Source: a virus
Lineage: Duplodnaviria > Heunggongvirae > Uroviricota > Caudoviricetes
Reading direction: 5' to 3' (one strand)
Length of the DNA: 64,000 bases
IMG/VR virus record: IMGVR_UViG_2974636330_000001
Location: 21,023-85,022 of that record
Shown: positions 1-64,000 of the stretch, piece by piece
Position numbering within the stretch: position 1 is the first letter of the stretch
Layout of the letters: each line of letters opens with the position of its first letter
The notes under the pieces: model-generated
What the model was told of the DNA's origin: nothing
Database searches by the model: none
The model's input: the letters and a program-made list of their open reading frames with translations, nothing else
Program-made: the position numbers and the translations under genes

Positions 1-1
1 C

Positions 2-1957
2 GACCTGACGGTGCTGAAGGCCACGGCGCAGCGGCTGTACGATGAAGGGTTTGGGCTGTGCCTGAAGTGGAACAAGTCCGACAGTCTGGAGAAATGGCTG
101 CAATTGATTGCAGACCATGTGTGCGGCGTGATCAGTACGGACCGTAACACCGGCTTGCTCCGGTTTGATCTGGTGCGTGACGATTACGACTTCGATACGC
201 TGCCGATCTACGATGAGTCGAACATTCTGGAGATGACCCAGCTCGAACCCCCGGGCTTGGAGAACTCCACGAATGAGATGACCATCCAGTACAAAGACCC
301 GGTGTCGAACAACAAGGGATCGATCACCCTCCAGAGCCTCGCCAGCGTGCAGGTGCAGGGGCGTGTGGTGTCCGAGACCCGAGAGTACCCGGGACTGCCG
401 ACCGGCGCTCTGGCGGCTCGTGTGGGCCTGCGAGACCTGCGTTCGGTGTCGGTGGGTCTGAAGCGTGTGTCGTTCAAGGTGAACCGCACGGCGTACAACC
501 TGCGTCCGGGTCAGGTGATCCGCTTCAAGTGGAAGGCGGACCAGCTGGATATCGCCCTGCGTGTGGCAGAAGTCCAGTACGGCACCCTGAAGGACGGCAC
601 CATCAGCGTGACGGGCGTTGAAGACGTGTTCGGCCTGCCCGACAACACCTATCTGGAAGTGGAGCCGCCCGGCTGGGTTGAGCAGCCGACCACCGCGCTC
701 GACATGCCCGCATCGGTTGTCCGGGAAGCCAGCTACCTTGACCTGATCCGTATCCTGTCTGACTCGGAGTTCGCGGCTGTAGCCCCGGGCACTGGTCGCC
801 TGCTCACCTACGGACAGGCTCCGACTGAGCTTTCGTTGAACTACGGCATCTATACCCGTCTGGCTGGCACGACTGGCTATGCGGAAGAAGGGCTGGGTGA
901 CTTCTGCGCGGTGGCGTACTTGGGCGAGGTGATGGCTCAGGAAGAGCTGACCACGAACATCACGTTGGCTCCGGTGTTCCGCTCCTACATGATGGAGATC
1001 GGAGCGCTGTGTTCCTGCGGCGATGAGCTGATGCAATTGACTGCATGGGATGAGACCACCGGCAAGGCGAGCTTCAAGCGTGGTGTGGGCGACACTGTAC
1101 CGGCCCCGCACAACGCTCAGTCCCCGGTGTTCTTCTACGATGACAATTTCGGCTACGACACCCGGGAGTACGCGACGGGCGTCGATCTGGAGGTGAAGCT
1201 CCTGACCCGAACCAGCGAAGAGCAGCTGGCGGAGGCCAGTGCCACGACCAAGTACGTGGAGTTCAACGAGCGCTTTGATCGTCCGTATCCTCCGGGCAAG
1301 TTGATGGTCAATGGCCAGTATTACCCGGACGTGGTGACCACTCAGGACGTGAACCTGACTTGGGCTGGCCGCAACCGGAAGTTGCAGAACGATCAGCTGA
1401 TCGACTTCACGTACGGCAGCGTGACTCCGGAAGAGGGCACGACCTACAACGTAGAAGTCTTGAATGCGACGGGACAGCGGGTCCGGTTGATGACTGGCAT
1501 CGTGGGAGAGTCGTGGGTGTACACGGCTGCCATGGCGGTGACCGACAACCTCCTGTCCACGGCGCGGTTCCGAGTGTCGGCAGTGCGGGGTGGGCTGGAG
1601 TCTTTCCAGAAGCACGACGTTGCCGTGGAGCGCAATCCGCCAGTCGATCCGACTGTTGTTGACAGCGGCCCGTTGACCATCACGACCACCAGCCTTCCGC
1701 AGGGTGAAATCGGAACCCCGTACTATGCCCAGCTGACGAAGAGTGGCGGCAGCCAGTTCCCGAACTGGAGCGTTGACTCTGGGTTGGTGCCGGGCCTGAC
1801 GGTAGACAACGCGGGCGTGATCACGGGAACCCCGACCACTGAAGGCACGTTCTCCCTGATTGTCCGGGTGAGCGGTCCGCCGAGCCGCACGGTGACGAAG
1901 CAGCTGACCATCAGTGTGATCACCGACGAGTACATTCTGGATGGAGGCGGAGCCTGA
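2..1957 (+). CDS. tail fibre/baseplate structural protein with C-terminal Ig-like domain; 5' end runs off the window
   Basis: Frame is open from the window edge. 648+ aa; C-terminus (PYYAQLTKSGG...GTPTTEGTFSLIVRVSG) resembles bacterial Ig-like domains common on phage fibres. Fibre genes follow directly. Confidence 0.55.
   Translation, partial: DLTVLKATAQRLYDEGFGLCLKWNKSDSLEKWLQLIADHVCGVISTDRNTGLLRFDLVRDDYDFDTLPIYDESNILEMTQLEPPGLENSTNEMTIQYKDPVSNNKGSITLQSLASVQVQGRVVSETREYPGLPTGALAARVGLRDLRSVSVGLKRVSFKVNRTAYNLRPGQVIRFKWKADQLDIALRVAEVQYGTLKDGTISVTGVEDVFGLPDNTYLEVEPPGWVEQPTTALDMPASVVREASYLDLIRILSDSEFAAVAPGTGRLLTYGQAPTELSLNYGIYTRLAGTTGYAEEGLGDFCAVAYLGEVMAQEELTTNITLAPVFRSYMMEIGALCSCGDELMQLTAWDETTGKASFKRGVGDTVPAPHNAQSPVFFYDDNFGYDTREYATGVDLEVKLLTRTSEEQLAEASATTKYVEFNERFDRPYPPGKLMVNGQYYPDVVTTQDVNLTWAGRNRKLQNDQLIDFTYGSVTPEEGTTYNVEVLNATGQRVRLMTGIVGESWVYTAAMAVTDNLLSTARFRVSAVRGGLESFQKHDVAVERNPPVDPTVVDSGPLTITTTSLPQGEIGTPYYAQLTKSGGSQFPNWSVDSGLVPGLTVDNAGVITGTPTTEGTFSLIVRVSGPPSRTVTKQLTISVITDEYILDGGGA
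99..112 (+). repeat. 14-bp palindrome TGCAATTGATTGCA (inside tail-fibre CDS, encodes LQLIA)
   Basis: exact match. Confidence 0.9.
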
Positions 1958-2955
1958 TGGCCGTCGTAGTTGCACAACGGATGTGGCAGCGCCGGGACAC
2001 GGCTGCCAATTGGGCTTCGGTCAACCCGGTGATGGCTGCGGGTGAGATCGGTGTGGAATTGGGGGCGACGGAAGCCGACCCCCAGAAGTTCAAGATCGGC
2101 AACGGCAAGACCCCGTGGAATGGCCTGAAGTATGGGTCAGGCGATGATCTGCTGAAGGCGTATCTGGAAGCCCCGCCGATTGAAACGGTGGTCGGAACCG
2201 AGAAGGTGATGATCCTGAAGGATGGCGACCTTGTTGTAGTGCCTGCCCAAGCCCTGAAGGGTGGCAGTGGTGGCACTGGACAGGTGGCTGTCGAGATGCG
2301 TGTGGCTGATGGCTACATCCAGTACCGAAACATCGGTGAGACGACTTGGTATAACCTTGTTCTGCTGTCGGAGTTGAATCAAGGCTCCGATGTGAGGATG
2401 CGGCAGAATGGCAGCTGGCTTCAGTACAGTAACGACGCCGGGCTGACGTGGAACAACTTGGTGACGGTCGAGTCTCTGCGAGGCCCGCAAGGCGTCATCG
2501 GTCCGCAAGGTCTGGATGCGTATCAGGTGGCGGTGGCCAACGGATTCGCAGGCACCCGAGCAGAGTGGTTGGCCAGCTTGAAGGGGCCGAAGGGAGACAC
2601 GGGTCCGCAAGGCCCGCCCGGCATTCCCTCCCAGCGCCGCATTCAAGAAGTGAGTGACACGAATACGGGTTCGGTGCTGTGCGACTGGAACGCCTATGAC
2701 GAGATTCGAATCACCCTGACGACCGACACTCTGCTGGAGTTCACCGGGGCGCTGGATGGTCAGGGTTGTGTGGTGAAGGTACGGCAAGACGCAGTGGGAA
2801 GCCACGAGGTGTCTTTCAGCCCGAACGTCAGGTTCAACAGCCTGATCCCGAGCTACAACGCCACCATGACCCCCATGAAGGCGGATCGACTGGGTTTCGT
2901 ATATGATGCTGGTGACGATGCGTACGACTTCCATGCGATTGTCAATGGTATCTGA
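1957..2955 (+). CDS. tail fibre protein with collagen-like G-X-Y repeats
   Basis: N-terminus (...KIGNGKTPWNGLKY) matches the conserved phage tail-fibre N-terminal domain. Collagen-like runs GPQGVIGPQGL and GPKGDTGPQGPPGIP. TGATG overlap with the upstream gene. Confidence 0.7.
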   Translation: MAVVVAQRMWQRRDTAANWASVNPVMAAGEIGVELGATEADPQKFKIGNGKTPWNGLKYGSGDDLLKAYLEAPPIETVVGTEKVMILKDGDLVVVPAQALKGGSGGTGQVAVEMRVADGYIQYRNIGETTWYNLVLLSELNQGSDVRMRQNGSWLQYSNDAGLTWNNLVTVESLRGPQGVIGPQGLDAYQVAVANGFAGTRAEWLASLKGPKGDTGPQGPPGIPSQRRIQEVSDTNTGSVLCDWNAYDEIRITLTTDTLLEFTGALDGQGCVVKVRQDAVGSHEVSFSPNVRFNSLIPSYNATMTPMKADRLGFVYDAGDDAYDFHAIVNGI

Positions 2956-2957
2956 CG

Positions 2958-3134
2958 ATGGCAGAAGACTACACCCCGCCGCTGTCTCCCAATATCCAAT
3001 GGGTGTTCAAGCGACCAAACGACCCATACAGCCCCCCGCTGTCCCCGGATATCGTCTTCACTTTCGGAGCCGATGATGACGAAGGCGGAGAAGATCGAAA
3101 GAAGTCCAGTTTCATGATTATTCTGACTCAGTGA
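2958..3134 (+). CDS. small Pro-rich protein (58 aa) with YTPPLSP/YSPPLSP repeat
   Basis: ATG immediately after the upstream stop; internal direct peptide repeat. Below the ORF-track size cutoff, so weak support. Confidence 0.25.
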   Translation: MAEDYTPPLSPNIQWVFKRPNDPYSPPLSPDIVFTFGADDDEGGEDRKKSSFMIILTQ

Positions 3135-3141
3135 GGCATTT

Positions 3142-4113
3142 ATGACCGTCCGTTTTTACCAGTCGTCTGACGTTGATGCCCCGGTTCTGCGCGGCAATAC
3201 CCCCGGCGATATGATCAACCTGCTGGAAAAGTGCCTCGTAACAGGGTACGGCAGTGGCCCCAACGCTAAAGTAGGTGCGGGCTGGACGAAGCCTTTTGCA
3301 GGTACGAACGTGGCGTGCTTCAAGCAGGGCGCTGGCTCGAACGGCATGTACCTGCGTGTAGACGATACCAGTACGGCAACGAGCTATCGTAAGGCGAAGG
3401 TGGTCGGCTACGAGAACATGGTGGACGTGAACACGGGTTCCCCGATTTCGTTCCCCACCCCAGCCCAGAACCCGAACCAAGGTAATTGGTTCACGTACTA
3501 TTCGAGTGGCTCGCTGGCGAATCCCCGCATCTGGCAGATCATCGCCGATGAGAAGTTCTTCTGGTTCTTCATCAAGACTTGGCCGGAGGATGGTTACGGT
3601 ACGTACTACAACGAGTGCTATGCGTTCGGAGATATAATCCCGTTCAAGCCGGGTGATACGACCCATACGATTCTGCTCCAGAATGACAATCCGGATAGTC
3701 CGAACTCGTCGGAAACTTATCCGTTTGAAGGGGTCTCCATAAGTAGTGTGTTGACCAAGTATCGTATTTCTGTGGCCCGATCTTTCACGAATCTGGGTGG
3801 TCCCATTACGTGTGGCTGGCACAGTGACATGACCAAGGGAAGTTCCAATTGGGGACGCGGAAACTTGGCGTATCCCCACGGCCCTGATGGTGGACTGTAT
3901 TTGTCCCCGGTCTGGTTGCACGAACCCCATGTAAGTCCGTACAACGTGCGTGGGATCATGCCGGGGTTGTGGATTCCCTGCCATGTAGCGGGCATCCTCA
4001 GTCAGAATCAGATTTTCGATGGACAGGGTGATCTGGCAGGAAGGAAGTTCTTCGCAAAGCGCCACTACGAAAACACGGCCTGCTTTGAAATCTCGGACAC
4101 TTGGGACCGCTAA
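3142..4113 (+). CDS. hypothetical virion/tail protein
   Basis: 323-aa ORF in the fibre module, coding-like composition, no recognisable motif. Confidence 0.5.
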   Translation: MTVRFYQSSDVDAPVLRGNTPGDMINLLEKCLVTGYGSGPNAKVGAGWTKPFAGTNVACFKQGAGSNGMYLRVDDTSTATSYRKAKVVGYENMVDVNTGSPISFPTPAQNPNQGNWFTYYSSGSLANPRIWQIIADEKFFWFFIKTWPEDGYGTYYNECYAFGDIIPFKPGDTTHTILLQNDNPDSPNSSETYPFEGVSISSVLTKYRISVARSFTNLGGPITCGWHSDMTKGSSNWGRGNLAYPHGPDGGLYLSPVWLHEPHVSPYNVRGIMPGLWIPCHVAGILSQNQIFDGQGDLAGRKFFAKRHYENTACFEISDTWDR

Positions 4114-4116
4114 GAC

Positions 4117-5133
4117 ATGCTGCTCGTAGACCTACCGTTGACCTCCCCGGAAGGGACTAGCACCTATGCGGATGCAACGGGTAGGTTTTGGACGGGGTAC
4201 AGCACTCCCCCGAAGATCATTGGTGGTGCCCTGACTCTGGATGGGTCGGGGCTGATTTACACCAATAGCGGCACGGACTTTGTTCTTGGTCTGAAAGACT
4301 ACGACATTAAGTTCGACGTAAACACCACTTCAACTACTTTGTCTACGGTAGTGGATTACCTGTACGGTGGTTACACCACTTGGCAGATTTATTTCAGCAC
4401 TGATGGTAGGTTGATTTGGACAGCAGAAGGACCAAATGAATCCCCTGTGATCGCAAGTGATCCGATAAATGATGGCAACTGGCACACTGTATTGTTCCAG
4501 CGCCGTAACGGTATTTTGTCGGTTATCGTAGATGACGTAGTGCAGGCGAGTGTGCCTCATGGTCGCAGCTACAAAGATCAACTGTCTACTTTTGCGTTTG
4601 GTGGCCGGTGGTATTTGGGGTATTCCAATCTGTTTACGGGAAAGCTGCGCAATTTCCGCGTGGAGACTTTCGACCCCCCCCTAGCCCCGATCAAGGCCCT
4701 CCATACTCCGCCGAAGATGTATATCGGTTGGGACAAGCCTGTAATAGTTGGCGGGCCTAAAATTGGCTTTGAATACCCACTTCTCCCGCTCACGACGAAG
4801 AAACCGAAGGCTGTACAGATCACCCGGGGCGTTCCGCCTTGGTGGGGGCCTTCTGACTCGACCAAGGTTCTTCCGACCTACCGTCTGCGCGGGAGGGTGA
4901 TGCAGCGAGACCCAGACACCGGAACGGACTACCCGGTGATGAATGCTCAGGTGGCTCTGTTCTATCGAAAGCTGCACACCTTGATCGACATTAAGTTGTC
5001 GAACGCACAAGGGTATGTGGAGTTCAAGAACTTGATGCCGGGGCAGGGGGCCTACTATGCCATTGCATTCGATCCGGACGGAGGTCCGATCCAAAATGCC
5101 GTGATTTGGGATCAGCTGTCGTCCGAGCCTTGA
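4117..5133 (+). CDS. ConA-like lectin/LamG-domain protein, probable receptor-binding fibre component
   Basis: Central region (GGALTLDGSG...NDGNWHTVLFQRRNG...LGYSNLFTGKLRNFRV) looks like a concanavalin-A-like/LamG beta-sandwich. Located in the fibre module. Confidence 0.5.
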   Translation: MLLVDLPLTSPEGTSTYADATGRFWTGYSTPPKIIGGALTLDGSGLIYTNSGTDFVLGLKDYDIKFDVNTTSTTLSTVVDYLYGGYTTWQIYFSTDGRLIWTAEGPNESPVIASDPINDGNWHTVLFQRRNGILSVIVDDVVQASVPHGRSYKDQLSTFAFGGRWYLGYSNLFTGKLRNFRVETFDPPLAPIKALHTPPKMYIGWDKPVIVGGPKIGFEYPLLPLTTKKPKAVQITRGVPPWWGPSDSTKVLPTYRLRGRVMQRDPDTGTDYPVMNAQVALFYRKLHTLIDIKLSNAQGYVEFKNLMPGQGAYYAIAFDPDGGPIQNAVIWDQLSSEP

Positions 5134-5138
5134 TGGCT

Positions 5139-5152
5139 TGCAATCAATTGCA
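5139..5152 (+). repeat. TGCAATCAATTGCA (intergenic, 3 nt after stop)
   Basis: exact match. Confidence 0.9.
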
Positions 5153-5209
5153 ACTTGTTCGGGTGTTCCCCTCGTGAGACCATAGGAGCCAGACAAGTGG
5201 AGCTGGCCG

Positions 5210-5638
5210 ATGAACTTCCCGAGGATTACGGATGACTTCGCCTCGGCCTTGAAGAAGGGTACGACCCTTCCGACGCGATTCTGGCTAAGCCTGTCGATGA
5301 TGCTTTATTCGGCAGGCTTTTTCTTGAATCAGGGCACGTGGCTGTTGTCCCCGACCTTCCAACAGATGACGCAGCTCGCCAAGGTGGAATACTGGGGCGC
5401 GTTGTACGGTGTTGCCGGAGTGTTGGGGATGTGGCGGGCAATCAGCCCAGTAAGTCGCCCGTTCTGGGCGTGGGTGGTGAATACACTGATCTTCTTGGTA
5501 TGGGTGCTGTCAGAGATCGTGAGGGTCTGGGGGCTGGGCTGGGAAAGCCTGTTCTCGACCCATACGGGTTTCCTGTTGATGGCAGGGTGGTGCTTGCTTC
5601 GTACCGAGGCAACGGAACGTGACACGGAGACTGCGTAA
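5210..5638 (+). CDS. integral membrane protein (3-4 TM)
   Basis: Hydrophobic stretches throughout. Sits between the fibre and lysis genes. Confidence 0.45.
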   Translation: MNFPRITDDFASALKKGTTLPTRFWLSLSMMLYSAGFFLNQGTWLLSPTFQQMTQLAKVEYWGALYGVAGVLGMWRAISPVSRPFWAWVVNTLIFLVWVLSEIVRVWGLGWESLFSTHTGFLLMAGWCLLRTEATERDTETA

Positions 5639-6127
5639 ATGCCGACGCCAGAGATTGAACAAGAGGGTGCAGTTGTAAACCACCCGCAGGGGGCTGGCGC
5701 AAACGCGATGACCACGATGGAGAAGTTGGTCACCGGCTTGCTCGGCTTGTTGTCCACGTCGTTCCTGATCATCTTGGCGGTTGCCATCCGCCGAAAGAAC
5801 AAGGAACAGGGCACGGAGGACTTCGTATGGGTCATGTCCAACAAGACCATCGAACGTCTGAACAAGGAAGTGGAGGCTCTCCAGAAGGAGAACACCCTGA
5901 TCCGTGGCCAGAAGAACCAGTTCGAGTCGGCAGCCGCACAGGCTCAGGCCCGGGCTGACATTGCCAGCCAAGCCGCAGATGTGGCGCGGGCGGCAGCTGT
6001 GGCGAACATGGAAGAGATGAACCGACTGCGCAGGAACTGGGAGAAGCTGCTGGCCTACACCCACGTGCTGCGCTCGGAGATGGCAAAGAACAACGTTTCG
6101 ATCCCACCGGAACCGGAGTACGAATGA
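5639..6127 (+). CDS. membrane-anchored coiled-coil protein, holin/antiholin or lysis-regulator candidate
   Basis: One TM segment (LLGLLSTSFLIILAVAI) followed by a long coiled coil. Stop overlaps the endolysin start. Confidence 0.4.
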   Translation: MPTPEIEQEGAVVNHPQGAGANAMTTMEKLVTGLLGLLSTSFLIILAVAIRRKNKEQGTEDFVWVMSNKTIERLNKEVEALQKENTLIRGQKNQFESAAAQAQARADIASQAADVARAAAVANMEEMNRLRRNWEKLLAYTHVLRSEMAKNNVSIPPEPEYE

Positions 6128-6684
6128 TGAAGCTGCAAGACGTGATCACTGGAATCCTCCAGCGCGAGGGTTCCAAGTACACCAACAACCCGAATGACAG
6201 CGGCGGCCCGACCAAGTACGGCATCACGCAGGCCACGCTGGCGCGCTACCGTCGCCGGGCTGTGACCGCGCAGGAAGTCCAGAACCTGACCGAGGCAGAA
6301 GCCCGGAAGATTTACGAACAGCTGTACTGGTACGACCCGGGTCTGGACAAGGTGAATGCCCTGAGTCCGAAGATCGCGGAAGAACTGCTGGACACTGGCG
6401 TGAACACCGGCTCGGGCCGTGCGGCGACCTTCTTCCAGCGGGCGCTGAATGGCCTGAACAATGGCGGCAAGAACTGGCCGGACATTGCGGAAGACGGGGC
6501 CATCGGCCCGCGTACCATCAGCTGCTATCAGGCGTTCGTGAAGCAGCGGGGCGCGGCCAACGCCGAGAAGGTGATGTTCCGTTACCTCAACGGCCTGCAA
6601 CTGGCCTTCTACGATGACCTCGTGCGTCGTCGCCCGAAGGACGAAGAGTTCATGTACGGATGGGTTCTGAACCGGGTGGAATGA
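6124..6684 (+). CDS. endolysin: GH108 N-acetylmuramidase with C-terminal peptidoglycan-binding domain
   Basis: REGSKYTNNPNDSGGPTKYGIT matches the GH108 signature EGGYxNDPxDxGGxTxxGIT. C-terminal half resembles PG_binding_3. Confidence 0.8.
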   Translation: MMKLQDVITGILQREGSKYTNNPNDSGGPTKYGITQATLARYRRRAVTAQEVQNLTEAEARKIYEQLYWYDPGLDKVNALSPKIAEELLDTGVNTGSGRAATFFQRALNGLNNGGKNWPDIAEDGAIGPRTISCYQAFVKQRGAANAEKVMFRYLNGLQLAFYDDLVRRRPKDEEFMYGWVLNRVE

Positions 6685-6685
6685 C

Positions 6686-7090
6686 ATGGCGATCTGGAAC
6701 CCCAAGCGGGAGAATGAAAATCTGGAGAACTTCGGCATCTTCGTCGGCGTAATGCTGACGTTGCTGACCGGTTTCATGACCATTGCGCCGTTCTTCCTGA
6801 CGGTTCCGGAGCAGAGCCAGCGCCTGATCGACCAGCAGCAGACCATGCTCCAGACGGTGTTCATCGCCTTGACCAGTTTCCTTTGGGGAACGAGCGTGGG
6901 AAAGCGGCAGGATGCCAACACGATCAGCAAGCTGGCAGACACGGCCCAGATCACGGCAACCACTGCCCAGACTGTGGCCAGCCCTGCCAGCGTTACGCTG
7001 GGGCCGGGGCAGTCAGCCGACTTGCAGGTCAATGAAGACGGCTCGACTGTAATTCAGAAAGATGATGGCAATCAGAAGGTCTCAGATTAG
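6686..7090 (+). CDS. small membrane protein, holin candidate
   Basis: 134 aa, two TM segments, immediately after the endolysin. Confidence 0.45.
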   Translation: MAIWNPKRENENLENFGIFVGVMLTLLTGFMTIAPFFLTVPEQSQRLIDQQQTMLQTVFIALTSFLWGTSVGKRQDANTISKLADTAQITATTAQTVASPASVTLGPGQSADLQVNEDGSTVIQKDDGNQKVSD

Positions 7091-7111
7091 GTGGGTGTAG
7101 ACTGACGGCTC

Positions 7112-7125
7112 TGCAATCAATTGCA
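7112..7125 (+). repeat. TGCAATCAATTGCA (intergenic, runs into RBS AGAAGGAGG)
   Basis: exact match. Confidence 0.9.
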
Positions 7126-7360
7126 AGAAGGAGGTGATCCATGGCTACCCGTCGCGCACCGGTCAAGACCCCGACCAACGTCAAGGCCCCGACCGAGACC
7201 GTGAACCAGAAGGTGAAGCCGGGCCTGCTGAAGGCATCGAGCAACACCAACCAGCGGAGTTCGACTCCGAGCATCCGGGCCAACACAACCCGGACGACCA
7301 CCACGAAGTGATGTATACTCGGCCCCAGAGATGGGGTCGAGTCTTATCTGGAGAACGGAA

Positions 7361-7747
7361 ATGCCTTTTGTGTGGACTCCCTTGGCAACACGGCTGGTAG
7401 TGATCGGCGTGCTGTTGGTGGCTGCCTTCATCGGCATCCGGTTCTGGATCGCCAACCACGACGCGGCCCGCGACACGAAACTGACAGAACAGTCGAACGT
7501 TCGCACCGAGAAGGCAGCGGACAAGATTGAGGACAAGGCCGAAGACCTGTCCGGCGACCAGAAGGCAGCAGAAGATGCTGTCCAGACCATCCACACCCAG
7601 ACGGTGACGCGCTATGTCGAGATTCGCAAAGACCCTGCGGTGGCTGCTGCCGCTGACACTCCTGTTCCTGTGCAGTTGCGCGAGCTTGCAAAGTCGGCCC
7701 GCGAACAGCGAGAGCGACTTGATCGTGATCGAGAAGGCCGTCAATAA
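7361..7747 (+). CDS. i-spanin (Rz-like inner-membrane spanin)
   Basis: N-terminal TM (LVVIGVLLVAAFIGI) then a charged coiled-coil periplasmic domain. RBS ggagaacgg upstream of the ATG at 7361. The o-spanin gene starts inside it. Confidence 0.5.
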   Translation: MPFVWTPLATRLVVIGVLLVAAFIGIRFWIANHDAARDTKLTEQSNVRTEKAADKIEDKAEDLSGDQKAAEDAVQTIHTQTVTRYVEIRKDPAVAAAADTPVPVQLRELAKSAREQRERLDRDREGRQ

Positions 7748-8006
7748 GATGGCGGAAGCCCGGGAAGTTCCGCCAGTGAGCGGATCGAACCGGATGGAAG
7801 ATCAGGTGGTGTTCGGTGACGCCTACGTGCTGGGCATCAACTTGGAGAATACCCTGTGGCTGGCCGAAGGCGACAAGCGGAGGATCAAGGAGTTCGTCTC
7901 GGAGGCCATGCAGGCAATCCGGGAGGCTCGGAATCCTTGCCGGTGGTGGGAGTTCGCCTGCAAGAAGCGCCTGAGAACACCGCTGGTCGAAAAAACTGGC
8001 GAATAA
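7614..8006 (+). CDS. o-spanin (Rz1-like outer-membrane lipoprotein), partly embedded in the i-spanin gene
   Basis: Signal peptide with lipobox-like LLFLCSC, then a Pro/charged-rich body. Starts out of frame within the i-spanin, the classic overlapped arrangement. Confidence 0.45.
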   Translation: MSRFAKTLRWLLPLTLLFLCSCASLQSRPANSESDLIVIEKAVNKMAEAREVPPVSGSNRMEDQVVFGDAYVLGINLENTLWLAEGDKRRIKEFVSEAMQAIREARNPCRWWEFACKKRLRTPLVEKTGE

Positions 8007-8100
8007 GGCGAAAATAAAGGCGAATAAAGGTAGAAGCGCTTGCGCTGTCGGTGTGCTTTGCTATTCTTTACTCATCGGCAGCACAAACCCAATGGAGTGA
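7996..8100 (+). promoter_or_regulatory. early-type promoter cassette: phased AAAGGCGAAAA repeats, TTGCGC(8040-45)-N16-TATTCT(8062-67), leader CAATGGAGTGA(8090-8100)
   Basis: AAGGCGAAAAT / AAAGGCGAATA / AAGGTAGAAGC direct repeats with 11-bp period, then sigma70-like hexamers, then the conserved leader 5 nt before the ATG. Confidence 0.5.
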
Positions 8101-8105
8101 AGCAC

Positions 8106-8240
8106 ATGAACCGCAAAGCCATGATCGAAGCCATCAACACCATGCGCGCCGCCGCTGGCCACGCTCCCATTGATGGCAAGGGCGAACGTCTGGTGATCAT
8201 CAAGATGTGGCACCACCAGCACACGCAGGGCATCTTCTGA
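8106..8240 (+). CDS. small hypothetical protein (44 aa)
   Basis: ATG placed 5 nt after the conserved CAATGGAGTGA leader and downstream of a TTGCGC-N16-TATTCT promoter. Confidence 0.4.
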   Translation: MNRKAMIEAINTMRAAAGHAPIDGKGERLVIIKMWHHQHTQGIF

Positions 8241-8404
8241 TGGCTACCAAGGCGCGCACCCCGAAGATCACGGCCCGCAAGTACGGCGGCAATGACGAAT
8301 ACAGCTGGGCGGTGTTCATTGATGGCCGCCCGTTCGTGACCGGCCTCAGCAAGCGTGAAGTCCCGCACTACAAGTCGGTGGCAGCAAAGAAGGCGGTGGC
8401 CTGA
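8240..8404 (+). CDS. small hypothetical protein (54 aa)
   Basis: TGATG overlap with the upstream gene; open frame to 8404. Confidence 0.35.
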   Translation: MATKARTPKITARKYGGNDEYSWAVFIDGRPFVTGLSKREVPHYKSVAAKKAVA

Positions 8405-8832
8405 TGAGCATCTTCGCCTACATTCAGCAGCAGGAGGTGGACTGGCACAAGGCCCTGAAGGCCAACGGCCACGTCCCGGTGATGGACGAAGACTCCCCGG
8501 ACAAGTTGGACACGTGGGTTCATCAGGGTGGCGAGTATTGCAACGGTCCGGGCTGTTCGGCCTGCGGCGAGACGTGGTGCTACCACTGCAAAGGCACTGA
8601 TGCCATCAAGCCTTGTACGAAGGCCGCGCTGGAAGGTGAGTTCGTGAACGTCGGCAAGCAGAAGGCGTTGACCTACGAAGACCCGGAGGCAGACAACTCC
8701 CCGCGTCGGATCACCAACCGCCTGCGCCGAAAGGTCAACCGATTCACGTATCGTCAGCAGGGTGGGTGCGGGAACGTGAAGCGGGCGACAGGATCATGGC
8801 GGGTGCATAGTGGTCGCCAGTTCGTGAAATAA
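8404..8832 (+). CDS. Cys-rich (zinc-binding?) hypothetical protein
   Basis: 142 aa with CNGPGCSACGETWCYHCKG and a second CG cluster. Confidence 0.5.
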   Translation: MSIFAYIQQQEVDWHKALKANGHVPVMDEDSPDKLDTWVHQGGEYCNGPGCSACGETWCYHCKGTDAIKPCTKAALEGEFVNVGKQKALTYEDPEADNSPRRITNRLRRKVNRFTYRQQGGCGNVKRATGSWRVHSGRQFVK

Positions 8833-8838
8833 TAGAAA

Positions 8839-8935
8839 ATAAAGGCGAAAACTGGCAGAAAACCCTTCCCTTTGGAGGGGTTTTTGCTATTATTAAGTCG
8901 TACCCAGCAACAACCACACAATGGAGTGAGCCACA
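8839..8935 (+). promoter_or_regulatory. terminator hairpin (CCCTTCCCTTTGGAGGGG+T5) fused to -10 TATTAT and CAATGGAGTGA leader
   Basis: GGCGAAAA upstream; stem-loop 8861-8885; TGCTATTAT; leader 8919-8930. Confidence 0.5.
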
Positions 8936-9145
8936 ATGAACACCAAGACCGCCTACGCCAACATCAACGAGTTCCTCTCGGAGTCCCCGGAAGGCTCGCT
9001 GTTCGAAACCACGGCTCTCGGTCACAGTGTGGCTCGCCTGTATCACGCGCCGGGCATGGTTGCCGCCTTCGCGGGTGGCAAGACCCCGGAAGAAGCCCTG
9101 AAGAACCTCAGCATTGAGCTGGCCCGCATCGAGTCGGAGGCTTAA
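8936..9145 (+). CDS. hypothetical protein
   Basis: Conserved leader CAATGGAGTGAGCCACAATG, preceded by a terminator hairpin. Confidence 0.5.
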   Translation: MNTKTAYANINEFLSESPEGSLFETTALGHSVARLYHAPGMVAAFAGGKTPEEALKNLSIELARIESEA

Positions 9146-9147
9146 TC

Positions 9148-9450
9148 ATGAGCCACGCAGTCGCCGAAGACACCCTGACCAAGCTCGGAGGCCGGATGTT
9201 CGTACTGGACTCGGACTGCTCCCAGCCGATGATGGACGGAGATACCCTGACGCTGGGCTTCGGCCCTCGCGTCATCAAGGTCAAGGCAGTCGGTGACCAG
9301 TACGAAATCACCGACGCCACTTTGAACACCCGCAGCCAGTGGATGAAGACCGGCAAGCTGTTGAACGTACGGCAGGTGGTGACCACCACGGAGGAGCAGC
9401 TTCGGGAAAAGGTCTGGGAAATCGTCGGCAAGAGGGGCGGAAAGAAGTAA
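9148..9450 (+). CDS. hypothetical protein
   Basis: 100-aa ORF, ATG 3 nt after the upstream stop. Confidence 0.5.
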   Translation: MSHAVAEDTLTKLGGRMFVLDSDCSQPMMDGDTLTLGFGPRVIKVKAVGDQYEITDATLNTRSQWMKTGKLLNVRQVVTTTEEQLREKVWEIVGKRGGKK

Positions 9451-9509
9451 TTTCCTTCCCAGTGCTGCTGTAATCTGGTAGCATATCTGTTCACAATTGG
9501 AGTGATTTT

Positions 9510-10667
9510 GTGCTCGAATATGCTTTGAAGGCCAACCTGCCACTGGTGGGTGTGTCCACGGATGATATCCTCAACTACAAGGCCGTCCTTGCGGCGTTCT
9601 CCGGGCGCAACGTAGTAGAGCCGCCCGCCAACATGAAGATGATGGGCAAGGGTGACGCGATCTACGTCACGGACAATTCGGAGTACATCGATCCCAAGTG
9701 GTATGAGTATCTGGCCCACGCTGGCCGGTGCATGGTCATCGTCAACCCGAAGGTAACGTCCCCTCTGCTGTTCGATGGCGGCCTGCTGCCTACCCCCACC
9801 CCGATGGTCGCCAAGCTCCTGAGCGATATGCTGGGCAAGGGAGTCGATGAAGAGCTGTTCCTGCCTCCGTTGAAGGGGCTGAGTCTGCGGGCGGTGGGTG
9901 AGATTGTGGCCCTGACGAAGGCCCGCGTCGGCACGGTGACCGCTCCCGAGATTCGACGGACGCGGGGTATGACCAGCCCGGCCATCCAAGGCTTCACCCC
10001 GATTGATACGTCGTACGACTTCTACGACCTCCCGAAGGGGCTGGCAGAGTGGCTGTCGCTCAATTCTAAATACTTCACCAGCCCCACCCATCCCAAATTG
10101 GTCCCACGCGGACTGCTGTTGGAGGGTCCGCCCGGCACTGGTAAGACGATGGCGGCCAAGGCCATCAGCAATGAGTTCGCTTGCCCGTTGTACCGGCTCG
10201 ACATTGCCACGGTGCTGGACAGGTACATCGGCCAGTCGGAGGCACGAGTCGCCAAGATTCTCGCCATGTGCGAACGGGAAAGCCCGTGCGTTCTGCTGAT
10301 CGATGAAGTGGAGAAGCTGTTCGGGGACGAAGACAGCAGCGGCGTAACGTCGCGCATCCTGAGCCAGTTGCTCTGGTGGTTGTCCGAACATCAGTCGATG
10401 GTGTTCACGGTGATGACCACGAACGACGCATCGAAGTTGCCTCCGGAACTGCACCGGTCTGGCCGTATCGACAAGACGCTGCACCTTCCCAAGATGAAGG
10501 CGCAGGAGGCCAAAGTGTTCTCGCTGAAGGTTCTCGGCTCTTTGATGAAGAACGTGGATTTGAAGATGCAGAACCACATGTTCAAGGCGTTGACGGCCAA
10601 GGAATACTCGGCAGCCGAAGTCACGGACCTTGTGTACCAAGAAGTGAAGCGTCAGAAGTGGCTTTAA
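9510..10667 (+). CDS. AAA+ ATPase (classic clade) with a ~190-aa unknown N-terminal domain; paralog of 62687..63898
   Basis: Walker A GPPGTGKT, Walker B LLIDEVEK, sensor TTND, arginine finger ELHRSGRID. GTG start after the AATTGGAGTGA leader. The N-terminal region aligns with the second AAA+ protein. Confidence 0.75.
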   Translation: MLEYALKANLPLVGVSTDDILNYKAVLAAFSGRNVVEPPANMKMMGKGDAIYVTDNSEYIDPKWYEYLAHAGRCMVIVNPKVTSPLLFDGGLLPTPTPMVAKLLSDMLGKGVDEELFLPPLKGLSLRAVGEIVALTKARVGTVTAPEIRRTRGMTSPAIQGFTPIDTSYDFYDLPKGLAEWLSLNSKYFTSPTHPKLVPRGLLLEGPPGTGKTMAAKAISNEFACPLYRLDIATVLDRYIGQSEARVAKILAMCERESPCVLLIDEVEKLFGDEDSSGVTSRILSQLLWWLSEHQSMVFTVMTTNDASKLPPELHRSGRIDKTLHLPKMKAQEAKVFSLKVLGSLMKNVDLKMQNHMFKALTAKEYSAAEVTDLVYQEVKRQKWL

Positions 10668-10682
10668 CAAAATAAAGGCCAA

Positions 10683-10771
10683 TTGGCGAAAATATTGGCG
10701 AAAACCTCTTGCGCCTTCGACGACAATCGGTACGATTACTACATCAACAACACAGCTGCAATGGAGTGAAA
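10683..10771 (+). promoter_or_regulatory. promoter cassette: TTGGCGAAAA x2, TTGCGC(10709-14)-N16-TACGAT, leader CAATGGAGTGA
   Basis: Same architecture as 7996-8100. Confidence 0.5.
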
Positions 10772-11392
10772 ATGGAAGGTTTGAATATCACCCCGATGGA
10801 AGTCGTTGAGGCCGAAGGGTCGAAGCGCAAGTACATCGCCATCGCAAAGACGGACGGCGGCAAATTGTTCGCCGCTCTGGACTTCGAACTGAACATCATC
10901 ATCGACAAGCAGTCGAAGAAGAACCTCCCGGCCATCGGCGTGGGTGTTCGCTTCGCTGCTCTCGGCGGTGGTTCGTGGAACATGGAACACCGGGATCAGG
11001 GCAGTAAGTTGCCGGACGGGATGGAGAACCTCGAAAAGTTCTTCTTCGCGGTGAGCCTGCCCGGTCCGGTGGTCTACACGAACACCTTGATGGCCGAGAA
11101 GAAGATCGTGGCCCGCCTGTTCAAGTGGCTGCAATTGATTGCAGAGGTCAACAAGGCCGAACTGCTGGTGACCGAGGCGAACCTCCAGATGTGGTTCGAA
11201 GAGAAGTCCACCGGCCTGATCGACTATGACCCTGCCGACTGCCAGTTCCCCAACGAAGCGTGGGAAACCAAGAAGTCGGTGGCCGCTCCGGTGACCCTGA
11301 TGCCGGTCGTTGATTCCTCGGAAGACGAAGAGGAAGAAGAGGACGACGGCGAAGAGCAGGAAGAAGACGACGAGGAAGACGACAATGAGTAA
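10772..11392 (+). CDS. hypothetical protein with extreme acidic C-terminal tail
   Basis: Leader CAATGGAGTGAAAATG. C-terminus SSEDEEEEEDDGEEQEEDDEEDDNE. An acidic tail is reminiscent of SSB/gp2.5-type proteins, but no OB-fold is recognisable. Confidence 0.5.
   Translation: MEGLNITPMEVVEAEGSKRKYIAIAKTDGGKLFAALDFELNIIIDKQSKKNLPAIGVGVRFAALGGGSWNMEHRDQGSKLPDGMENLEKFFFAVSLPGPVVYTNTLMAEKKIVARLFKWLQLIAEVNKAELLVTEANLQMWFEEKSTGLIDYDPADCQFPNEAWETKKSVAAPVTLMPVVDSSEDEEEEEDDGEEQEEDDEEDDNE
11130..11143 (+). repeat. TGCAATTGATTGCA (in CDS, LQLIA)
   Basis: exact match. Confidence 0.9.
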
Positions 11393-11837
11393 GTACCGTC
11401 CCTCCTTCCGTCAAGTCCGTGCCCATTGCTGGCACCCGACCAACGATCCCCGTCCGGAAGTGCGCCCGCTAACCGTGATGGAAAACTGGTTCAGCGCACC
11501 GAAGGTGGACGGCGTGCCCCGCGACATGCTCGGCATGTTGGTGGTCGGCAACACCAAGAAGGTGGTGAAGCCGGGTGACTTCCTGATCTTCGATGAAGAT
11601 CGGATCACCGTCATGGATCATGAAGCCTTCCGCTCGATGTTCGTCAAGGTGACGATGGACCTCGACCTCCAGAATGCGGTGGACGGCCTGCGCCAGATGG
11701 CGGGCGGCTGCACCCCCGAAGAGCGTCAGCTGCTCGAAGACGCGGTGGCCGGGTTGTACATGCAGGCCGAACTGATCCGCAAGTTGCACGCCGAGCGTGC
11801 GGATCGTGAACTCGATTTCCTTCCGAAGGTGAAGTGA
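11385..11837 (+). CDS. hypothetical protein
   Basis: ATG 8 nt before the upstream stop; 150 aa. Confidence 0.45.
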   Translation: MSKYRPSFRQVRAHCWHPTNDPRPEVRPLTVMENWFSAPKVDGVPRDMLGMLVVGNTKKVVKPGDFLIFDEDRITVMDHEAFRSMFVKVTMDLDLQNAVDGLRQMAGGCTPEERQLLEDAVAGLYMQAELIRKLHAERADRELDFLPKVK

Positions 11838-12079
11838 TGTGCAGGCAGGTGTGCGGGCCATGCCCCTTCCGAGACTCCCCAGCAGCTTATGCGTATGACG
11901 CGGACGCCATGGAAGCTCTGGAAGACGGCAATGTGCCAGCCTGCCACTCCATCGTAGGAGCGGACGCGATATTCCAAGACGCACCGTTTGACCCGAAACA
12001 CCCCTGTGTCGGCCATCAGAAATGGGTGGCAGGCGAAGAAGGCTTCAAGAAGCCCGACGTAACCAACAAGGTGAAATGA
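11834..12079 (+). CDS. Cys-rich hypothetical protein
   Basis: 81-aa ORF with an ATGA overlap. Confidence 0.4.
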   Translation: MMCRQVCGPCPFRDSPAAYAYDADAMEALEDGNVPACHSIVGADAIFQDAPFDPKHPCVGHQKWVAGEEGFKKPDVTNKVK

Positions 12080-12264
12080 TGGACCAGCCCATCCGCGACA
12101 AGATCAAGAAGTTGGACCCGGCCAAGCATTCCGGGAAGGACAAGCAGTTTGCGCAGGACATGATCGACAAGGAAGCGACCACGGCCAAGGCCGGGTATCC
12201 GCTGAACATCGACCTCGCGCAGCTGACCAAGATCGAACAGCTGGTGAAAGCCCAGCGCCGGTAA
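12076..12264 (+). CDS. small hypothetical protein
   Basis: 62-aa in-frame ATG with ATGA overlap; followed by a GGGAGAGCGCTCTCCC hairpin. Confidence 0.4.
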   Translation: MMDQPIRDKIKKLDPAKHSGKDKQFAQDMIDKEATTAKAGYPLNIDLAQLTKIEQLVKAQRR

Positions 12265-12324
12265 AGGGAGAGCGCTCTCCCGAACGCCGCCAGACGTTTC
12301 TGGCATCCAAGGAGTGATCCGACA

Positions 12325-13251
12325 ATGGCAAGTGCAGCAAAGAAGCCCCTCACCCGGGCGCAGAAGGAAGCGGAGAAGGTCTGGAATGGCCTGACCGCCC
12401 GTCAGCAGAAGGCGCTGGACCCGAAGAAGTTCGAGCGGGAACAGAAGGCCATCAAGGCGGCAGCCGAGAAGGCAAAGAAGCAGGCCAAGGCCGAAGCTGA
12501 TAAGAAGAAGGCCGCCGACAAGAAGGCAGCGGACAAGGCCAAGGCCGCAGCGAAGAAGGCAACCGCCAAGAAGGCCACGAAGAAGGTCGCCAAGAAGGTG
12601 GTCAAGAAGACGGCGGCACCGAAGGTCAGCCAGAACGATGGCAAGGCCGCCCCGTCCTACGAATGGCGCAGCCTGAAGACGGGCCGCAAGGTCACCGAGT
12701 CCTACGCCAAAGCGAACCCGACGCTGGTGGCCAAGAAGCGCCTGACCAATGCGATCAAGCCGCTCGCGCCGAAGGCCCCGGCCAAGCCGAAGAAGACCCT
12801 GCTCCAGAAGGGTGCCGATGCTGTCAAGAAGGTGGCCAGCCGCGCCAAGGCGGCGGTGACCGGTGAGCAGGTGGACGCACAGCCGCGCATCACCGAAGCC
12901 CGGATGGAAGTCGGCCTGAGCGGCAGCCAGCAGACCTACCTGATCGTCGCCGAGAAGCCGAAGGGCAATCGTGACGCGCAGATCGGCGTCCGCCGCATCG
13001 ACGGCAGGTATCGCATCCATGCGTTCCCGGACTTCAAGTCGCACGGCATCGACAACAGCCACTACACCAGCGGCGCGATCCGTTCGGCCACCAGCGAGCG
13101 AGGCCAGTACCAGACCCGTTGGGTGGATTCCAACGAGTTCACCGGCTTCATGAACAAGCTGCGCGAGTCGAACCAGCACGCCCACATCGTGGACGATCTG
13201 CTGCTGTCGCGCCTCGGCATCAAGTCCACCACGGAAGCGGTCGCGGCCTAA
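12325..13251 (+). CDS. Lys/Ala-rich histone-H1-like (AKKA-repeat) protein with a distinct C-terminal domain
   Basis: Residues ~40-160 are near-pure K/A repeats (AAEKAKKQAKAEADKKKAADKKAADKAKAAAKKATAKKATKKVAKKVVKK), typical of H1/AlgP-like DNA-binding tails. Leader AAGGAGTGA-N8-ATG. Terminator downstream. Confidence 0.55.
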   Translation: MASAAKKPLTRAQKEAEKVWNGLTARQQKALDPKKFEREQKAIKAAAEKAKKQAKAEADKKKAADKKAADKAKAAAKKATAKKATKKVAKKVVKKTAAPKVSQNDGKAAPSYEWRSLKTGRKVTESYAKANPTLVAKKRLTNAIKPLAPKAPAKPKKTLLQKGADAVKKVASRAKAAVTGEQVDAQPRITEARMEVGLSGSQQTYLIVAEKPKGNRDAQIGVRRIDGRYRIHAFPDFKSHGIDNSHYTSGAIRSATSERGQYQTRWVDSNEFTGFMNKLRESNQHAHIVDDLLLSRLGIKSTTEAVAA

Positions 13252-13270
13252 GCTGCACCTGCTGTAGGAC

Positions 13271-13364
13271 GAAGCCCCGGGATGTTTCCTAGCGAAAACC
13301 CGGGGCTTTTTCTTGACTTAGATGCGAAGAAAAGTTACACTAAAGCATCAATGGAGTGCAGCAG
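13271..13364 (+). promoter_or_regulatory. intrinsic terminator (AAGCCCCGGG...CCCGGGGCTTTTT) followed by TTGACT(13313-18)-N17-TACACT(13336-41) promoter and leader
   Basis: Near-consensus sigma70 hexamers with 17-nt spacer. Confidence 0.55.
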
Positions 13365-14756
13365 ATGGCTGAGTTTTTCTGTGACAACCCGAAGTGTCAG
13401 TTCCACTTCACGATCCCGGCGACGATGACGCCAGCGGACGAACTGGAGTCCCTGAAGGGCTTTTCGCCGCTTGGGGAGAATCCGTACTTCCCGAAAGCAA
13501 AACAGATCACCAAGTATCCCAGCAGCGGTAACTATGACCTTGAGGCGAAGTACCAAGCCACCATCGAAGGCGCAACCATCGGCATAGGCATCCACGCGCT
13601 GCTCAACGGCGTTTCCGCCGTGGAAAGCCACCATAGCGCCATCGAAGTGGACGGCATGACCATCACGGGTAGGTTCTGTTCGTGCTGTATGCAGATGTTC
13701 GACTTCATGGGCGCAGCCCAAGTTGACCCGAATCCCATGGTTACGGTGAACACCATGGAAATGCCGGGAGGTCTGGAACCCCATCAGGCGTTTATGGCGG
13801 GCCTGATCGACGGGATGACACAGCCGAACGGACTTCCTCTGACTCTGGCAGACGTGTCGTCCAGCATGACGTATAAGGGTGTGAAGCTGACGCCGGAGAA
13901 CACGAAGAAGGCGATGGACCTGCTGTGTGCCGAGCTTCACAAAGGCCAGTATGTCGAGCCGAACATCGTGGAGTACAAGTCGTTGGATGACATTCCCGTG
14001 GAAGGCTTCGACGGCGAGCAGCTGTCTGATCCGTTCAAGTCGATGGCCAAACCCATCATCAAGACTGTGGATGAAATCTTCGTAGAGAAGATCAAGAAGC
14101 AGTGGCCTGATGCCGTGATGGTGAACGGCAAATGGTGGGACTATCCGGAGGCAAAGGGCGGCTCAAAAATCAAGAGCGGCATCCTGAAGGCCCTGATGAC
14201 GGATGCGACCCATGAGTTCGCCATGCAGGACTTCGACGGGAAGCACGGCAACAGCTACGAAGATTGGGCCAAGCAGAATGGGCCGGAAAGTCTTGAGTCC
14301 CTACAGGGGATGGCCAAGAAGGTAGGGATGAAGGATATTGATTTCCTGATCCACACCGGAATAACGGGCATAGTTAGTATGGAAGAAGACCTTGGAGCCT
14401 TGAAAGAGCAGGCGAATCAGAGCCTGATTTCCAAGATCGCATCCAAGTTGAAGCCCAAGACCGGCCCTGTCGGATTCGATCCGAAGGACTCCATCAGCAC
14501 CCACCCGGAGTTCAGTGCAGGGGGCGTAGAGGCGCTCCATGAGTACGACTTTATCTCGATGAACCATCACTTCACCCTGCCCAGCGGGACGGTGCTGAAG
14601 GTGCCTCACGAAGGACTAGACGCGGTGATGGGCAAGCTGACGAGCCACTTCCCGAACGTGACGTTCAATGGGAAGAAGCTGTCGGTGGAGGACAAAGCGT
14701 GGCTGAAAGAGGCCATCTTCACCCACAAGGCCAACACGAAACCGGGGCAGCACTGA
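13365..14756 (+). CDS. hypothetical protein (464 aa) with Cys/His N-terminal motif EFFCDNPKCQFH
   Basis: ATG 5 nt after CAATGGAGTGCAGCAG, behind a TTGACT-N17-TACACT promoter. The N-terminal motif is repeated in the next gene. Confidence 0.55.
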   Translation: MAEFFCDNPKCQFHFTIPATMTPADELESLKGFSPLGENPYFPKAKQITKYPSSGNYDLEAKYQATIEGATIGIGIHALLNGVSAVESHHSAIEVDGMTITGRFCSCCMQMFDFMGAAQVDPNPMVTVNTMEMPGGLEPHQAFMAGLIDGMTQPNGLPLTLADVSSSMTYKGVKLTPENTKKAMDLLCAELHKGQYVEPNIVEYKSLDDIPVEGFDGEQLSDPFKSMAKPIIKTVDEIFVEKIKKQWPDAVMVNGKWWDYPEAKGGSKIKSGILKALMTDATHEFAMQDFDGKHGNSYEDWAKQNGPESLESLQGMAKKVGMKDIDFLIHTGITGIVSMEEDLGALKEQANQSLISKIASKLKPKTGPVGFDPKDSISTHPEFSAGGVEALHEYDFISMNHHFTLPSGTVLKVPHEGLDAVMGKLTSHFPNVTFNGKKLSVEDKAWLKEAIFTHKANTKPGQH

Positions 14757-15040
14757 TGGCAGCGGGGCAGCACGAGTTTTTCTGCGAGAATCCGAAATGC
14801 CCGCATCACCGATTGTGCCATCCGAGCCAGATGATCTACCAGTATGGCGGCGTGCAGAAGATGTGGTGGGTGGTGCCATCGAAGGTGAGCGGCAAAGAGA
14901 ACATAAACGCGGATGCGATGGCTCCGATGACCATGAAGACCACGGAGGTAGCAAGGGTAAACGTAGTAGGTGCACACGGTATACAGGGGTGGTTCTGCGA
15001 AGTTTGCGCAGAGGCGATCAGGGCAGTCGAGGGGTTTTAA
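14756..15040 (+). CDS. small Cys/His-rich protein, N-terminus paralogous to the upstream gene
   Basis: TGATG overlap; EFFCENPKCPHHRLCH at the N-terminus and a second CEVC pair. Confidence 0.4.
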   Translation: MAAGQHEFFCENPKCPHHRLCHPSQMIYQYGGVQKMWWVVPSKVSGKENINADAMAPMTMKTTEVARVNVVGAHGIQGWFCEVCAEAIRAVEGF

Positions 15041-15961
15041 ATGGGCGTATTCGAAGAGGGCGAGGCATCGGGCGGCGTAATGCTCCGTCCGTTGTATGTG
15101 CGTATCGGCGGTGATCTGGCGACGGGCTTGCTGCTCTCCCAGCTGGTGTACTGGTTCAAGCCGGGTAAGACCGGGAAGACCAAGCTGACCATCGTTCGTG
15201 ATGGCCGCAGGTGGCTCGCCAAGAGCCGCGAAGACATGTGCGCGGAGACGGGCCTCACCCTGAAACAGTACAAGCGTGCGATCACTGTGCTGATCGATCT
15301 GGAGCTTGTGCAGGTTGAGCGGCACCTGTTTGCCGGGAAGGTGACGCCGCATATCTGGTTGGACACGGAGCGGCTGGCACTGGCCGGTCAGTCCATTGGA
15401 CCCAAAGGGACCAATCCAAATGACGCAAAGGGACCAATCGGTTGGGACCATAAGGACCAATCATGTGTGGTCCCATTGGGGCCAACCATTACAGAGAGTA
15501 AGAGTACAAAGAACAAAGACTACGACATGCCCGCGAGCGGGCTGACTGAGCAAGGGCAGGAGAGTGACATGAAGGCAAGTGAAGTATTGGCGCAGAAGAA
15601 GGGCGGGCAGTTCCCGGATACGAGCGGCGGTAACGCCATGCGTTGGAAGGCTCGCATGAGTACGGAGTACGGGTTCCAGAAAGACCTGACCCTGAAAGAC
15701 CGGGCCATGATCAAGCAGTTGATGAAGAGTGCCGGGGAGAAGACCCCGGAGCTGATCGACTACGTGCTGCAACACTGGATGAAGTTCGCCAGTTACGTGA
15801 AGCAACAGGCCGGGTTCAGTACGGTTCCGCTGAGTCCGTCGCTGGGGTTCGTGGTGAAGCACGTAGACCACGGGTTGCAATTGATTGCACAAGGGGCAGA
15901 GGACGAAGAGAGCGACCTCGCGCCCGCGAAGAAAAAGACCAAGTTCGTCTACGAGGACTGA
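15041..15961 (+). CDS. putative DNA-binding/replication-initiation protein
   Basis: N-terminal ~120 aa (LYVRIGGDLATGLLLSQLVYWFKP...LTLKQYKRAITVLIDLELV) resembles winged-helix replisome-organiser/DnaD-type N-domains. Lies upstream of the helicase-primase block. Confidence 0.3.
   Translation: MGVFEEGEASGGVMLRPLYVRIGGDLATGLLLSQLVYWFKPGKTGKTKLTIVRDGRRWLAKSREDMCAETGLTLKQYKRAITVLIDLELVQVERHLFAGKVTPHIWLDTERLALAGQSIGPKGTNPNDAKGPIGWDHKDQSCVVPLGPTITESKSTKNKDYDMPASGLTEQGQESDMKASEVLAQKKGGQFPDTSGGNAMRWKARMSTEYGFQKDLTLKDRAMIKQLMKSAGEKTPELIDYVLQHWMKFASYVKQQAGFSTVPLSPSLGFVVKHVDHGLQLIAQGAEDEESDLAPAKKKTKFVYED
15876..15889 (+). repeat. TGCAATTGATTGCA (in CDS, LQLIA)
   Basis: exact match. Confidence 0.9.
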
Positions 15962-15964
15962 GCC

Positions 15965-16099
15965 ATGGCCGAGTGTGAGAACGATGTGCCCTGCGGCGAG
16001 CAGTTCAACTGTTGCGACTGCGGTGGAAATGGGTGCGGTTGCGGGTACTGTTTCTCCTGCAATGCGTGTGACAAGTGCATGGAAGAGGGAGAAGACTGA
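15965..16099 (+). CDS. very small Cys-rich protein (44 aa, 13 Cys)
   Basis: ATG after the upstream stop; CCDCGGNGCGCGYCFSCNACDKC. Below the ORF-track cutoff. Confidence 0.25.
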   Translation: MAECENDVPCGEQFNCCDCGGNGCGCGYCFSCNACDKCMEEGED

Positions 16100-16311
16100 T
16101 GAAATGGGCAGCGATGGCAGTGTTGATGGTCCTTGCAGTTGGTTGCAAGCGTGCGGAACCGGTGGGCGGACACACTTCGACTGGTGATCTGCCGCCGAAA
16201 TCCACGGTGCTGCGCGATCACAACGGGCGGGCGTGGATTGTCACGCAAGATTGTTGGCAGCGGCGTTGCGAAATGGTCCGCGTGCCGGAGGTGGATACGC
16301 ATGGAGAGTAA
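16099..16311 (+). CDS. small lipoprotein
   Basis: MKWAAMAVLMVLAVGC is a signal peptide with a lipobox; TGATG overlap upstream. Confidence 0.35.
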   Translation: MKWAAMAVLMVLAVGCKRAEPVGGHTSTGDLPPKSTVLRDHNGRAWIVTQDCWQRRCEMVRVPEVDTHGE

Positions 16312-16474
16312 GCCCGCCGAAGGGTTTGCACTGTTGGACCCGGAAGGTGCTATCGTAATCAGCACGGTATCGGCCCATGAGAACGTCACCAAGAACACGT
16401 TAGGTGCATGGCCGAAGCTGGAGAATGAGGGCTATCTGCTGATTCGGGTCAGCGTTACCGAAGTGGGAAACTGA
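16301..16474 (+). CDS. small hypothetical protein
   Basis: 57-aa in-frame ATG ending at 16474. Confidence 0.3.
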   Translation: MESKPAEGFALLDPEGAIVISTVSAHENVTKNTLGAWPKLENEGYLLIRVSVTEVGN

Positions 16475-17034
16475 TGAACGACACGGTGAAATTGAAGAAA
16501 GTGATTGATCCTGTCCGGCACGCTCGACTGCTGGCTGGGATAGATCAGTTCGCCGCAACGGCTGGCATCCCGCCCCACTTCATCCACAAGTCCACCCGGG
16601 AACACCTGTCGGACAAGGAGATTCAGTGGCTGCGGGACTATCCGGAGCATAAACAGGAGGCCGAAGGGCTGCTCCTGACGGGCATTCACGACCCCGATCC
16701 GGCCACGAAGATGCAGAGCATGACGGCGGCGTTCCTGCGCAACTTCATTGATGCGCGGCTGATGGCTGTCAACCAGATTCTGGACCTGATCGAGCAGCAC
16801 TCGATGCCGGAGCCGGAAGTCCTGTTGATCCCGAACCTGTTCCAGAGCGCCTACGGAAAGGCATTCCCGGCGTACAAAGTCCAGCAGCTGTACGATCTGC
16901 TGTTGGGCCGCGTGGCGAAGGGCAAGCTGACGGTGGTTTACGTGCAGAACATGGACGAGCTGGAAGCTGAGTTCGGCGTCCTGTTCCGTGGTCACCTGAA
17001 CACCTACGAAGTATCCAAGGGCAAAAAGGCGTGA
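16474..17034 (+). CDS. hypothetical protein (possible helicase-associated)
   Basis: 186-aa ORF directly upstream of, and overlapping, the DnaB gene. No Walker motifs. Confidence 0.45.
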   Translation: MNDTVKLKKVIDPVRHARLLAGIDQFAATAGIPPHFIHKSTREHLSDKEIQWLRDYPEHKQEAEGLLLTGIHDPDPATKMQSMTAAFLRNFIDARLMAVNQILDLIEQHSMPEPEVLLIPNLFQSAYGKAFPAYKVQQLYDLLLGRVAKGKLTVVYVQNMDELEAEFGVLFRGHLNTYEVSKGKKA

Positions 17035-18320
17035 GCAACTACAATCTTGGCTTGACGACCCTGCACAGCCTTGTGCGGGAAGGTAACGGGTATCAGTATT
17101 TCCGCTCGAAACTGTCAGACCAGCTGTTCCGTGGCGAAATTGAGAAGGAAGTCTTCAAGTTCGTCAACGACCACTTCCAGAAGTACCAGTCGCTGCCGTC
17201 CGCCGAGACGGTGGCCGCTGCGTATCCTGATTTCGCTGAAGTGGAGTCGCCTGAAGTAGCGAAGTTCTACGTCGATAAGCTGGAGTTCCGCTTTTCGATG
17301 GACACGCTGCGGAAGGCGAACAACGCGGTTCACGAACTGCTGGACAACGACAAGAAAGACCCGGCCAGCGCCATCGCGGAAATGGAGAAGGCGCTGGGCG
17401 TAGTGAAAGAGCAGCAGTACCGCAGCCGCATCCTCGACTTCAGTCAGGAAGGCGCGCAGCTGGTGCTGGGCACGTACTACGGAACGTTGGGAAGTAACGC
17501 CAGCGTGGGTGGTTTCGGCTGGCATTACATGGATTCGATGTGCAACGGCATCCTGCCCGGTGACATTGTGTCCATTGTGGGCCGACCGGCGATGGGTAAG
17601 ACGTGGTTCCTGCTGTTCATCGCGCTTCACAACTGGCGGAAGCTGAAGTTGAACGTGCTGTTCGTGTCCATGGAAATGAACACCTTGGCCGTGGCCCAGC
17701 GTGTGGCGGCCATGTACGCGGGTACGAACATCGGGCAGCTGAAGGGCGGCGTGGCGCAAGGCTACGCAACGGCCAACCAGAAGAAGTTCGAAGCGGCAAT
17801 GCAGCAGCTGTCCTTCGAAGAAGCGAAGTTCTACGTAGTGGACGGCAACCTCGCGGCGTCCCCGGAGGACATTTATATCCTCGCCCAGCAGCTGGGATGC
17901 GACATGATCTGCGTGGACGGTGCGTACCTGATGCGCAGCAAGAACCCGAAGCTCGGACGGTTCGAGCGGGTGGCCGACAACATCGAGTTGATGAAGCGGT
18001 ACACGTCGGAGCATGAGAAGTCCACGATTTGCTCGTGGCAGTTCAACCGTGATGCGACAAAGAAGCTGGAAAAGAAGGCCACGAAGGTGGGTCTGGAAGA
18101 CATTGGCTACTCGGATGCCATCGGCCAGATCAGCAGTATCGCCCTCGGCCTGATGCAGGAAGAAGGTGTGGCCACGCTGGAAACCAGAACGGTCGATGTG
18201 ATGAAAGGCCGTAACGGTGAGATTGGAAGTTTCGATGTGAACTGGCTGTTCGGTGCAATGAACTTTGAGCAGGTTGGCAGCGATAATTCTGGCTCAAAAC
18301 AGCTGTTGCACCTTGAATAA
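17031..18320 (+). CDS. dnaB: replicative DNA helicase, DnaB family
   Basis: Walker A GRPAMGKT. RecA-like C-domain with the VLFVSMEM and ICVDGAYLM motifs. GTG start overlapping the upstream TGA. Confidence 0.8.
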   Translation: MSNYNLGLTTLHSLVREGNGYQYFRSKLSDQLFRGEIEKEVFKFVNDHFQKYQSLPSAETVAAAYPDFAEVESPEVAKFYVDKLEFRFSMDTLRKANNAVHELLDNDKKDPASAIAEMEKALGVVKEQQYRSRILDFSQEGAQLVLGTYYGTLGSNASVGGFGWHYMDSMCNGILPGDIVSIVGRPAMGKTWFLLFIALHNWRKLKLNVLFVSMEMNTLAVAQRVAAMYAGTNIGQLKGGVAQGYATANQKKFEAAMQQLSFEEAKFYVVDGNLAASPEDIYILAQQLGCDMICVDGAYLMRSKNPKLGRFERVADNIELMKRYTSEHEKSTICSWQFNRDATKKLEKKATKVGLEDIGYSDAIGQISSIALGLMQEEGVATLETRTVDVMKGRNGEIGSFDVNWLFGAMNFEQVGSDNSGSKQLLHLE

Positions 18321-18380
18321 ACGTTCTAAAAATGGCACAATAACCCGCTTGCAAACGTGCAAGCATCATAGGAGTGAATC

Positions 18381-18890
18381 ATGGGCGTGAAAATGGGCGA
18401 TCAGAAGCAGGAGTTCCTGACCGAGGCAGAGCAGGAACAGTCACAGGATCAGAGCCAGAAGCTGGACCCGAAGGGTTTTGCCAAGCCGATCCAGACGAAC
18501 CTGACCCCGGTGCAGCTGGCGGTCAACGAGTTCACCAAGTGCAGTGCGGTGGTGGACGAAATGAAGCCGATGATCAAGTCGGTGGAAGAGCATCGCAAGA
18601 CCTTGCAATCAATTGCAGACGAGAAGGGTGCGCCGAACGAAGAGGTGACCCTGCACGGCACCGATGGGCGGAGCGTCACCTTCAAGGCCAAGACCGAAAC
18701 CCGCAAGATCGACAACATGAACGGCGTGATCGGCCTGTTGAAGGACAAGCTGTCCTACGACGACCTGATGGGCCTGCTGAAGATCAGCCTGACGGACCTC
18801 GACAAGATTCTGTCCCCGGCAGAGCAGGCGCAGTTCGTGAAGAAGGTCTACGGCAGCCGTACCCTGAAGGGCTACACGACCGGTGAATGA
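18381..18890 (+). CDS. hypothetical protein
   Basis: Leader CATAGGAGTGAATCATG after a CTTGCAAACGTGCAAG hairpin; 169 aa. Confidence 0.5.
   Translation: MGVKMGDQKQEFLTEAEQEQSQDQSQKLDPKGFAKPIQTNLTPVQLAVNEFTKCSAVVDEMKPMIKSVEEHRKTLQSIADEKGAPNEEVTLHGTDGRSVTFKAKTETRKIDNMNGVIGLLKDKLSYDDLMGLLKISLTDLDKILSPAEQAQFVKKVYGSRTLKGYTTGE
18604..18617 (+). repeat. TGCAATCAATTGCA (in CDS, LQSIA)
   Basis: exact match. Confidence 0.9.
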
Positions 18891-19848
18891 GCAATCGATC
18901 CGTCTGCTACTGAAGGCCCTTGGGTCGAAGCAGATTGATCGGAAGGGCGAGTGGGTTACGGGCACGTGTCCCCTCGCTCCTTTCACCCACAAGGCAGGGA
19001 CGGACAACAACCCGTCCTTTGGGGTGAAGATCGGCGGGCACAGCCCGTTTAACTGTTTCGCCTGTGATAGTGGGTCGCTGTCCAAGTTGGTACACACGTT
19101 GTCGTACCACGTGCAGCAAGTTCCGAGCATGGCACCGTTCTACGACCTGAAGTCAGCGATGCAGCTGGTGGAAGGTGCGGAGATGGACTTCCTCCCGCAT
19201 CCCCCGTACGAAGAAGACAATTCCGACAAGATGGTGTTTCAGGCGTGGCCTGCATCTGCACTGGAAATCTTCGCGCCACTGGAAGCCGCACCGCACGCGG
19301 TGGAGTACCTCGCCAATCGTGACGGTGGCCTGACGTTGGAGCAGGCGAATGCGGCAGGGATGAAGTTCGACTTCAAGAAGCAGATGATCGTCTGCCCGTA
19401 CTGGAATGCGTACGGCAAGCTGGCAGGAGCCAGAGGAAGGAGCATCGACCCCGAATGCCCGAAGGCGTACCGGCACTTTGACTACACATGGAACGACGTA
19501 AATAACGCGCCGTTGGTGTGGTACAACGAGCTGGCTTTCAATCTGGAGGGGCCGGTGATTGTGGTGGAGGGCCAGTTCGACTGCCGCCACGTCGAAAAGG
19601 TATGGCCGAAAGTGGTGGCCAACCTCACGGCGAAGCCCAGCAAGGAGAAGTTGAGAAAGTTGTCAGGGTGCGAAAGCGTGATCCTGATGCTCGACAATGA
19701 CGAGACGGGCGAGAACGCCAAGAAGAAGTATCTGGAGTATCTGACGGGGCGTGTGCAGGTGGCTGTTTTCGAGTTCGACCAGCAGTATCACGACCCGGCA
19801 CAATGCCCCTTGAAGTACCTGCAACAAGAGCTTTACGGCGAAGGGTAG
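18883..19848 (+). CDS. DNA primase (CHC2 zinc finger + TOPRIM)
   Basis: CPLAPFTHKAGTDNNPSF...HSPFNCFACDSG zinc ribbon. TOPRIM motifs VVVEGQFD and LMLDNDETGENAKKK. Confidence 0.75.
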   Translation: MNEQSIRLLLKALGSKQIDRKGEWVTGTCPLAPFTHKAGTDNNPSFGVKIGGHSPFNCFACDSGSLSKLVHTLSYHVQQVPSMAPFYDLKSAMQLVEGAEMDFLPHPPYEEDNSDKMVFQAWPASALEIFAPLEAAPHAVEYLANRDGGLTLEQANAAGMKFDFKKQMIVCPYWNAYGKLAGARGRSIDPECPKAYRHFDYTWNDVNNAPLVWYNELAFNLEGPVIVVEGQFDCRHVEKVWPKVVANLTAKPSKEKLRKLSGCESVILMLDNDETGENAKKKYLEYLTGRVQVAVFEFDQQYHDPAQCPLKYLQQELYGEG

Positions 19849-19925
19849 GGTATAATCGACCTTGCGTCACCAAGTCCGACGAGAAATCGTCCCAGTAGAA
19901 TATAAGGTTCCAAGGAGAATAGAAG

Positions 19926-20699
19926 ATGGGTGTCAGCTGGCTCAAAACGGGTGCCGACTCTGCCAAGGCAGCAGAACAGGCGAAGGCCGAGGCGGAAGCC
20001 AAGAAGGCCGAAATGGGTAACATGTTCCGCTTCTTCATCAAGAAGGGCGAGGACGCACGAATCACCTTCGTGGATGGTGAGCTGTCGTCGCAGGGCTTCC
20101 TCCTGCCGCCGCGCTTCTACGAGCATACGGTGATGTTCAACGGCAACTGGACCAACTTCGTCTGTCCCGAGAAGACCAGCCCGGAGCTGGGCCACAAGTG
20201 CCCGCTGTGCGAAACCGGCGACTACGCCAGTCTGGTGGCCCTGTTCACTGTGGTGGACCACCGCACCTACAAGTCTCCGACCACCGGCAAGACGTACAAG
20301 GACACGACCAAGCTGTTCGTGGCGAAGTCCGGCACGTACGAAATGCTCAACAAGATCGCCATCAAGCGCGACGGCCTGATCGGCTGCACCTTCGACGTGT
20401 CCCGCATGGGCGACAAGGCCCCGGCAGTCGGCTCCATGTTCGACTTCGTGGAGAAGAACGATCCGGAGAAGCTGAAGGGCGTGTGGACCCGCAGCTACAA
20501 GGACAAGGACGGCAAGGAAGTCACCGAGGATTCGTTCAAGGTGGCCGACTACGACAAGGAAATCGTGTTCCGTACCGGCGACGAACTCCGCGCTCTCGGG
20601 TTCGGCAAGGGAGCGCATACCGGCAGTGGTTTTGCTGGAGCCAACCCGGGCGGCTCGCAGCAGTCGGCTGAGTCGAAGGACTATTCGAACGAGCTGTAA
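19926..20699 (+). CDS. putative zinc-binding ssDNA-binding protein (gp32-like?)
   Basis: Strong RBS AAGGAG and a -10-like TATAAT upstream. Zn-ribbon CPEKTSPELGHKCPLC inside a beta-rich core. High-expression context. Followed by an intrinsic terminator. Confidence 0.3.
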   Translation: MGVSWLKTGADSAKAAEQAKAEAEAKKAEMGNMFRFFIKKGEDARITFVDGELSSQGFLLPPRFYEHTVMFNGNWTNFVCPEKTSPELGHKCPLCETGDYASLVALFTVVDHRTYKSPTTGKTYKDTTKLFVAKSGTYEMLNKIAIKRDGLIGCTFDVSRMGDKAPAVGSMFDFVEKNDPEKLKGVWTRSYKDKDGKEVTEDSFKVADYDKEIVFRTGDELRALGFGKGAHTGSGFAGANPGGSQQSAESKDYSNEL

Positions 20700-20705
20700 G
20701 TCAAG

Positions 20706-20738
20706 CGGGGGCTGTAAAAGGCCCCCGTTTCTCTATGG
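20706..20738 (+). terminator. rho-independent terminator after the SSB-like gene
   Basis: GCGGGGGCTGTAAAAGGCCCCCGTTTCTC: a GC stem plus a U-run. Confidence 0.55.
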
Positions 20739-20745
20739 AGAGAAC

Positions 20746-20962
20746 CATGAGCGAGTTTGAAAAGAAGCTGGTCCGCATCCACGGCAAGATCGTACGGGCA
20801 ACGGTGGGCGACAACGGCGCAATGCTGATCCAGCCGAACACCCCGCACGCCAAGGAAGTCTGGATTCCGAAGAGCCAGATCGAAGAGACGCATACCCGGG
20901 GCGGTGTGGTGTACGCCATCGACGTTACCGAGTGGATTGCCAAGCAGAAGGGGTTGCTTTGA
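20746..20962 (+). CDS. small hypothetical protein
   Basis: 72-aa ORF with ATG after the terminator. Confidence 0.4.
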
Positions 20963-22323
20963 GCCTGATCGCCCCCTTCAAGATCGACCAGAAGCCCCTG
21001 TGGGTGGGCGCTGTCTCGGCTTACAAGTACGATGAAGTCCTCGAAAAGAGGATGACCTTCAAGAGCAAGTTCGGCGATGACGTGAACATGTCGTTCGTAA
21101 AGGACGGGATGTTGATGGTTCCGCGCCGACTGACTCCGGCTGGCGTGGGCGAGTACCGGACCACCCGTGACCTCGGTGCAATCAAGTGCAAAGTCGGGCC
21201 GCGCTCAGACGAACAGGCCAGCTGCATTGCACAGTCGGTGAAGCTGCTGAAAGCGGGCGTTGACCATATCCTGCAAGCACCGACCGGCTGGGGCAAGACC
21301 TACGGCGGCTCGGCCATCGCTGCGGAGCTGGGGCAGGCCACCTTGATCATCGTCCCGAAGTCGGACCTGATGTATGAGTGGAAGAACACCCTGATCAACC
21401 TGATCGGCATCCCGGCCAGTGAAATCGGCCTGATCCAAGGCGACAAGGCGGACTACGTAGGCAAGCGGTTCACGCTGGCGATGGTGCATTCGCTGGTGAT
21501 CGACGGCAAGTACGACCACGACCCGGCAATGCTGAAGTATTTCGGGCTGGTGATGTTCGATGAAACCCACAAGATGGCTGCCGACACGTTCCAGATCGCG
21601 GCCAGAATGTTCACCGCCAAGTATCGACTGGGCTTGTCGGCCACGCCGAAGCGCTCGGATGGCAAAGACCCGGTGATCGCAGCCCACATCGGTGAAGTGC
21701 TGGTGATAGGCAAGCAAGTCCCGATGAAGCCGAAGATCATCGTGGAGCGGAGCCAGTGGGCTATCCCGAAGTTCAAGCGATGGAACCCGGAGAAACAGCT
21801 GTACGAAATGCAGACCATGCCGTACTCGCCGGGGCGCATGGCCGGGGTGTTCAAGCGCATGGCGGCAGACTCTGCCCGTAATGCCATCATCGCCAACATG
21901 GCGAAACAGGCGTACGATGCGGGCAGGCACCACATCATCATGTCCGACACGCTGGAGCATTTGAAGTTGCTGCACCTGATCATCGCCAACAAGGGCGTGC
22001 CGGGTGAGCATTTCGGGTTCTATGTTGGCGGGACCAAGAAGAAAACGAAGGAAGAACTGGACTTTGCGGCCAGTAAACCGATAGTATTGGCTACGTACGC
22101 CATGACCAAGGAAGGCACGAACTATCCCAGCTGGGATATGTTGACCTTGGCGACCCCGAAGGCGGACGTGGAGCAGGCCATCGGGCGCGTGATGCGGATG
22201 AAGGAAGGCAAGAAGAAGCCCATCGTCTTCGATATCGTGGACATGGATTCCATCTTCAAGGGCTTCTACAGTGCCCGAGAAGTCCAGTATTACCGAGTAG
22301 GTGCGGAGATTGTGAAAGCATGA
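20932..22323 (+). CDS. superfamily-2 DNA helicase (DExH, ResIII-like)
   Basis: Motif I LQAPTGWGKT, motif II VMFDETHK, C-terminal helicase motifs (MSDTLEHL..., QAIGRVMR). Alternative TTG start at 20959. Confidence 0.7.
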   Translation: MDCQAEGVALSLIAPFKIDQKPLWVGAVSAYKYDEVLEKRMTFKSKFGDDVNMSFVKDGMLMVPRRLTPAGVGEYRTTRDLGAIKCKVGPRSDEQASCIAQSVKLLKAGVDHILQAPTGWGKTYGGSAIAAELGQATLIIVPKSDLMYEWKNTLINLIGIPASEIGLIQGDKADYVGKRFTLAMVHSLVIDGKYDHDPAMLKYFGLVMFDETHKMAADTFQIAARMFTAKYRLGLSATPKRSDGKDPVIAAHIGEVLVIGKQVPMKPKIIVERSQWAIPKFKRWNPEKQLYEMQTMPYSPGRMAGVFKRMAADSARNAIIANMAKQAYDAGRHHIIMSDTLEHLKLLHLIIANKGVPGEHFGFYVGGTKKKTKEELDFAASKPIVLATYAMTKEGTNYPSWDMLTLATPKADVEQAIGRVMRMKEGKKKPIVFDIVDMDSIFKGFYSAREVQYYRVGAEIVKA

Positions 22324-22721
22324 AGCCGTTTGACCGTTGGTATGCCAAGAACCGTGAGTCCCTGTTGAAGCAGCGTCGGGAGAAGTACCGCACCGATCCG
22401 CAATTCCGACAGGCCGCACTGAGCAGATCGGCACGCCAGCGGGCGAACAGGCAGAAACCCTCAGACGACAAGCCTTTCGGGTTCGGAGAAGTAGCCGAAC
22501 TGCTGGGAGTCAGCACCGTCACGCTGAGGACATGGAAGCGGAAGGATTACTACCCTGAGCCGTCACGGCATGGAAAGGCGGTTGTTTTCAGCGCGGAACA
22601 GGTGAACCTGCTGAAGACTCTCCGGTCTGTATTCGTCAAGCATGGTTGGAACATGCGGGATGACGCAGCGAAAGAAGAGCTTGAATCCACCATCCGTTTG
22701 ATTTATGCCAACTGGAGTTAG
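22320..22721 (+). CDS. MerR-type HTH DNA-binding protein
   Basis: FGFGEVAELLGVSTVTLRTWKRKDYYPEP resembles a MerR/excisionase-type helix-turn-helix. Confidence 0.45.
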   Translation: MKPFDRWYAKNRESLLKQRREKYRTDPQFRQAALSRSARQRANRQKPSDDKPFGFGEVAELLGVSTVTLRTWKRKDYYPEPSRHGKAVVFSAEQVNLLKTLRSVFVKHGWNMRDDAAKEELESTIRLIYANWS

Positions 22722-22723
22722 AA

Positions 22724-23095
22724 ATGGGCGTGAAGATGGGTAAGTCGGGCGACAGCGCGGCTCCAAAGGAAAAGAACTACGAGCAGCACCTGTTCTCGGG
22801 TGAAGCCTCGGGGCAGGTGACGGTCACCAAGAAGAAGGGCAGCGACCCTGAGAAGACCGTGGTGGCTGGCGTGTCCACCAGCGAAAGCCCGGGGCAGGTA
22901 ATCCCGGCACATGAGCTTGTGCAGCTGGAAATCCAAGGCGGCAAGACGATCAACCTCGGCAACTACGAGTCGGCCAAGATCAACGTCAGTCTGCGCGTCC
23001 CCTGCACCATGCAGACCCTGCCGGACATGTACAACTTCGCCACGGCATGGGTGAACGAGAAGATCGAAGAAATGATCAAGGGGGAGACTCCGTAA
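22724..23095 (+). CDS. hypothetical protein
   Basis: 123-aa ORF; shares the MGVKMG N-terminus with the 18381 gene. Confidence 0.45.
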   Translation: MGVKMGKSGDSAAPKEKNYEQHLFSGEASGQVTVTKKKGSDPEKTVVAGVSTSESPGQVIPAHELVQLEIQGGKTINLGNYESAKINVSLRVPCTMQTLPDMYNFATAWVNEKIEEMIKGETP

Positions 23096-24297
23096 TGGGC
23101 GTGAAACTCCCGGGCGCAAAGACCCCCACGGAAGAGCAGGCAGGCGACTCCGAAGTTCAGCAGGACGCAGCGGAAGAAACGACTTCTGCAACCCCTCCAC
23201 CCCCATCCAAGCCCAAAAAGGGCGGCAGCGAGTCATCGGCCATCATGAAGGCCCTGATCAAGTCGAAGGGCGAGGGCGTCTTCATTCAAGGTAACAAGAT
23301 TCCGGTGGTGGAGCGCATCCCGACCGGACTGTTCGAGTTCGACTACTACACGGGGGGAGGCTTCCCCAAAGGCCGCCTGTCCATCGTGTACGGCCCGGAG
23401 TCCTCGGGCAAGACCAACATCAGTCTGCTCGCTGCGGCGACGGCCCAGAAGTTCCCAGATGACTGCAACAAGGTGGTGTTCGTTGACCTTGAAGGAACCT
23501 TCGATCCGACTTGGGCAGAGCAGTTCGGGGTGGACACTGAGAATCTGATTGTCGTGAAACCGGGCTACGGCGAAGAGGCTGTGGACGTGATCGACGGGTT
23601 GGTGCGGGCCGATGACGTGGCTCTGCTGATCGTGGATTCCATCGCGGTGGTGACCAGTGCGAAGGAGGCAGAACAGTCGGCAGAAAAGTTCGACGTGGGT
23701 ACGGCTGCTGTGCTGGTGAAGCGCCTGTCCAACAAGTTGGCCATCGCGTTCTCGTTGGAGGCCCGTCGTGGCCACTTCCCGGCGGTGATTTTCCTGAACC
23801 AGACCCGCTTCAAGATCGGCGTCATGTTCGGTGACCCGGAGACCATGCCGGGCGGACAGACGATGAAGTTCTTGTCCTCCCTGACCGTACGCTTGTTCGG
23901 CAAGAACAAGATGGCCAAGGAAATCCACCCGGATAAGCCTGCCTTCAAGGACACCAACGCGGTGATCAAGAAGGCGAAGGTGGCGATCAACGGCTCAACC
24001 TTCCAGTACGACATGGCAATGATGCCGACCGGAACACTGAAAGTCGGCGAGTCGGACAGTTGGTCCACGGTAGCTGGTCATCTGCGCGAGATGGACCTGA
24101 TCCGCAAGGCGGCGAAGGGGGGTGGTTGGGAAGTGGAACTGACGGACGGGAGTGTACTGAGCTACAACACCTTGACCCAGATTCAGGACCACTATTACAC
24201 CGAGAAGTCATTCCAGAAAGAATTGCAGTCTATCGTCGTGAAGCGCAAGTCTGACAATGGCTTCCTGCTGGAAGCCGAAGGGTATGCGGCCAAGTGA
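23095..24297 (+). CDS. RecA-family recombinase
   Basis: Walker A YGPESSGKT, Walker B LLIVDSIAVV, RecA-fold core with the L1/L2 region. TAATG overlap. Confidence 0.65.
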   Translation: MGVKLPGAKTPTEEQAGDSEVQQDAAEETTSATPPPPSKPKKGGSESSAIMKALIKSKGEGVFIQGNKIPVVERIPTGLFEFDYYTGGGFPKGRLSIVYGPESSGKTNISLLAAATAQKFPDDCNKVVFVDLEGTFDPTWAEQFGVDTENLIVVKPGYGEEAVDVIDGLVRADDVALLIVDSIAVVTSAKEAEQSAEKFDVGTAAVLVKRLSNKLAIAFSLEARRGHFPAVIFLNQTRFKIGVMFGDPETMPGGQTMKFLSSLTVRLFGKNKMAKEIHPDKPAFKDTNAVIKKAKVAINGSTFQYDMAMMPTGTLKVGESDSWSTVAGHLREMDLIRKAAKGGGWEVELTDGSVLSYNTLTQIQDHYYTEKSFQKELQSIVVKRKSDNGFLLEAEGYAAK

Positions 24298-24671
24298 TGG
24301 GACTGGAAAACAACCCCCTGATGAAGCGGCTCGCCAAACACTCTGGCAATGCCCATGGAGACACTTCAGAGCGTCGTGTAGCCAAGTCCCTTGGTGCCCG
24401 CCTACAACCCAACAGCGGGGCCATGCGCGGGGCTAAGGGCGATGCCACGCTCAGTAGGAAGCGCAAGTTCCGAATCGAATGCAAGTCCACGGTGAAGAAC
24501 ACCCTGCCTGTCGAGTTGGGGTGGCTGGTCAAGATTCACCATGAAGCCCTGACGGGCGGAGAAGTACCGATCCTGACTGTCAGTTTCGTGACCCCGGATG
24601 GCAAGTCACGTCCTCCGGGCGATTGGGTGATGATGCCGAAGACCTATTTCGATGAGCTGACGGAGGAATGA
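24294..24671 (+). CDS. small putative PD-(D/E)xK nuclease (Hjc/VRR-NUC-like)
   Basis: KGD...RKFRIECKST gives a D..E-x-K arrangement. Located in the recombination block. Confidence 0.3.
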   Translation: MMGLENNPLMKRLAKHSGNAHGDTSERRVAKSLGARLQPNSGAMRGAKGDATLSRKRKFRIECKSTVKNTLPVELGWLVKIHHEALTGGEVPILTVSFVTPDGKSRPPGDWVMMPKTYFDELTEE

Positions 24672-25552
24672 TGAAGTTCCTCCAACAGGCACAGAAGGAG
24701 GCGTTTGATCCGAAGCAGACCATCATCAAGCGCCTGATGAAGAACTTGGAGGGCTACAGGCCCGCCAGATCGCACGAGATTGTCCATGCCTCGGACATTA
24801 CGAAGGAATCTTTCTGCCCCCGCCAGACGGCGCTGCTGGACCTCACGGGGCTGAAGAAGAAGGACGAGTACATCGACACCCCGTTGCAGGTGACGTTCGA
24901 CGTGGGCAACGCCCTGAGCGACCTGTTCCGCGAGGACTGGGGCAAGGGCTGGGTGTACGGCAACTGGATATGCGTCAGGTGCGGGCAGCAGCGTACGTTC
25001 TGTCTCCACCCGGGGCAGATGGAGTGCAAGTCCGGAGGCAAGTTCAAGACCTGCAAGTGGCGGTACGAGGAAATGAACTTCGTGTGTCAGAAGTACGACG
25101 TATCCGGCTCGCTGGACGCGGTGTGCGACCTCGGCGCTCCGAAGTTGTTCGTGACGGAACTGAAGATCATCACCCCGGTGGACTTCGAGAAGCTGGTGGC
25201 CCCGCTGCCTGAGCATCGAATCCGCACGAACCTGTACATGAATCTGATCGAGAACAGCGACAGCATGTACAAGCACAAGTTGAACCTGCAACAGGCGAAA
25301 GTGCTGTATATCAGTCGGGCGTGGGGAAAGATGCACAAGGACTACAACACGATCCTCCCGTTCAAGGAGTTCGATGTTGCCCGGGATGATTCTGTCCTCG
25401 CCCCGTATCTCGGCAAGGCCGCAGCCATCAAGAAGTGGCGGACGGTGAAGAAGATGCCCCACGGCGTCTGCCAGACCACGGCAGAGCCTACCGCCAAGAA
25501 GTGTTCCGTCTGTAAGGAGTGCTTCTCTGGCAAGTACCCGGTGAGCCTATGA
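24668..25552 (+). CDS. Cas4/RecB-like PD-(D/E)xK exonuclease with C-terminal Cys cluster
   Basis: LDAVCDLG...FVTELKIITP (D...ExK core). N-terminal Cys (FCPRQTA) plus C-terminal CQTT...CSVCKEC is consistent with a Cas4-type Fe-S ligand set. Confidence 0.5.
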   Translation: MMKFLQQAQKEAFDPKQTIIKRLMKNLEGYRPARSHEIVHASDITKESFCPRQTALLDLTGLKKKDEYIDTPLQVTFDVGNALSDLFREDWGKGWVYGNWICVRCGQQRTFCLHPGQMECKSGGKFKTCKWRYEEMNFVCQKYDVSGSLDAVCDLGAPKLFVTELKIITPVDFEKLVAPLPEHRIRTNLYMNLIENSDSMYKHKLNLQQAKVLYISRAWGKMHKDYNTILPFKEFDVARDDSVLAPYLGKAAAIKKWRTVKKMPHGVCQTTAEPTAKKCSVCKECFSGKYPVSL

Positions 25553-26046
25553 GAGTCTGCGGCATCGATCCCAGCATGAAGACCGGATTCGTCGTCCTTG
25601 ATCCTGACGGCGGCGTTCTGGTGGCGGTAAAGGTGGAGTTCACCGACGCAAAGGGTTACCACCGGCTGCAATTGATTGCAAAGTCGCTGGGAAGTCTCGT
25701 AAATGAGTGGAAACCGGACATTGTAGTGGTAGAAGGGCAGGGTTTCGCCAATAAGTTCACGAAAGTTGAACAGACCCATGCCCACATGATTGTGCGTCAG
25801 AGCTTGTATACCGCAGGAATTGGTTGGTATGATGCACCGCCGACCACAGTAAAGAAGTTGACCACCGGAAAGGGTGACGCCAAGAAGGCTGACATGGCGA
25901 AGTCCGTAAAGGAACGGTGGGGGTTCATATCGAAGAGCGACGACGTAGTTGACGCTTATGCGATGGCCCAGATTGCAAGACAAATCGCGCTGACCGGCGC
26001 TATCCCAACCGGAGTCAAGAAACATGAAGAACCCTCTCTACCGTAA
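25549..26046 (+). CDS. ruvC: RuvC-family Holliday-junction resolvase
   Basis: N-terminal MRVCGIDPSMKTGFVVLD, then VVVEGQ, then DAYAMAQIA: the catalytic D/E/D/D pattern of RuvC. Confidence 0.7.
   Translation: MRVCGIDPSMKTGFVVLDPDGGVLVAVKVEFTDAKGYHRLQLIAKSLGSLVNEWKPDIVVVEGQGFANKFTKVEQTHAHMIVRQSLYTAGIGWYDAPPTTVKKLTTGKGDAKKADMAKSVKERWGFISKSDDVVDAYAMAQIARQIALTGAIPTGVKKHEEPSLP
25667..25680 (+). repeat. TGCAATTGATTGCA (in ruvC, LQLIA)
   Basis: exact match. Confidence 0.9.
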
Positions 26047-26656
26047 GAACGTCACTGCCACCCTGTCGGTCAAGCCCGCGAAGGCTGGCCTGCGCCAGAT
26101 GCTGCGTAAGCAGAAGACCCTGAACCTCGGCCACGCGCTGGTCGGCCTCGGCGGCGAAATCGGCGAAGTCGTGCTGGCCCTGACCCCGTTCGTGACCGGC
26201 GCGTCCCAGCTGACCACTGACTTGAAGGCGAAGGCTCGTTCCGAGTTCGGCGACGTGCTGTACTTCACCTTCGTCGCTGGCAAGATGCTGAAAGCGAAGC
26301 TGCCCGCCAGCACCAAGAAGGTCAAGCTGAAGGGCATGACCATCAGCGAAGCGATCCTGAAGCTCAACGAGTACGGAACCCTGTTCGTCGGCCAGTACAA
26401 GAAGGTGTACTACGGGCTGGAGCTGGACGAAGCCAAGATCGCTGAACTGTACGGCGAGTTCGTGGAACTGCTGTGGGCCGTGGTCTACACGGTGTACGGC
26501 GAAGCCCCGGCCCCGATCATGGAAGAGAACGTCGCCAAGCTGGCCGCGAAGTACCCGGGTCAGGTGTTCTCGACCGAAGCGGCTCAGGCCGGTGAGGAAG
26601 CGAAGAAGGCCGAAGAGCAGGCCGTGACCGTCGATGGCGGCGGTGCTGCCGAATAA
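26024..26656 (+). CDS. MazG-like nucleotide pyrophosphohydrolase (putative)
   Basis: LGGEIGEVVLAL and EFGDVLYFTFV resemble the paired E-rich helices of MazG/HisE-type NTP-PPases. Confidence 0.4.
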   Translation: MKNPLYRKNVTATLSVKPAKAGLRQMLRKQKTLNLGHALVGLGGEIGEVVLALTPFVTGASQLTTDLKAKARSEFGDVLYFTFVAGKMLKAKLPASTKKVKLKGMTISEAILKLNEYGTLFVGQYKKVYYGLELDEAKIAELYGEFVELLWAVVYTVYGEAPAPIMEENVAKLAAKYPGQVFSTEAAQAGEEAKKAEEQAVTVDGGGAAE

Positions 26657-26660
26657 TTTC

Positions 26661-26674
26661 TGCAATTAATTGCA
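26661..26674 (+). repeat. TGCAATTAATTGCA (perfect-palindrome variant, intergenic)
   Basis: centre TA instead of CA/TG. Confidence 0.8.
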
Positions 26675-26738
26675 GTAACCCCTTTACAAACGTGCTGGGT
26701 GCGTTACTCTACGCATCCACCACAACGGAGTGATTCAA

Positions 26739-27542
26739 ATGAGCGAGAACGAAGAGCAGGGCGGTTCGCAGGTGCAGGAAGCTGCCCCGCAGGAGCAGGT
26801 TGTCACCGCTGGCAAGACCAAGGTGAAGGACGATCTGTTCGTCTCCATCGCGCAGGAAATCGAGGGCCTGAGCAAGACCAAGGCGCTGAACCTCGCGGAC
26901 AAGCTGAACGAGAACATCGAAGTCGATTACTTCCGTCTCGGCGGCGTGCTGAAGGTCATCTACGAGAACACGTGGTTCGAAGGTCACGAATCCTTCGGCG
27001 CGTTCGTGGCTGACAAGTTCGGCTTTGCCGAGCGCAAGGCCAAGTACCTGATGGAAATCTACGACCATCTGGTCACGAAGCAGATTCCCTTCGAGAAGGT
27101 CAGCGGCCTCGGCTGGACCAAGCTGAAGGATCTGGCCCGTCACCTGACGCTGGAAAACGTGGACGAGTGGGTGGCCAAGGCCCTGCCGCTGACCGTGAGC
27201 GAGTTGCAGGCCCTGCTGAAGGGCAGCAACGGCGACGCCGAAGGCACCACCAAGGTGACCTCCGACGAACAGACCCTGAAGTTCAAGTTCAAGAACGATC
27301 AGGTCGAAACCGTCACGTCCGCGCTGAACAAGGCCAAGGCCGAAGTCAACACGACCTACGACACCGTGGCGTTGGAAGCGATCTGCACCGGCTACCTCGG
27401 CGGCTCGGTCGGCATCGCGGCCACCGGTGCCTCGCTGGAAGAGCAGATGAAGTCTGCCGGTGCCAAGGGCGTGCTGGAGCTGTTCGACCAGCTGTTCCCG
27501 TCCGTGGAAATCACCATTGATTCCATGGGCGAAGAAGGTTAA
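26739..27542 (+). CDS. hypothetical protein
   Basis: Leader CAACGGAGTGATTCAAATG; 267 aa; intrinsic terminator downstream. Confidence 0.5.
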   Translation: MSENEEQGGSQVQEAAPQEQVVTAGKTKVKDDLFVSIAQEIEGLSKTKALNLADKLNENIEVDYFRLGGVLKVIYENTWFEGHESFGAFVADKFGFAERKAKYLMEIYDHLVTKQIPFEKVSGLGWTKLKDLARHLTLENVDEWVAKALPLTVSELQALLKGSNGDAEGTTKVTSDEQTLKFKFKNDQVETVTSALNKAKAEVNTTYDTVALEAICTGYLGGSVGIAATGASLEEQMKSAGAKGVLELFDQLFPSVEITIDSMGEEG

Positions 27543-27564
27543 GCTGTAAGTACACGCCGCCTGC

Positions 27565-27727
27565 CCTCGACGTGTGCGCCCGGGAGGGGTCTGAGAAATC
27601 AGGCCCCTCTTTTTATTGGGCGACAGTCGGAAAATAAAGGTAAAAACTGGCGAAAACCTCTTGCGCAGCCGGTGGGCATTCGTATACTAGGTCCATCAAA
27701 TCAATCAGCAACCAATGGAGTGACAGA
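27565..27727 (+). promoter_or_regulatory. terminator (GAGGGGTCTGAGAAATCAGGCCCCTCTTTTTAT), GGCGAAAA repeats, TTGCGC(27661-66)-N16-TATACT(27683-88), leader CCAATGGAGTGA
   Basis: Same cassette as 7996-8100. Confidence 0.5.
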
Positions 27728-27885
27728 TGAAGAAGCCCGCCATCAAGTTCAAAGCCGCAGCGACCACCACTGTCGGCAGCACGATCCGCTACTTCCACAA
27801 GGGCTACAAGTTCTGGGAAGTCAGCAAAATCGAAGATGGCGTGGCCACCGCTGTTGCGGTTTCTTCTCCCTCCGGCTGCTGCTAA
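27727..27885 (+). CDS. small hypothetical protein (52 aa)
   Basis: ATG 5 nt after CCAATGGAGTGACAG, behind TTGCGC-N16-TATACT. Below the ORF-track cutoff. Confidence 0.35.
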   Translation: MKKPAIKFKAAATTTVGSTIRYFHKGYKFWEVSKIEDGVATAVAVSSPSGCC

Positions 27886-27895
27886 GGAGATGGCA

Positions 27896-28003
27896 ATGAA
27901 GATGGGTTCCTTCCAAGACAAGTCCACCGAGAACGTCATCATCGTGATGGGCGTGATCGCCACTCTGGTCATCGGCACTGTGAAGGTTCTGTTCGGATTC
28001 TGA
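27896..28003 (+). CDS. small membrane peptide (35 aa)
   Basis: TAAGGAG RBS; single TM segment IIVMGVIATLVIGTV. Confidence 0.3.
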   Translation: MKMGSFQDKSTENVIIVMGVIATLVIGTVKVLFGF

Positions 28004-28085
28004 GCCGCAAACCACCTAATTTTCTTGACTGACTACCTGCCAAGTAGTACAGTCTTTGAGACCCACAACCCCGGAGAGTTACCCC

Positions 28086-28562
28086 ATGGCACGCGATACC
28101 ATCTTCAAGGTGACCGACAACAAGCTCGGCACCACCGTCCTCGTCCAAGCCGCCAGCAAGCGCAAGGCCGAGAAGTTCCTCGAAACCGGCCGCTTCGTTG
28201 CCGAGAAGGCTTCCCCGGAAGAAATCACCCGCGCGGTGAATGAAGGTGGCAAGATTCTGGTCGAAGGCCCGCACGTTCCGTCCAGCGGCGACGTGGACCC
28301 GGCGCAGACCGCCACCGTCATCCACAACGGCCAGATGCTGGCCAACCCGGCAGAAGCAAAGGCTCCGCTGGCCGAGAAGGCTCCCGAGAAGAACCTCGAA
28401 AGCTGGCCGGCTGGTCATGAAGCTGGCGTCCAGCCGAGCGTCGAAGGTGGTCTGGCCGAAGCCGAGCAGGCTGATCAGGTCGTCAAGGAGCAGGCTGCTG
28501 GCGTGATCGCCTCCGACCTGCACGCCGCCGAAGGTGCCGAGAAGGCCACCGACGCCGAGTAA
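28086..28562 (+). CDS. hypothetical protein
   Basis: RBS GGAGAG; 158 aa, Ala/Glu-rich C-terminal half. Confidence 0.5.
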   Translation: MARDTIFKVTDNKLGTTVLVQAASKRKAEKFLETGRFVAEKASPEEITRAVNEGGKILVEGPHVPSSGDVDPAQTATVIHNGQMLANPAEAKAPLAEKAPEKNLESWPAGHEAGVQPSVEGGLAEAEQADQVVKEQAAGVIASDLHAAEGAEKATDAE

Positions 28563-28860
28563 TTGAAGTACCCCTGATTGCGGTCTCCCCACCGCAATGG
28601 GCGTAGCGCCTCCCCAGCGAACCGCCCCGCGTGCATCCGGCGATACGGGCCAGATAGTCCGGTTCCCCCCTGTTCCGGGGCTATCTGAGAGGCACCTGAC
28701 AGCTATCGGCTCACCGTTGACTGGAGTCACCGCCAGAAGAATACGGACAAGTCGGCCCGACTGAAACTCAGGTGCCTCCCAGATAGGTCCGAACAACCCA
28801 GAGAAGGAGAAGACCATGAAGTAGGTCTACAAGCCGCCCTAACGTCGTCCATGTTGTCTC
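28563..28860 (+). ncRNA. candidate structured non-coding RNA upstream of the tRNA cluster
   Basis: No plausible + strand ORF. An 8-bp hairpin ATTGCGGT/ACCGCAAT (28577-28598). Hairpin GATAGTCCGG...CCGGGGCTATC (28641-28674). A 19-bp long-range stem CTATCTGAGAGGCACCTGA (28680-28698) pairing with TCAGGTGCCTCCCAGATAG (28768-28786), enclosing further hairpins. Confidence 0.3.
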
Positions 28861-28904
28861 CCGTAGTACCCACAGAAAGACCTCAAATCAAATTGGAGAA
28901 CACC

Positions 28905-29240
28905 ATGTACGACAAGACCCAGACCAAGATCATCGACCGCCGCGAAATGCTGAAGGTCAAGCTGAAGTCCCTCGCTGCCGAGGCTCGCATCATCCGCAAG
29001 GAAGAGAGCAAGACCCACGGCGCACTGCGTGATGAACTGCACCGCCACCGCGTCGGCATTGTCCGCGAAGTGGCCCGCAGCACCCACATCGCATACGGGA
29101 TCATCCGGGGTAAGACCCTCGACCAGATCGAGCCGAATCGTCAGACGGAGCCGAACTGGGAAGCGATCAACAAGATGATCATGAAGTACGGCCCGCTGAA
29201 CACCGAAGAACGTGCGAAGCTGGTGGTGAAGGCGGCTTAA
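28905..29240 (+). CDS. hypothetical protein
   Basis: Leader AATTGGAGAACACCATG; 111 aa; ends 7 nt before the first tRNA. Confidence 0.5.
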   Translation: MYDKTQTKIIDRREMLKVKLKSLAAEARIIRKEESKTHGALRDELHRHRVGIVREVARSTHIAYGIIRGKTLDQIEPNRQTEPNWEAINKMIMKYGPLNTEERAKLVVKAA

Positions 29241-29247
29241 AAGTTAC

Positions 29248-29320
29248 GGCGAGTTAGCTCAGTTGGTAGAGCAGCAGACTCTAAATCAGAAGGTCACGGG
29301 TTCGATTCCCGTACTCGCCG
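29248..29320 (+). tRNA. tRNA-like gene with apparent anticodon CTA (amber-reading), weak anticodon stem
   Basis: Perfect acceptor stem GGCGAGT/ACTCGCC, D-arm GCTC-AGTTGGTA-GAGC, T-arm ACGGG-TTCGATT-CCCGT. The anticodon arm GCAGA-CTCTAAA-TCAGA has two non-Watson-Crick pairs. Loop CT-CTA-AA puts CTA at positions 34-36. Confidence 0.45.
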
Positions 29321-29353
29321 CAGTATGGTAGAGTAGTCCCCTTCCACGAACAC

Positions 29354-29429
29354 ACACCCATCATCTAGTTGGTCAGGATACCGGCCTTTCACGTCGTTAA
29401 CACGGGTTCGAATCCCGTTGGGTGTACCA
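29354..29429 (+). tRNA. tRNA-Glu (anticodon TTC), CCA encoded
   Basis: Acceptor ACACCCA/TGGGTGT. Anticodon arm CCGGC-CTTTCAC-GTCGT, the same loop as E. coli tRNA-Glu. T-arm ACGGG-TTCGAAT-CCCGT. Confidence 0.6.
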
Positions 29430-29436
29430 GCAAGAC

Positions 29437-29513
29437 GCGATGTTAACTCAGTCTGGTAGAGTCGCAGCCTTCCAAGCTGTCGGTCAAGGGTTCGAATCCC
29501 TTACATCGCTCCA
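29437..29513 (+). tRNA. tRNA-Gly (anticodon TCC), CCA encoded
   Basis: Acceptor GCGATGT/ACATCGC, D-arm ACTC/GAGT, anticodon arm GCAGC-CTTCCAA-GCTGT, T-arm AAGGG-TTCGAAT-CCCTT. Confidence 0.7.
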
Positions 29514-29522
29514 AGTTGTATC

Positions 29523-29608
29523 GGGTGGAGTTATCAGATGGGCGCTGAACCAGACTGTAAATCTGGTGTCTCCGGACTCGCTAGGTTCGACTCCTAGTCT
29601 ACCCACCA
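29523..29608 (+). tRNA. tRNA-Tyr (anticodon GTA), long variable arm, CCA encoded
   Basis: Acceptor GGGTGGA/TCTACCC, anticodon arm CCAGA-CTGTAAA-TCTGG, long variable arm, T-arm CTAGG-TTCGACT-CCTAG. Confidence 0.6.
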
Positions 29609-29625
29609 GTTGAAAGGGTGTTGTC

Positions 29626-29639
29626 TGCAATCAATTGCA
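29626..29639 (+). repeat. TGCAATCAATTGCA (non-coding, after tRNA-Tyr)
   Basis: exact match. Confidence 0.9.
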
Positions 29640-29644
29640 GGCAG

Positions 29645-30104
29645 CATCTGAAACCCTCTCAGGTCCAGCAGTAGCTGCGGACTGAAGTGGTCACCGATTA
29701 CGGGGTTCTCTATCTCCATAACCGGCTACGCGGGAGGGTTTCAGATGTTGCCTCGGATAGATGGGTGAGTGGCTTAAACCGGCGACCTGCTACGTCGCTT
29801 CCTCGAAAGGGGACGAAGGTTCGAATCCTTCTCTATCCGCCAGCATCGTCTACAGACCCCGCGTTGACCGGCGATACGGTCGAGAGGTAGGAGGGTGGCT
29901 TGACCTAGCGCGGTGGCCCGGCAGGGAGATACCGGTTAAAGCGAGGATCAACCTCGGCTGTCAGGCCACCCTCCTACGGACTGCATAGATGGGCGGCTTT
30001 GCCGTCAGGAAATTACACCGGCAGTCAGTCCTCCTGCGGAGGCCACCGGTCCCTATGTCTCCTGAAACAAAGCGGATTCGACCGAGATAGGCCGCCCTTC
30101 TATG
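29645..30104 (+). ncRNA. three tandem long-stem structured elements between/after the tRNAs
   Basis: Perfect 14-bp inverted repeat CATCTGAAACCCTC (29645-58) with GAGGGTTTCAGATG (29734-47). A 13-bp stem GTAGGAGGGTGGC (29887-99) with GCCACCCTCCTAC (29965-77). A 14-bp stem CATAGATGGGCGGC (29984-97) with GCCGCCCTTCTATG (30091-104). No credible ORF in the region. Confidence 0.3.
29755..29842 (+). tRNA. tRNA-Ser (anticodon GCT), long variable arm, CCA encoded
   Basis: Acceptor GGATAGA/TCTATCC, anticodon arm GCGAC-CTGCTAC-GTCGC, long variable arm, T-arm GAAGG-TTCGAAT-CCTTC. Confidence 0.65.
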
Positions 30105-30246
30105 TTGTCCAATGGTGGACGCTGGCATTCCCTTCGAGCGGGACAGGGCCAGCAAGGCAACCTCAGTAGCGGGCCAGTCGTGAGACTCGCGGGAAACCAC
30201 TACATGCCTTGTCGCACGACACCGGGACGACGCCAAATAATGGAGT

Positions 30247-30316
30247 AATAAGGCGAAAAGCCTTGCGCAATCGGAGACATTTGCTATGCTCTCCGCTCAC
30301 CACAACGGGGCAATTC
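30247..30316 (+). promoter_or_regulatory. promoter: AAGGCGAAAAG, TTGCGC(30264-69)-N15-TATGCT(30285-90)
   Basis: Conserved cassette downstream of the tRNA/ncRNA block. Confidence 0.45.
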
Positions 30317-31087
30317 ATGGATAAGAAAGTACAGGCGGCGCTGTCGGCAAAGATCGACGTGCGCGGTGAAGACTACACGGTCGAGCAGGCCCTCCTGAGC
30401 GCACACGGACACTTCGCCCCCGAAGACCTGATCAAGGCGATTCTGGACAGCCAGAAGCCGGAGGGCTTCATTGTTACGGGCCTGAGCGATTCCGAGCTGG
30501 TTTCGAAGTTGCAGGAAGTCGGCCACGCCGAAAGCGTCCGTGACATTCTCGTCAGCCGGATCGGCGTCCCCGCCCACACGGTGTTGATCGATGAAATGAC
30601 CTACGCCAACTGGAAGACGCGGTACAACGTTGAAACGTTGGCTGTGAACGGTGAAGCGTACTGGTACTGGCAAGGGGACAAGGAAGACTACCCGGAGAGT
30701 CTGACCTGCCCCGTCATCATGTCGGCAGAGCAGCTGCGCGAAATGCTGGGCAACGCCAACCGTTACAAGACATGGCGCGACTCGATGATCGCCCATCTGT
30801 TGGAAGATCAGCTGGTGATCCAGCAGGCTCTGCCGGAAGAAGTTGGCGAAAGTCGCCCACCAACCGCACAGGAGTGGGACAAGGCCATCGACGCCCTCCG
30901 AGCAGTGAAAGAGTCCGGCAAGAAGTGCGATCACTGCGACAACGGCAAGGTGATCAACGAGAACTCCCGAATGGCAGAAAGCTGCCGCCATTGTCAGCCG
31001 AAGTGCATCTGGCCCGACTGCGGCCACGACACGAACCGGGTGGGCTATGGCGCTGAAGGTTGCAACGGCGTGGGCTGCGTCAAGTGA
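30317..31087 (+). CDS. hypothetical protein with C-terminal Cys cluster
   Basis: ATG after the leader CACAACGGGGCAATTCATG, behind TTGCGC-N15-TATGCT. 256 aa; C-terminus CDHCDNGK...CRHCQPKCIWPDCGH...CNGVGC. Confidence 0.5.
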   Translation: MDKKVQAALSAKIDVRGEDYTVEQALLSAHGHFAPEDLIKAILDSQKPEGFIVTGLSDSELVSKLQEVGHAESVRDILVSRIGVPAHTVLIDEMTYANWKTRYNVETLAVNGEAYWYWQGDKEDYPESLTCPVIMSAEQLREMLGNANRYKTWRDSMIAHLLEDQLVIQQALPEEVGESRPPTAQEWDKAIDALRAVKESGKKCDHCDNGKVINENSRMAESCRHCQPKCIWPDCGHDTNRVGYGAEGCNGVGCVK

Positions 31088-31650
31088 TTTCCCAAGTCCT
31101 GTTCAACGCCCTGAAAGACCCGAGCTATTGCCCCTACTGCATGAAGTGCTACGGGGCAGTCCGTATGACCAAAGTCGCCCCGTACCTGTGGGAACACAAG
31201 AAGTGCGGCGCGATCCACGACGAACGCGAGAACGCCAAGAGGCACAAGATGGAAAAGACCATGCACCCGGACGATGTTGCGGTGGACCTGTTCGCGGGCT
31301 TCATGAAGAACAAGATGGCCGATTCCCGCCTGAAAGGGCGCAGCGGCTGGAATGATCCGGTGGACTGCCCGACCCAGCATCTGGTGAACCTGCTCCACGG
31401 GCATATCCAGAAGGGTGACCCGGTGGACGTGGCCAACTTCTGCATGATGCTGCACGCACGCGGAGCCAAGGTCACGGCACCGACCGCCAGCCTGTTCGAA
31501 ATCCAGTACCCGCCGCAAGTCCCGGCGCTGGACCTGATCAAGTACCCGGAGTTCGTGCGCAGCGAAGACCGGGCCAAGCGTATCTGTCAGGCCGTACGTG
31601 ATGCCCACGGCGTCGCGGCGACCTATCGTGGTTTCATCCCGGTCAACTGA
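31084..31650 (+). CDS. hypothetical Cys-containing protein
   Basis: GTG start overlapping the upstream TGA (alternatively ATG at 31141); 188 aa. Confidence 0.4.
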   Translation: MISQVLFNALKDPSYCPYCMKCYGAVRMTKVAPYLWEHKKCGAIHDERENAKRHKMEKTMHPDDVAVDLFAGFMKNKMADSRLKGRSGWNDPVDCPTQHLVNLLHGHIQKGDPVDVANFCMMLHARGAKVTAPTASLFEIQYPPQVPALDLIKYPEFVRSEDRAKRICQAVRDAHGVAATYRGFIPVN

Positions 31651-31669
31651 CCACAACTGGAGAAGTAGA

Positions 31670-32467
31670 GTGAACAAGCTGTTGCTGATGGTACTGATGG
31701 TGGTGCTGGCCTTGACCGGCTGTACGATGGTCTCCCCGGACCCGGGTCAGGAGGCTGTCCTGATCGACAAGCCGATCCTGTTCGGCGACGGTGGTGTCCG
31801 TCTGGATGACGTGCGTCCGGCTGGCCTGACCTACACGTGGTGGACCACCGAGAAGGAATACATCGACGTGACCCCGCAGACGGTGCAGGTCCAGTTCGAT
31901 GACTTCTCGTCGTCCGACAATATCCTGCTGGACTTCCAGACGCAGATTCAGTACCGGATCACCGGCTCCGGCGTGCTGTTGGCCAAGTTCGGCAAGGACT
32001 GGTTCAAGAACAACGTCGCCAGCCAGTACGCCGCCATCGTCCGTGATCAGGTCAAGCGTTACGACATGACCAAGATGATGAGCGATCCGAATACGGCCAG
32101 CCAGATCGACACCGAAGTGACCAAGCAAGTGCGTGAACTGCTGGCCGAGCAGAAGATTCCGGTGGAAATCATGAACGTCACGCTGGGCAAGGCCAAGCCG
32201 AACCCGAACGTGCTGGAGCAGATGAACCAGACGGCAGCCCAGCAGCAGCGCGTCAAGACATTGGTCGAAGCGACGAACGCCGAGAACCAGCGAGAGCAGG
32301 AGCAGCTGGCCAAGGCCAAGGCTGACAACGCCTACCGTCAGGCAATGAGCCTGTCCCCGGAAATGTATCTGGCCCGCGAAATCGCCGAGCTGAATGCCGA
32401 AGCCTGCAAGGCCGCGAAGGGTGGCTGCTACATGGTGCCGTCCGGCACGTCGGTTCTCGCAAAATAA
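31670..32467 (+). CDS. lipoprotein with SPFH/band-7-like domain
   Basis: GTG after RBS GGAGAAGTAGA. Signal peptide VNKLLLMVLMVVLALTGC (lipobox LTGC). The body resembles HflK/C-stomatin SPFH domains, with a coiled-coil region QQQRVKTLVEATNAENQREQEQLAKAKA. Confidence 0.45.
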   Translation: MNKLLLMVLMVVLALTGCTMVSPDPGQEAVLIDKPILFGDGGVRLDDVRPAGLTYTWWTTEKEYIDVTPQTVQVQFDDFSSSDNILLDFQTQIQYRITGSGVLLAKFGKDWFKNNVASQYAAIVRDQVKRYDMTKMMSDPNTASQIDTEVTKQVRELLAEQKIPVEIMNVTLGKAKPNPNVLEQMNQTAAQQQRVKTLVEATNAENQREQEQLAKAKADNAYRQAMSLSPEMYLAREIAELNAEACKAAKGGCYMVPSGTSVLAK

Positions 32468-32562
32468 TGCGAAAACAGGCGAAATAAAAGACGAAAGCCC
32501 TTCCAATTGGAGGGGCTTTTGCTATTATAAATCCATCAAGTCGCAAACCAATGGAGTGAATC
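32468..32562 (+). promoter_or_regulatory. GCGAAAA repeats, terminator hairpin (GCCCTTCCAATTGGAGGGGCTTTT) fused to -10 TATTAT, leader CCAATGGAGTGA
   Basis: Same layout as 8839-8935. Confidence 0.5.
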
Positions 32563-32790
32563 ATGAAGACCATCGCCCTGCCCAGCCCGAAAGACTTCCC
32601 GAACGCCAAGGAGTTCTCCATGGAACTGGCCCGGGCACGCTGGATCAACAGTGAGACTGGTGAAGCTCGCGCCGTGGCTTATGCGGAATATATGGAAGCC
32701 CGCAAGGTGTTCGAAGGAACCCAGAACATCGCTGGCAAGTTCGAAGGCATGAACGGTGAGTTCGCCGTCTTCTCGGGTGTCAGCCTGTGA
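32563..32790 (+). CDS. small hypothetical protein
   Basis: Leader CCAATGGAGTGAATCATG after a terminator plus TATTAT -10. Confidence 0.5.
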   Translation: MKTIALPSPKDFPNAKEFSMELARARWINSETGEARAVAYAEYMEARKVFEGTQNIAGKFEGMNGEFAVFSGVSL

Positions 32791-33227
32791 GCTACAAGCA
32801 CCGCAAGGCAGAAATGAAGCGGCAGCGTGAGGTAGACCGCGCCGTAAGGGCTGAAGAACGGCAGTCAAGGATTGCCAAGAAGTTCAAGAAGCCTGCCTTT
32901 ACCCCGCTCAAACCGCGTGAATCCAAGTACGTAGAGACGGATTCCATGCGGAGGGTGCGGGAATTGCCGTCCTTCCAAGCACTGTCAGACCCGAAGCCCA
33001 GTATGGAGCTGGCCATGTCCGACATGGACATGACCCAGTTGGAGGCGCGAGTGATGGCATTCGCAGGTACGGAAGAAGGTGCCAAGTATCTGAAGGAGTT
33101 CGAAGCCCGGGTGAAGTCCAAGGACTACGCCGCGCAGCTGGCTCCGCTGTATCCCAAGGGTCCGTATCAGCTGATTACCGACCCGAACGCCCCGAAAATG
33201 TTCAATAAGAAGGATGGTGGACTGTGA
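32787..33227 (+). CDS. basic hypothetical protein
   Basis: 146 aa with a Lys/Arg-rich N-terminus; GTGA/ATGA-type overlap. Confidence 0.45.
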   Translation: MSYKHRKAEMKRQREVDRAVRAEERQSRIAKKFKKPAFTPLKPRESKYVETDSMRRVRELPSFQALSDPKPSMELAMSDMDMTQLEARVMAFAGTEEGAKYLKEFEARVKSKDYAAQLAPLYPKGPYQLITDPNAPKMFNKKDGGL

Positions 33228-33574
33228 AGTACAAGCCGCAGAAGGTGTCCGATGTGCAGATGGCTTTCCCGGGTGAGCTGGGTGATTTGCTGCCCCCGCT
33301 GAAAGACATTCCGGCAGAATACAAAGACCCGAACTGTAAGCTGCCGTTCTTCCAGTTCATGGGCGATTGGTTCTACTCGGGTGTGCAGGTGACGGGCGCA
33401 GTGGCCGCTGAAGGCATCGACGGCAATGATGCTGTCCGCCACGTCAAGTGCATCATGGGCAGCTTCGAACCGAAGCACGAACACAAGATGGCCGCCATCG
33501 GCTGGCTTATGAGCCTGTGGTTCAAGAAGATCATCTACGTCAAGAAGGACGGCACGGAGGTGATCTGTGAGTAA
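33224..33574 (+). CDS. hypothetical protein
   Basis: 116-aa ORF with overlap coupling. Confidence 0.45.
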   Translation: MKYKPQKVSDVQMAFPGELGDLLPPLKDIPAEYKDPNCKLPFFQFMGDWFYSGVQVTGAVAAEGIDGNDAVRHVKCIMGSFEPKHEHKMAAIGWLMSLWFKKIIYVKKDGTEVICE

Positions 33575-34721
33575 GGGCAAGTACGGCTTCGGATACGGGG
33601 TCAAGAGCCTGCAAGACGCCATCAAGTCCTCGAACGGCAAGGCTCTGCAACTGGAGCAGGCCAAACAGATGGTGGCTGATGCCAAGAAGAACATGTTTCT
33701 CGACTTCGAAGTGATCGAAACCAAGCACATGCCTCCCAGCATGGCAGCGGTGGTCCCGAAGGGTATTCTCCATAGCCACGGCAAGACCGCGACGGGTTCG
33801 TTCCAGACCAAGAACTACCCGATCCAATCGGCGATGGTCGATGCTTCCCTGAGCTTGCAAGCAATGGCTGAGAAGTTCAAAGCCGCAGGGGCAGGCATCA
33901 CCCAGATGGGTGACATGATGATCATTGATTCGATCCCCACTGAAATACAGCAGATGCTGGGCCAGCAGAAGCTGACGATGGCAGACCTGCTGGGTGGCTC
34001 GGCCAACAGCGTGCAATCAATTGCACCACCCAGCATCAAGGAGTACATGGCCGGTGGGGCTAACTACGTCGAGTCCCCGTGCCCGGACTTTGCCTACGTG
34101 GCGAAGCCGACAGGGGCCGACGTTCTGCGCCGTCTGAAAGAGTTGGGTTTCGAAGGCAGCGACCTGTTCCAACCGAAAGACGCTGAGGCCCTTCCTCCCA
34201 ACAGCAAGAAGATCGGGGACAGTCAGGTCCACACCCCGATTGATGTGCTGGAAAGCATGATGGAAGAAGCGGGTCCGATGTACGCTGACCTTCAGTTCGC
34301 TGTCGGCGCGCTGACCGCCGTGACCGGCATGTTCCGGCAGATGCGGAACGAGATTACCCACCTTCGGAATATGGTGCTGAAGCCTGTAGCCGATGGCTGC
34401 GAGTTTGACAAAACCGCGTTCGAAGAGCAAGCTGACATTGTTTTGAACCGGTACGAAACACGTATCAAGCAGATGGAAGACCTCGACACCTTCGTCAAGG
34501 TTTACGACAGGAACGCAGCACCGGGACGCATCAAGGGCGCGTGGAGGAAGAAGGCATGGCAGAAGGTGACCAAGAAGGACGGGCAGATCATCAAGACGAC
34601 TCTCTGCCAGACGGAACCGAAGCAGAAGTGGGTAAAAGGCGAGTATCAGTACGATGTGCCAGAAGGCACGGAAGTTCGTCAGGTCTGGATTGTCCGCACG
34701 CCCCAGCTGCTTGGGTTGTAA
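33567..34721 (+). CDS. hypothetical protein (384 aa)
   Basis: Long ORF with coding-like composition. Confidence 0.5.
   Translation: MSKGKYGFGYGVKSLQDAIKSSNGKALQLEQAKQMVADAKKNMFLDFEVIETKHMPPSMAAVVPKGILHSHGKTATGSFQTKNYPIQSAMVDASLSLQAMAEKFKAAGAGITQMGDMMIIDSIPTEIQQMLGQQKLTMADLLGGSANSVQSIAPPSIKEYMAGGANYVESPCPDFAYVAKPTGADVLRRLKELGFEGSDLFQPKDAEALPPNSKKIGDSQVHTPIDVLESMMEEAGPMYADLQFAVGALTAVTGMFRQMRNEITHLRNMVLKPVADGCEFDKTAFEEQADIVLNRYETRIKQMEDLDTFVKVYDRNAAPGRIKGAWRKKAWQKVTKKDGQIIKTTLCQTEPKQKWVKGEYQYDVPEGTEVRQVWIVRTPQLLGL
34012..34025 (+). repeat. TGCAATCAATTGCA (in CDS, VQSIA)
   Basis: exact match. Confidence 0.9.
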
Positions 34722-34723
34722 TG

Positions 34724-35062
34724 TCAGATGAAGGTGACATGTGGGTAGCGTATGCCCACACGTACGAAGAAGCTGTTGCGAAGTCCCTCCCCAACTTCCC
34801 GGATGGTGGCAGGGTGGAAAGCGTTGACCGGGACGCTCGACTCGACAAGTATTCGCCCGGGCCAGCACCCATGTGGGAACTGCTGGCTTTGGCGTATGAG
34901 TGGGTTTGTTTGAACTGCGGGGCGCTGGTGAATGAAGACCTGTTCGATGCTGAAGAAGAGCGGGAGCTGAAGCCGGTGTTCGATGATGATATGCAACTGG
35001 TGTTTTGCTGCCCAGAGTGCGCAATCGAATACGAACGGGAGCAACGCGCCACCTTCCACTAA
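34724..35062 (+). CDS. small zinc-ribbon protein
   Basis: ATG 3 nt after the upstream stop; CLNCG...CCPEC motif pair. Confidence 0.4.
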   Translation, partial: SDEGDMWVAYAHTYEEAVAKSLPNFPDGGRVESVDRDARLDKYSPGPAPMWELLALAYEWVCLNCGALVNEDLFDAEEERELKPVFDDDMQLVFCCPECAIEYEREQRATFH

Positions 35063-35074
35063 CGGGGGCAGGGC

Positions 35075-35416
35075 ATGGCGGATGAAGCGGACTTGGCGGA
35101 CGGCTACGGGGAGACACTCGTAGCCATTGCGCTGATGGCGATGCAGACACATAGGTCAGTCGAAAACGATGAACCTTGTGAGTTCTGTGAAGAGAATCCC
35201 CGCGAAAAGCTTAGGAACGGGGTCTGTAGTAAACTGTGCGAACGGTGCAGGCTGGAGAAGGAAGCAGAGGACGCCTTGAAAGTCCTCCCCGTCACAGTAG
35301 TGGCGGAGCAGCCGCAGCAAGGTGACAACGAAGACGACACGTGGACTCCCACGATGATCGACAAGCGCACATATCGAAAGAACTGGATGATAAAGGGCGA
35401 TCCATGCGTATTTTAG
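35075..35416 (+). CDS. Cys-rich hypothetical protein
   Basis: 113 aa; CEFCEEN...CSKLCERC. Confidence 0.45.
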   Translation: MADEADLADGYGETLVAIALMAMQTHRSVENDEPCEFCEENPREKLRNGVCSKLCERCRLEKEAEDALKVLPVTVVAEQPQQGDNEDDTWTPTMIDKRTYRKNWMIKGDPCVF

Positions 35417-36447
35417 TGACGGGCGGCTGTGGCTACATCGGCAAGAACGTGGTGATGAAGCTCCACGAGTTGGGGCACAGCATCATCATCGTGGATGACC
35501 TGACCAACGCCCCCATGGGGCCGCAGTGGCGGGAGTTCCTCCGTCAGAACAAGACCCACACCCAAGACCAGCCCGGAACGGTTGACCTGATCCCCATGGG
35601 GTTCGAGCAGCTGCCCGGGCTTGATGGTCTGGGTGTCCAGTGCGTCGTCCATCTGGCTGCCTGCAAGTCAGTCGTCCAGTCCAAACTGGACCCCGACACG
35701 TATTGGCAGAATAACGTCATAAACACCATCAAACTGGCGCGGGCCGCGAGGGCCGCAGGTGTAGAACTGTTTGTATATAGCTCAACAGCCAGTGTGTATG
35801 GAGAGAAGAACACCCCAGTAGTAGAGGGTGATCCCACGAACCCCATGAGTACCTACGGCCATACGAAACTCGCCAGCGAAGAGTATTTGGCCAGTATTTC
35901 GGCCATTTCGGGTATGAAATCGAGGGCGCTAAGGTATTTCAATGTGGTAGGAGCAGGACACTCCCCATGGGGTAGTAATACTCTGGGAGATAAGGGTAGA
36001 GACGCAGGCTCGACATTGTTCGGGAGGATCATCCGTCAGCATCCACCTGCCCTATCTGATCTGGTAATCCGTGGAAATAATCACGATACACCGGATGGAT
36101 TTGCCGTAAGGGATTACGTCCATGTGGAAGACCTCGCACAGGCACACGTAGACATAATCAGTAAGGAGTTCAGTTCACACCCATGGCCTACCCAGTACGA
36201 TGTGTTGAACGTCGGCACGGGCGTCGGCCATTCTGTGTGTGAGGTGTTGGAAGAGTTCAAGAAGCAAGGGTTCGATGTGCCGTATACCGTAGGCGCGGCG
36301 GACTCGACCGAGATTCCGTACAGTGTCTGTGACCCGAAGAAGTTGCAGGGGCTGTACGGGTGGAAGGCCCACCACGATCTCATGACCATGGTGGGGAGTA
36401 TGTTGGAGTTCGCTCCGACGTTGGCGGACCTGCAATCAATTGCATGA
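35404..36447 (+). CDS. NAD-dependent sugar epimerase/dehydratase, GalE-like (UDP-hexose 4-epimerase family)
   Basis: Rossmann motif VTGGCGYIG; SDR catalytic triad with Ser (YSSTAS) and YGHTK. 347 aa. Confidence 0.7.
   Translation: MRILVTGGCGYIGKNVVMKLHELGHSIIIVDDLTNAPMGPQWREFLRQNKTHTQDQPGTVDLIPMGFEQLPGLDGLGVQCVVHLAACKSVVQSKLDPDTYWQNNVINTIKLARAARAAGVELFVYSSTASVYGEKNTPVVEGDPTNPMSTYGHTKLASEEYLASISAISGMKSRALRYFNVVGAGHSPWGSNTLGDKGRDAGSTLFGRIIRQHPPALSDLVIRGNNHDTPDGFAVRDYVHVEDLAQAHVDIISKEFSSHPWPTQYDVLNVGTGVGHSVCEVLEEFKKQGFDVPYTVGAADSTEIPYSVCDPKKLQGLYGWKAHHDLMTMVGSMLEFAPTLADLQSIA
36431..36444 (+). repeat. TGCAATCAATTGCA (last codons of GalE-like gene, LQSIA-stop)
   Basis: exact match. Confidence 0.9.
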
Positions 36448-36481
36448 GGTGTTGTATGTCTGAAGTGATCGATGGCTTGTA

Positions 36482-36802
36482 ATGGACTTCGTTCAAAGCG
36501 AAGACCGTAGAAAGGAGTTCGCGGCAGTGAGTAATGCGGGGAGAGTGTCTGTCCGTAATGGCAGCACTGGTGAGTGGTTGGGTTACGAGTTCGACGTATG
36601 GATGGAGGGCTACCAAGCCTCCGGTGATTCCGGCACCGCGATGTACATGGGCCGGGCACGGGGCAAAGACTTCCAAACAGCCTGCGCCAAAGCGTTGTAC
36701 AACAAGGGGTGTGTCATGTCCCTGTACAATCCGCGACTCGGTACGTATTGGGGTTGTCGCCTCTACGACAATGAACAGGACGCACGTAAATCTTTCGGAT
36801 AA
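36482..36802 (+). CDS. hypothetical protein
   Basis: 106-aa ORF; a terminator hairpin follows at 36809-36835. Confidence 0.45.
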   Translation: MDFVQSEDRRKEFAAVSNAGRVSVRNGSTGEWLGYEFDVWMEGYQASGDSGTAMYMGRARGKDFQTACAKALYNKGCVMSLYNPRLGTYWGCRLYDNEQDARKSFG

Positions 36803-36808
36803 AGGCAG

Positions 36809-36867
36809 AAACCCGCGCACTAAGGCGGGTTTTCTGCTATATTATCGGTACGTAATGGAGTAAAGAC
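36809..36867 (+). promoter_or_regulatory. terminator (AAACCCGCGCACTAAGGCGGGTTTTCT) fused to -10 TATATT and leader GTAATGGAGTAAAGAC
   Basis: Hairpin plus T-run directly followed by the -10 and leader. Confidence 0.45.
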
Positions 36868-37926
36868 ATGTATGAGCTGACGTTGCAGACGCTGGGTTCC
36901 TCCCTGCACGCCCTGCCCCAGACCATTTGGGTGAAAGACAGTCCGGGCGACTGGGGTGACCTGATCACCAGCATGATGAGCCGCAAGACGTGGGAGAAGC
37001 TCCCGCAGATGAAGCATTTGAACCCCGCACGTAAGTGGGAAGTCGTCAGTGCATATCAGAAGGCAGTCCGGCGAGGTGATCTGGCAGTGGCCCTGAAGAT
37101 GGTCGCTGCAATTGATTGCACGGGGGATCAGGAGATGCTGAAGTACCTGTGGCGTCGAGTGCTTACGACCGTCGCAGAAGACTGTGGCCCTGCCAGCCCG
37201 GGCCTGATGGCATTCGTGATGGCCGCCCATGAGTGGACCAAGAAGGAAGTCTGGGGTTCGCAAGTTGCGATCATCGCTGTCCTGACGGAAATGATGTGCC
37301 TCTACCCCCGCAGCCGCACGTATTGTGCGATGAGCATCATTGAAGGGAAGTTGAAGGAGAAGCTGAAGGCCGGGGGCGGCTATGTGGACCTGTCGATGAC
37401 CCCGCTGGATGATTGGGAGCTGGAGTTCCTCGACTACCTGACCAACCGTCCGGATGAGCTGGACCAGACCGTGGCGCAGTGGTGCCGTAAGAAGGGCTGG
37501 CTGACCGAACACCTGTCCGACTACTACAGCTTCACCCCCGAGCTGGTGGATCGACCGGAAGAGCAGTTCCCGGCATCGGAGACGATTGCGGGCCTGCCGT
37601 CGTATGCGTACGACATGCACACGAAGATCGGCAAGACCCTGTTGTACAAGATCGGCGGGGAGCCTGAGCTGGGCATCCTGAAAGATACGGCGTGCAACGA
37701 CAAGCCGAAGGCGTTGGGCTGGGCGATGTTCTTCTGTGAGGGTGGGCGCATCCGGGATGAACTGTTGGATGTGCGTATTGCCCAGCTGGAGAAGAAAGTG
37801 GCCTATGGTCAGTTCGGTATGTCGGCAGAAGAAGGCGACGCACTGGAGAAGGCCATGTGGCTGGTAATCGACTCGGGTCGGGTGAATGCCCGGCGTGCGT
37901 ATGCAGCGAAGGCCATGTATGGATAA
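36868..37926 (+). CDS. hypothetical protein (352 aa)
   Basis: Leader GTAATGGAGTAAAGACATG after a terminator plus TATATT. Confidence 0.5.
   Translation: MYELTLQTLGSSLHALPQTIWVKDSPGDWGDLITSMMSRKTWEKLPQMKHLNPARKWEVVSAYQKAVRRGDLAVALKMVAAIDCTGDQEMLKYLWRRVLTTVAEDCGPASPGLMAFVMAAHEWTKKEVWGSQVAIIAVLTEMMCLYPRSRTYCAMSIIEGKLKEKLKAGGGYVDLSMTPLDDWELEFLDYLTNRPDELDQTVAQWCRKKGWLTEHLSDYYSFTPELVDRPEEQFPASETIAGLPSYAYDMHTKIGKTLLYKIGGEPELGILKDTACNDKPKALGWAMFFCEGGRIRDELLDVRIAQLEKKVAYGQFGMSAEEGDALEKAMWLVIDSGRVNARRAYAAKAMYG
37107..37120 (+). repeat. TGCAATTGATTGCA (in CDS, other frame: AIDC)
   Basis: exact match. Confidence 0.9.
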
Positions 37927-38140
37927 GACGCGCTGGAAGTGGAAGTGGTGGTTCAAGTACCGGAAGGCCATCATGCCGAACGACCGGCACTGGTGGGTGA
38001 CCACGAAGAACGGGCACCGCGTCCATCAGTGGTTCTCGATCCACACGTTGGAGAATCAGAAGAAAGACATGCTGATCCTGCAAGTCGTGGTCGGGCCGTG
38101 GATGATCAATCTGGCTGGAGCGTACAAGGTGAAGGCATGA
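37919..38140 (+). CDS. small Trp/Lys-rich hypothetical protein
   Basis: MDKTRWKWKWWFKYRK...; overlaps the upstream gene by 8 nt. Confidence 0.35.
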   Translation: MDKTRWKWKWWFKYRKAIMPNDRHWWVTTKNGHRVHQWFSIHTLENQKKDMLILQVVVGPWMINLAGAYKVKA

Positions 38141-38508
38141 ACCTGATCGAACAGTTGCGCGATGGGCCGGTGTGCCATGCGAAGCGCTGGAGCGGCGACA
38201 CCCATGATGATCTGGGTGGGACCGTCAACGAGAGTGCGACCATCGAGCTGATGAACCGTGCGGCAGACGCGCTGGAAAGTAGGAAGGTGTTCGCGTTCGT
38301 CCACAGTAGCTGTAAGTACGAAGAATCCCCGTACGTCGTCTCCCTGCACACCACGAAGGCAGGAGCATGGCGAGCGATGTACGAACATCGTTACGCGCAT
38401 GAAGTGCTGAACCGCGACTACTACCTGTTGCATGGTGGGAACTACAGTCCGATGCACGCAGGGCTGATGATGATCTGGGCCGTACGCCAGTATGAGGTGA
38501 AGCCATGA
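38138..38508 (+). CDS. hypothetical protein
   Basis: ATGA overlap; 123 aa. Confidence 0.4.
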
Positions 38509-38759
38509 AGCCGCATGAAGTATCGGCACTGTTGGCCCGTATAGATGCAGGGCTGATGCGTGCGATGGACCAGTCTGGTCGGAATGTCATGGTCAAGACC
38601 GAAGACCTGCAAGAGTTGCGTAGGTTGGCTGAGGCCGGGCGGAGTCTGGAGTTCTACCAGACCCGTTGCAATCAGTTGCAGATGGCCATGAACAGCTTCC
38701 GTGATCCGGAGCGGCAGGTCGTGTGCGATATTCTGGCCAATGGAAGTACGAAGCGATGA
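38505..38759 (+). CDS. hypothetical protein
   Basis: 84 aa with overlap coupling. Confidence 0.4.
   Translation: MKPHEVSALLARIDAGLMRAMDQSGRNVMVKTEDLQELRRLAEAGRSLEFYQTRCNQLQMAMNSFRDPERQVVCDILANGSTKR
38667..38680 (+). repeat. TGCAATCAGTTGCA (1-mismatch copy, in CDS)
   Basis: one substitution in right half-site. Confidence 0.6.
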
Positions 38760-38932
38760 ACGAACTGCTGTTGTGCCTGACCGGAGTGACCTTGATCCTG
38801 ACTGCATGGTGGGCAGACACCCGGATGGGCACGAAGTTGTACCGGGTACTGTCGTGGGTGATCGGCACGTTGCTTGTGCTACTTGCCGTTGGCCTGATTG
38901 AACGTATGATCTACTTGTTCACAGCGTTTTAG
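38756..38932 (+). CDS. small membrane protein
   Basis: Two TM helices (LLLCLTGVTLILTAWW, VIGTLLVLLAVGLI). Confidence 0.35.
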   Translation: MNELLLCLTGVTLILTAWWADTRMGTKLYRVLSWVIGTLLVLLAVGLIERMIYLFTAF

Positions 38933-38940
38933 GGGCAGTT

Positions 38941-39123
38941 ATGTTGAATCGTCAAGAACGTCTGAAGTTGGAGCAGCTGATCGAAGCGCACTCGGAGGCG
39001 CAGGTGGCTGAATCGTGGGCCGGGGCAGGTGATCCAGCTGAAGCAGAAGCGGTACGTGCAAGGGCCGAAGCGGCAGAAGCCCAGCTGAAGTTGTACATCG
39101 TAGAGATAACGATCAAGGAGTGA
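38941..39123 (+). CDS. small coiled-coil protein
   Basis: 60-aa ORF. Confidence 0.35.
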   Translation: MLNRQERLKLEQLIEAHSEAQVAESWAGAGDPAEAEAVRARAEAAEAQLKLYIVEITIKE

Positions 39124-39125
39124 GC

Positions 39126-39491
39126 ATGAGCGGTATCAGTGAGATTCACGGGAAGACCCTGTTCCTGCATGTCGGCGCGACCGAAGGTGGTTGCCTCGAT
39201 GTAGGTGCAATCCAGTTGCAAGGCTTCACCCTACTCCCCGACAAAGAAGTGCAGGCCCTGAAAGATGCGGCCAAGCCGGAGAATACGGCGTGGGCAGTCG
39301 TCACGTTGGTGATCGATTATTACCGTCTGGCAGAAGGGCTGCGCAAGGCTGCCGATCCTCATGGTAAGTGGGGCATGAGCCAGAAAGTCCACTGGGATAA
39401 AGTCGCCCAGTTCCGGGAGGCGATGGACAACACCCTGAAGTCCATCAAGGCGCTGGACTACGGTACGTACGAAAGGCTGGTGCGGGAATGA
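39126..39491 (+). CDS. hypothetical protein
   Basis: ATG after AAGGAGTGAGC. Confidence 0.4.
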   Translation: MSGISEIHGKTLFLHVGATEGGCLDVGAIQLQGFTLLPDKEVQALKDAAKPENTAWAVVTLVIDYYRLAEGLRKAADPHGKWGMSQKVHWDKVAQFREAMDNTLKSIKALDYGTYERLVRE

Positions 39492-39955
39492 CCGTGATGA
39501 AGTCGAAGCGGCTGGGCCTGTCCCACTTGCAGGCTGACCTGCTGGCCATGAAGTTGCAGGAAGAAGAACTGCTCGGTGCGGTGCGTCAGGCACTGGGCGT
39601 CAGGAAGTTGCGGCTGCGGCTGGACTACACGAGCCATGTGCCCCAGCTGATGGTCGTCCTGCCTGATGGATATCCGATCCCGTGGCAGGCCATGAACACG
39701 CAGAAGCGTAGGCTGTTCAAGTACGCGACCGATCATGTCGATGCGTCGGCGTTCATCACTGACCTGACTGATCGGCTGGCCAAGCTCGGGGCGCGTATGG
39801 CGCTGGTGTACCACAAAGACCCGAAGACCCAGCGTAGGCTGGTCAAGATGGTAGTGATTTCGGATGACAGCCGTCTGATCAACCTGAGTCTGGTCGGGGT
39901 CTACAAGGGCGGCGCGTGCCTGTACGATGGGTTCAATGCGAAGGAGATGACATGA
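39488..39955 (+). CDS. hypothetical protein
   Basis: 155-aa ORF with ATGA overlap. Confidence 0.45.
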   Translation: MTVMKSKRLGLSHLQADLLAMKLQEEELLGAVRQALGVRKLRLRLDYTSHVPQLMVVLPDGYPIPWQAMNTQKRRLFKYATDHVDASAFITDLTDRLAKLGARMALVYHKDPKTQRRLVKMVVISDDSRLINLSLVGVYKGGACLYDGFNAKEMT

Positions 39956-40227
39956 TCACGATCTTTGGAATGTCGTTCGAGCCGGGCACGTTCGTAATCC
40001 TGTGCCTGATCCTCGGGTGTCTGGCAGGGTATCTGTCGGCCAAGTGCATGAGGCCGGTAGTCGTCATGGTGAAGCACTGTATCCACACGATCCCGAAGGA
40101 AGACGTGGATGCGTACATGGCCAGCCCGGATGGCAAGAAGCTGGTCGCAGCGATTCTGTCAGGTGAAGTGCAGCCTGAGAGCGATCAGGACGTGAATCGG
40201 CAGGGTCCGGGCGGCGTTGAAATGTAA
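39952..40227 (+). CDS. small membrane protein
   Basis: TM segment GTFVILCLILGCLAGYL. Confidence 0.35.
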   Translation: MITIFGMSFEPGTFVILCLILGCLAGYLSAKCMRPVVVMVKHCIHTIPKEDVDAYMASPDGKKLVAAILSGEVQPESDQDVNRQGPGGVEM

Positions 40228-40231
40228 GCCG

Positions 40232-40245
40232 TGCAATTGATTGCA
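40232..40245 (+). repeat. TGCAATTGATTGCA (intergenic, fused to RBS AAGGAG)
   Basis: exact match. Confidence 0.9.
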
Positions 40246-40255
40246 AGGAGATAGC

Positions 40256-40900
40256 ATGGGTGTGTTACTCGCGGTGATCGGGTCCGTAGCGTTCATGCTG
40301 AACCTGATCGTGGTGTTCTGGTGGGGCGTGCCGTTTCTGAGGACGAAGATCGGGAACTGGCGCAAGTCGAGGTACGACAAGAAGATGGCCAAAGTAATCG
40401 GGAATATCAGTGTGGAAGTGGAAGACCCGGCAGTCCTGATGGGGCTGAAGCCGTTGGTGACTCTGGTAGCAGATGAAGCCCTGCCCATCGCTGAGAAGTG
40501 CGTGGGCGTAGAACTGTCCGGCATCTTCGTCATGAAGAACGAGCGTGTCGTGCTGGTGTTCTCGAACGACGAATCGTTCACGATCACGTCGAACATCACG
40601 TGGCCGTCGAACCATCCGTTGTTCAAGGTAGGGTCGCACCTGAAGAACCCGGCCATGGGCGTGCGGGCGTTCGATCATCAAGGCAAGAAGATCAAGCTGG
40701 AGAAGTTCGAAGGGGCGAAGCTGATATCGTTCCAGCGTAAGGGCCACACTGGCGACAAGGTGGAGAGCGGCAAGATGTACAAGCACGAAGCCGAGTGGAT
40801 GATCCTGAAGTTCGACGTGGGCCTGCTCGGGATCGAGTTCTCGGTGAAGCGTACCCCGGGCGAGAACGTCGTGCGGACCTACCTGATCAAGACGGAGTGA
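40256..40900 (+). CDS. membrane-anchored hypothetical protein
   Basis: ATG after AAGGAGATAGC, immediately downstream of a palindrome copy. N-terminal TM (LLAVIGSVAFMLNLIVVFWW). Confidence 0.5.
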   Translation: MGVLLAVIGSVAFMLNLIVVFWWGVPFLRTKIGNWRKSRYDKKMAKVIGNISVEVEDPAVLMGLKPLVTLVADEALPIAEKCVGVELSGIFVMKNERVVLVFSNDESFTITSNITWPSNHPLFKVGSHLKNPAMGVRAFDHQGKKIKLEKFEGAKLISFQRKGHTGDKVESGKMYKHEAEWMILKFDVGLLGIEFSVKRTPGENVVRTYLIKTE

Positions 40901-40906
40901 CGTGCC

Positions 40907-41185
40907 ATGAACCATCTTTGGAACAAGCGTCGTGAGAAGTTGGAACTGGAGCTGGCCCGGGCCGCTGTCGAGCTGATCGGCCATGTCGGTACGTCCGATA
41001 TCCGGCTGCACCTGTCCGAAGGGCACATGATCTGTATCGGGAGTCGTGAGGGCATCGCCCACCTGTTGGATGCGACCCTCGGGGAAGAGCGGATCACCAT
41101 TGGCGTGGAGAAGGAAGAACCGGCTACGATCCAGCCGAGCAAGAAGGCCCAGCTGTCTCTGGTGATCCCGGAGCCGAAGCCGTGA
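40907..41185 (+). CDS. hypothetical protein
   Basis: 92-aa ORF. Confidence 0.4.
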   Translation: MNHLWNKRREKLELELARAAVELIGHVGTSDIRLHLSEGHMICIGSREGIAHLLDATLGEERITIGVEKEEPATIQPSKKAQLSLVIPEPKP

Positions 41186-41421
41186 ATGTAGAGGGCAAGA
41201 TCGCGGAGTCCGTCGCAGCGTACAACGTCGAGTTGAAAGAGCTGACCAAGAAGTTGATCCTCGACGTGAATCAGGCATTGAAAGAGCAGAACCAGAAAGA
41301 AGAATGCCTGAAACTGTTGGAGTTCGACCTCACGATAGACATGATCGCTGTCGAATCGTTCGGCGAGCCGCAGTACATGACCCTGAAGGAGATCGGGTTG
41401 GCCATACGCACCAGAAGGTGA
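41182..41421 (+). CDS. hypothetical protein
   Basis: 79-aa ORF; terminator GGGAGGCTTCGGCCTCCTTTT downstream. Confidence 0.4.
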   Translation: MNVEGKIAESVAAYNVELKELTKKLILDVNQALKEQNQKEECLKLLEFDLTIDMIAVESFGEPQYMTLKEIGLAIRTRR

Positions 41422-41453
41422 ACGGCCCGTTCATACGTTAGGTAGTTCCACGG

Positions 41454-41476
41454 TAGGGAGGCTTCGGCCTCCTTTT
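41454..41476 (+). terminator. rho-independent terminator
   Basis: GGGAGGCTTCGGCCTCCTTTTCG. Confidence 0.55.
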
Positions 41477-41669
41477 CGTATGTAGAAGTGCCTGTTTATG
41501 TGCTGAAAGTGCGTATCGACAAAGTGGTGTGAAGAGAAAAGAATGGCCTTTTAACGTGCCGAAGAGGATAATAGTTCGCATAAGACTTTAGGCTAGGGCC
41601 ACAGATGATCCGGGGACGTGACCATGGGTGGAGTCATGGAAGGACGATCAGAGCGAACCTGCACAGGTT

Positions 41670-41683
41670 TGCAATCAAATGCA
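41670..41683 (+). repeat. TGCAATCAAATGCA (1-mismatch copy, upstream of rhomboid gene RBS)
   Basis: one substitution. Confidence 0.6.
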
Positions 41684-41697
41684 CAGGAGGTAGTGCT

Positions 41698-42225
41698 GTG
41701 AAAGCGATCTGCGTCGGGTTGTTGATGCTCGCCGTGCTGGAGATTCTGGCACCACGTACGCTGAACTGGATGATCCTGTGGCCAGACCGTAGGTTCGAGC
41801 CGTGGCAACCACTGACGTACTGGATGGTGCATGTTGGCCTGCTCCATGTGCTGACGAACGTCGGCATCGTGTGGGTGATGGCGCGCGATCTGGAGTGGCG
41901 GTACAGCCTGTTGGAAATCGGAGGCTGTTTCATTGTGGCGTGTGTCGTAGGCGGCTGCCTCCATGCGCTGGTGTCGAGTACCCCGATTGCGGGTGCGTCG
42001 GCAGGAGTATTCGCCCTGATGGTGATGTACATCATGAGCTTCCCGTACAAGAAGCTGGGATGGTTCACGTTGGGCAAGTTGCTGATCCCACTGTTTGTCC
42101 TGCAAAGCGTGATGGGGGTGGTCTGGACCGGCCAGATTCCCCACCTTGTAGGCATGGTAGTGGGCTTGTGCTGGATGATGTTTTGTGGCAAGGCCGTTCG
42201 TTCGGAGCGACCGACCCTGATATAG
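41698..42225 (+). CDS. rhomboid-family intramembrane serine protease
   Basis: GTG after AGGAGG. About 6 TM helices in 175 aa. TM2 has H-x3-N (HVLTN), TM4 has GASAGVFALM (G-x-S-x-G, catalytic Ser region), TM6 has IPHLVGMVVGL (catalytic His, HxxGxxxG). Confidence 0.55.
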   Translation: MKAICVGLLMLAVLEILAPRTLNWMILWPDRRFEPWQPLTYWMVHVGLLHVLTNVGIVWVMARDLEWRYSLLEIGGCFIVACVVGGCLHALVSSTPIAGASAGVFALMVMYIMSFPYKKLGWFTLGKLLIPLFVLQSVMGVVWTGQIPHLVGMVVGLCWMMFCGKAVRSERPTLI

Positions 42226-42283
42226 TCAAGGTTCTGAGGGCATTCCGGCCTGAATTGTCAACGAAAGATGAAGGAGAACGACG

Positions 42284-42877
42284 ATGCAACTGTCCCTGTT
42301 CCAGAATGCGTTCCTGATCCGTAACAAGGAAGGCTACGGCTACCACAAAGACCTCCCGAAGCCGCTGACCTACGAAGGCGACACCAAGTCCATCGAGTTC
42401 CAGCTGGCCGAGCTGGGCTATGAAGTGGCCTACGTCACCAAGGGTGCGCCGAAGGCCGACAAGAAGGACAAGGCCGACGCCGAGAAGAACGGCGAATACC
42501 ACAGCCCGGACGTGTCGGACTGGAATCCGGAAGCGCCGAGCCTGAGCGGCAAGTCCGGCAAGGGCTTCGAGACCGAGGGCGAGAACAAGAAGCTGACCCC
42601 GGAAGCGAACGCAGCCCAGATCAAGGCCCAGAAGGGCGGCGATGATGCCAAGGGCTTCCCGCGTGATTCGGATTCGAAGGACTTGCTGTCGAACGACCCG
42701 TGGCATCTGGTCGCGGTGTATGACACCGACGACAAGGGTCCGACCGCCATGTTCGCCCGCAAGAAGGTCCAGAAGGCTGACACCCCGGAAGAGAATGAAG
42801 TGGTCGCCGAAAAGCGCAAGGAGCGCATGGAAGTGACTGCCGACGACCGGATCAGCGGACGCGAAGGCATCCAGTGA
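42284..42877 (+). CDS. hypothetical low-complexity (Lys/Asp/Glu-rich) protein
   Basis: 197 aa; RBS GAAGGAGAACG. Confidence 0.5.
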   Translation: MQLSLFQNAFLIRNKEGYGYHKDLPKPLTYEGDTKSIEFQLAELGYEVAYVTKGAPKADKKDKADAEKNGEYHSPDVSDWNPEAPSLSGKSGKGFETEGENKKLTPEANAAQIKAQKGGDDAKGFPRDSDSKDLLSNDPWHLVAVYDTDDKGPTAMFARKKVQKADTPEENEVVAEKRKERMEVTADDRISGREGIQ

Positions 42878-43134
42878 TGAAAGCCCTGTTCAAGAATCCG
42901 GTGTTCGTGGTGGCTTTGATCGCCTCGGTGGTGTATCTGGTGTTCGGCCTGTCGATCTTCTTCGGGCCGCACAGTGGGTTGCTCAGTTGGATTCTGGGCG
43001 GGGTGATCGCGCTGGTGATCGCTGCGTTGTGGGTTGCCGTGTACAAGGGAGCGACGACCTACTCGACTGCGAAAGACGCCGTGGATCAGTCATGGGATGA
43101 CCTGCGGGATCGCATCGATAAGGGCGAAAAATAG
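42874..43134 (+). CDS. small membrane protein
   Basis: Two TM segments. Confidence 0.4.
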   Translation: MMKALFKNPVFVVALIASVVYLVFGLSIFFGPHSGLLSWILGGVIALVIAALWVAVYKGATTYSTAKDAVDQSWDDLRDRIDKGEK

Positions 43135-43209
43135 CGGGCCTTGGGATAAGAACCCTGCTAAAATAAGGGTCGGGAGATTCGTCTCTCGGCCCTTTCTAAT
43201 GGAGTAAGT

Positions 43210-43848
43210 ATGAAGAGTCTCGTGATCGTGCCGCACATGGACGATGAAGTCCTGAGTTGCGGGGGCCTGATCCAGAACCGGACTGAAGTGCGCGTGCTGG
43301 TGGTGTACGGCAGGCACTACCCCGAGCTGTCCGGACAAGAACTGTGGGATAAGCAGGCGGAGCAGATACAGCACTTCAATGCGGCGTGCGGAATGCTGAA
43401 AGTCGAATCGGTAGTGTTCCTGAACATGCCGGAGGGGGAGCCGCATCAGGTGGGCTACTACCGGGTGTTGGAGCAGCTGGAGTCCCGACTGAAGTCCTTC
43501 CAGCCTGAAGAAGTCGTGTTCCCCGGGGAGTTCGACCAGAACCAAGACCACGTGATGCTGAACCACGTTGGCCGCATCCTGATGCGTCCCGGAAACCTCG
43601 GAAACGTGAAGCGCGTGTTGAAGTCGATTGCCCACGATAGTATCCTGACGCAGCCGACCTATTTCGTGCCGATGAACAGCAATCAGATGAAGAACAAGCT
43701 GAATGCCATGCGTTGCTACGAAGACGAAGTGCGCGAAAACCCCCATCCCCGCAGTCTCGACAACATCGAGGCGCTGGCCCGTGTCCACGGTAGCAAGTGC
43801 GGCCACGAGTTCGCCGAAGGCTACATCACCCACATGATCAAGGAATAA
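43210..43848 (+). CDS. LmbE/PIG-L family N-acetyl-sugar deacetylase
   Basis: Leader CTAATGGAGTAAGTATG. N-terminal VIVPHMDDEVLSCGG (the PIG-L HxDDE motif) and a second FDQNQDHVMLNH motif. Confidence 0.6.
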   Translation: MKSLVIVPHMDDEVLSCGGLIQNRTEVRVLVVYGRHYPELSGQELWDKQAEQIQHFNAACGMLKVESVVFLNMPEGEPHQVGYYRVLEQLESRLKSFQPEEVVFPGEFDQNQDHVMLNHVGRILMRPGNLGNVKRVLKSIAHDSILTQPTYFVPMNSNQMKNKLNAMRCYEDEVRENPHPRSLDNIEALARVHGSKCGHEFAEGYITHMIKE

Positions 43849-43852
43849 CAAG

Positions 43853-44794
43853 ATGCGCGTTGCAATCACTGGCGGCACCGGATTCATCGGTACGAACCTG
43901 ACTAAGTACCTGCAAGAGAACGAGCCGAACACCGAAATCGTACTGGTTGATCTGGTCGCTCCGTGCATCGAACTCGGGCCGAAGACGAAGTTCGTCTATG
44001 CCGATATCCGGAACCTGAAGTCGCTGTTGAACGCCTTCGACGGCTGCGATGAAGTCTACAATCTGGCAGGCATCCTCGGCACGTCCGAACTGCTGTCGAT
44101 CAGTTCGCTGGCCTGCGAAACGAATATCGTCGGCGCGTGCAACGTCTTCGACGCCTGCATCGAGAAGGGCGTGAAGCGGGTGTACAACGTGGCGAAGCCG
44201 CACTTCGAAGGGTACGCGGAGAACGCCTACACCCTGACGAAGCACTCGGGCGAACTGCTCGGCCTGATGTACCGCAAGACGTACGGCCTCGACGTGGCAA
44301 CCGTCCGCTGGCTCAACGCAGTCGGCCCGTACCAGCACCTGTATCCGGTGCGTAAGTTCCTGCCGATGATGATCCTGCAAGCCTTCTATGGCTACGACCT
44401 CGAAGTCTACGGCAGCGGCAAGCAGACCATCGACCCCATCGACACCCGCGATCTGGCCCGCTTCACCCTGCACGCCTGCCGCGAGCTGGGCCAGCACCCG
44501 GACGTGGTTGACCTCGGCTCGGGCCGTGCAATCAGTTGCAACGACGCGGCGGAGCTGATCCTGAAGCTGGTGAAGGAAGCTGGCATCAAGACCGACAGCA
44601 AGGTGATCCACGTACCGATGCGTCCGGGCGAGGCTGACGATATCAACCTGTGCGCCGACACGACCTACTGGGATTCGGTGGGCATGAAGACCGAGTTCTC
44701 GTTCGAAGATTCGATCCGCGACACGATCCAGTACATGCGGAACCTCCCGGCGTACCACATGCAGAACGCCCTCCATTTCTACGGGCTGACCTGA
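43853..44794 (+). CDS. NAD-dependent nucleotide-sugar epimerase/dehydratase (extended SDR)
   Basis: MRVAITGGTGFIGTNL Rossmann motif; catalytic YTLTK. Confidence 0.7.
   Translation: MRVAITGGTGFIGTNLTKYLQENEPNTEIVLVDLVAPCIELGPKTKFVYADIRNLKSLLNAFDGCDEVYNLAGILGTSELLSISSLACETNIVGACNVFDACIEKGVKRVYNVAKPHFEGYAENAYTLTKHSGELLGLMYRKTYGLDVATVRWLNAVGPYQHLYPVRKFLPMMILQAFYGYDLEVYGSGKQTIDPIDTRDLARFTLHACRELGQHPDVVDLGSGRAISCNDAAELILKLVKEAGIKTDSKVIHVPMRPGEADDINLCADTTYWDSVGMKTEFSFEDSIRDTIQYMRNLPAYHMQNALHFYGLT
44527..44540 (+). repeat. TGCAATCAGTTGCA (1-mismatch copy, in epimerase CDS)
   Basis: one substitution. Confidence 0.6.
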
Positions 44795-45840
44795 TGGATA
44801 TCGTGACCTCCCTGAAGAACCCCCAGCGGCAGGGGCGCATCCATGACCTGATCACTCAGGTGATGAACAGTGGGAAGTACGCCGAAGGCCCGAAGCTGAA
44901 GGAGTTCGAGCGCATCCTGTCCGAACAGCACCGCATGTACTTCGCCACGGCGACGAACAGTTGCGGCTCGGCCCTGTTCGCGGTGTTCTCGTACCTGAAG
45001 TCTAAGGGCGCGGAGACGGTGGCGATCCAGAACAACACGTTCTACGCCACGGCGGCGATGGCGCTGGCAGCTGGCTTGAAGGTAGCTCTGGTGGACAACC
45101 GCAAGGACTGCCCGAGCATGTCGGTTGACAGCCTGCGGACCCTGCACAGCCAGATCAAGATCGACGCGGTGGTGCTGACCCATGTCGGTGGGTATCTGGC
45201 CAAGGACTACAGTTCGATTGCGGAGTTCTGCGAGTTCGAAGCGATCCCGCTGATCGAAGACGGGGCGCATTCGTACGGTGTCCGTGAGCGCGACCTGTTC
45301 GCCGGAGCGTTGGGCGTTGCCACGACCCTGAGCTTCTACCCGACCAAGAGCATCCCGATTGGTGAGGGCGGCGCGGTGATCACCCGCGATCCGGAACTGG
45401 ACCAGTACGTGCGTCGGTTCATCAGTTACGGCAAGCACGTCGAAGACGGCGTGATGAAGTACGACGGGATCGGCTTCAACTTCCGTATGTCTGAAGTGCA
45501 GGCAGCGGTCGGCATTGTCCAGCTGGAGAACGTGGACCAGATCGTCGGAGGCCGTGACCGTGATGCCCGTGTGCTGGCTCAGTTCATGGCTCCCCTCCTG
45601 AGCGGACCGACGAACTGGTACAAGTACATCGTGCCGAAGGCAGTCGGCTTCAAGACTGTCGGAGCGGTGTATACCGAAACCGACCAGATCACCGGGACTG
45701 GGTTGGAAGTAGCGACCCCGGTGTCGTTGGACAACAGCAAGAACTGGGCCGCCAGTCACATGTGTCTGCCGATTGGCGAAGGCATGTATGACGGGCTTTC
45801 GATGGAAGAAGTCTCCAACTACCTGAAGGGTGAAGCGTGA
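44794..45840 (+). CDS. DegT/DnrJ/EryC1/StrS-family PLP-dependent sugar aminotransferase
   Basis: TLSFYPTKSIPIGEGGAVIT (the PLP-lysine motif SFxxxKxxxxGEGG). Fold-type I layout. TGATG overlap. Confidence 0.75.
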   Translation: MDIVTSLKNPQRQGRIHDLITQVMNSGKYAEGPKLKEFERILSEQHRMYFATATNSCGSALFAVFSYLKSKGAETVAIQNNTFYATAAMALAAGLKVALVDNRKDCPSMSVDSLRTLHSQIKIDAVVLTHVGGYLAKDYSSIAEFCEFEAIPLIEDGAHSYGVRERDLFAGALGVATTLSFYPTKSIPIGEGGAVITRDPELDQYVRRFISYGKHVEDGVMKYDGIGFNFRMSEVQAAVGIVQLENVDQIVGGRDRDARVLAQFMAPLLSGPTNWYKYIVPKAVGFKTVGAVYTETDQITGTGLEVATPVSLDNSKNWAASHMCLPIGEGMYDGLSMEEVSNYLKGEA

Positions 45841-46517
45841 AAGTTCGTCAGACCGATGTGAGCGAAGCCGATATCAAGTCGGCCAAGATTTTCTTCGATG
45901 CGGTGCTGGGGTTCTTCGACCTGAGCAACGCGACCGTGCTGGATGCGTTCGCGCGTAACGGCCAGCTGACCGTCTCGAACTACCACGACCATGTGGGCGC
46001 GGTGGAGTGCTGGGAACTGGGGCCGGAGCATGAAGAAGCCCTGCGCAAGTACACCGACGAAGTGAAGATCGGCGACAGTTACAGTCTGCTGGATGGCATG
46101 GGTGCCAGCCTGTACGACATGATCGTGATCGACACCCCGCAGGGCCTGCACAAGGACAACCACGGAGCGGTGATGTGCGAGCATTTCGACTTCCTACCGC
46201 ACGCCATTTCGTTGCTGACCGAGGGAGGCATCGTCGTCCTGTACTGCAACAAGGCCCCGTACGACAAGGACAAGGAAGGCAGTCAGGGGTACGACGAGTA
46301 CGAAGAGTACGACTTCAAGAACTGGATGGCAGCCCGGCAGAACTTCTACAACGTCAGCAATGGCCGCGAAGTCGCAGAAGAAGACATGCTGATCGCGTAC
46401 CGTGATCTGATCGCAGACGAAGGCCGCGAGCTGGGCCGTGTCGTCATGATCCCGTGCTTCTCGGACGTACCGAACAAGGAACCGTACGCCTTCCGTCTGG
46501 CTCTCGAAATCCTGTAA
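45837..46517 (+). CDS. putative class-I SAM-dependent methyltransferase-like protein
   Basis: VLDAFARNG (motif-I-like) and DMIVIDTPQG (DPPY-like). Weak match; function uncertain. Confidence 0.3.
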   Translation: MKVRQTDVSEADIKSAKIFFDAVLGFFDLSNATVLDAFARNGQLTVSNYHDHVGAVECWELGPEHEEALRKYTDEVKIGDSYSLLDGMGASLYDMIVIDTPQGLHKDNHGAVMCEHFDFLPHAISLLTEGGIVVLYCNKAPYDKDKEGSQGYDEYEEYDFKNWMAARQNFYNVSNGREVAEEDMLIAYRDLIADEGRELGRVVMIPCFSDVPNKEPYAFRLALEIL

Positions 46518-46540
46518 CGGGCCGACAAGAAGTTCCACCC

Positions 46541-46572
46541 AAGGGCTGGTAGTGAAGTGCCAGCCCTTTTTC
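46541..46572 (+). terminator. rho-independent terminator after the sugar-cluster methyltransferase-like gene
   Basis: AGGGCTGGTAGTGAAGTGCCAGCCCTTTTTCA. Confidence 0.55.
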
Positions 46573-46577
46573 ATGAG

Positions 46578-46773
46578 GAAGATAAAGATGAGCAAGCTGG
46601 CCGAACGTTACAAAGAAGCCCTGAAGGAAGACCCCCGTTTCATCGACCCGGCAGCCGAAGCGGCAGAGCTGGAGCTGACCGTGGAAATGATCCGACAGCA
46701 TGTCAAGTCGCGCCTGTACAACGGCGACAACTACGACGTGATCCAGAAGATTCTCGGGGAGGATTTGCTATGA
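46578..46773 (+). CDS. small hypothetical protein
   Basis: ATG after AGGAAGATAAAG, downstream of the terminator AGGGCTGG...CCAGCCCTTTTT. Confidence 0.35.
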
Positions 46774-47192
46774 ACTGGAGTTGGGCCAAGGTGATGTGGC
46801 TGGGCCTCGTCATTGTGCTGTGCAGCCTCCTTCCGGAGAGCCTGCTCCCACGCCCACTGGGAGTGCTGATCGTCCTTGCAGTGCTTCTGGTGGTCCTGAT
46901 GATCGACCCCACGGCCATGCGCTCGGACTACTCAGGGCATCGGTGGATGTTGCGGGACCACTTCGAAGTCATGTTGGCCAGACGTGTGGTGGAGTACGAC
47001 GTACTGATCCAGCGCGGACTGCCGACACCAGAGCTTTCGGGGCTGAAATGTGAGATCGAGACGGCTACGAAGTACCTGTTCCGTCTGTTCCCACGGCGCT
47101 ACGTAGGGTGGACAGAGCTGGACCGCGACTGGGCAGATCGCGTACTATTGTCGGCAGACAAGACCCTTCTGGCGTACGTGGACCAACAATGA
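46770..47192 (+). CDS. membrane protein
   Basis: Two TM helices at the N-terminus. Confidence 0.4.
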   Translation: MNWSWAKVMWLGLVIVLCSLLPESLLPRPLGVLIVLAVLLVVLMIDPTAMRSDYSGHRWMLRDHFEVMLARRVVEYDVLIQRGLPTPELSGLKCEIETATKYLFRLFPRRYVGWTELDRDWADRVLLSADKTLLAYVDQQ

Positions 47193-48643
47193 AAATCCTG
47201 TTCGACGTGGTGTACACGAACCGACCGAGCGTCTGCTCGACCTCCTATTTGGTGTGGGAGCTGATCGAACGGTTGATGGAGTGGCGTGACGACATTTTCT
47301 TCTATGTCACGTACCCGCCGAACAAGATCAACGATGATGATCAGGAGTTTCTGGCACGGCACAGTGATCGGGTCCGTCTGCTGCCGGTGACCTCTGAACC
47401 GACCGACCGCGTGAGCGAACTGTTCTCGATCCCGCGCGAGCTGAAGAAGTATTTCGTACCGTGGAACAGCGAATGCTGGGACTATGACGTGGTGGTGAGC
47501 AGCCGCGTCCCGATGCTCGGAGCGTTCTGGCCCCACTTCGCACGGTACAGCGGCAGGAAGATGCCCGGCACCCGGGCCGTGTTCGGGCTGGAAGAAATGC
47601 CAGTGCTGCCGTTCCGAAAGACCGTGCCGTGGCACGAGCATCTGCATCTGCAATCAATTGCAAGTTACCTGCATTCGACCGGCATCCTGATCAACAACCA
47701 GTGGACGCTCACCGAGCTGAAGAAGGTGGGGCGTGATCTGCTGTCCCCGGCGCAGCTGAAGAAGCTGATGACCAAGGTCCACGAAGTGGTGCCGGTGCGC
47801 CTGACTCGCCTGAACCTGAAGAAAGACCTGACCGTAGGGGCGGAGTTCAACGTCACGTTCGTGGGCCGAGTGACCAGTACCCGAAACGTGGCGCAGGTGC
47901 TGGACCTGTTCCGTAAGCAGTTCGCGTACCCGATTGGGAAGACCGACATGCGGTTCCTGATCAGCACGAACAGCCTGTCGATGGGCGGCACCGACTACGG
48001 TGAGATGGACTTCATCGACATGCAGATGAACAACCGGAAGGAGTTCTACGAGTTCCTCGGCAAGGCACATGTCGCAGTCAACCTGACCCACGTAGAGGAT
48101 TTCAGCCTGTCCACGTGGGAGACCCTGCTCAACGGCGTGCCGGTGATCGTGTTGGATGAAGCATGGAACAGTTTCCTCGGGCCGGACTACCCGTTCCGGG
48201 TGAAGTCGCAGGTCGAGGCGTACGCCATGTTGAACGCCATGGTGAAAGACTATCCGGCCATGTACCAGAAGTTCGTGGACTGGGAAGCGTCGTACTGGGC
48301 CGCGTATGTGGACAGCGACAAGAACGTCACGACCTCGGAGAAGCTGATCGAGCTGATCGACAACTACGAGACGTGGCGCGATGGCCACCTGTCCGGAGAC
48401 GAACAGGGCAAGAGCTACAAGCTGGAGCTGGACGAGTTCCTGAAGGACGATCCGCAGGTGATCGACCTGACGGCCTACCTGAAGGACAAGAACAACGGAA
48501 CGGCCTTCCACGACGGCAAGTCGGAGTTCTTCTCCCTGCCGCTGGCGAAGGTGCCGAACAACCACCTGATCAAAGTGCTGGCTGGCCTGCGCGGCTACCG
48601 CGATACGAACCAAGTCGGCGTGATGGTGAAGGAGCAGCCGTGA
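47189..48643 (+). CDS. glycosyltransferase, GT-B fold (GT4-like)
   Basis: C-terminal EDFSLSTWETLLNGVPVIV matches the GT4 E-x7-E donor-binding motif. 484 aa. Confidence 0.65.
   Translation: MKILFDVVYTNRPSVCSTSYLVWELIERLMEWRDDIFFYVTYPPNKINDDDQEFLARHSDRVRLLPVTSEPTDRVSELFSIPRELKKYFVPWNSECWDYDVVVSSRVPMLGAFWPHFARYSGRKMPGTRAVFGLEEMPVLPFRKTVPWHEHLHLQSIASYLHSTGILINNQWTLTELKKVGRDLLSPAQLKKLMTKVHEVVPVRLTRLNLKKDLTVGAEFNVTFVGRVTSTRNVAQVLDLFRKQFAYPIGKTDMRFLISTNSLSMGGTDYGEMDFIDMQMNNRKEFYEFLGKAHVAVNLTHVEDFSLSTWETLLNGVPVIVLDEAWNSFLGPDYPFRVKSQVEAYAMLNAMVKDYPAMYQKFVDWEASYWAAYVDSDKNVTTSEKLIELIDNYETWRDGHLSGDEQGKSYKLELDEFLKDDPQVIDLTAYLKDKNNGTAFHDGKSEFFSLPLAKVPNNHLIKVLAGLRGYRDTNQVGVMVKEQP
47649..47662 (+). repeat. 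TGCAATCAATTGCA (in glycosyltransferase, LQSIA)
   Basis: exact match. Confidence 0.9.
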
Positions 48644-48951
48644 GCGACTACCTGATCAAGTCCATGATTCTGGCCGCAATCGCAGTAGTGATGGCGTTCC
48701 TGTTGTGGGGCCTGATCCGGGGCGTTCGGGAGAGTTTGCGTGCCTTGTGGTGGGTGCGTTATCAGCGTAGGATGATGGAACTGGGGGCGTGGCTCGACCG
48801 ATTCGAGACCCTGCAACCCGTGATTGTTTCGGAGGGGCGCAGGCTGGTAGCGGTGGAAGTAGCCGATGCAGATGCGGACCTGAGTTTGGAAAACTTCCTG
48901 AAGAAATATGGAGTGAACGAACGTGAGTTCTGCACCACTTACGGCCATTGA
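48640..48951 (+). CDS. membrane protein
   Basis: GTG overlapping the upstream stop; TM segment MILAAIAVVMAFLLWGLI. Confidence 0.35.
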   Translation: MSDYLIKSMILAAIAVVMAFLLWGLIRGVRESLRALWWVRYQRRMMELGAWLDRFETLQPVIVSEGRRLVAVEVADADADLSLENFLKKYGVNEREFCTTYGH

Positions 48952-49777
48952 AAAGACAGCGGCGCTTGGCCGAGTGATGCTGCCGGTCAGCAGTCTGTTC
49001 TCGAACGAGAAGAACCCGAACAAGATGAGCGATAAGGAGTTCAATCTCCTGTGCGACAACATCGAACGGGTGGGGATTACTGATCCGATCTTCGTGCGCG
49101 AACTGGAGGATGGGAAGTACCGTATCATCGGCGGCCACCACCGGTTCGAAGTGGCGAAGCTACTCGACTTCGTGGAAGTGCCCTGTACGGTGATCACCGA
49201 CCCGAACTTCTCGGAAGACGAAGAGTCGTTCCAAGTCATGCGCCACAATATGATCCGGGGTAAGCTCGACCCGGAGAAGTTCCAGCAGCTGTTTGCAGGG
49301 CTGAAGGAGCAGTACGCCGAAGACGTGATCGCGGAATCGTTCGGCTTCGCTGACGAGAAAGAGTTTGCCAAGGTCATGGCGCAGATGAAGAAGAAGCTGC
49401 CCAAGGACATGCAGGCAGCGTTCGAAGAAGCATCGAAAGAAATCAAGACCATCGACGGCCTGTCGAAGCTGTTGAATCGCCTGTTCTCGGAGCATGGCGA
49501 CACCCTGCCCTACGGCTACATGCTGATTGACTTCGGACAGAAGGACAGCATCTGGCTGCGTATGTCGAACGACACGCGCAAGGCGCTGCTGGAAGTGGGC
49601 AACCTGTGCAAGGCCCACGGACGGACCATGGATGATCTGCTGGGCGGCGTCGTGCAATCAATTGCAGCAGGCAACCACCCCGAACTGATGGCCCAGCTGG
49701 TGGCCAAGAGCAAGGAAGTGGTGATCCCCGAAGGGTTCAAGGAGTTGCCGACCGAGAATAATCTGGCGGTGGTCTGA
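48923..49777 (+). CDS. ParB-like nuclease domain protein
   Basis: KYRIIGGHHRFEVAKLL matches the ParB/Srx motif. Adjacent to the terminase genes, as often seen in phages. Confidence 0.55.
   Translation: MSSAPLTAIEKTAALGRVMLPVSSLFSNEKNPNKMSDKEFNLLCDNIERVGITDPIFVRELEDGKYRIIGGHHRFEVAKLLDFVEVPCTVITDPNFSEDEESFQVMRHNMIRGKLDPEKFQQLFAGLKEQYAEDVIAESFGFADEKEFAKVMAQMKKKLPKDMQAAFEEASKEIKTIDGLSKLLNRLFSEHGDTLPYGYMLIDFGQKDSIWLRMSNDTRKALLEVGNLCKAHGRTMDDLLGGVVQSIAAGNHPELMAQLVAKSKEVVIPEGFKELPTENNLAVV
49653..49666 (+). repeat. TGCAATCAATTGCA (in ParB-like gene, VQSIA)
   Basis: exact match. Confidence 0.9.
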
Positions 49778-50424
49778 TGGCCGCCGTCAAGTACGCCCGA
49801 ATCTTCGCCCTCGGGGAAGAGAAAGTAACCGTCATCAACAACATGTTGGCGGAGGGCAACAGCGCACAGGTAGTGGCTCGCCATATTCAAGGAGTGTGGG
49901 GTGAGTTCAAGGACGTAGCAGAGAAGACCCTGATGCAGCAGTTGTTGCGCTACCGGTCCGAACACTGCGAAAGTCCACAGGTACAACAGGAGCTGGCAGT
50001 AGACCCCAAAACCGAGCGGTTCAAGAAGGTCGAAGGCAAGCTGGATGTGCTGACCGAGATGATCGAACTGGCAGGGATGCAGAAGAAGCGTCTGAGAACG
50101 TTCCTCGACCGAGAGGAAACCCTGAAGATGCCGATCAAGGGGGTGTCGGAAGACATTTCCCTGTTGAACAACATGTACAAGGACATTCAGAAGGTGCAGT
50201 TCGACCTCGGTTTGGACCAGTACAATGGCCCCCTGATTCAGGGTGGCAAGCAAACCCAGTCCCGTACAGTCCACCCGGACGGCACGGTAGTCGAAGAAAG
50301 TACGACGGAAGTGATTTCAAGCACGCTGGAAGTGCTGGAGCAGTTCCGAATGAAGAAGCAGCAGCCAGCCATTGAGGGAGAGGCAAGTGTCGTCAGCGTT
50401 GATCCAGCAGGTGAACCAACTTAG
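49777..50424 (+). CDS. putative terminase small subunit
   Basis: Position directly upstream of TerL. N-terminal HTH-like KVTVINNMLAEGNSAQVVARHIQ. ATGA overlap. Confidence 0.35.
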   Translation: MAAVKYARIFALGEEKVTVINNMLAEGNSAQVVARHIQGVWGEFKDVAEKTLMQQLLRYRSEHCESPQVQQELAVDPKTERFKKVEGKLDVLTEMIELAGMQKKRLRTFLDREETLKMPIKGVSEDISLLNNMYKDIQKVQFDLGLDQYNGPLIQGGKQTQSRTVHPDGTVVEESTTEVISSTLEVLEQFRMKKQQPAIEGEASVVSVDPAGEPT

Positions 50425-52300
50425 TACAGAAATGTACGCCTACCTGCTGGAGAACCTCGGCCCACAGGACGGCAAGAAAGTATGGTTCCAAGGTCAGAAG
50501 ATTCACGACCTGCACGAACGTGCGAAGTTCTATGCGATGGTGGCGCAGGATATCGAGCTGATCCTGCGGGGAGAGCGTGCGCTCAATCTGGAGAACGAAG
50601 AGAAGTACAAGTGGCAACCGGTGGGAGTGCAGGAGTTCGTTGAGTCGCCCAACTACATGGATCGGCGCGGTGAGGTGTACCCGGCTGTCATGCAGGAGTT
50701 GGTCAACATCAACAGCGGCCAGTACCAAGAACTGGTGGCCACGGGCGGCATCGGCTCGGCCAAGACCACGATTGCCTTGTACACGATTGCGTATCAGGTG
50801 TACCTGATGAGCTGCCTGCGTAACCCGCACAGGTTGTTCGGACTGGACACGGCGTCGGAGTTGCTGATCATCTTCCAGTCGTTGAACGCGGCGATTGCGA
50901 AGGACAGTTTCAGCCGCTTCACGTCGATGGTGGAGAACAGCCCGTATTTCCAGAACCACTTCATGTTCAACAAGGAACTGAAGTCGCGTCTGGTGTTCCC
51001 GAACCGTATCGAAGTACGACCGATCTCTGGTCAGGAGTCCGGCGCGATTGGTCAGAACGTCATCGGCGGTTTGATCGATGAGCTGAATTACATGTCCATC
51101 GTAGAGAAGTCCAAGCAGTCGGTGGACAAGGGCACGTACGATCAGGCAGTGGCGCTGTACAACTCCATCGCCCGACGCCGAAAGTCTCGATTCATGAAGA
51201 ACGGCAAGATGCCGGGCATGTTGTGTCTGGTGTCCTCGAAACGTTACCCGGGACAGTTCACGGATATCAAGGAAGAAGAGGCCCGGAACGACCCGACGAT
51301 CTACATCTATGACAAGCGCGTGTGGGACGTGAAGCCGGAGGGTACGTTCTCGGGTGAGACGTTCTTCGTATTCGTGGGTGACGAAACGCGCAAGCCGAAG
51401 GTGCTGGAAGAGGAAGAGCAGGTCGAGGACGAAGATCGTCATCTGGTGATGGCCATCCCGGTGGAGTTCCGCGACGACTTCGACGGCCCCGGCGCGGATA
51501 TCATCAATGCCCTGCGCGAAATCGCAGGCGTCAGTACGCTGGCCCGGCATCCGTACTTCTCGAACACGAACGCCGTCGCCGCTGGTATGGGGACGCACGA
51601 AAGCATCTTCAGTCGGGAAGAAATCGACTTCGTGCAGACGAAGGCTGCGGTGTATCCGAAGCTGTTCTACAAGCCAGAACTGCCCCGATTCGCTCACATC
51701 GACTTGGCAATCTCGGGAGACAGTGCGGGTCTGGCCATCGGAACGGTGACTGGATTCGCGTCCATGAAGGAACTGGGCTACGGCGACAACGCGAACGAGA
51801 TGATGCCGATCATCCACTATGACGGGATGCTCGAAATCATGCCGCCGAAGGGTGGCGAAATCCTGTTCTGGAAGATCAGAGAGATTTTGGTCAAGCTGCG
51901 CGAGATGGGACTGAACATTCGGTGGGTGACCTTCGATAGCTTCCAGTCCACCGACAGCATCCAGTTGCTGCGAGCGCAGGGGTTTGTCACCGGCCAGATT
52001 TCCATGGATACGTCGGCCAGGCCATACGACACGTTGAAGAGCGCGTTCTACTCGGGCCGGGTCAAGGCACCGAAGCATAAGCGGGCACAAAAGGAGCTTG
52101 TCTCGCTGGAAAAAGACAGTAAAACTGGTAAAATCGATCACCCAGCCTCCGGATCGAAGGACGTAAGCGATGCGATGGCGGGTGTGGCATACGGCCTGAC
52201 CAACCGTCGAGAGATTTGGTCGATGTACGGCATCCCCATGGTGACTGTCCCGCAATCAATTGCAGTTGCGATGGACAAGTCTGAGCAGAAAATCGTCTAA
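50372..52300 (+). CDS. terL: terminase large subunit
   Basis: ATPase Walker A VATGGIGSAKTT and Walker B GLIDELNYM. C-terminal RNaseH-like nuclease (HIDLAISGDSAGLAIG...). Start ambiguous; in-frame candidates at 50372, 50411 (GTG) and 50432 (ATG). Confidence 0.8.
   Translation: MRERQVSSALIQQVNQLSTEMYAYLLENLGPQDGKKVWFQGQKIHDLHERAKFYAMVAQDIELILRGERALNLENEEKYKWQPVGVQEFVESPNYMDRRGEVYPAVMQELVNINSGQYQELVATGGIGSAKTTIALYTIAYQVYLMSCLRNPHRLFGLDTASELLIIFQSLNAAIAKDSFSRFTSMVENSPYFQNHFMFNKELKSRLVFPNRIEVRPISGQESGAIGQNVIGGLIDELNYMSIVEKSKQSVDKGTYDQAVALYNSIARRRKSRFMKNGKMPGMLCLVSSKRYPGQFTDIKEEEARNDPTIYIYDKRVWDVKPEGTFSGETFFVFVGDETRKPKVLEEEEQVEDEDRHLVMAIPVEFRDDFDGPGADIINALREIAGVSTLARHPYFSNTNAVAAGMGTHESIFSREEIDFVQTKAAVYPKLFYKPELPRFAHIDLAISGDSAGLAIGTVTGFASMKELGYGDNANEMMPIIHYDGMLEIMPPKGGEILFWKIREILVKLREMGLNIRWVTFDSFQSTDSIQLLRAQGFVTGQISMDTSARPYDTLKSAFYSGRVKAPKHKRAQKELVSLEKDSKTGKIDHPASGSKDVSDAMAGVAYGLTNRREIWSMYGIPMVTVPQSIAVAMDKSEQKIV
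52251..52264 (+). repeat. CGCAATCAATTGCA (in terL 3' end, PQSIA)
   Basis: first base C instead of T. Confidence 0.8.
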
Positions 52301-52311
52301 CGGAGCAAAGA

Positions 52312-53205
52312 GTGACTATCCAAGCCAAGGCCGTGATACTGGCCGACAGTATCTGCAACGGGATCAGGTTGTTGACCTTCCAGTTGCAGTACCAGCGGTT
52401 CATCCATGCGGAGTTCATGACCCACCGGGTGTTCTCCCGGAACGCAGGGTCGAGCCGAGCGAAACCTGTCCAGAAAGTGCTGGAGCAGGTGCGTACGAAC
52501 CCGGCGATGCCGTGCCACTGGGGCCTGAATCAGGCGGGTATGCAGGCCGACCACGAGAACGACGCCATCGTGTGGTATCCGGAGTACATGCGGAAGCCGT
52601 TGCAGGTGTTCCTCGGCATTCCGGATGAAGAGCTGGATGACGTGGAGCTGGGCCTGCTGCCGGAGTCGGCATGGAAGTTCAGTGCATGGCTGGCCACCGT
52701 GAGTGCAGAGGCATTCGACGCGGCGAAGTACCACAAGCAGGTGGTGAACCGTCTGCTGGAGCCGTACCAGTTCATCGACGTGGTAATGTCCACGACCGAT
52801 CTGCGCAACTGGAATGGCCTGCGCGATCACAAGCTGGCACAGCCTGAAATCCAAGTGCTGGCCAAGGTGATGAAGGAAGCGGTGAAGAACAGCACGCCGC
52901 GTCAGCTGAAGAAGGGCGAATGGCATCTGCCGTACATCAGCGACGAAGAACGCAAGATCATCAGCGCTCCGATGGTGCTGGCTGAAATCAGTGCGGCACG
53001 TACGGCGCGGGTGAGCATCACCCCGTTCGGCGAGAATGTGGTGTCCATCAAGAAGGACTTGGCACTGGCAGAACAGCTGGCTTCGGCCAACCCGATGCAC
53101 GCCAGCCCGTTCGAACACCCGGCACAGGCCATGGGCGACAGCAAGAAGTACGGCAACTTCGTCGGCTTCAAGCAGCTGCGCCAGTACAAGGAGGAGGCGG
53201 CATGA
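52312..53205 (+). CDS. thyX: flavin-dependent thymidylate synthase ThyX
   Basis: ThyX signature (R/T)HR-x7-S as FMTHRVFSRNAGSSRA. GTG start after GGAGCAAAGA. Confidence 0.65.
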   Translation: MTIQAKAVILADSICNGIRLLTFQLQYQRFIHAEFMTHRVFSRNAGSSRAKPVQKVLEQVRTNPAMPCHWGLNQAGMQADHENDAIVWYPEYMRKPLQVFLGIPDEELDDVELGLLPESAWKFSAWLATVSAEAFDAAKYHKQVVNRLLEPYQFIDVVMSTTDLRNWNGLRDHKLAQPEIQVLAKVMKEAVKNSTPRQLKKGEWHLPYISDEERKIISAPMVLAEISAARTARVSITPFGENVVSIKKDLALAEQLASANPMHASPFEHPAQAMGDSKKYGNFVGFKQLRQYKEEAA

Positions 53206-53612
53206 GCGGCACCGTCAGCACGACCGGCAAGGAACTGGACCCGAACGGCGTCCATCATCCGAAGCATTACAACGTCCATCCGTCCGGGGTGGAGACCATC
53301 GAAGTCATCCGCCACCTTCCCTACGACCTCGGCGCAGCGTTCAAGTACGTCGTCCGCTGGCGGGAGAAGGACGGTAAGAAGGACTTGGAAAAAGCCCTGT
53401 GGTATCTGGCCGATCTGAAGAGCCACCCGTTCATCACGTACTCCAGTTCGTACGCAGGCAGCGTGATCCTCAACGTACGGAAGTACCGCGACACGGCTAC
53501 GGACGAAGCGGAGGCCCTGTTCTACGACGCAGTGCTGGGCTACATGTCCGGAAGTGGTGCGGCGGTGGAACGCATGATCGCACAGGTGAAAAACCTGCTC
53601 GAAAAAGCGTAA
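53202..53612 (+). CDS. DUF3310-like phage protein
   Basis: PKHYNVHPSGVETIEVI...AFKYVVRW is reminiscent of the DUF3310 conserved blocks, a family often found next to nucleotide-metabolism genes in phages. Confidence 0.4.
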   Translation: MSGTVSTTGKELDPNGVHHPKHYNVHPSGVETIEVIRHLPYDLGAAFKYVVRWREKDGKKDLEKALWYLADLKSHPFITYSSSYAGSVILNVRKYRDTATDEAEALFYDAVLGYMSGSGAAVERMIAQVKNLLEKA

Positions 53613-53616
53613 AAAT

Positions 53617-53682
53617 AGGCGAAATAAAGGTGAAAGCCCTTCCATATGGTGGGGCTTTTGCTATTCTAAGTGCATGGAAACC
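53617..53682 (+). promoter_or_regulatory. GGCGAAATAAAGGTGAAA repeats, terminator hairpin (GCCCTTCCATATGGTGGGGCTTTT) fused to -10 TATTCT
   Basis: Same cassette type. Confidence 0.45.
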
Positions 53683-53916
53683 ATGACTATCGCCAACATG
53701 AAGAACTGGACCGTCCTGTACTACGGGAACAAGGTCGGTGAAATCAAGGCATACGACGCCATGTACGCTCAGGCTAAGGCAGAAGTGATGTTCGCCAAGC
53801 TGGGTGACGGCCCGATCACCGTGGAGCAGATCGTGGAGGAAGAGCCGGTTGCAATCAATTGCAGTGGCCTGATCCTCGGCAACGATCAGTTCGACATGTC
53901 TTTGTACGGAGTCTGA
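53683..53916 (+). CDS. small hypothetical protein
   Basis: ATG after a terminator plus TATTCT -10. Confidence 0.45.
   Translation: MTIANMKNWTVLYYGNKVGEIKAYDAMYAQAKAEVMFAKLGDGPITVEQIVEEEPVAINCSGLILGNDQFDMSLYGV
53850..53863 (+). repeat. TGCAATCAATTGCA (in CDS, other frame: AINC)
   Basis: exact match. Confidence 0.9.
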
Positions 53917-53917
53917 C

Positions 53918-54310
53918 ATGCCCCAGCACTGGCATTTGGTGGACGTGGAGTACCACGATATCTTCCGCAACCCGGCCCTGTCCGAGACGTACAAGATCAA
54001 GGCTGGCTCGCTTGTACAGTGCCTGTTGATGGCCCAACTCAACGAAACCGAGAAGGGTTTCTACCAGTTGGTGTGGTTCCGGGCGGTTGAAGACTTCACC
54101 CAGTATGGCATTTGGAAGGGTGAGCTGTTGACCAAGCCGGTTCGACCGCTGGTGATGTTGGAAGAGGGCATCAGGGTGAAGCTCCGGTACGATTACGTCA
54201 CCGACTTCAAGGTGCCGGGTGAAGAGCAGACCTACTGGCAGAAGAAGGGAATGAAGGATGCCTTCAAGTTTGCCCTGCCTCCGTGCCCGGAACATCAAAA
54301 ATTGACGTAA
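53918..54310 (+). CDS. hypothetical protein
   Basis: 130-aa ORF. Confidence 0.45.
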   Translation: MPQHWHLVDVEYHDIFRNPALSETYKIKAGSLVQCLLMAQLNETEKGFYQLVWFRAVEDFTQYGIWKGELLTKPVRPLVMLEEGIRVKLRYDYVTDFKVPGEEQTYWQKKGMKDAFKFALPPCPEHQKLT

Positions 54311-54315
54311 AAACC

Positions 54316-54369
54316 TTGCATTTGGTGCGGGAACCCGTATGATAACCGTATCAAATCTGCATCCAATGG
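54316..54369 (+). promoter_or_regulatory. promoter TTGCAT(54316-21)-N16-TATGAT(54338-43) plus leader CCAATGGAGTGA
   Basis: Spacer TTGGTGCGGGAACCCG is nearly identical to the spacer at 62639-54. Confidence 0.5.
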
Positions 54370-54477
54370 AGTGAAGTCATGGGTTTCTGGTATATCGTCA
54401 TCGGTTTCGTACTCGGACTGGTCACGGGCGGCGTCATGACGCTGATGGCCAAGGCCCATGTAGGCGACAGCGTATGA
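54370..54477 (+). CDS. small membrane peptide (35 aa)
   Basis: ATG 5 nt after CCAATGGAGTGAAGTC, behind TTGCAT-N16-TATGAT. Single TM segment WYIVIGFVLGLVTGGVMTLM. Confidence 0.35.
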   Translation, partial: SEVMGFWYIVIGFVLGLVTGGVMTLMAKAHVGDSV

Positions 54478-54791
54478 GCCGCTGGCCCTCCCAGAAGACC
54501 GCGAAGGAAGAGATTCAGGCGCTGCTCGACAGCAATGATCGGGCCGTGTATCGGGCGATCATCCTGATCAACGACCGACAGACTGCCTCCGAGAAGGCGC
54601 ACAACGCCGCCGAGGAAGAGAACGGTGAGGGTTGGAGCAAGTTCGATGCGGAGTTCATGTCGAACATGGCCCACGCGATCCGCCAGTACGGCAAGTTGAC
54701 CGAGCGCCAGATGGAGTTCGCCCGGCCCAAGATCAAGCGGTACTGGAAGCAACTGATGATCATCTCCAACGAGAAAGGAGAGGCGGCATGA
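54474..54791 (+). CDS. hypothetical protein
   Basis: 105-aa ORF with ATGA overlap. Confidence 0.45.
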   Translation: MSRWPSQKTAKEEIQALLDSNDRAVYRAIILINDRQTASEKAHNAAEEENGEGWSKFDAEFMSNMAHAIRQYGKLTERQMEFARPKIKRYWKQLMIISNEKGEAA

Positions 54792-55042
54792 ACCGCTGGA
54801 CCAAGTTCCGCATCTGGCGCTTGCGCCGTAAGGAAAAGAAGCTGGAGAAGCGGTCTTCGTACCACTACGAACAGCGCAGGGAGTACGCACAGAAGGCGTA
54901 CGACATTGACCAGTTCCACCAGCCGCGCCGTTGGGGAGAGTTGCAGAACTGTGCGAACTGGCATGGCTTCTGGCTCAACCAGTACCGTGATGAGCTGCGC
55001 GAAGTGCGCGCCAAGCTGAAGGAGCTGGGCCATGTGGAGTGA
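54788..55042 (+). CDS. basic hypothetical protein
   Basis: 84 aa, Arg/Lys-rich. Confidence 0.4.
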   Translation: MNRWTKFRIWRLRRKEKKLEKRSSYHYEQRREYAQKAYDIDQFHQPRRWGELQNCANWHGFWLNQYRDELREVRAKLKELGHVE

Positions 55043-55406
55043 ATCGAAGGAGTCCGAGAAGGACGCAGCTGCTCGCCCCACGAAGAGCGAGCCGACGAAC
55101 AAGACGGGCTGGATCGCCTACTACTCCACCGACGCGAGCGGGGGCGGTTGGCACCAGCCGAAGTACCTCCACCTTCCGTGGGCCAGCGAAGACCAGTCCG
55201 ATGAAGTCCATCACTGGATCATCGACACCCGGGAGACGTGGATGCAGCACGCAAGTCGGGCGCATCTGTGCGTCCACTACGGGGTGGTTCCCCCGGTGGA
55301 AGTGGTGAAGGAACTGCGGGACGATTACGTCAAGTCGGCGAACCGTCATCTGGCACTGGCAGAAGAACTGAACAAGCAACTACAGGAGCGAGGGTTATGG
55401 GACTGA
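55032..55406 (+). CDS. hypothetical protein
   Basis: 124-aa ORF. Confidence 0.45.
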   Translation: MWSESKESEKDAAARPTKSEPTNKTGWIAYYSTDASGGGWHQPKYLHLPWASEDQSDEVHHWIIDTRETWMQHASRAHLCVHYGVVPPVEVVKELRDDYVKSANRHLALAEELNKQLQERGLWD

Positions 55407-55549
55407 AGGAAATTGCCGAGTTCGAAGCTCAGAAGCGGGAGTTGGAAGAACTCCTTCCCATGTCGATTGGCACGCAGGCGGAAGCCTCCCTGCGCCGCAA
55501 GATCAAATGGGTAGACGAGCAGATCGAAGCGGAAAAACAGGCTGCATAA
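55397..55549 (+). CDS. small coiled-coil protein (50 aa)
   Basis: In-frame ATG with RBS GGAGCGAGGG. Confidence 0.3.
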   Translation: MGLKEIAEFEAQKRELEELLPMSIGTQAEASLRRKIKWVDEQIEAEKQAA

Positions 55550-55631
55550 GGCGAATATCAGGAAATCCCTACACGCAGAAGGGAGAACCTGCCGTATACT
55601 TCACCCCAACACACCCCAAACGGAGCAAGTC

Positions 55632-55883
55632 GTGGCCAAAAGGAATCGTCAGCAGATTTTCAAAGTCCAGATTCCCATCGGTGGGGACATGGGCGCTGCG
55701 CTGATCTACAACCGGGACCGGAGTATCTGTTTCCAGCTGCCGCTGACTGATGAAGCGCGGAAGGAATTGAACCGGTACTTCAAGGAAGACGAGTACAAGA
55801 TTTATGTCGAGGGCCGACTGCAAGGCCCTGCAATGAATGCCGGGTTCGAGATTCTGAAAAGGATGCCCGAACAGGCTTGGTAA
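55632..55883 (+). CDS. hypothetical protein
   Basis: GTG after AAACGGAGCAAG; 83 aa. Confidence 0.4.
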   Translation: MAKRNRQQIFKVQIPIGGDMGAALIYNRDRSICFQLPLTDEARKELNRYFKEDEYKIYVEGRLQGPAMNAGFEILKRMPEQAW

Positions 55884-55938
55884 TGGGCGACATGCCCGGA
55901 GGTTGGCTGACCTTTTCAGCCGTAGAGGGAGACCTTAC

Positions 55939-57111
55939 ATGTACGTGAAGTATGGACTGGGCCTGATCTTGGCCCTGATCGCAAGTCCGGCGTTCGCCAC
56001 CTGCAAGAACGGTGCGACGAACTACCCGAAGTGCGACAACAACGTGCCGCCCCCGACCACGGTGGAACCGCCGAAGTCGAGCTGGTGGAATGAAGTGAAG
56101 AACGACCTGCATCAGGACCAGCATCAGGGTCAGGAGCAGGGCCAAGGGCAGGACCAGAACCAGCACCAGACCGCCAACGGTGGCAACGGGACCGGCGTCG
56201 GCGTGGGTGTCGGCTACGGCCAAGGCGGTGCCGGTGGTGATGGTGGCAAGGGCGGCAACGGCTACGGCGGTTCCTCCAACAGCAACGCCACGGGCGGCAC
56301 CGGTTACGGCGGCGCGGGCGGCAGTGTGGCCGGTTCGGGCAACTCCGCCAACACCAACCTCAACAATGCAACGGGTGGCACGGCCACCGGGGGCAGCGTG
56401 GGAAACGTGTCGAGTGGTTCGAGTTCTGGCGTGACGGTCGGCGATACGTCGCTGGCGAACAACAGCAACTCGCAGTCGGGCGCGTACTCGGGCGGCAACA
56501 GCCTGTCGAATGGTTCCGCAAGCCAGTCCGGGGCGACCAGTTCCTCGGGTGGAAACCGTACCGATTCGTCGGCGAACAACTCGGGTGGCAACAGTACGAC
56601 TACCGTCGATGCTGCGGACCGCTCGGTGACGAACTACGAATCGCAGGCCCTGTTCATCCCCAGCGTGCAGGCGGCACCGCCGAGTATCGTCGCTGGCTCA
56701 ACGGCAATCGTGGACCGGGGAGTGTGCGGCCCGCGTCAGGGGCTGGTGACCGAGGACGTGTACGGTACGTACATCGGGATGGTCCGGAAGTCGAAGGTCT
56801 ACCTCGGGAAGTCGGATCGTCTGGTGTCTATCGAAGGCCAGCCGTTCTTGCTCGATGTGGGTCCGGATGGTGTCAAGCGACTGATCGGCCATCGACCGGT
56901 GTCCTACATCGCGGTGATCGGGGTCGCGGGCAGCCGATCCATTGGACTCGGGGGCGGTAAGACCGGTGGCGACTGGGGCAATGCTGGTGCCAGTGGCGGC
57001 AGTTCCATGCAGCGGATGGTGGTGCAGACCAACCTCGAAGACTGCGAGTTCGCCCACACCGCGCCCGAGCCGGTTCGCATCGAAGTCCCGGCCAAGCGCA
57101 TCCGCCAGTAA
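55939..57111 (+). CDS. secreted Gly/Ser/Asn-rich low-complexity protein
   Basis: Signal peptide MYVKYGLGLILALIASPAFA. About 200 aa of G/N/S repeats (GGNGTGVGVGVGYGQGGAGGDGGKGGNGYGG...). Globular C-terminal ~130 aa. Confidence 0.55.
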   Translation: MYVKYGLGLILALIASPAFATCKNGATNYPKCDNNVPPPTTVEPPKSSWWNEVKNDLHQDQHQGQEQGQGQDQNQHQTANGGNGTGVGVGVGYGQGGAGGDGGKGGNGYGGSSNSNATGGTGYGGAGGSVAGSGNSANTNLNNATGGTATGGSVGNVSSGSSSGVTVGDTSLANNSNSQSGAYSGGNSLSNGSASQSGATSSSGGNRTDSSANNSGGNSTTTVDAADRSVTNYESQALFIPSVQAAPPSIVAGSTAIVDRGVCGPRQGLVTEDVYGTYIGMVRKSKVYLGKSDRLVSIEGQPFLLDVGPDGVKRLIGHRPVSYIAVIGVAGSRSIGLGGGKTGGDWGNAGASGGSSMQRMVVQTNLEDCEFAHTAPEPVRIEVPAKRIRQ

Positions 57112-57461
57112 TGTCTGACGTTACGGTCATTCTGGCCAAGGCACTGATCTGTTTCGCAGGTCAGTGTCACCCGGCTCTGGTGGGGGATTCGACTCCCACC
57201 GGGGCTTTTGTTTTGCAGGAGCGGCAGGTTTTGGCTTCTGGCTACGGCGGTGATGTTCTCCAGTTCGATGAAGACGACACGTTTGTGTGGGCCATCCACC
57301 GTGTCTGGACTGGAAACCCCAAGGAAGCCAGAATCCAAAGGCTGCAAGGCGCAGACCCGAAGCGGCGCTGGATCACGAACGGCTGTATCAACGTGATGCC
57401 AGAAGTGTATGAGCAGCTGAAAGACTGCTGCTCGACCGGCAAGCTGATAATCGAACCGTAG
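57111..57461 (+). CDS. small protein with L,D-transpeptidase-like Cys motif
   Basis: WITNGCINVMPEVYEQL resembles the YkuD catalytic (S/T)xGC(I/V)(R/N) motif. Weak. Confidence 0.3.
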   Translation: MSDVTVILAKALICFAGQCHPALVGDSTPTGAFVLQERQVLASGYGGDVLQFDEDDTFVWAIHRVWTGNPKEARIQRLQGADPKRRWITNGCINVMPEVYEQLKDCCSTGKLIIEP

Positions 57462-57475
57462 TGCAATCAATTGCA
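57462..57475 (+). repeat. TGCAATCAATTGCA (intergenic, fused to RBS AAGGAG)
   Basis: exact match. Confidence 0.9.
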
Positions 57476-57486
57476 AGGAGTGAGAA

Positions 57487-57948
57487 ATGGAACTGACCGC
57501 AGCAAATGTGAAGAAGATTTTCCTCGACTGCCTGTTCAAGGTAGGGGAACCGACTGACAACCACGTCAAGGGCGAGGGCTGCATGATGCGTGTCGGGTTC
57601 CATCCCGAACGCCTCGAAACCTATCGGGAAGATGTGCGTTCGATGTTGGATCAGCTGCCGCTGGAGTTCATGCGCAATGGTGGGGGCGGCTGGTCGTTCC
57701 TCCAGTTCCCGATGCGTCGTGACGGCAAACAATGGGGCGAGCATCAGAACTGCGATGAGCTGATCTGCCTCGGAAACGCACTGGGCTTGTGCTTGTTCAC
57801 GCTGGACCGTGAGTTGTGGGGAAGCTTGCCCGGTGGAGTCCCCTATGTCACCATTGACCTGACCAGTGGTGAGAACGAACATGCAACCGAAGCCCCCTCT
57901 GACGGATGCGTACATGAAGTCGGCCCTTCCGAAGGAAGCGCTGATTGA
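57487..57948 (+). CDS. hypothetical protein
   Basis: ATG after a palindrome copy fused to the RBS (TTGCAAGGAGTGAGAAATG). Overlaps the next ORF by ~70 nt. Confidence 0.45.
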   Translation: MELTAANVKKIFLDCLFKVGEPTDNHVKGEGCMMRVGFHPERLETYREDVRSMLDQLPLEFMRNGGGGWSFLQFPMRRDGKQWGEHQNCDELICLGNALGLCLFTLDRELWGSLPGGVPYVTIDLTSGENEHATEAPSDGCVHEVGPSEGSAD

Positions 57949-58144
57949 TCGACGGTACGGAGCGCCTGTCCCGGTGAACCGTGCGGTTGCGATCATCGAA
58001 GACCTGTTGGGCAATCTGAATCAGACCGACAACCTGCTGGCCAGTTGGCATACGATCAAGATGGCACTGGCCGCCAGCCCCGTAATCGAAGTCGCCTACC
58101 CGAACGTGGAAGCGATGAAGAAGGCCAAACTGGAGCAAGAATGA
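57881..58144 (+). CDS. hypothetical protein
   Basis: 87-aa ORF in an alternate frame. Confidence 0.35.
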   Translation: MQPKPPLTDAYMKSALPKEALIDRRYGAPVPVNRAVAIIEDLLGNLNQTDNLLASWHTIKMALAASPVIEVAYPNVEAMKKAKLEQE

Positions 58145-58320
58145 TGGCCCGCCGCACTCACTATGATCTTGTGGAAGAAATCCAAGAGCAGCTGTACCGG
58201 ATGCACGACCGGGAAGTCGAGCGGTTTGCGGCAGTAGGTGAGCTGGTGGAGCGTGGAATCGATCTGTCAGACGATGACGAAGAGTTTTTGGAAAATTTGG
58301 CGGATAGGCTCGGTATTTAG
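58141..58320 (+). CDS. small acidic protein
   Basis: 59 aa with ATGA overlap. Confidence 0.35.
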   Translation: MMARRTHYDLVEEIQEQLYRMHDREVERFAAVGELVERGIDLSDDDEEFLENLADRLGI

Positions 58321-58392
58321 GCGAAAAGCGCTTGCACTATGGCAGGGCTTTGCTATCGTATAAATATTCGGTATCCAATGGAGTGACTCAAA
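58319..58392 (+). promoter_or_regulatory. promoter GGCGAAAAGCG, TTGCAC(58332-37)-N16-TATCGT(58354-59), leader CCAATGGAGTGA
   Basis: Conserved cassette. Confidence 0.5.
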
Positions 58393-58512
58393 ATGAGCGG
58401 AACTGTTCTTCTGGTTGGTCTTCTGGTTGAAGTCCTGCTGGTAGTCCTCCATGGCTACCGCAGCAGTCAGCGCACCCTGCGCCGTGACCTCACCAAGAAG
58501 GCATACCGCTAA
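58393..58512 (+). CDS. small membrane peptide (39 aa)
   Basis: ATG after CCAATGGAGTGACTCAAA, behind TTGCAC-N16-TATCGT. Confidence 0.35.
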   Translation: MSGTVLLVGLLVEVLLVVLHGYRSSQRTLRRDLTKKAYR

Positions 58513-58820
58513 TGTCCAAGATCGCAATTAAGATGGCCAAGGCTCTGTTGAAGGGCACCGGCTTCGTCATCGTGTCCCGGGAAGAACTGGCCACCGCCCA
58601 TGCCTACATGAAGGCAGTGGATGATGAGCTGGTGGTACGGCACATTCTGGATGACAAGAACGGGGCCGATCCGAAGCAGGCGTTGCACGATATCTGTTCG
58701 TGGGATGTGCAGGTTGCGCTCGACCCGGCAGTCAGTGCTGACGCCCGTCGCCTGATCGAGCAGGGCAAGATCGAAGCCGCCGACGAACTCGAAGAAATCT
58801 ACAAGGCCCACAGCCTGTAA
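58512..58820 (+). CDS. hypothetical protein
   Basis: 102-aa ORF. Confidence 0.45.
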   Translation: MSKIAIKMAKALLKGTGFVIVSREELATAHAYMKAVDDELVVRHILDDKNGADPKQALHDICSWDVQVALDPAVSADARRLIEQGKIEAADELEEIYKAHSL

Positions 58821-58845
58821 CCCAGACCACAATGGAGTGAGCAAC

Positions 58846-59580
58846 ATGAAGAACTACGAAGAACCCACTGTTACCTTCAAGGAAGGCCCGACCGGTGGTG
58901 AAGAAATCCGCCACCCGGCATTCGGAAAGATTTGGGCCAGCCGTACGAATGGCAGGGAGAATCTGTACGGTTCGAATGTTGGCCACGACGGCTACATCAC
59001 CCTGCGGATCGATGAATCCTACATGGTGCGGGACGGCTACAGCGAACACATGTTCGGCGGTCACCACATCATCGAAGTGATGTTGAGCGAGGCGCAGTGG
59101 GTAGGGTTGATCAGCCGTATGAACCACGGCGATGGAATCCCCTGCACCCTGTCGTATCGCCCGCAAGGGCAGATGATGAAGGTGCCCCGCCTGCCGGAGC
59201 CGAAGAAGGCTGTCGAAAAGATGGAAGGCATGATCGACAGCATGACCGAAGAGCATGAGAAGCAGGCCAAGGCGTCTGCGGCCCAGCTGTGGGAACTGAT
59301 CGAGAAGCGTTTCCCGAAGAGCCTGCACCACGACGCCCGTATCATGCTGGATCGTGTGGTCGGGCAGGGCAAGTCCACCCGAGAGTTCCAGAAGGACCGC
59401 CTGACCAAGGTGAAGGAACGTTTGGTCAACGAATCGAAGGTGGAAATCGACGCCATGTTGACCAATGCGATCAGCAACTTGGGCGTGGCGAGCATCGAGC
59501 AGCTGGGCCAGATTCTGAGCGCCAACCCGGAAGCGGCCATGCAACTGATTGCACACGACAAGAAGGACTCGCAGGAATGA
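58846..59580 (+). CDS. hypothetical protein
   Basis: Leader ACAATGGAGTGAGCAACATG; 244 aa. Confidence 0.5.
   Translation: MKNYEEPTVTFKEGPTGGEEIRHPAFGKIWASRTNGRENLYGSNVGHDGYITLRIDESYMVRDGYSEHMFGGHHIIEVMLSEAQWVGLISRMNHGDGIPCTLSYRPQGQMMKVPRLPEPKKAVEKMEGMIDSMTEEHEKQAKASAAQLWELIEKRFPKSLHHDARIMLDRVVGQGKSTREFQKDRLTKVKERLVNESKVEIDAMLTNAISNLGVASIEQLGQILSANPEAAMQLIAHDKKDSQE
59540..59553 (+). repeat. TGCAACTGATTGCA (1-mismatch copy, in CDS, MQLIA)
   Basis: one substitution. Confidence 0.6.
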
Positions 59581-59966
59581 TCAAGGTTGGGATCGCCGGG
59601 AACCTGCCCGGCACCAATGGTGGCTTCACCCAGTGCGCGTTCCATGCCACGGAAGTCCCTGAAGGTACGGACCTGTTCATCAAGACCGAAGAAGACCCGA
59701 CCCTGCTGGAGAGGTATGGTGAAGCCTTCCAGTTGGGCTTGACTCACGCGATCATCGCAGACTTGTTGAAGCATATCGACAAGGAAACCTGCACCCACGA
59801 AGAGACTCACCGGGGCGGCGCGATCTGGACGATCTGTGATAGCTGCGGCAGGAAGTGGGCAGATGACGAAGGTGGCTTCCAGCCTCACAAAGATGATCCG
59901 GCAGTGGCACAGGCCCGCAAGTACATGCAAGAAAACGGCTATATGAGGAAGAAGCACAATGGCTGA
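59577..59966 (+). CDS. Cys/His-containing hypothetical protein
   Basis: ATGA overlap; CTHEETH...CDSCG. Confidence 0.4.
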   Translation: MIKVGIAGNLPGTNGGFTQCAFHATEVPEGTDLFIKTEEDPTLLERYGEAFQLGLTHAIIADLLKHIDKETCTHEETHRGGAIWTICDSCGRKWADDEGGFQPHKDDPAVAQARKYMQENGYMRKKHNG

Positions 59967-60141
59967 CAAGATCGTGGTGTTCGAAAAGGAGTACGACGGC
60001 GAGAGCCTGTACGACCTTGACCGGGATATTTCCGAGGCGATGTTGGAAGAGTACAACGACAAGGTTGGCCAGATTCCGACCAACGCTGACGGCTTCCAGA
60101 CCGGCAAGTTCAAGGTCACCGTCGTCTGGGAGGACCGGTAA
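59959..60141 (+). CDS. small hypothetical protein
   Basis: 60-aa ORF. Confidence 0.35.
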   Translation: MADKIVVFEKEYDGESLYDLDRDISEAMLEEYNDKVGQIPTNADGFQTGKFKVTVVWEDR

Positions 60142-60614
60142 TGTCGGCAGTCATCAGTCCGTGTGAGAAGTACCGTTACCTGTTGCGCCGGGGCGGAAAC
60201 GACCCGTTGCCGTTCGTGATGTTGAATCCGTCCACGGCAGATGCGAACACGGATGACCCGACGATCCGGCGCTGTATGGGTTTCGCCAAGCGGGAAGGCC
60301 GCAATGGAATTGTCGTGGTCAATTTGTACGCATTCCGCACCGCCTACCCTGCACAAATGAAGTCAGCGGCGGCAGAGGGCTTCGATATTGTCGGCCCGTT
60401 GAACGACTACAACCTGTCGCTGGTATCGCATTCGTACCCGGCAGTGGTGTGCGCGTGGGGCGCGAGCCATGTCGATCCGGAACGGGTCAAGTTCGTGGTG
60501 GACCTGATGCGGAAGAACTGCAATGTGCTGTGTTTCGGCACGACCCGCGAAGGCCATCCGCGCCATCCCCTGTACCTGAAGGGTGACGCTCCGCTGGTGG
60601 AGTTCAACCCGTGA
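60141..60614 (+). CDS. DUF1643-family protein
   Basis: KYRYLLRR...FVMLNPSTAD...DPTIRRC...VVVNLYAF matches the conserved blocks of DUF1643. Confidence 0.55.
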   Translation: MSAVISPCEKYRYLLRRGGNDPLPFVMLNPSTADANTDDPTIRRCMGFAKREGRNGIVVVNLYAFRTAYPAQMKSAAAEGFDIVGPLNDYNLSLVSHSYPAVVCAWGASHVDPERVKFVVDLMRKNCNVLCFGTTREGHPRHPLYLKGDAPLVEFNP

Positions 60615-60952
60615 ACGAAGAGCCGATCCCCGCCAGCGCTCGCCGCCGATACGCCGCAGGCCGACGCATCAAAGTACCCAAGAAGGTCAAGACGACCCGG
60701 GACGTGATGCGTCGGCACATGCGCGAAGAAGGCAAGGACTACTCGGAGCTGGCCAAGGCATGGAACATGAAGTCCGCCGAGTACGTGAAGCATCGGATGT
60801 GGAGGAAGACTCCGTTGTCTCCGCAGTACATCGACGCCTTCATCGAACTGTTGAAGCTGGACGGTCAAGACGCGCTGGAGTTGCGATTCCTCGCAGCCCT
60901 TGAAGCGGGCTGGCAGCTGGAAGGTGTAGCCTCAGCGGTTTTCTGCGAATAA
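60611..60952 (+). CDS. basic hypothetical protein
   Basis: 113-aa ORF. Confidence 0.45.
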   Translation: MNEEPIPASARRRYAAGRRIKVPKKVKTTRDVMRRHMREEGKDYSELAKAWNMKSAEYVKHRMWRKTPLSPQYIDAFIELLKLDGQDALELRFLAALEAGWQLEGVASAVFCE

Positions 60953-61021
60953 TAGGCGAAAAATGCTTGCCTTTTGGTGGGTATTAGGTACGATAATCGT
61001 ATCGGAAATCCACTGGAGTAC
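60952..61021 (+). promoter_or_regulatory. promoter GGCGAAAAATG, TTGCCT(60967-72)-N16-TACGAT(60989-94), leader CCACTGGAGTA
   Basis: Conserved cassette upstream of the ligase gene. Confidence 0.5.
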
Positions 61022-61921
61022 ATGATGGCCCTGCGTAAACCCCACAAGGCGTGTGATGCTGAGGTCCAGCACCTGCGGTTCCCCCTGATCGGTATGCCCA
61101 AGATCGACGGCGTGCGCGGTCTGGTGCAGGACAGCAAGTTGTACTCCCGGACGTTGAAGCTGCACCCGAACCTGTACAGTCAGGAGCGCTTCGGCAAGGA
61201 AGAGTACAACGGCCTCGACGGTGAACTGGCCCTCGGCGACCCCACCGGGGAGCGTCAGTGCAACCGGTCCAGCAGTGCCATCGGGCGCATCAAAGAAGAG
61301 CCGGACTTCACCCTGTGGGCCTTCGACCTGCTGACTCCGGAGACGGAAGGCATGGGCTACAAGGCCCGCCTCGTACTGCTGGCGGAGCTGGTGGAAGAGC
61401 TGGCAGTAGACCATATCCAGATCGTGCCCCACGTCCTGATCACCAGTCAGGAAGAGCTGGAGGCATGGGAGGAAGCGTGGTTGTCCGAAGGCTTCGAGGG
61501 CATCATCCTCCGCGACCCGGAGGGCAAGCACAAGCAGGGACGATCCACGGCGCGTGAGAACGGGTTCCTGCGCATCAAGCGGTTCACCGACAGCGAAGGT
61601 GTCGTCCTTGAATTGAAGGAAGGCCAGTCGAACGGGAACGAAGCTCAGATCAATGAGCTTGGGCACACCAAGCGCAGCACCCACAAGGAGAACATGAAGC
61701 CGAACGGCCTCGTGGGAACCATCGTGATGAAGGACGTGTACACCGGGCAGGTGCTGAACGTCAGCCCGGGCAACATGACCGAAGACGAACGCAAGTTCTA
61801 TTTCGAAAACCAAGACCAGATCGTCGGCAAGATCGGCAAGTACAAGGCTTTCCAGTACGGGAAGAAAGACAAGCCGCGCTTCGCAGGATGGCTGGGATTC
61901 CGCAACCCGGAGGAAATGTGA
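61022..61921 (+). CDS. ATP-dependent DNA ligase
   Basis: Leader CCACTGGAGTACATG behind TTGCCT-N16-TACGAT. Adenylation motif I MPKIDGVRG (KxDG), motif III FTLWAFD, motif IV FEGIILR, motif V FLRIKRF. Confidence 0.8.
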   Translation: MMALRKPHKACDAEVQHLRFPLIGMPKIDGVRGLVQDSKLYSRTLKLHPNLYSQERFGKEEYNGLDGELALGDPTGERQCNRSSSAIGRIKEEPDFTLWAFDLLTPETEGMGYKARLVLLAELVEELAVDHIQIVPHVLITSQEELEAWEEAWLSEGFEGIILRDPEGKHKQGRSTARENGFLRIKRFTDSEGVVLELKEGQSNGNEAQINELGHTKRSTHKENMKPNGLVGTIVMKDVYTGQVLNVSPGNMTEDERKFYFENQDQIVGKIGKYKAFQYGKKDKPRFAGWLGFRNPEEM

Positions 61922-62334
61922 AGACAACCCTGTTGAAGGCAGCCGAAGCTGCCACGTTGGTGATCATCGAGAACGTCGATCAGACGGGCTGCGAAGTATT
62001 CCAGAGTGGAATGCTGCGCTTCGATGGAGCCGATGAAAATTGTTGGCTGCTGGACGGCAGTCAGGAACTGGAAATCGACGCCGAGGGCAAGGCTGTGGCG
62101 CAGGATGACGAAGGCTCCTTGAACATGGAGTTCCGTGTTACCCACCCGTTGACCGAAGACGACCTGAAGAGCGGCAACCGTGATCCGGCAGGCAAGCGTC
62201 TGACCGAAGGCTACCGCGCCCTGCGCGGGGTGTTGGATAAGGGGCAGTTCGGCCAGCACAACTTTACGTTGGACAAGGTGCAGATCGAGGGTATCCTCGG
62301 CCTGCTGTCCGGCGAGTTCGAAGGGGTCTACTGA
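61918..62334 (+). CDS. hypothetical protein
   Basis: GTG overlapping the ligase stop; 138 aa. Confidence 0.4.
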   Translation: MKTTLLKAAEAATLVIIENVDQTGCEVFQSGMLRFDGADENCWLLDGSQELEIDAEGKAVAQDDEGSLNMEFRVTHPLTEDDLKSGNRDPAGKRLTEGYRALRGVLDKGQFGQHNFTLDKVQIEGILGLLSGEFEGVY

Positions 62335-62627
62335 TGCCAGTATCGTTCAAACAGCGCGAGCCGGTGCAGCAGGACAGCGTGCAATCAATTGCACCGGAAC
62401 AGATGAGCCGCCAGCAGCTGATCGCCGCCATGATGGAAGATCGTCTGGACCCGGCCTGCTCCATCCGACCGGTGATGCAGAACCTGTTGCTCAATGGGCA
62501 CAAGGGGTTCAACAACATGTCGGATGCTGAACTGCTGGACGAAGTGCTGAATATGGGCACGTTCCCGGAAGAAGAGCGAATCCTTCCGAAGTCGCAAGCC
62601 TCGATCCTGCCGGTAAATAAGGCGTAA
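62334..62627 (+). CDS. hypothetical protein
   Basis: 97-aa ORF with ATGA-type coupling. Confidence 0.45.
   Translation: MPVSFKQREPVQQDSVQSIAPEQMSRQQLIAAMMEDRLDPACSIRPVMQNLLLNGHKGFNNMSDAELLDEVLNMGTFPEEERILPKSQASILPVNKA
62380..62393 (+). repeat. TGCAATCAATTGCA (in CDS, VQSIA)
   Basis: exact match. Confidence 0.9.
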
Positions 62628-62632
62628 ACCTC

Positions 62633-62686
62633 TTGATTTTGGTGCGGAAACCCGTACCATAAGCGTTCAAACCAATGGAGTGTTAG
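62633..62686 (+). promoter_or_regulatory. promoter TTGATT(62633-38)-N16-TACCAT(62655-60), leader CCAATGGAGTG
   Basis: Spacer TTGGTGCGGAAACCCG matches the spacer at 54322-37. Upstream of the second AAA+ gene. Confidence 0.5.
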
Positions 62687-63898
62687 ATGGACATGCTGAA
62701 ACTGGCGGCGCAGGCCCGCATCCCCTTCATCGCGGTGAAGACCGATGACCTGATCTACAGCACCGATGTGCTGGAGTTCGTGACCGGCGAGAAGATCGCC
62801 CCGTTCTTCCCGGACAACCTCGGGCCTGACCTGAGCCAGCTGTCCTTGCCGGACTCCAATATCCTGTGGACTTCGTTGCAGATCGAGTCGAAGGAATTGT
62901 ACCTGAAACTCGAAATCGAGAAGAAGACGCTGGTGTTCATCAATCCGCCGAAGGCCAGTGCGTTGCACTTCAACGCAGGCCAGCTGTTGCCGCCGCGCGA
63001 CATGATCCACAAGTTCCTGAAGGACACCTTCAAGATCACCGCGAAGGCCGACGAACTGATCGGCGCGTTCGGTGGCCTGACCATGAAGGACACCCGCGAA
63101 CTGATCCAAATGTCGGTGGAAGAATGGGGCGACGTGACCCCCAAGATGATCAACGATCTGCGCCAGTCCTACGTGACCAAGCTGAAGGGCATGGTGCAGG
63201 TGGACACGACGCAGGACTACTACGCGATCCCGAAGTACCTGTCGAAGTGGCTGGGCGAGAACCTGATGTTCTTCACCGACGACGTGGCCGAAGCCCTGCG
63301 CCCGCGTGGCCTGCTGTTCGATGGCATCCCCGGCACCGGCAAGACCGCAGCGTCCAAGGCGATTGCGAACCAGCTGGGTATGCCGCTCTTCCGACTGGAC
63401 GTGGGCGGCATGAAGGGCAAGTACGTGGGCGACAGCGAAGGCAACCTCAACGCCGCGTTGCAGGCCATCGATCAGCTGGCCCCGTGCGTCGTGATCTTCG
63501 ATGAAATCGAGAAGATGTTCGGCGAACACCACGACGGCGGCACCACCGCGTCGATGCTCGGCACCCTGCTGTGGTGGTTGCAGGAACACAAGAGCAAGGT
63601 GCTGTCGATCATGACCACGAACAACAAGTCGGCCCTGCCGCCCGAACTGTACCGCGAAGGTCGTATCGACCAGACGATGTTGTTCAAGGGGCTGGAAACC
63701 TCGGACGAAGTGACGGCCTTCATCAACGGCCAGCTGGAAGCCACCTTGAAGAAGGTGGAAATCAAGGACGTGGACAGCCTGCGCAACACCCTGCATCAGA
63801 AGGTGAAGCTGAAGCCGCAGCCGGTGACGCAGGTGGCTATGACGAACCTGATCAACGAAGAAGTGAAGGCCCAGTTCCTGAAGGAGAAGGTGAAATGA
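62687..63898 (+). CDS. AAA+ ATPase, paralog of 9510..10667
   Basis: Leader CCAATGGAGTGTTAGATG behind TTGATT-N16-TACCAT. Walker A GIPGTGKT, Walker B VIFDEIEK, sensor-1 TTNN, arginine finger ELYREGRID. The N-terminal ~190 aa aligns with the first AAA+ protein. Confidence 0.75.
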   Translation: MDMLKLAAQARIPFIAVKTDDLIYSTDVLEFVTGEKIAPFFPDNLGPDLSQLSLPDSNILWTSLQIESKELYLKLEIEKKTLVFINPPKASALHFNAGQLLPPRDMIHKFLKDTFKITAKADELIGAFGGLTMKDTRELIQMSVEEWGDVTPKMINDLRQSYVTKLKGMVQVDTTQDYYAIPKYLSKWLGENLMFFTDDVAEALRPRGLLFDGIPGTGKTAASKAIANQLGMPLFRLDVGGMKGKYVGDSEGNLNAALQAIDQLAPCVVIFDEIEKMFGEHHDGGTTASMLGTLLWWLQEHKSKVLSIMTTNNKSALPPELYREGRIDQTMLFKGLETSDEVTAFINGQLEATLKKVEIKDVDSLRNTLHQKVKLKPQPVTQVAMTNLINEEVKAQFLKEKVK

Positions 63899-64000
63899 GT
63901 TTCGGCGACTACATCGAGAGCCAGTTCCCCGGCATCAAGTGGAACGGGCGCAGCCATATCCACCGCAGTATCTGTGGCAACTTCGGCATGGACCAGCAGT
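63898..64000 (+). CDS. hypothetical protein, 3' end beyond window
   Basis: ATGA overlap with the AAA+ gene; open to the window end. Confidence 0.35.

What the first reader, a model, noticed from the sequence alone, without database searches (positions are those of the whole stretch)
28563..30240. Highly structured non-coding DNA flanking the tRNA cluster: long perfect stems of 13-19 bp enclosing 65-95 nt each
About 1.3 kb around the tRNAs has no credible ORF, but it is full of long-range complementarity well beyond terminator size.
- **Upstream.** A 19-bp stem (28680-98 with 28768-86, one G·U), with nested hairpins at 28577-98 and 28641-74.
- **Between tRNA-Tyr and tRNA-Ser.** A perfect 14-bp inverted repeat (29645-58 with 29734-47).
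- **After tRNA-Ser.** Two more elements closed by 13- and 14-bp stems (29887-99 with 29965-77, and 29984-97 with 30091-104).

The three downstream elements have a similar size and architecture, a long closing helix around an approximately 65-95-nt body. This suggests a family of small RNAs, tRNA-processing by-products or ribozyme-like elements, or a DNA-level signal such as an origin or recombination site. A 14-bp palindrome copy (29626) lies directly adjacent.
Basis: seen in the sequence. Interest (0 to 1): 0.55.

Follow-up and report, generated by a model that had tools for sequence, protein, structure and literature searches.

The report
Structured RNAs and suppressor-sensing leader
The long stems around this phage's tRNA genes are real, conserved RNA helices that enclose four unrelated small RNA bodies (two flanked by leftovers of a tmRNA gene), and beside them sits a tiny leader gene that appears to switch on a neighbouring protein gene only when the phage's own stop-codon-suppressor tRNA is working.

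Summary
The window is Stenotrophomonas phage DLP5. The four long inverted repeats exist at the stated coordinates. They are the best-paired long-range repeats in the 64-kb window and fold far better than shuffles (z -4.1 to -5.3).

Compensatory and G-U-preserving changes in phages DLP3, Summit and a distant metagenomic relative (L016) show selected plus-strand RNA helices of about 20-22 bp.

- **Not a family.** The four bodies share no sequence. None matches Rfam.
- **Constraint.** E1 and E3 show 0-1 changes where about 13-19 are expected. E4 is replaced by a tRNA-like cassette in Summit.
- **Origin.** The 5' flanks of E1 and E3 are homologous to the 3' tail of two-piece tmRNAs that relatives carry. 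DLP5 has no tmRNA.
- **Likely role (inferred).** They are cut from the tRNA precursor as stable 90-150-nt RNAs. RNase III and RNase P are the probable enzymes.

The "no credible ORF" claim is wrong: a 111-aa gene with over 200 homologues lies inside.

Upstream lies an 8-codon leader, M-K-UAG-V-Y-K-P-P-UAA. In 44 related loci its recoding site matches the adjacent tRNA (UAG/CUA, UAA/UUA, UGA/UCA, UGAA/UUCA). Its end pairs with the gene's ribosome-binding site. This looks like an undescribed suppression sensor.

The parts
28577..28598 (+). 8-bp hairpin directly after the stop codon of the 168-aa gene (AUUGCGGU / ACCGCAAU)
   Evidence: In DLP3 the loop differs and a U-A pair becomes U-G, which pairs only on the + strand.
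28599..28628 (+). tmRNA-tail-like hairpin 1 (GGGCG ... CGCCC, loop CCUCCCCAGCGAAC)
   Evidence: Aligns to the post-tag hairpin of the two-piece tmRNAs in L008 and L016, and to the 3' end of Rfam beta_tmRNA (loop consensus CCUUGUUACCAAAG). The stem covaries: CG/CG here, UC/GA in L008.
28629..28649 (+). Conserved CCCCGCGUG flank plus small hairpin with GCGAUA loop (copy a)
   Evidence: Ten instances in 6 phages, all on the + strand. Loop and 5' flank are invariant while the stem covaries (13 double-change cells, 0 of 500 shuffles reach this).
28651..28686 (+). Hairpin H1 (CAGAUAGUCCGG / CCGGGGCUAUCUG). Its 3' arm overlaps the 5' arm of the E1 closing helix.
   Evidence: DLP3 shows U-G to A-U and C-G to U-G changes. 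An equivalent hairpin lies in L016 at 5318-5345.
28676..28791 (+). E1: rod-like RNA of about 115 nt. The closing helix is 28676-99 / 28768-91. The conserved body is 28700-28767.
   Evidence: z -5.3. Two compensatory pairs in DLP3 (GG to AC with CC to GU). In L016 the body is conserved in sequence, while the whole closing helix is replaced by an unrelated 16-bp helix and the apical loop is expanded. The body shows 0-1 differences in 69 nt against 17-21% divergence at third codon positions.
28804..28842 (+). Leader: SD AAGGAG (28804-09), then ATG AAG TAG GTC TAC AAG CCG CCC TAA (28816-28842) = M K amber V Y K P P ochre
   Evidence: Conserved as a peptide, with synonymous changes after the internal stop. 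The recoding site matches the tRNA class in 42 of 44 informative loci with no cross-class mismatch. The chance rate of such mini-ORFs is 0.08% per 140-nt window.
28844..28913 (+). Hairpin that pairs the sequence just after the leader stop (28844-61) with the SD, AUG and first codons of the 111-aa gene (28895-28913)
   Evidence: The arms are conserved and the loop is hypervariable in sequence and length in DLP3, Summit and L005. An equivalent pairing occurs in 25 of 29 diverse loci (mean 7.6 RBS nucleotides paired, 3.7 in shuffles).
28905..29240 (+). 111-aa protein gene (DLP05_071; the true start is probably 28905, not the annotated 28851)
   Evidence: 215 homologues. Alignment A1. Confident all-helical model with pLDDT 89. 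No Pfam, PHROG or PDB fold match.
29248..29321 (+). Amber-suppressor tRNA (anticodon CUA)
   Evidence: ARAGORN and Rfam, 67.7 bits.
29354..29608 (+). tRNA-Glu(UUC), tRNA-Gly(UCC) and tRNA-Tyr(GUA)
   Evidence: tRNA-Tyr is absent from the GenBank annotation of DLP5.
29626..29639 (.). One copy of the genome-wide 14-bp palindrome TGCAATCAATTGCA
   Evidence: 17 exact copies in the window against 0.45 matches (at up to 2 mismatches) expected from shuffles. Also present in relatives.
29639..29753 (+). E2: 22-bp closing helix (29639-60 / 29732-53) around two hairpins. The base of the helix lies 1 nt from the 5' end of tRNA-Ser.
   Evidence: z -5.1. The inner helix keeps pairing in DLP3 through 3-4 double changes. 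The closing helix shows A-U to G-U in Summit.
29755..29842 (+). tRNA-Ser(GCU)
29852..29883 (+). Second copy of ACAGACCCCGCGU plus the GCGAUA-loop hairpin (stem 29864-70 / 29877-83)
   Evidence: (repeat D7). A G-C to U-A compensatory change occurs in DLP3.
29887..29977 (+). E3: 18-bp closing helix around a three-way junction
   Evidence: z -4.5. 0-1 differences in 91 nt across DLP3, Summit and L005, even where the flanking tRNA-Ser (72% identity) and E4 (50% identity) are replaced in Summit. The U-G pair is valid only on the + strand.
29978..30110 (+). E4: closing helix of about 20 bp around an exchangeable body
   Evidence: z -4.1. DLP3 shows two G-C to G-U changes that pair only on the + strand. 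In Summit and L005 the body is replaced by a tRNA-like cloverleaf plus a hairpin (Rfam tRNA 30.1 bits), while a closing helix is kept with partly different sequence.
30111..30316 (+). E5: conserved but not significantly structured. Probably the promoter and 5' UTR of the next gene (30317).
   Evidence: z -0.85. 86-88% identity with frame-breaking indels.

Best explanation
The stretch is the RNA-rich core of a single + strand operon. A promoter-like site lies at 28025-53, and no intrinsic terminator follows until after 30300.

**What the stems are (shown).** The long stems are selected RNA helices of about 20-22 bp. Each closes a different RNA body (E1-E4).

**How they most likely work (inferred).**
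- The elements are transcribed together with the five tRNAs and cut out of the precursor as discrete, exonuclease-resistant RNAs of about 90-150 nt.
- The helix length is that of an RNase III substrate.
- The base of E2 abuts the RNase P site of tRNA-Ser.
- In relatives, equivalent helices span whole tRNA-tRNA or tRNA-tmRNA spacers.

**Differences between the elements.**
- E1 and E3 are conserved far beyond what a helix needs. They probably act in trans, on an unknown partner. Given their ancestry, the partner is plausibly part of the translation or trans-translation machinery.
- E4 is an exchangeable cassette.

**Origin (shown).** E1 and E3 are each preceded by a two-hairpin or one-hairpin motif. 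This motif is homologous to the 3' tail of the two-piece tmRNA that related phages carry in this position. The DLP5 lineage has lost the tmRNA proper but kept its accessory structures.

**A separate device between E1 and the tRNAs.** A leader peptide with an in-frame UAG gates translation of the 111-aa gene according to the activity of the phage's amber-suppressor tRNA.
For: - **Stems are real and exceptional in the window:**
- **Compensatory changes.**
  - E1 closing helix: 2 pairs in DLP3, and the whole helix swapped in L016 around a body that is conserved in sequence.
  - E2 inner helix: 3-4 pairs.
  - GCGAUA hairpin: formal count of 13 double-change cells, 0 of 500 shuffles, slid controls all lower.
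- **Strand.** At least 9 G-U pairs or G-U-creating substitutions are valid only on the + strand, against one A-C. All genes and tRNAs are on the + strand.
- **Purifying selection.** E1 body has 0-1 differences in 69 nt and E3 has 0-1 in 91 nt. Third codon positions of the adjacent gene diverge by 17-21%.
- **Modularity.** The E4 body is swapped for a tRNA-like cassette with the closing helix retained.
- **tmRNA ancestry.** Relatives L008, L011 and L016 have Rfam-confirmed permuted tmRNAs. Their 3' tails align to DLP5 28609-28650 and 29852-29885.
- **Same architecture in relatives.** Long closing helices of 13-30 bp are common in the relatives' tRNA/tmRNA regions. Several abut tRNA or tmRNA ends.
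- **One transcript.** No intrinsic terminator lies inside the region.
Against: - There are no expression or end-mapping data. RNase III and RNase P involvement is inferred only from helix length and position.
- The comparison set is small: three close phages plus L005, and one to three distant loci for E1 and the tail motif. E3 shows no variation, so its internal fold is untested. Its conservation could partly reflect recent recombination in a mosaic region.
- Folding energies do not discriminate the strands.
- The E1 closing helix has an A-C mismatch on the + strand.
- No partner or function for the released RNAs can be named.
Confidence: 0.55

Rival explanations
1. The elements are passive spacers or insulators. 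The hairpins only keep neighbouring tRNAs from misfolding and give processing enzymes defined sites. The excised pieces have no function and are degraded.
For: The elements sit exactly in tRNA spacers and abut tRNA ends. The bodies are unrelated to each other. E4 can be swapped.
Against: The E1 body and E3 are conserved far beyond the helix, including the loops. The E1 body sequence is retained in a distant phage at a different location while its helix changed completely.
Confidence: 0.2
2. The elements are decaying relics of tRNA and tmRNA genes, carried along without selection.
For: tmRNA-tail homology. A tRNA-like body in Summit E4 and a degenerate tRNA-like insertion in DLP3.
Against: DLP5 E2-E4 do not resemble tRNA or tmRNA at E <= 10. 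Compensatory changes and near-zero divergence argue for ongoing selection.
Confidence: 0.08
3. E1 is a cis-regulatory leader (riboswitch, attenuator or RNase III-controlled 5' UTR) for the leader ORF and the 111-aa gene. The mutually exclusive pairing of CUAUCUG with two CAGAUAG copies would be the switch.
For: E1 ends 12 nt before the leader's SD. Long helices sit just upstream of the leader in L067, L011/L012 and L069. The H1 hairpin and the closing helix share one arm.
Against: In L016 the E1 homologue lies 1.4 kb downstream, next to a tmRNA and a tRNA-Leu, and not before the leader. Many loci have the leader with no upstream structure. No intrinsic terminator follows E1.
Confidence: 0.12
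4. The repeats are DNA-level signals: a replication origin, a recombination or attachment site, or a cruciform for protein binding.
For: Inverted repeats form equally well in DNA. A protein-binding-type palindrome lies at 29626. Folding energies are similar on both strands.
Against: One-sided substitutions keep G-U pairs only on the + strand. There is no turning point in the GC skew. There are no iterons or repeated copies. The palindrome is a genome-wide motif and not local.
Confidence: 0.04
5. The elements are self-cleaving ribozymes or mobile elements of MITE/REP type.
For: Size of 90-130 nt, three-way junctions and terminal inverted repeats.
Against: No Rfam ribozyme matches at E <= 10. 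The terminal repeats differ between elements and vary while the bodies stay constant, the opposite of MITEs. No further copies occur in the window, in plasmids or in other phages.
Confidence: 0.02

Closest known systems
Stable RNAs of the phage T4 tRNA cluster (species 1 and 2, rnaC/rnaD) (own knowledge)
   Same: Small structured RNAs that are not tRNAs. They are encoded between or after phage tRNA genes, co-transcribed with them and released by the tRNA-processing machinery. Their function is still unknown.
   Different: There is no sequence relationship. The DLP5 elements are closed by helices of about 20 bp, and two carry tmRNA-tail motifs. Expression has not been shown here.
Two-piece (permuted) tmRNA: Rfam RF01850 beta_tmRNA and RF04321 tmRNA_permuted. 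Phage-borne examples are known (PMC9004378, PMC11915505).
   Same: DLP5 28599-28650 and 29852-29885 are homologous to the post-tag hairpin and terminal hairpin of these RNAs. The permuted gene's intervening segment is also a long helix enclosing a body that is excised.
   Different: DLP5 has no tRNA-like domain, no tag reading frame and no Rfam or ARAGORN tmRNA hit. Only the tail survives, in two copies, fused to other structures.
RNase III processing stems of rRNA operons and of phage T7 early transcripts (own knowledge)
   Same: Helices of about two turns formed by sequences that flank a functional RNA or separate cistrons in a long polycistronic transcript. In rrn operons they are preceded by short conserved box elements.
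   Different: Cleavage is not demonstrated here. The enclosed bodies are only 55-90 nt.
Bacterial Y RNA-like YrlA (RF02553)
   Same: The Summit version of E4 is a long helix capped by a tRNA-like cloverleaf. This is the YrlA architecture.
   Different: There is no YrlA match. The only weak hit in the region (20 bits against a gathering score of 69) lies on the tRNA-Glu/tRNA-Gly junction, not on any E element. The permissive Rfam search over Summit E4 returned no YrlA hit. No Ro/Rsr gene is annotated. The DLP5 version has no tRNA-like domain.
GOLLD and ROOL large RNAs, which are often found in phage tRNA arrays (own knowledge)
   Same: Ornate non-coding RNA located next to phage tRNA genes.
   Different: Neither Rfam model matches. 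The DLP5 elements are four small independent modules and not one RNA of 500-800 nt.
For the leader: arrest-peptide and leader-peptide regulators (SecM, MifM, ApdA/ApdP with RAPP/RGPP; PMC10951233, PMC12992588, PMC7897499); prfB autoregulation; the AMD1 read-through-and-stall tail (PMC13025110)
   Same: A short upstream ORF ends in Pro-Pro. In relatives the ending is often RAPP or RGPP. Ribosome occupancy at its end would melt a hairpin that hides the downstream ribosome-binding site. As in prfB, an in-frame stop acts as the sensor.
   Different: The input here is decoding of a stop codon or a quadruplet by a phage-encoded suppressor tRNA. The sensor codon co-varies with that tRNA's anticodon. 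I found no description of such a device. The Summit genome paper states that the suppressor's purpose is unknown.

Membership tests
tmRNA (two-piece/permuted) | tRNA-like domain: acceptor stem with G-U, T-arm, 3' CCA | tested here: not met
   ARAGORN finds no tmRNA in the window. There is no tmRNA family hit at gathering score or at E <= 10.
tmRNA (two-piece/permuted) | Tag reading frame (AND...AA) with a resume codon | tested here: not met
   No tag was found by ARAGORN. Reading 29600-30310 by eye shows no GCN-AAY-GAY ... GCN-GCN-stop frame.
tmRNA (two-piece/permuted) | 3' tail: post-tag hairpin with CCUYGUYACC-type loop, followed by a terminal hairpin | tested here: met
   DLP5 28599-28650 aligns to L008 4861-4902 and L016 5296-5332, which lie at the 3' end of Rfam-confirmed tmRNAs. 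The stem covaries.
tRNA | Cloverleaf scoring with the Rfam RF00005 or ARAGORN models | tested here: not met
   DLP5 E1-E4 give no tRNA hit at E <= 10. Only the Summit and L005 versions of E4 reach 30.1 bits, with a defective anticodon arm.
Any Rfam 15 family (ribozymes, riboswitches, 6S, SRP, Y RNA, GOLLD, ROOL and others) | Covariance-model match | tested here: not met
   Only tRNAs and tRNA-derived chance hits were found in 28400-30500 at E <= 10.
RNase III substrate | About 20 bp or more (two turns) of quasi-continuous dsRNA | tested here: met
   E2 has 22 bp continuous. E1 has about 22 bp, E4 about 20 bp and E3 18 bp.
RNase III substrate | Staggered cleavage in the helix, dependent on rnc | not testable with these tools
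   This needs in-vitro cleavage, or end-mapping in wild-type and rnc hosts.
Intrinsic terminator | Short G+C-rich hairpin followed by a U tract | tested here: not met
   No + strand terminator-like site lies in 28563-30316. The helices are 18-22 bp with loops of 55-90 nt.
MITE/REP-type repeat | Multiple copies with conserved terminal inverted repeats | tested here: not met
   Each element is single-copy. The terminal helices vary while the bodies are conserved. There are no hits in plasmids or in other phages.
Arrest/leader-peptide translational regulator (for the leader at 28816-42) | Short ORF with its own SD, conserved at the peptide level | tested here: met
   21 of 80 IMG/VR loci have the strict form, against a 0.08% background rate.
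Arrest/leader-peptide translational regulator (for the leader at 28816-42) | The end of the ORF overlaps or abuts an RNA helix that sequesters the downstream RBS | tested here: met
Arrest/leader-peptide translational regulator (for the leader at 28816-42) | Ribosome stalling, and induction of the downstream gene | not testable with these tools
   This needs toeprinting and reporter fusions with and without the suppressor tRNA.

The most novel reading that the evidence does not exclude
The region encodes a natural sensor of recoding.

**Proposed mechanism.**
- The leader M-K-UAG-V-Y-K-P-P-UAA is read to its end only when the phage's amber-suppressor tRNA out-competes release factor at the UAG.
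- The ribosome then reaches, and probably pauses at, Pro-Pro-stop.
- This melts the hairpin 28844-61 / 28895-913 and exposes the ribosome-binding site of the 111-aa gene.

**Breadth.** The same device, with the sensor codon matched to the tRNA, operates in many uncultured phages. The pairs are UAG/CUA, UAA/UUA, UGA/UCA and the quadruplet UGAA with an 8-nt anticodon loop UUCA.

**Possible link to the structured RNAs.** The tmRNA-derived RNAs E1 and E3 could be partner RNAs of this translation-manipulating module.
Probability: 0.6. Interest if true: 0.85.

Novelty: new variant of a known kind. Interest (0 to 1): 0.62.

Why it matters
**The structured RNAs.**
- They add four unannotated, selected RNA elements to a cultured, genetically tractable phage group (DLP5, DLP3, Summit).
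- They show that accessory structures of a tmRNA can outlive the tmRNA itself.
- That makes these phages a handle on what such structures do.

**The leader.**
- Phage suppressor tRNAs are widespread. For phages without recoded genes their purpose is an open question. The Summit genome paper says so explicitly.
- The leader is the first conserved in-frame stop identified in these genomes.
- It implies that the phage measures its own suppression activity and couples a conserved protein of unknown function to it.
- The four-way match between sensor codon and anticodon includes apparent natural quadruplet decoders. This makes the idea directly testable with simple reporters. It could also be useful as a natural, orthogonal read-out for genetic-code engineering.

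Tried and rejected
- **Rfam.** Gathering and permissive (E <= 10) searches of the window region, of Summit E4 and of the DLP3 insertion found nothing but tRNAs.
- **A hidden or fragmented tmRNA in DLP5.** Rejected: no tRNA-like domain and no tag.
- **Exact-pattern scans.** An E3 core pattern and an E1 core pattern in IMG/VR found nothing. The E1 core pattern in JGI metagenomes and GTDB genomes gave only chance matches in coding DNA.
- **Single-protein locus search in IMG/VR.** Failed. The alignment-based search worked.
- **nhmmer of E1-E5 against all fetched loci.** Only Delepquintavirus-like loci matched, plus L016 for E1.
- **Plasmid collection.** No match.
- **Paralogy among E1-E4.** Rejected. 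By eye E1 and E3 look similar in their 3' halves, but local alignment scores are no better than shuffles.
- **Strand assignment from folding energy.** Inconclusive.
- **Origin hypothesis via GC skew.** No signal.
- **GCGAUA motif as a sigma-70 promoter or terminator.** Rejected: the hexamers are not conserved, there is no U tract, and the stem covaries.
- **Fold and family searches of the 111-aa protein.** No informative match.
- **The 168-aa upstream gene as a conserved partner of the tail motif.** No homologues in the distant loci.
- **Annotated minus-strand CDS DLP05_072 (29594-29719) and other ORFs over E2-E5.** Not conserved in DLP3 or Summit, with frame-breaking indels and replaced sequence.


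Full report
[quoted passage not shown] Every annotated gene and tRNA is on the + strand except DLP05_072, which I consider spurious. A strong terminator (27582-27611) and a promoter-like site (28025-53) precede the region. No intrinsic terminator lies inside it, so it is probably transcribed as one precursor.

The order of features is:
1. a 168-aa gene (to 28562)
2. non-coding 28563-28815
3. an 8-codon leader (28816-42)
4. a 111-aa gene (28905-29240)
5. tRNA-Sup(CUA), Glu, Gly and Tyr (29248-29608)
6. non-coding E2 (29609-29754)
7. tRNA-Ser (29755-29842)
8. non-coding 29843-30316
9. the next gene (30317)

**Checking the observation.**
- E1: 28676-99 / 28768-91
- E2: 29639-60 / 29732-53, 22 continuous bp
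- E3: 29887-904 / 29960-77
- E4: 29978-99 / 30089-110

They are not chance. In a scan of the whole 64 kb, three of the ten best inverted repeats within 160 nt (ranks 1, 2 and 6) fall in this 1.7 kb. Each element folds 4-5 standard deviations better than dinucleotide shuffles.

Several details need correction.
- The 111-aa ORF is a real gene with 215 homologues.
- The odd pair in the 19-bp stem is A-C on the + strand.
- The fourth repeat has a U-U mismatch.
- 30105-30250 is not significantly structured (z -0.85).
- The four elements share no sequence.

**Are the structures selected, and on which strand?** Only three close relatives exist among sequenced phages: DLP3, Summit and a Summit-like metagenomic contig, L005. 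They differ from DLP5 by 17-21% at third codon positions of the 111-aa gene. Against that background:
- The E1 body (69 nt) has 0-1 changes.
- E3 (91 nt) has 0-1 changes. In Summit this holds even though the tRNA-Ser on one side is 72% identical and E4 on the other is 50% identical.

Helices are maintained by double changes.
- Two pairs change in the E1 closing helix of DLP3.
- Three to four pairs change in the inner helix of E2.
- One pair changes in each small hairpin.

A distant relative, L016 (protein 74% identical), has the E1 body almost unchanged in sequence. Its closing helix is replaced by an unrelated perfect 16-bp helix, and its apical loop is enlarged by about 24 nt. This is the classic signature of a structured RNA.

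One-sided substitutions give G-U pairs only on the + strand: two in E4, two in E2, one in H1 and one in the first hairpin. The invariant wobble pairs point the same way. The single exception is the A-C in E1. Folding energy alone does not separate the strands. I conclude, with high confidence, that E1-E4 are + strand RNA structures under selection.

**What they are related to.** Nothing in Rfam matches at E <= 10. The clue came from homologues of the 111-aa protein fetched from metagenomes. Three of these loci (L008, L011, L016) carry an Rfam-confirmed two-piece tmRNA just downstream of the same gene and suppressor tRNA.

The 3' tail of those tmRNAs has two parts:
- a hairpin with a CCUCGUCACC-type loop
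- then ACAGACCCCGCGUG and a small hairpin with a GCGAUA loop

This tail corresponds to the last two helices of the Rfam beta_tmRNA model. It aligns to DLP5 28599-28650, just before E1. A shorter form aligns to 29852-29885, just before E3.

Ten instances in six phages all lie on the + strand. The loop and 5' flank are invariant and the stem covaries (13 double-change cells; 0 of 500 shuffles reach this; all slid controls are lower). In L016 the E1 homologue follows this tail and abuts tRNA-Leu. DLP5 itself has no tRNA-like domain and no tag frame.

So the DLP5 lineage retains tmRNA accessory structures without the tmRNA.

Long closing helices of 13-30 bp around bodies of 40-140 nt are common in the tRNA/tmRNA regions of the relatives. 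They often span a whole spacer, for example L008 4405-4583 between the suppressor tRNA and the tmRNA. The intervening segment of the permuted tmRNA genes has the same form.

E4 is modular. In Summit and L005 its body is a tRNA-like cloverleaf plus a hairpin inside a retained helix. DLP3 has an extra degenerate tRNA-like insertion after tRNA-Tyr.

**Most likely mechanism for the stems.**
- Shown: selected + strand helices of about two turns, enclosing distinct bodies, in a terminator-free tRNA operon.
- Inferred: the precursor is cut in or next to these helices, so E1-E4 accumulate as blunt-ended stable RNAs of 90-150 nt. RNase III is suggested because the helices are of substrate length. RNase P is suggested at the E2/tRNA-Ser junction.
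- Inferred: the tail hairpins may protect upstream 3' ends.
- Inferred: the extreme sequence conservation of E1 and E3 argues for a trans-acting role. What that role is cannot be said from sequence.

Rivals are weighed in the structured fields: passive spacers, relics, an E1 riboswitch, DNA signals, and ribozymes or MITEs.

**The leader, found while studying the upstream non-coding part.** Between E1 and the 111-aa gene lies a strong SD (AAGGAG), followed by ATG AAG TAG GTC TAC AAG CCG CCC TAA.

This mini-ORF is conserved as a peptide across relatives, including after the in-frame stop. The codons vary synonymously or conservatively:
- V/I: GTC, GTG, ATT, ATC
- Y/F: TAC, TAT, TTC
- P: CCG, CCA, CCC, CCT

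A strict form (start, no more than 14 codons, stop, 3-14 codons ending in Pro-Pro, stop) occurs upstream of the protein gene in 21 of 80 IMG/VR loci. The background rate is 0.08% per window.

The internal recoding site matches the special tRNA encoded in the same locus:

| Leader site | tRNA anticodon | Loci |
|---|---|---|
| UAG | CUA | 28 |
| UAA | UUA | 2 (L013 adds a third, read by eye) |
| UGA | UCA | 1 |
| UGAA | UUCA, 8-nt anticodon loop | 11 |

In the last class only four-base decoding reaches the Pro-Pro frame. The two other informative loci each had a second, probably spurious, leader call alongside the matching one. One further locus (L133), with a UUCA tRNA, scored only a weak in-frame UGA candidate. 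There were no cross-class mismatches.

All four classes occur among proteins 55-65% identical to DLP5's, so the match has been re-established repeatedly.

Many relatives end the peptide in RAPP or RGPP, which are documented ribosome-arrest motifs (PMC10951233, PMC12992588). From my own knowledge, C-terminal Pro-Pro before a stop codon slows termination in E. coli.

In DLP5 the 18 nt that start 2 nt after the leader's stop (28844-61) pair with the SD, AUG and first codons of the 111-aa gene (28895-913). In DLP3, Summit and L005 the arms are conserved, while the loop between them is the most variable sequence in the region. The same topology is predicted in 25 of 29 diverse loci.

The simplest reading is as follows.
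1. Without suppression, ribosomes release at UAG and the gene stays closed.
2. With suppression, they run to Pro-Pro-stop.
3. They occupy the 5' arm of the hairpin and open the ribosome-binding site.

This explains at least one target of a suppressor tRNA whose purpose the Summit authors could not find. I found no prior description.

The controlled protein is a confident all-helical model with no fold or family match. Most family members end in -AA.

**Verdict.**
- The interpretation as structured RNA is right.
- The ideas of one family, ribozymes or a DNA signal are not supported.
- The claim of no coding sequence is wrong.

The stems themselves are a moderately interesting new variant of a known theme: non-tRNA structured RNAs and tmRNA remnants in phage tRNA arrays. 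The leader beside them is the more surprising feature and is directly testable.

**Main limitations.**
- No expression data.
- Few close relatives.
- The internal folds of E1 and E3 are untested.
- The loci used for the leader statistics are not phylogenetically independent.

Noticed in passing
window 28816-28842 (SD at 28804-09): An 8-codon leader, M-K-UAG-V-Y-K-P-P-UAA, is conserved as a peptide across diverse phages. Its internal recoding site co-varies with the anticodon of the tRNA in the same locus: UAG/CUA, UAA/UUA, UGA/UCA and UGAA/UUCA.
   Followed up: yes
window 28844-28861 with 28895-28913: A hairpin pairs the sequence just after the leader stop with the SD and start codon of the 111-aa gene. 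The arms are conserved and the loop is hypervariable. An analogous pairing is predicted in 25 of 29 related loci.
   Followed up: yes
window 28905-29240; alignment A1: The 111-aa protein family has over 200 homologues and is almost always next to a suppressor or other tRNA. It is all-helical, with no Pfam, PHROG or PDB fold match. Most members end in -KAA or -AA, which resembles an ssrA-type degron. The GenBank start (28851) is probably 54 nt too far upstream.
   Followed up: partly
L077-L080, L085, L086, L088, L091-L095, L117-L119 (IMG/VR contigs): tRNAs with an 8-nt anticodon loop (CUUUCAAU, four-base anticodon UUCA) sit next to leaders that carry UGAA. Only quadruplet decoding reaches the RAPP/RGPP/DPP frame. 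These are apparent natural quadruplet decoders.
   Followed up: partly
window, 17 exact copies (e.g. 99, 5139, 7112, 11130, 15876, 18604, 25667, 29626, 34012, 36431, 37107, 40232, 47649, 49653, 53850, 57462, 62380): The 14-bp near-palindrome TGCAATCAATTGCA is dispersed every 2-4 kb, in both orientations, in both coding and intergenic DNA. Shuffles give 0.45 matches at up to 2 mismatches, against 44 observed. It is also present in Summit (13 copies in 50 kb), L068, L011, L016 and L069. It is probably a binding site for a phage protein. ParB-like genes are present.
   Followed up: partly
L008 4545-4890, L011 5939-6237, L016 4881-5249: Related phages carry two-piece (permuted) tmRNAs with tags ANDSVYAQAIAA, ANDAEFITAKAA and ANDSVFAAAA, directly downstream of the suppressor tRNA. 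DLP5, DLP3 and Summit lack one.
   Followed up: yes
window 29523-29608: tRNA-Tyr(GUA) is found by ARAGORN, and is annotated in Summit and DLP3. It is missing from the DLP5 GenBank record, which lists four tRNAs.
   Followed up: yes
window 29594-29719 (- strand): The annotated CDS DLP05_072 (41 aa) overlaps tRNA-Tyr and E2. It is not annotated in Summit or DLP3, and its sequence is replaced in DLP3. It is very likely not a gene.
   Followed up: partly
L003 2788-2920; L002 3135-3265: DLP3 has a 130-nt degenerate tRNA-like insertion after tRNA-Tyr. Summit and L005 replace the E4 body with a tRNA-like cloverleaf that has a defective anticodon arm (Rfam tRNA 30.1 bits) inside a retained long helix. 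This is a Y-RNA-like architecture.
   Followed up: partly
window, 81 annotated CDS in 1957-49777: TAG is the rarest stop codon (7 TAG, 31 TAA, 43 TGA). Every TAG-terminated gene meets another stop within 0-18 codons, so amber suppression would cost the phage little.
   Followed up: partly
window 27582-27611 and 28025-28053: A strong intrinsic terminator is followed by a sigma-70-like promoter (TTGACT-17-TACAGT). Together they probably define the start of the operon that contains the whole finding.
   Followed up: no

Follow-up and report, generated by a model that had tools for sequence, protein, structure and literature searches.

A rhomboid-family intramembrane serine protease gene of Stenotrophomonas phage DLP5 and its putative regulatory region

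What a tailed phage does with an intramembrane protease is the question raised by positions 41422-42225 of the viral DNA analyzed here (64,000 nucleotides, referred to as the window; positions 21,023 to 85,022 of IMG/VR record IMGVR_UViG_2974636330_000001), where a gene for a rhomboid follows an atypical spacer. Intramembrane proteolysis is a known cellular regulatory device, and we did not find a role for it in phage biology described: searches of full-text literature returned nothing functional on phage rhomboids, and the words phage, virus, and viral do not occur in a 2025 review of the rhomboid superfamily. The rhomboid identity of the gene is itself already known, its sequence being public, annotated, and published. 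Over its whole length the window has 100% identity with Stenotrophomonas phage vB_SmaS_DLP_5 (DLP5, MG189906), in whose record the gene is annotated as “rhomboid membrane protein,” and the gene is mentioned in both the DLP5 and DLP3 papers, the former listing it among six moron genes. To the existing annotation our analysis adds a map of the regulatory spacer, a start codon that differs from the database entry, and observations that speak against labeling the gene a “recent moron.”

In GenBank the gene (DLP05_096) begins at ATG 41605 and encodes 206 residues. We place it at 41698-42225 (+ strand), with a GTG start and a product of 175 residues, the start used in the DLP3 and Summit records. 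A ribosome-binding site, AGGAGG (41685-41690, + strand), lies 7 nt before the GTG and is unchanged among the three Delepquintavirus genomes. The 31 codons with which the GenBank gene begins (41605-41697, + strand) are most likely a non-coding 5′ leader, as differences from DLP3 in this region number 9/9/9 by codon position, with 13 non-synonymous and three synonymous codon changes, and its beginning (41605-41655) has just 57% identity with DLP3. We rejected the 206-residue ORF because its extension has no codon-position bias in substitutions and because the proteins of relatives begin right at the first transmembrane (TM) helix (MKWLC.., MKWIA.., MWWFV..); judged by these comparisons, the database start at ATG 41605 is probably wrong. 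Within the rhomboid gene itself, substitutions by codon position were 9/4/38 relative to Summit (39 synonymous and nine non-synonymous codon changes) and 37/16/53 relative to DLP3, a pattern that indicates purifying selection.

The preliminary description of this locus, made from the sequence alone, had proposed a 175-residue product with six TM helices that carry three rhomboid motifs, and these proposals agree well with our analyses. Hydropathy gave six hydrophobic segments (approximately residues 3-19, 41-62, 69-92, 97-115, 120-143, and 148-166), with which the helices of the AF2 model agree (pLDDT 93.3, pTM 0.88; residues 2-17, 48-68, 71-92, 101-114, 125-142, and 144-163, plus two helices in the L1 loop). 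Together with a Foldseek search, these data identified a core of six TM helices in which the L1 loop is re-entrant and TM4, beginning at Ser101, is short. A Pfam search matched residues 33-163 to positions 2-140 of the 143 positions of the Rhomboid profile (PF01694, 66.5 bits, E 3.8e-18; curated cut-off 22.6 bits). The top structural matches of the model were all GlpG, of E. coli or H. influenzae (PDB 2IC8 and 2NR9 among others), with which it has the six-TM core fold in common (TM-score 0.71, prob 1.0). At the subfamily level, the protein scored well below the cut-offs for the GlpG equivalog (TIGR04239, 25.3 bits vs. 250; NF008155, 23.4 bits vs. 335) and for rhombosortase (TIGR03902, 16.4 bits vs. 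84). Based on its computed family, fold, and conserved catalytic residues, the gene product is a rhomboid-family intramembrane serine protease, the group classified as S54 in MEROPS.

The three motifs lie in the helices to which they had been assigned, HVLTN at residues 50-54, GASAGVFALM at 99-108, and HLVGMVVGL at 149-157. In a residue-by-residue alignment with the E. coli and H. influenzae GlpG proteins, Ser101 and His149 fall opposite the catalytic dyad S201/H254. The GxSx element at the N-terminus of TM4 (G99-A-S101-A) is opposite GLSG of both enzymes, the TM6 histidine and GxxxG element (H149-LV-G152-MVV-G156) is opposite AHIAGLAVG of GlpG, and the H-x3-N element of the oxyanion hole in TM2 (H50-VLT-N54) is opposite HILFN. 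In E. coli GlpG numbering we take Ser101 to be S201, His149 to be H254, His50 and Asn54 to be H150 and N154, Gly99 to be G199, and G152-xxx-G156 to be G257-xxx-G261. Ser101, His149, His50, Asn54, Gly99, and Gly152 are invariant in an alignment of 43 sequences that includes phage relatives at 26-39% identity and cellular rhomboids. The dyad would consist of Ser101 at the start of TM4 and His149 in TM6, and His50 and Asn54 of TM2 would form the oxyanion hole.

The phage-encoded protein differs from GlpG in having no N-terminal cytoplasmic domain and in an overall identity of only ~20%, and also at several otherwise conserved positions. The WR motif of L1 reads W36-Q37, and Q37 does not vary within the phage clade or among the cellular sequences in its alignment; the serine motif has GASA in place of GLSG, and so does not follow the pattern GxSG; F105 replaces Y205; and the residue preceding His149 is proline (P-H for A-H), not alanine or glycine. 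Such replacements, of WR by WQ and of A/G-H by P-H, might be expected of a catalytically dead rhomboid-fold protein acting as a Derlin- or iRhom-like scaffold or membrane-thinning factor, and iRhom and Derlin structures were indeed also matched by the model. We consider this very improbable, as the matches to GlpG were far stronger and the same five residues (Ser101, His149, His50, Asn54, and Gly99) are retained throughout the phage clade and its cellular relatives; iRhoms and Derlins lack the catalytic serine. The WR motif is found in ~80% of rhomboid members, making it frequent but not universal (PMC12615303), and mutation of its arginine lowers activity in YqgP and GlpG, according to the 2025 review. 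The cellular rhomboids with Q at this position in the 43-sequence alignment, however, include several that are assigned to Xanthomonadaceae or other Lysobacterales. We infer from the conserved residues and the model that the phage enzyme is probably active as a protease, its catalytic activity and topology both being putative.

The rarity of rhomboids in phages, which the preliminary description had suspected, is evident from their occurrence in ~11 of 50,697 records. An exhaustive search of 1.84 billion representatives identified only the proteins P0001 and P0003-P0007 at 81-372 bits, and everything else scored at most 56 bits. Three of these proteins (P0003, P0004, and P0007) come from phage-like contigs whose genes are ordered as in DLP5, and two (P0005 and P0006) are on contigs of ~1 kb and hence have no gene context. 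A word-indexed homolog search with the single protein returned two close relatives only, neither the single protein nor the clade alignment retrieved a clade member from IMG/VR viral contigs, and JGI metagenome contigs and 185,579 species-representative genomes gave no member of the subfamily, only generic rhomboids at 25-32% identity. As far as these sequence searches reach, the gene belongs to a small rhomboid subfamily so far found in phages alone. The rhomboids of other viruses have the same fold, do not belong to this subfamily, and have another gene context. These are the P0009 protein of a phage represented by L004-L007, and those of Ralstonia phage YO382_2, two megaphage records of ~640 kb, Staphylococcus phage SA 1306 Kay, metagenomic Caudoviricetes, and giant viruses. 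P0009, at 56 bits, is on par with cellular rhomboids and sits between a PIF1-type helicase and an integrase; all of these viral genes are probably independent acquisitions.

Four diverged lineages of DLP5-like phages, with GC contents from 42 to 58%, have the rhomboid gene at the same syntenic position, upstream of a cassette of sugar-nucleotide enzymes. Identity among the proteins of these lineages is 31-39% in alignments and 35-42% over local BLAST or phmmer matches. The three Delepquintavirus genomes carry the gene, as do the relatives L008, L009, and L011; it is missing at this position from L023, which retains the genes for gp097 and gp098 and the cassette. Its presence thus varies among syntenic relatives, and since L023 keeps the cassette the rhomboid must be dispensable for the role of the cassette.

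The listing of the gene among the DLP5 morons, and the earlier proposal that gene and spacer form a horizontally acquired module, raise the possibility that it is a recent host-derived import, expressed by itself from the plasmid prophage and altering the membrane properties or virulence of the host. Several features are consistent with such an origin, namely the terminator and candidate promoters immediately upstream, the absence of the gene from L023, and the ranking by the family profile of Xanthomonadaceae and Lysobacterales rhomboids, from the host's own order, as the best-scoring cellular group. The latter proteins (190-230 residues, mostly PF01694 + PF08551; e.g., P0162 of Stenotrophomonas sp. 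SY1) have the L1 motif “PWQ..TY..H” in common with the phage protein. However, they are 35-50 residues longer and have only 22-30% identity to it in the 43-sequence alignment (25-36% in local BLASTP matches over 50-97% of the query). The profile preference was probably pulled by P0009, and we rejected a Xanthomonadaceae origin because single-sequence scores give it no support (45 bits vs. 56 bits for unrelated rhomboids).

The base composition of the gene likewise argues against a recent import, with GC at 58.1% and GC3 at 77.3%, where the genes of the phage average 58.3 and 77.0%, respectively (z about 0 for both); its CAI-like index is at the 14th percentile and is no outlier. The comparison with cellular homologs found none above about 35% identity (~22-35% for the relatives compared), and because of this and of the GC and GC3 values at the phage mean nothing points to recent transfer. 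Downstream of the gene, no terminator-like site was found on the + strand up to 42700. These data, and the conserved position of the gene across four lineages, lead us to regard a recent moron as improbable and to abandon the horizontally acquired module in the sense of a recent transfer. As judged from sequence comparison, the rhomboid is instead an old, fast-evolving accessory gene of the DLP5-like phages.

The spacer upstream of the gene comprises 276 bp (41422-41697) between the rhomboid start codon and the TGA stop (41419-41421) of the preceding gene, and it had been suggested as a possible regulatory boundary on account of its low GC content, a strong terminator, GTGC-containing repeats, and a copy of a dispersed 14-bp palindrome. 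Its GC content is indeed low, at 50.0% relative to 58.0% for the window, a value reached by only 1.3% of 276-bp windows. The terminator is strong (dG -19 kcal/mol, z = -3.0; none of 200 shuffles was as stable), and we identify it as the intrinsic terminator closing the upstream transcription unit (41450-41479, + strand). Its core stem (GGGAGGC / GCCTCC(T), 41456-41462 / 41467-41473) encloses a UUCG loop (TTCG in the DNA) and is followed by a U-run (TTTT). This core is 100% conserved in DLP5, DLP3, and Summit; the terminator is absent from the listing of a simple consensus scan. The GTGC repeats are enriched (five copies vs. 1.3 expected, a number reached by 0.4% of windows), but we rejected them as a functional element, since only two of the five copies are conserved in the sister phages and they are probably due to chance.

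Both the terminator and the candidate promoters fall within a conserved non-coding block (41422-41604, + strand) that has 84% identity with DLP3, whereas the three genes upstream have 71-73%, and the reading of the spacer as a regulatory boundary is upheld by this block and the conserved terminator. One candidate sigma-70-like promoter (TGGCCT-17 nt-GATAAT, 41544-41572, + strand) has an A-rich stretch upstream and hexamers that are both invariant in the three phages. An overlapping candidate (TCGACA-17-AAGAAT, 41516-41544, + strand) was listed by the consensus scan, but Summit does not share its -35 hexamer. Both should be taken as consensus-level candidates. A repeat search also identified a small inverted repeat or hairpin, GCGAACCTG-CA-CAGGTTTGC (41653-41672, + strand), in which DLP3 has one compensatory change (A-T to G-C) and one C-G to T-G change. 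Apart from the 14-bp motif and hairpin cores of the generic type GGCTTCGGCC, no repeat of the spacer recurred elsewhere in the window, and an Rfam scan of the spacer and gene produced a single match, sub-threshold, attributable to chance, and within the coding sequence. A 47-residue ORF on the minus strand (41438-41581) is open in all three phages, and we rejected it as coding because it has no codon-position bias (counts of 6/6/7 and 11/6/9).

The 14-bp motif, TGCAATCAATTGCA, proved to be a quasi-palindrome (TGCAAT-CA-ATTGCA), as its central CA is not self-complementary, and not the palindrome described; the one-mismatch copy before the ribosome-binding site is present as described (TGCAATCAAATGCA, 41670-41683, + strand) and ends one base short of that site (41685). 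There are 44 strand-matches to the motif at two or fewer mismatches in the window, representing ~26 distinct sites, 17 of which are exact, relative to an expectation of 0.45 from shuffles. The copy at 41670-41683 is retained in DLP3, and in Summit it is retained with another single mismatch. From the number of sites and its conservation, this copy is a probable operator for a dimeric DNA-binding protein. The rhomboid is the first gene past a conserved intrinsic terminator, behind a non-coding leader with candidate promoters and an operator-like motif, and the unit it opens probably runs into the genes for gp097 and gp098 and the sugar-nucleotide enzyme cassette, an operon structure that we infer from the gene arrangement. 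The gp097 gene (42284-42877, + strand), which is probably co-transcribed with the rhomboid, encodes a conserved soluble charged protein (phrog_1372, E 2e-31) with no Pfam match. Homologs of gp097 with 57-59% identity are encoded after the rhomboid in L009 and also in L023. The gene for gp098 (42877-43134, + strand) encodes 85 residues with two TM segments and a C-terminal tail that is charged. In most relatives it comes after the rhomboid, and gp098 homologs were identified in L008, L011, L023, and L024. PADLOC defence models gave no match to the rhomboid or its neighbors.

The overall explanation that we favor, with somewhat more confidence than doubt, is that this old phage gene encodes a minimal active rhomboid protease that opens its transcription unit and cuts membrane proteins. 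Consisting of the six-helix core alone, with no extra domains, the enzyme would be inserted in the host inner membrane with both ends cytoplasmic and its active site open to the periplasmic side, where it would cut one membrane protein, or a few, within the TM segment. The bacterial rhomboid AarA and its substrate TatA are one inner-membrane precedent for such cleavage. Other precedents, in which cutting a single TM segment activates or removes a membrane protein, are YqgP with MgtE and FtsH and the quality control of orphan membrane proteins by GlpG and Rhom7 (PMC7231995, PMC7232013); YqgP has extra domains that the phage enzyme does not. That an apparently active rhomboid has been kept by a phage lineage across a wide divergence of hosts suggests that it is probably used on the host envelope, and we consider the most likely target, with about an even chance, to be a host inner-membrane protein that is cleaved to the advantage of the phage.

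A phage-encoded membrane protein is our second choice of target, one that we rate as possible but distinctly less probable. Here the substrates would be the small, putatively co-transcribed proteins gp098 (two TM segments), gp104 (two TM segments), and gp106 (one TM segment), or the lysis proteins gp030, gp031, and gp033, whose maturation or inactivation by the protease would set the timing of an envelope event. The same gene run has annotations for several small TM proteins, the gp098 homolog is encoded directly after the rhomboid in L008 and L011-L013 (after gp097 in the DLP5 group), and gp098 matches the holin family phrog_297. That match is weak (E 0.0015), however, and the recognizable lysis cassette (a four-TM protein, a DUF2514-like protein, a GH108 endolysin, and a two-TM protein; 5210-7090 in the window) is ~35 kb from the rhomboid. 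An obligate pairing of the rhomboid with gp098 is also weakened, because the genes are separated in L023, which has gp097 and gp098 and no rhomboid, and in L009, which has the rhomboid and gp097 and no gp098.

With a host inner-membrane protein as the preferred target, identification of the substrate could show a new way in which a phage takes over its host, excludes superinfecting phages, or counters defences. We tentatively suggest a more specific model, in which the DLP5-like phages possess their own phage-only rhomboid subfamily, transmitted vertically across GC-divergent hosts, for the timed cleavage of one specific membrane protein. In this model the target could be a host inner-membrane protein on which competing phages or a defence system depend, or the adjacent holin-like protein with two TM segments, gp098; if true, no other virus-encoded intramembrane protease in bacteria would have been functionally defined before this one. 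DLP5-like phages are also considered for therapy against S. maltophilia, where labels denoting possible virulence factors bear on safety.

The ORF at 41698-42225 (+) was already annotated and published as a rhomboid. By megablast, the surrounding region (38000-46000) is identical over its full length (100%) to Stenotrophomonas phage vB_SmaS_DLP_5 (DLP5; MG189906.1/NC_042082.1, in which record coordinate = window coordinate + 21022), and the sister phages Summit and DLP3 matched the same 8 kb at 90 and 82.5% identity, respectively. The gene, DLP05_096, is labeled "rhomboid membrane protein" in the DLP5 record, as is its DLP3 homolog, and the Summit homolog is labeled "rhomboid protease"; the core claim of the preliminary description was therefore public. 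We found no functional work on the DLP5 rhomboid in the literature, and the remaining interest lies in the retention, by a phage lineage, of an apparently active intramembrane protease.

Our analyses bore out the description of the product as a 175-residue protein, translated from a GTG codon, with six TM helices (six hydrophobic segments were counted) and the motifs HVLTN (residues 50-54), GASAGVFALM (99-108), and HLVGMVVGL (149-157). Its sole Pfam match was Rhomboid (PF01694; E 3.8e-18, 66.5 bits vs. a cut-off of 22.6), with nearly the entire profile covered, and a PDB sequence search returned H. influenzae GlpG (E 6.8e-8), E. coli GlpG, and iRhoms. In the PDB alignments GASAG falls on GLSGV of GlpG, PHLVGMVVGL on AHISGLIVGL/AHIAGLAVGL, and HVGLLHVLTN on HLSNLHILFN/HISLMHILFN, so that the proposed catalytic pair, S101 and H149, aligns with that of GlpG. 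In E. coli GlpG numbering we take S101 to be S201, H149 to be H254, H50 and N54 to be H150 and N154, G99 to be G199, and G152/G156 to be G257/G261. An AlphaFold2 model built from a 43-sequence alignment (mean pLDDT 93.3, pTM 0.88) has six TM helices, two short L1 helices, and a short TM4 starting at Ser101; the top 33 matches of Foldseek against the PDB were all GlpG (best TM-score 0.71, prob 1.0), with iRhom and Derlin ranking later and much weaker. Among NCBIfam models, the protein scored 25 bits against the GlpG equivalog (cut-off 250) and 16 bits against rhombosortase (cut-off 84), and belongs to neither.

The protein departs from the textbook rhomboid pattern in having W36-Q37 rather than WR in L1, Pro rather than Ala or Gly preceding the catalytic His, and GASA rather than GxSG. 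Only ~80% of rhomboids carry the WR motif (PMC12615303). The phage clade and the cellular rhomboids in its alignment, several of them named by source as Xanthomonadaceae or other Lysobacterales, all carry Q at position 37. Since the catalytic residues are all invariant in relatives of as low as 26% identity in the 43-sequence alignment, and the gene differs from that of Summit by 39 synonymous and 9 non-synonymous codon changes, we conclude that the DLP5 rhomboid is under purifying selection and, by inference from this conservation, active as a protease; that it is a pseudoprotease is unlikely.

A word-indexed search found just two close relatives of the rhomboid. When 1.84 billion representatives were searched exhaustively by phmmer, 463 proteins reached E <= 0.001 and just six reached E <= 1e-10: P0001 (94% identical) and P0003-P0007 (161-170 residues, 32-42% identical). 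These clade members score 81-372 bits, and all other proteins <= 56 bits. The members with enough flanking sequence, P0003 (contig L008), P0004 (L009), and P0007 (L011-L013), lie on phage-like contigs in the DLP5 gene order: (YunG-like), rhomboid, (gp097), gp098-like 2-TM protein, PIG-L deacetylase, NAD-dependent epimerase/dehydratase, DegT aminotransferase, methyltransferase or WbqC, 484-residue GT4-like protein, ParB_N, gp108, and TerL; P0005 and P0006 are on contigs of ~1 kb that hold no gene context. The relatives' contigs have a GC content of 42-56%, and DLP5 58%. On L008, identity to DLP5 is 41% for the rhomboid, 30% for gp098, 68% for ParB, 70% for the GT, 74% for TerL, and 82% for WcaG. 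The GC (58.1%) and GC3 (77.3%) of the rhomboid gene equal the phage means (z about 0), and no clade member was returned from 185,579 species-representative genomes, the JGI metagenome collection, or IMG/VR. The clade scores, shared gene order, base composition, and genome scans together argue that the gene is an old, fast-evolving resident of the phage lineage, rather than a recent import; the earlier suggestion of a horizontally transferred module was not supported by the GC check and homolog search, and a recent moron is an unlikely description of the gene. The rhomboid is not universal in DLP5-like phages: contig L023 has gp097, gp098, and the whole downstream cassette with no rhomboid at that position, and L009 has the rhomboid without gp098. 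As to the ultimate source, Xanthomonadaceae and Lysobacterales rhomboids ranked top among cellular proteins in a profile search, but a host origin is not supported because single-sequence searches gave them scores no higher than those of rhomboids that are unrelated.

The 276-bp spacer upstream of the gene (41422-41697) was correctly described as lower in GC (50.0% vs. 58.0% for the window; 1.3% of 276-bp windows are that low), as containing a strong terminator, and as enriched in GTGC (5 seen vs. 1.3 expected), although only two GTGC copies are kept in the sister phages. It opens with a palindrome, GAACGG-C-CCGTTC (41420-41432), that overlaps the gp095 stop codon, its outer arms conserved in Summit and DLP3 and its central bases variable. 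The terminator, 3' of the palindrome, is a hairpin (GGGAGGC/GCCTCC(T) stem, TTCG loop, then TTTT) that folds at -19 kcal/mol (z = -3.0) and was absent from the list of a simple scanner. The conserved block that follows contains two overlapping promoter candidates, TCGACA-17-AAGAAT, found by the scanner, whose -35 is not conserved in Summit, and TGGCCT-17-GATAAT, invariant in the three phages. A variable stretch then leads to an inverted repeat with 9-bp arms (41653-41672; one compensatory change in DLP3). Relative to DLP3, 41422-41604 is 84% identical and 41656-41697 is 88-95% identical, vs. 71-73% for the three upstream genes; Rfam gave no match to the spacer and its small ORFs carry no coding signal. 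By these comparisons the spacer is conserved non-coding DNA, and, because the rhomboid gene of more distant relatives directly adjoins or runs into the preceding gene, leaving no spacer, we read it as a regulatory insertion specific to Delepquintavirus. The conserved block and terminator support the suggestion of a regulatory boundary, at which promoter function and operon extent are predicted.

GenBank places the DLP5 start at ATG 41605 (206 residues), in a frame that is open in DLP5, Summit, and DLP3. This is probably 31 codons too far upstream (41605-41697; record 62627-62719). By codon position, the 93-nt extension differs from DLP3 at 9/9/9 sites and the core at 37/16/53; 41605-41655 is only 57% identical to DLP3; more distant relatives start right at TM1 (MKWLC.., MKWIA.., MWWFV..); and AGGAGG-N7-GTG, with the RBS at 41685-41690, is invariant in Delepquintavirus genomes. 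For these reasons GTG 41698, the start assumed initially, is likely that of the gene.

One base 5' of this RBS ends a one-mismatch copy (41670-41683) of a 14-bp motif; the copy is as described, but the motif is a quasi-palindrome, TGCAATCAATTGCA, and not a strict palindrome. The window holds ~26 distinct sites where 0.45 would be expected, and 17 are exact copies (other sites include 5139-5152, 7112-7125, 26661-26674, 29626-29639, 40232-40245, and 57462-57475). Both orientations occur, and about a third of the sites are in the scarce intergenic DNA. Four intergenic sites end 10-15 nt 5' of a start codon (gp034, gp093, the rhomboid, and gp122). The motif looks like a dispersed binding site, presumably of a dimeric DNA-binding protein, much as KorB or ParB has on plasmids; DLP5, itself a plasmid prophage, encodes two ParB-domain proteins. 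The copy at 5139 precedes a probable lysis cassette (5210-7090) comprising a 4-TM protein, a 1-TM protein with a weak DUF2514 (spanin-like) match, a GH108 endolysin with a PG_binding_3 domain, and a 2-TM protein.

A six-TM rhomboid has both ends in the cytoplasm and an active site open to the periplasmic leaflet, and rhomboids cut N-out/C-in TM segments. The Lys/Arg-rich C-tail and Lys-Lys TM4-TM5 loop of the DLP5 protein fit this topology. We hold with moderate confidence that its substrate would be a host inner-membrane protein. A phage-encoded substrate, suggested by gp098, a 2-TM neighbor kept next to the rhomboid that weakly matches a holin family, seems less likely: each gene occurs without the other and the real lysis cassette sits elsewhere, which is why we favor the host target. 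The gp098 protein (42877-43134; 85 residues, two TM segments, charged C-terminal tail; phrog_297, E 0.0015) belongs to a family of just seven clusters in 5.8 billion proteins, whose members with enough flanks are in DLP5-like contigs. The phage also has a gene for an SPFH/Band_7 protein, ~9 kb 5' of the rhomboid (31598-32467), and the 42%-GC relative L008 has one as well (4631-5461). In mitochondria, rhomboids and AAA proteases have SPFH scaffolds as partners, and by analogy this protein is a possible membrane-scaffold partner for the protease.

That rhomboids are not standard phage cargo was upheld by tblastn, in which three queries (the DLP5 protein; a rhomboid from Stenotrophomonas; and P0009, the rhomboid of an unrelated phage) were run against 50,697 phage records: rhomboid-like genes occur in ~11 records (three Delepquintaviruses, Ralstonia phage YO382_2, two ~640-kb megaphage records, a Staphylococcus phage, and a few faecal fragments). 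About eight rhomboid folds, giant-virus ones among them, are present in a library of viral structures, and PHROGs has one unannotated family matching cellular-type rhomboids, to which the DLP5 protein has no match (E 0.42). P0009 (163 residues; e.g., L004 10001-10492) lies between a PIF1-type helicase and an integrase, and is probably an independent acquisition, as it is no closer in score than cellular rhomboids. The phage carrying it is temperate, ~54 kb, and 64% GC, and came from several metagenome and sequencing-run assemblies (L004-L007).

The cassette downstream of gp098 (43210-52300) encodes the PIG-L deacetylase, epimerase/dehydratase, DegT aminotransferase, methyltransferase, 484-residue GT4-like protein, and small TM proteins, adjoins ParB_N, gp108, and TerL, and is also present in L008, L009, L011, and L023 at 47-82% identity, in phages of 42-58% GC. 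It could modify DNA or the cell envelope; DLP5 DNA was reported to be heavily modified, with 4/36 restriction enzymes cutting (DLP5 paper). The published description of DLP5 has four tRNAs, and ARAGORN called a fifth, potentially an amber suppressor (29248-29321; CTA anticodon, labeled Pyl), immediately 5' of the tRNA-Glu, Gly, Tyr, Ser cluster.
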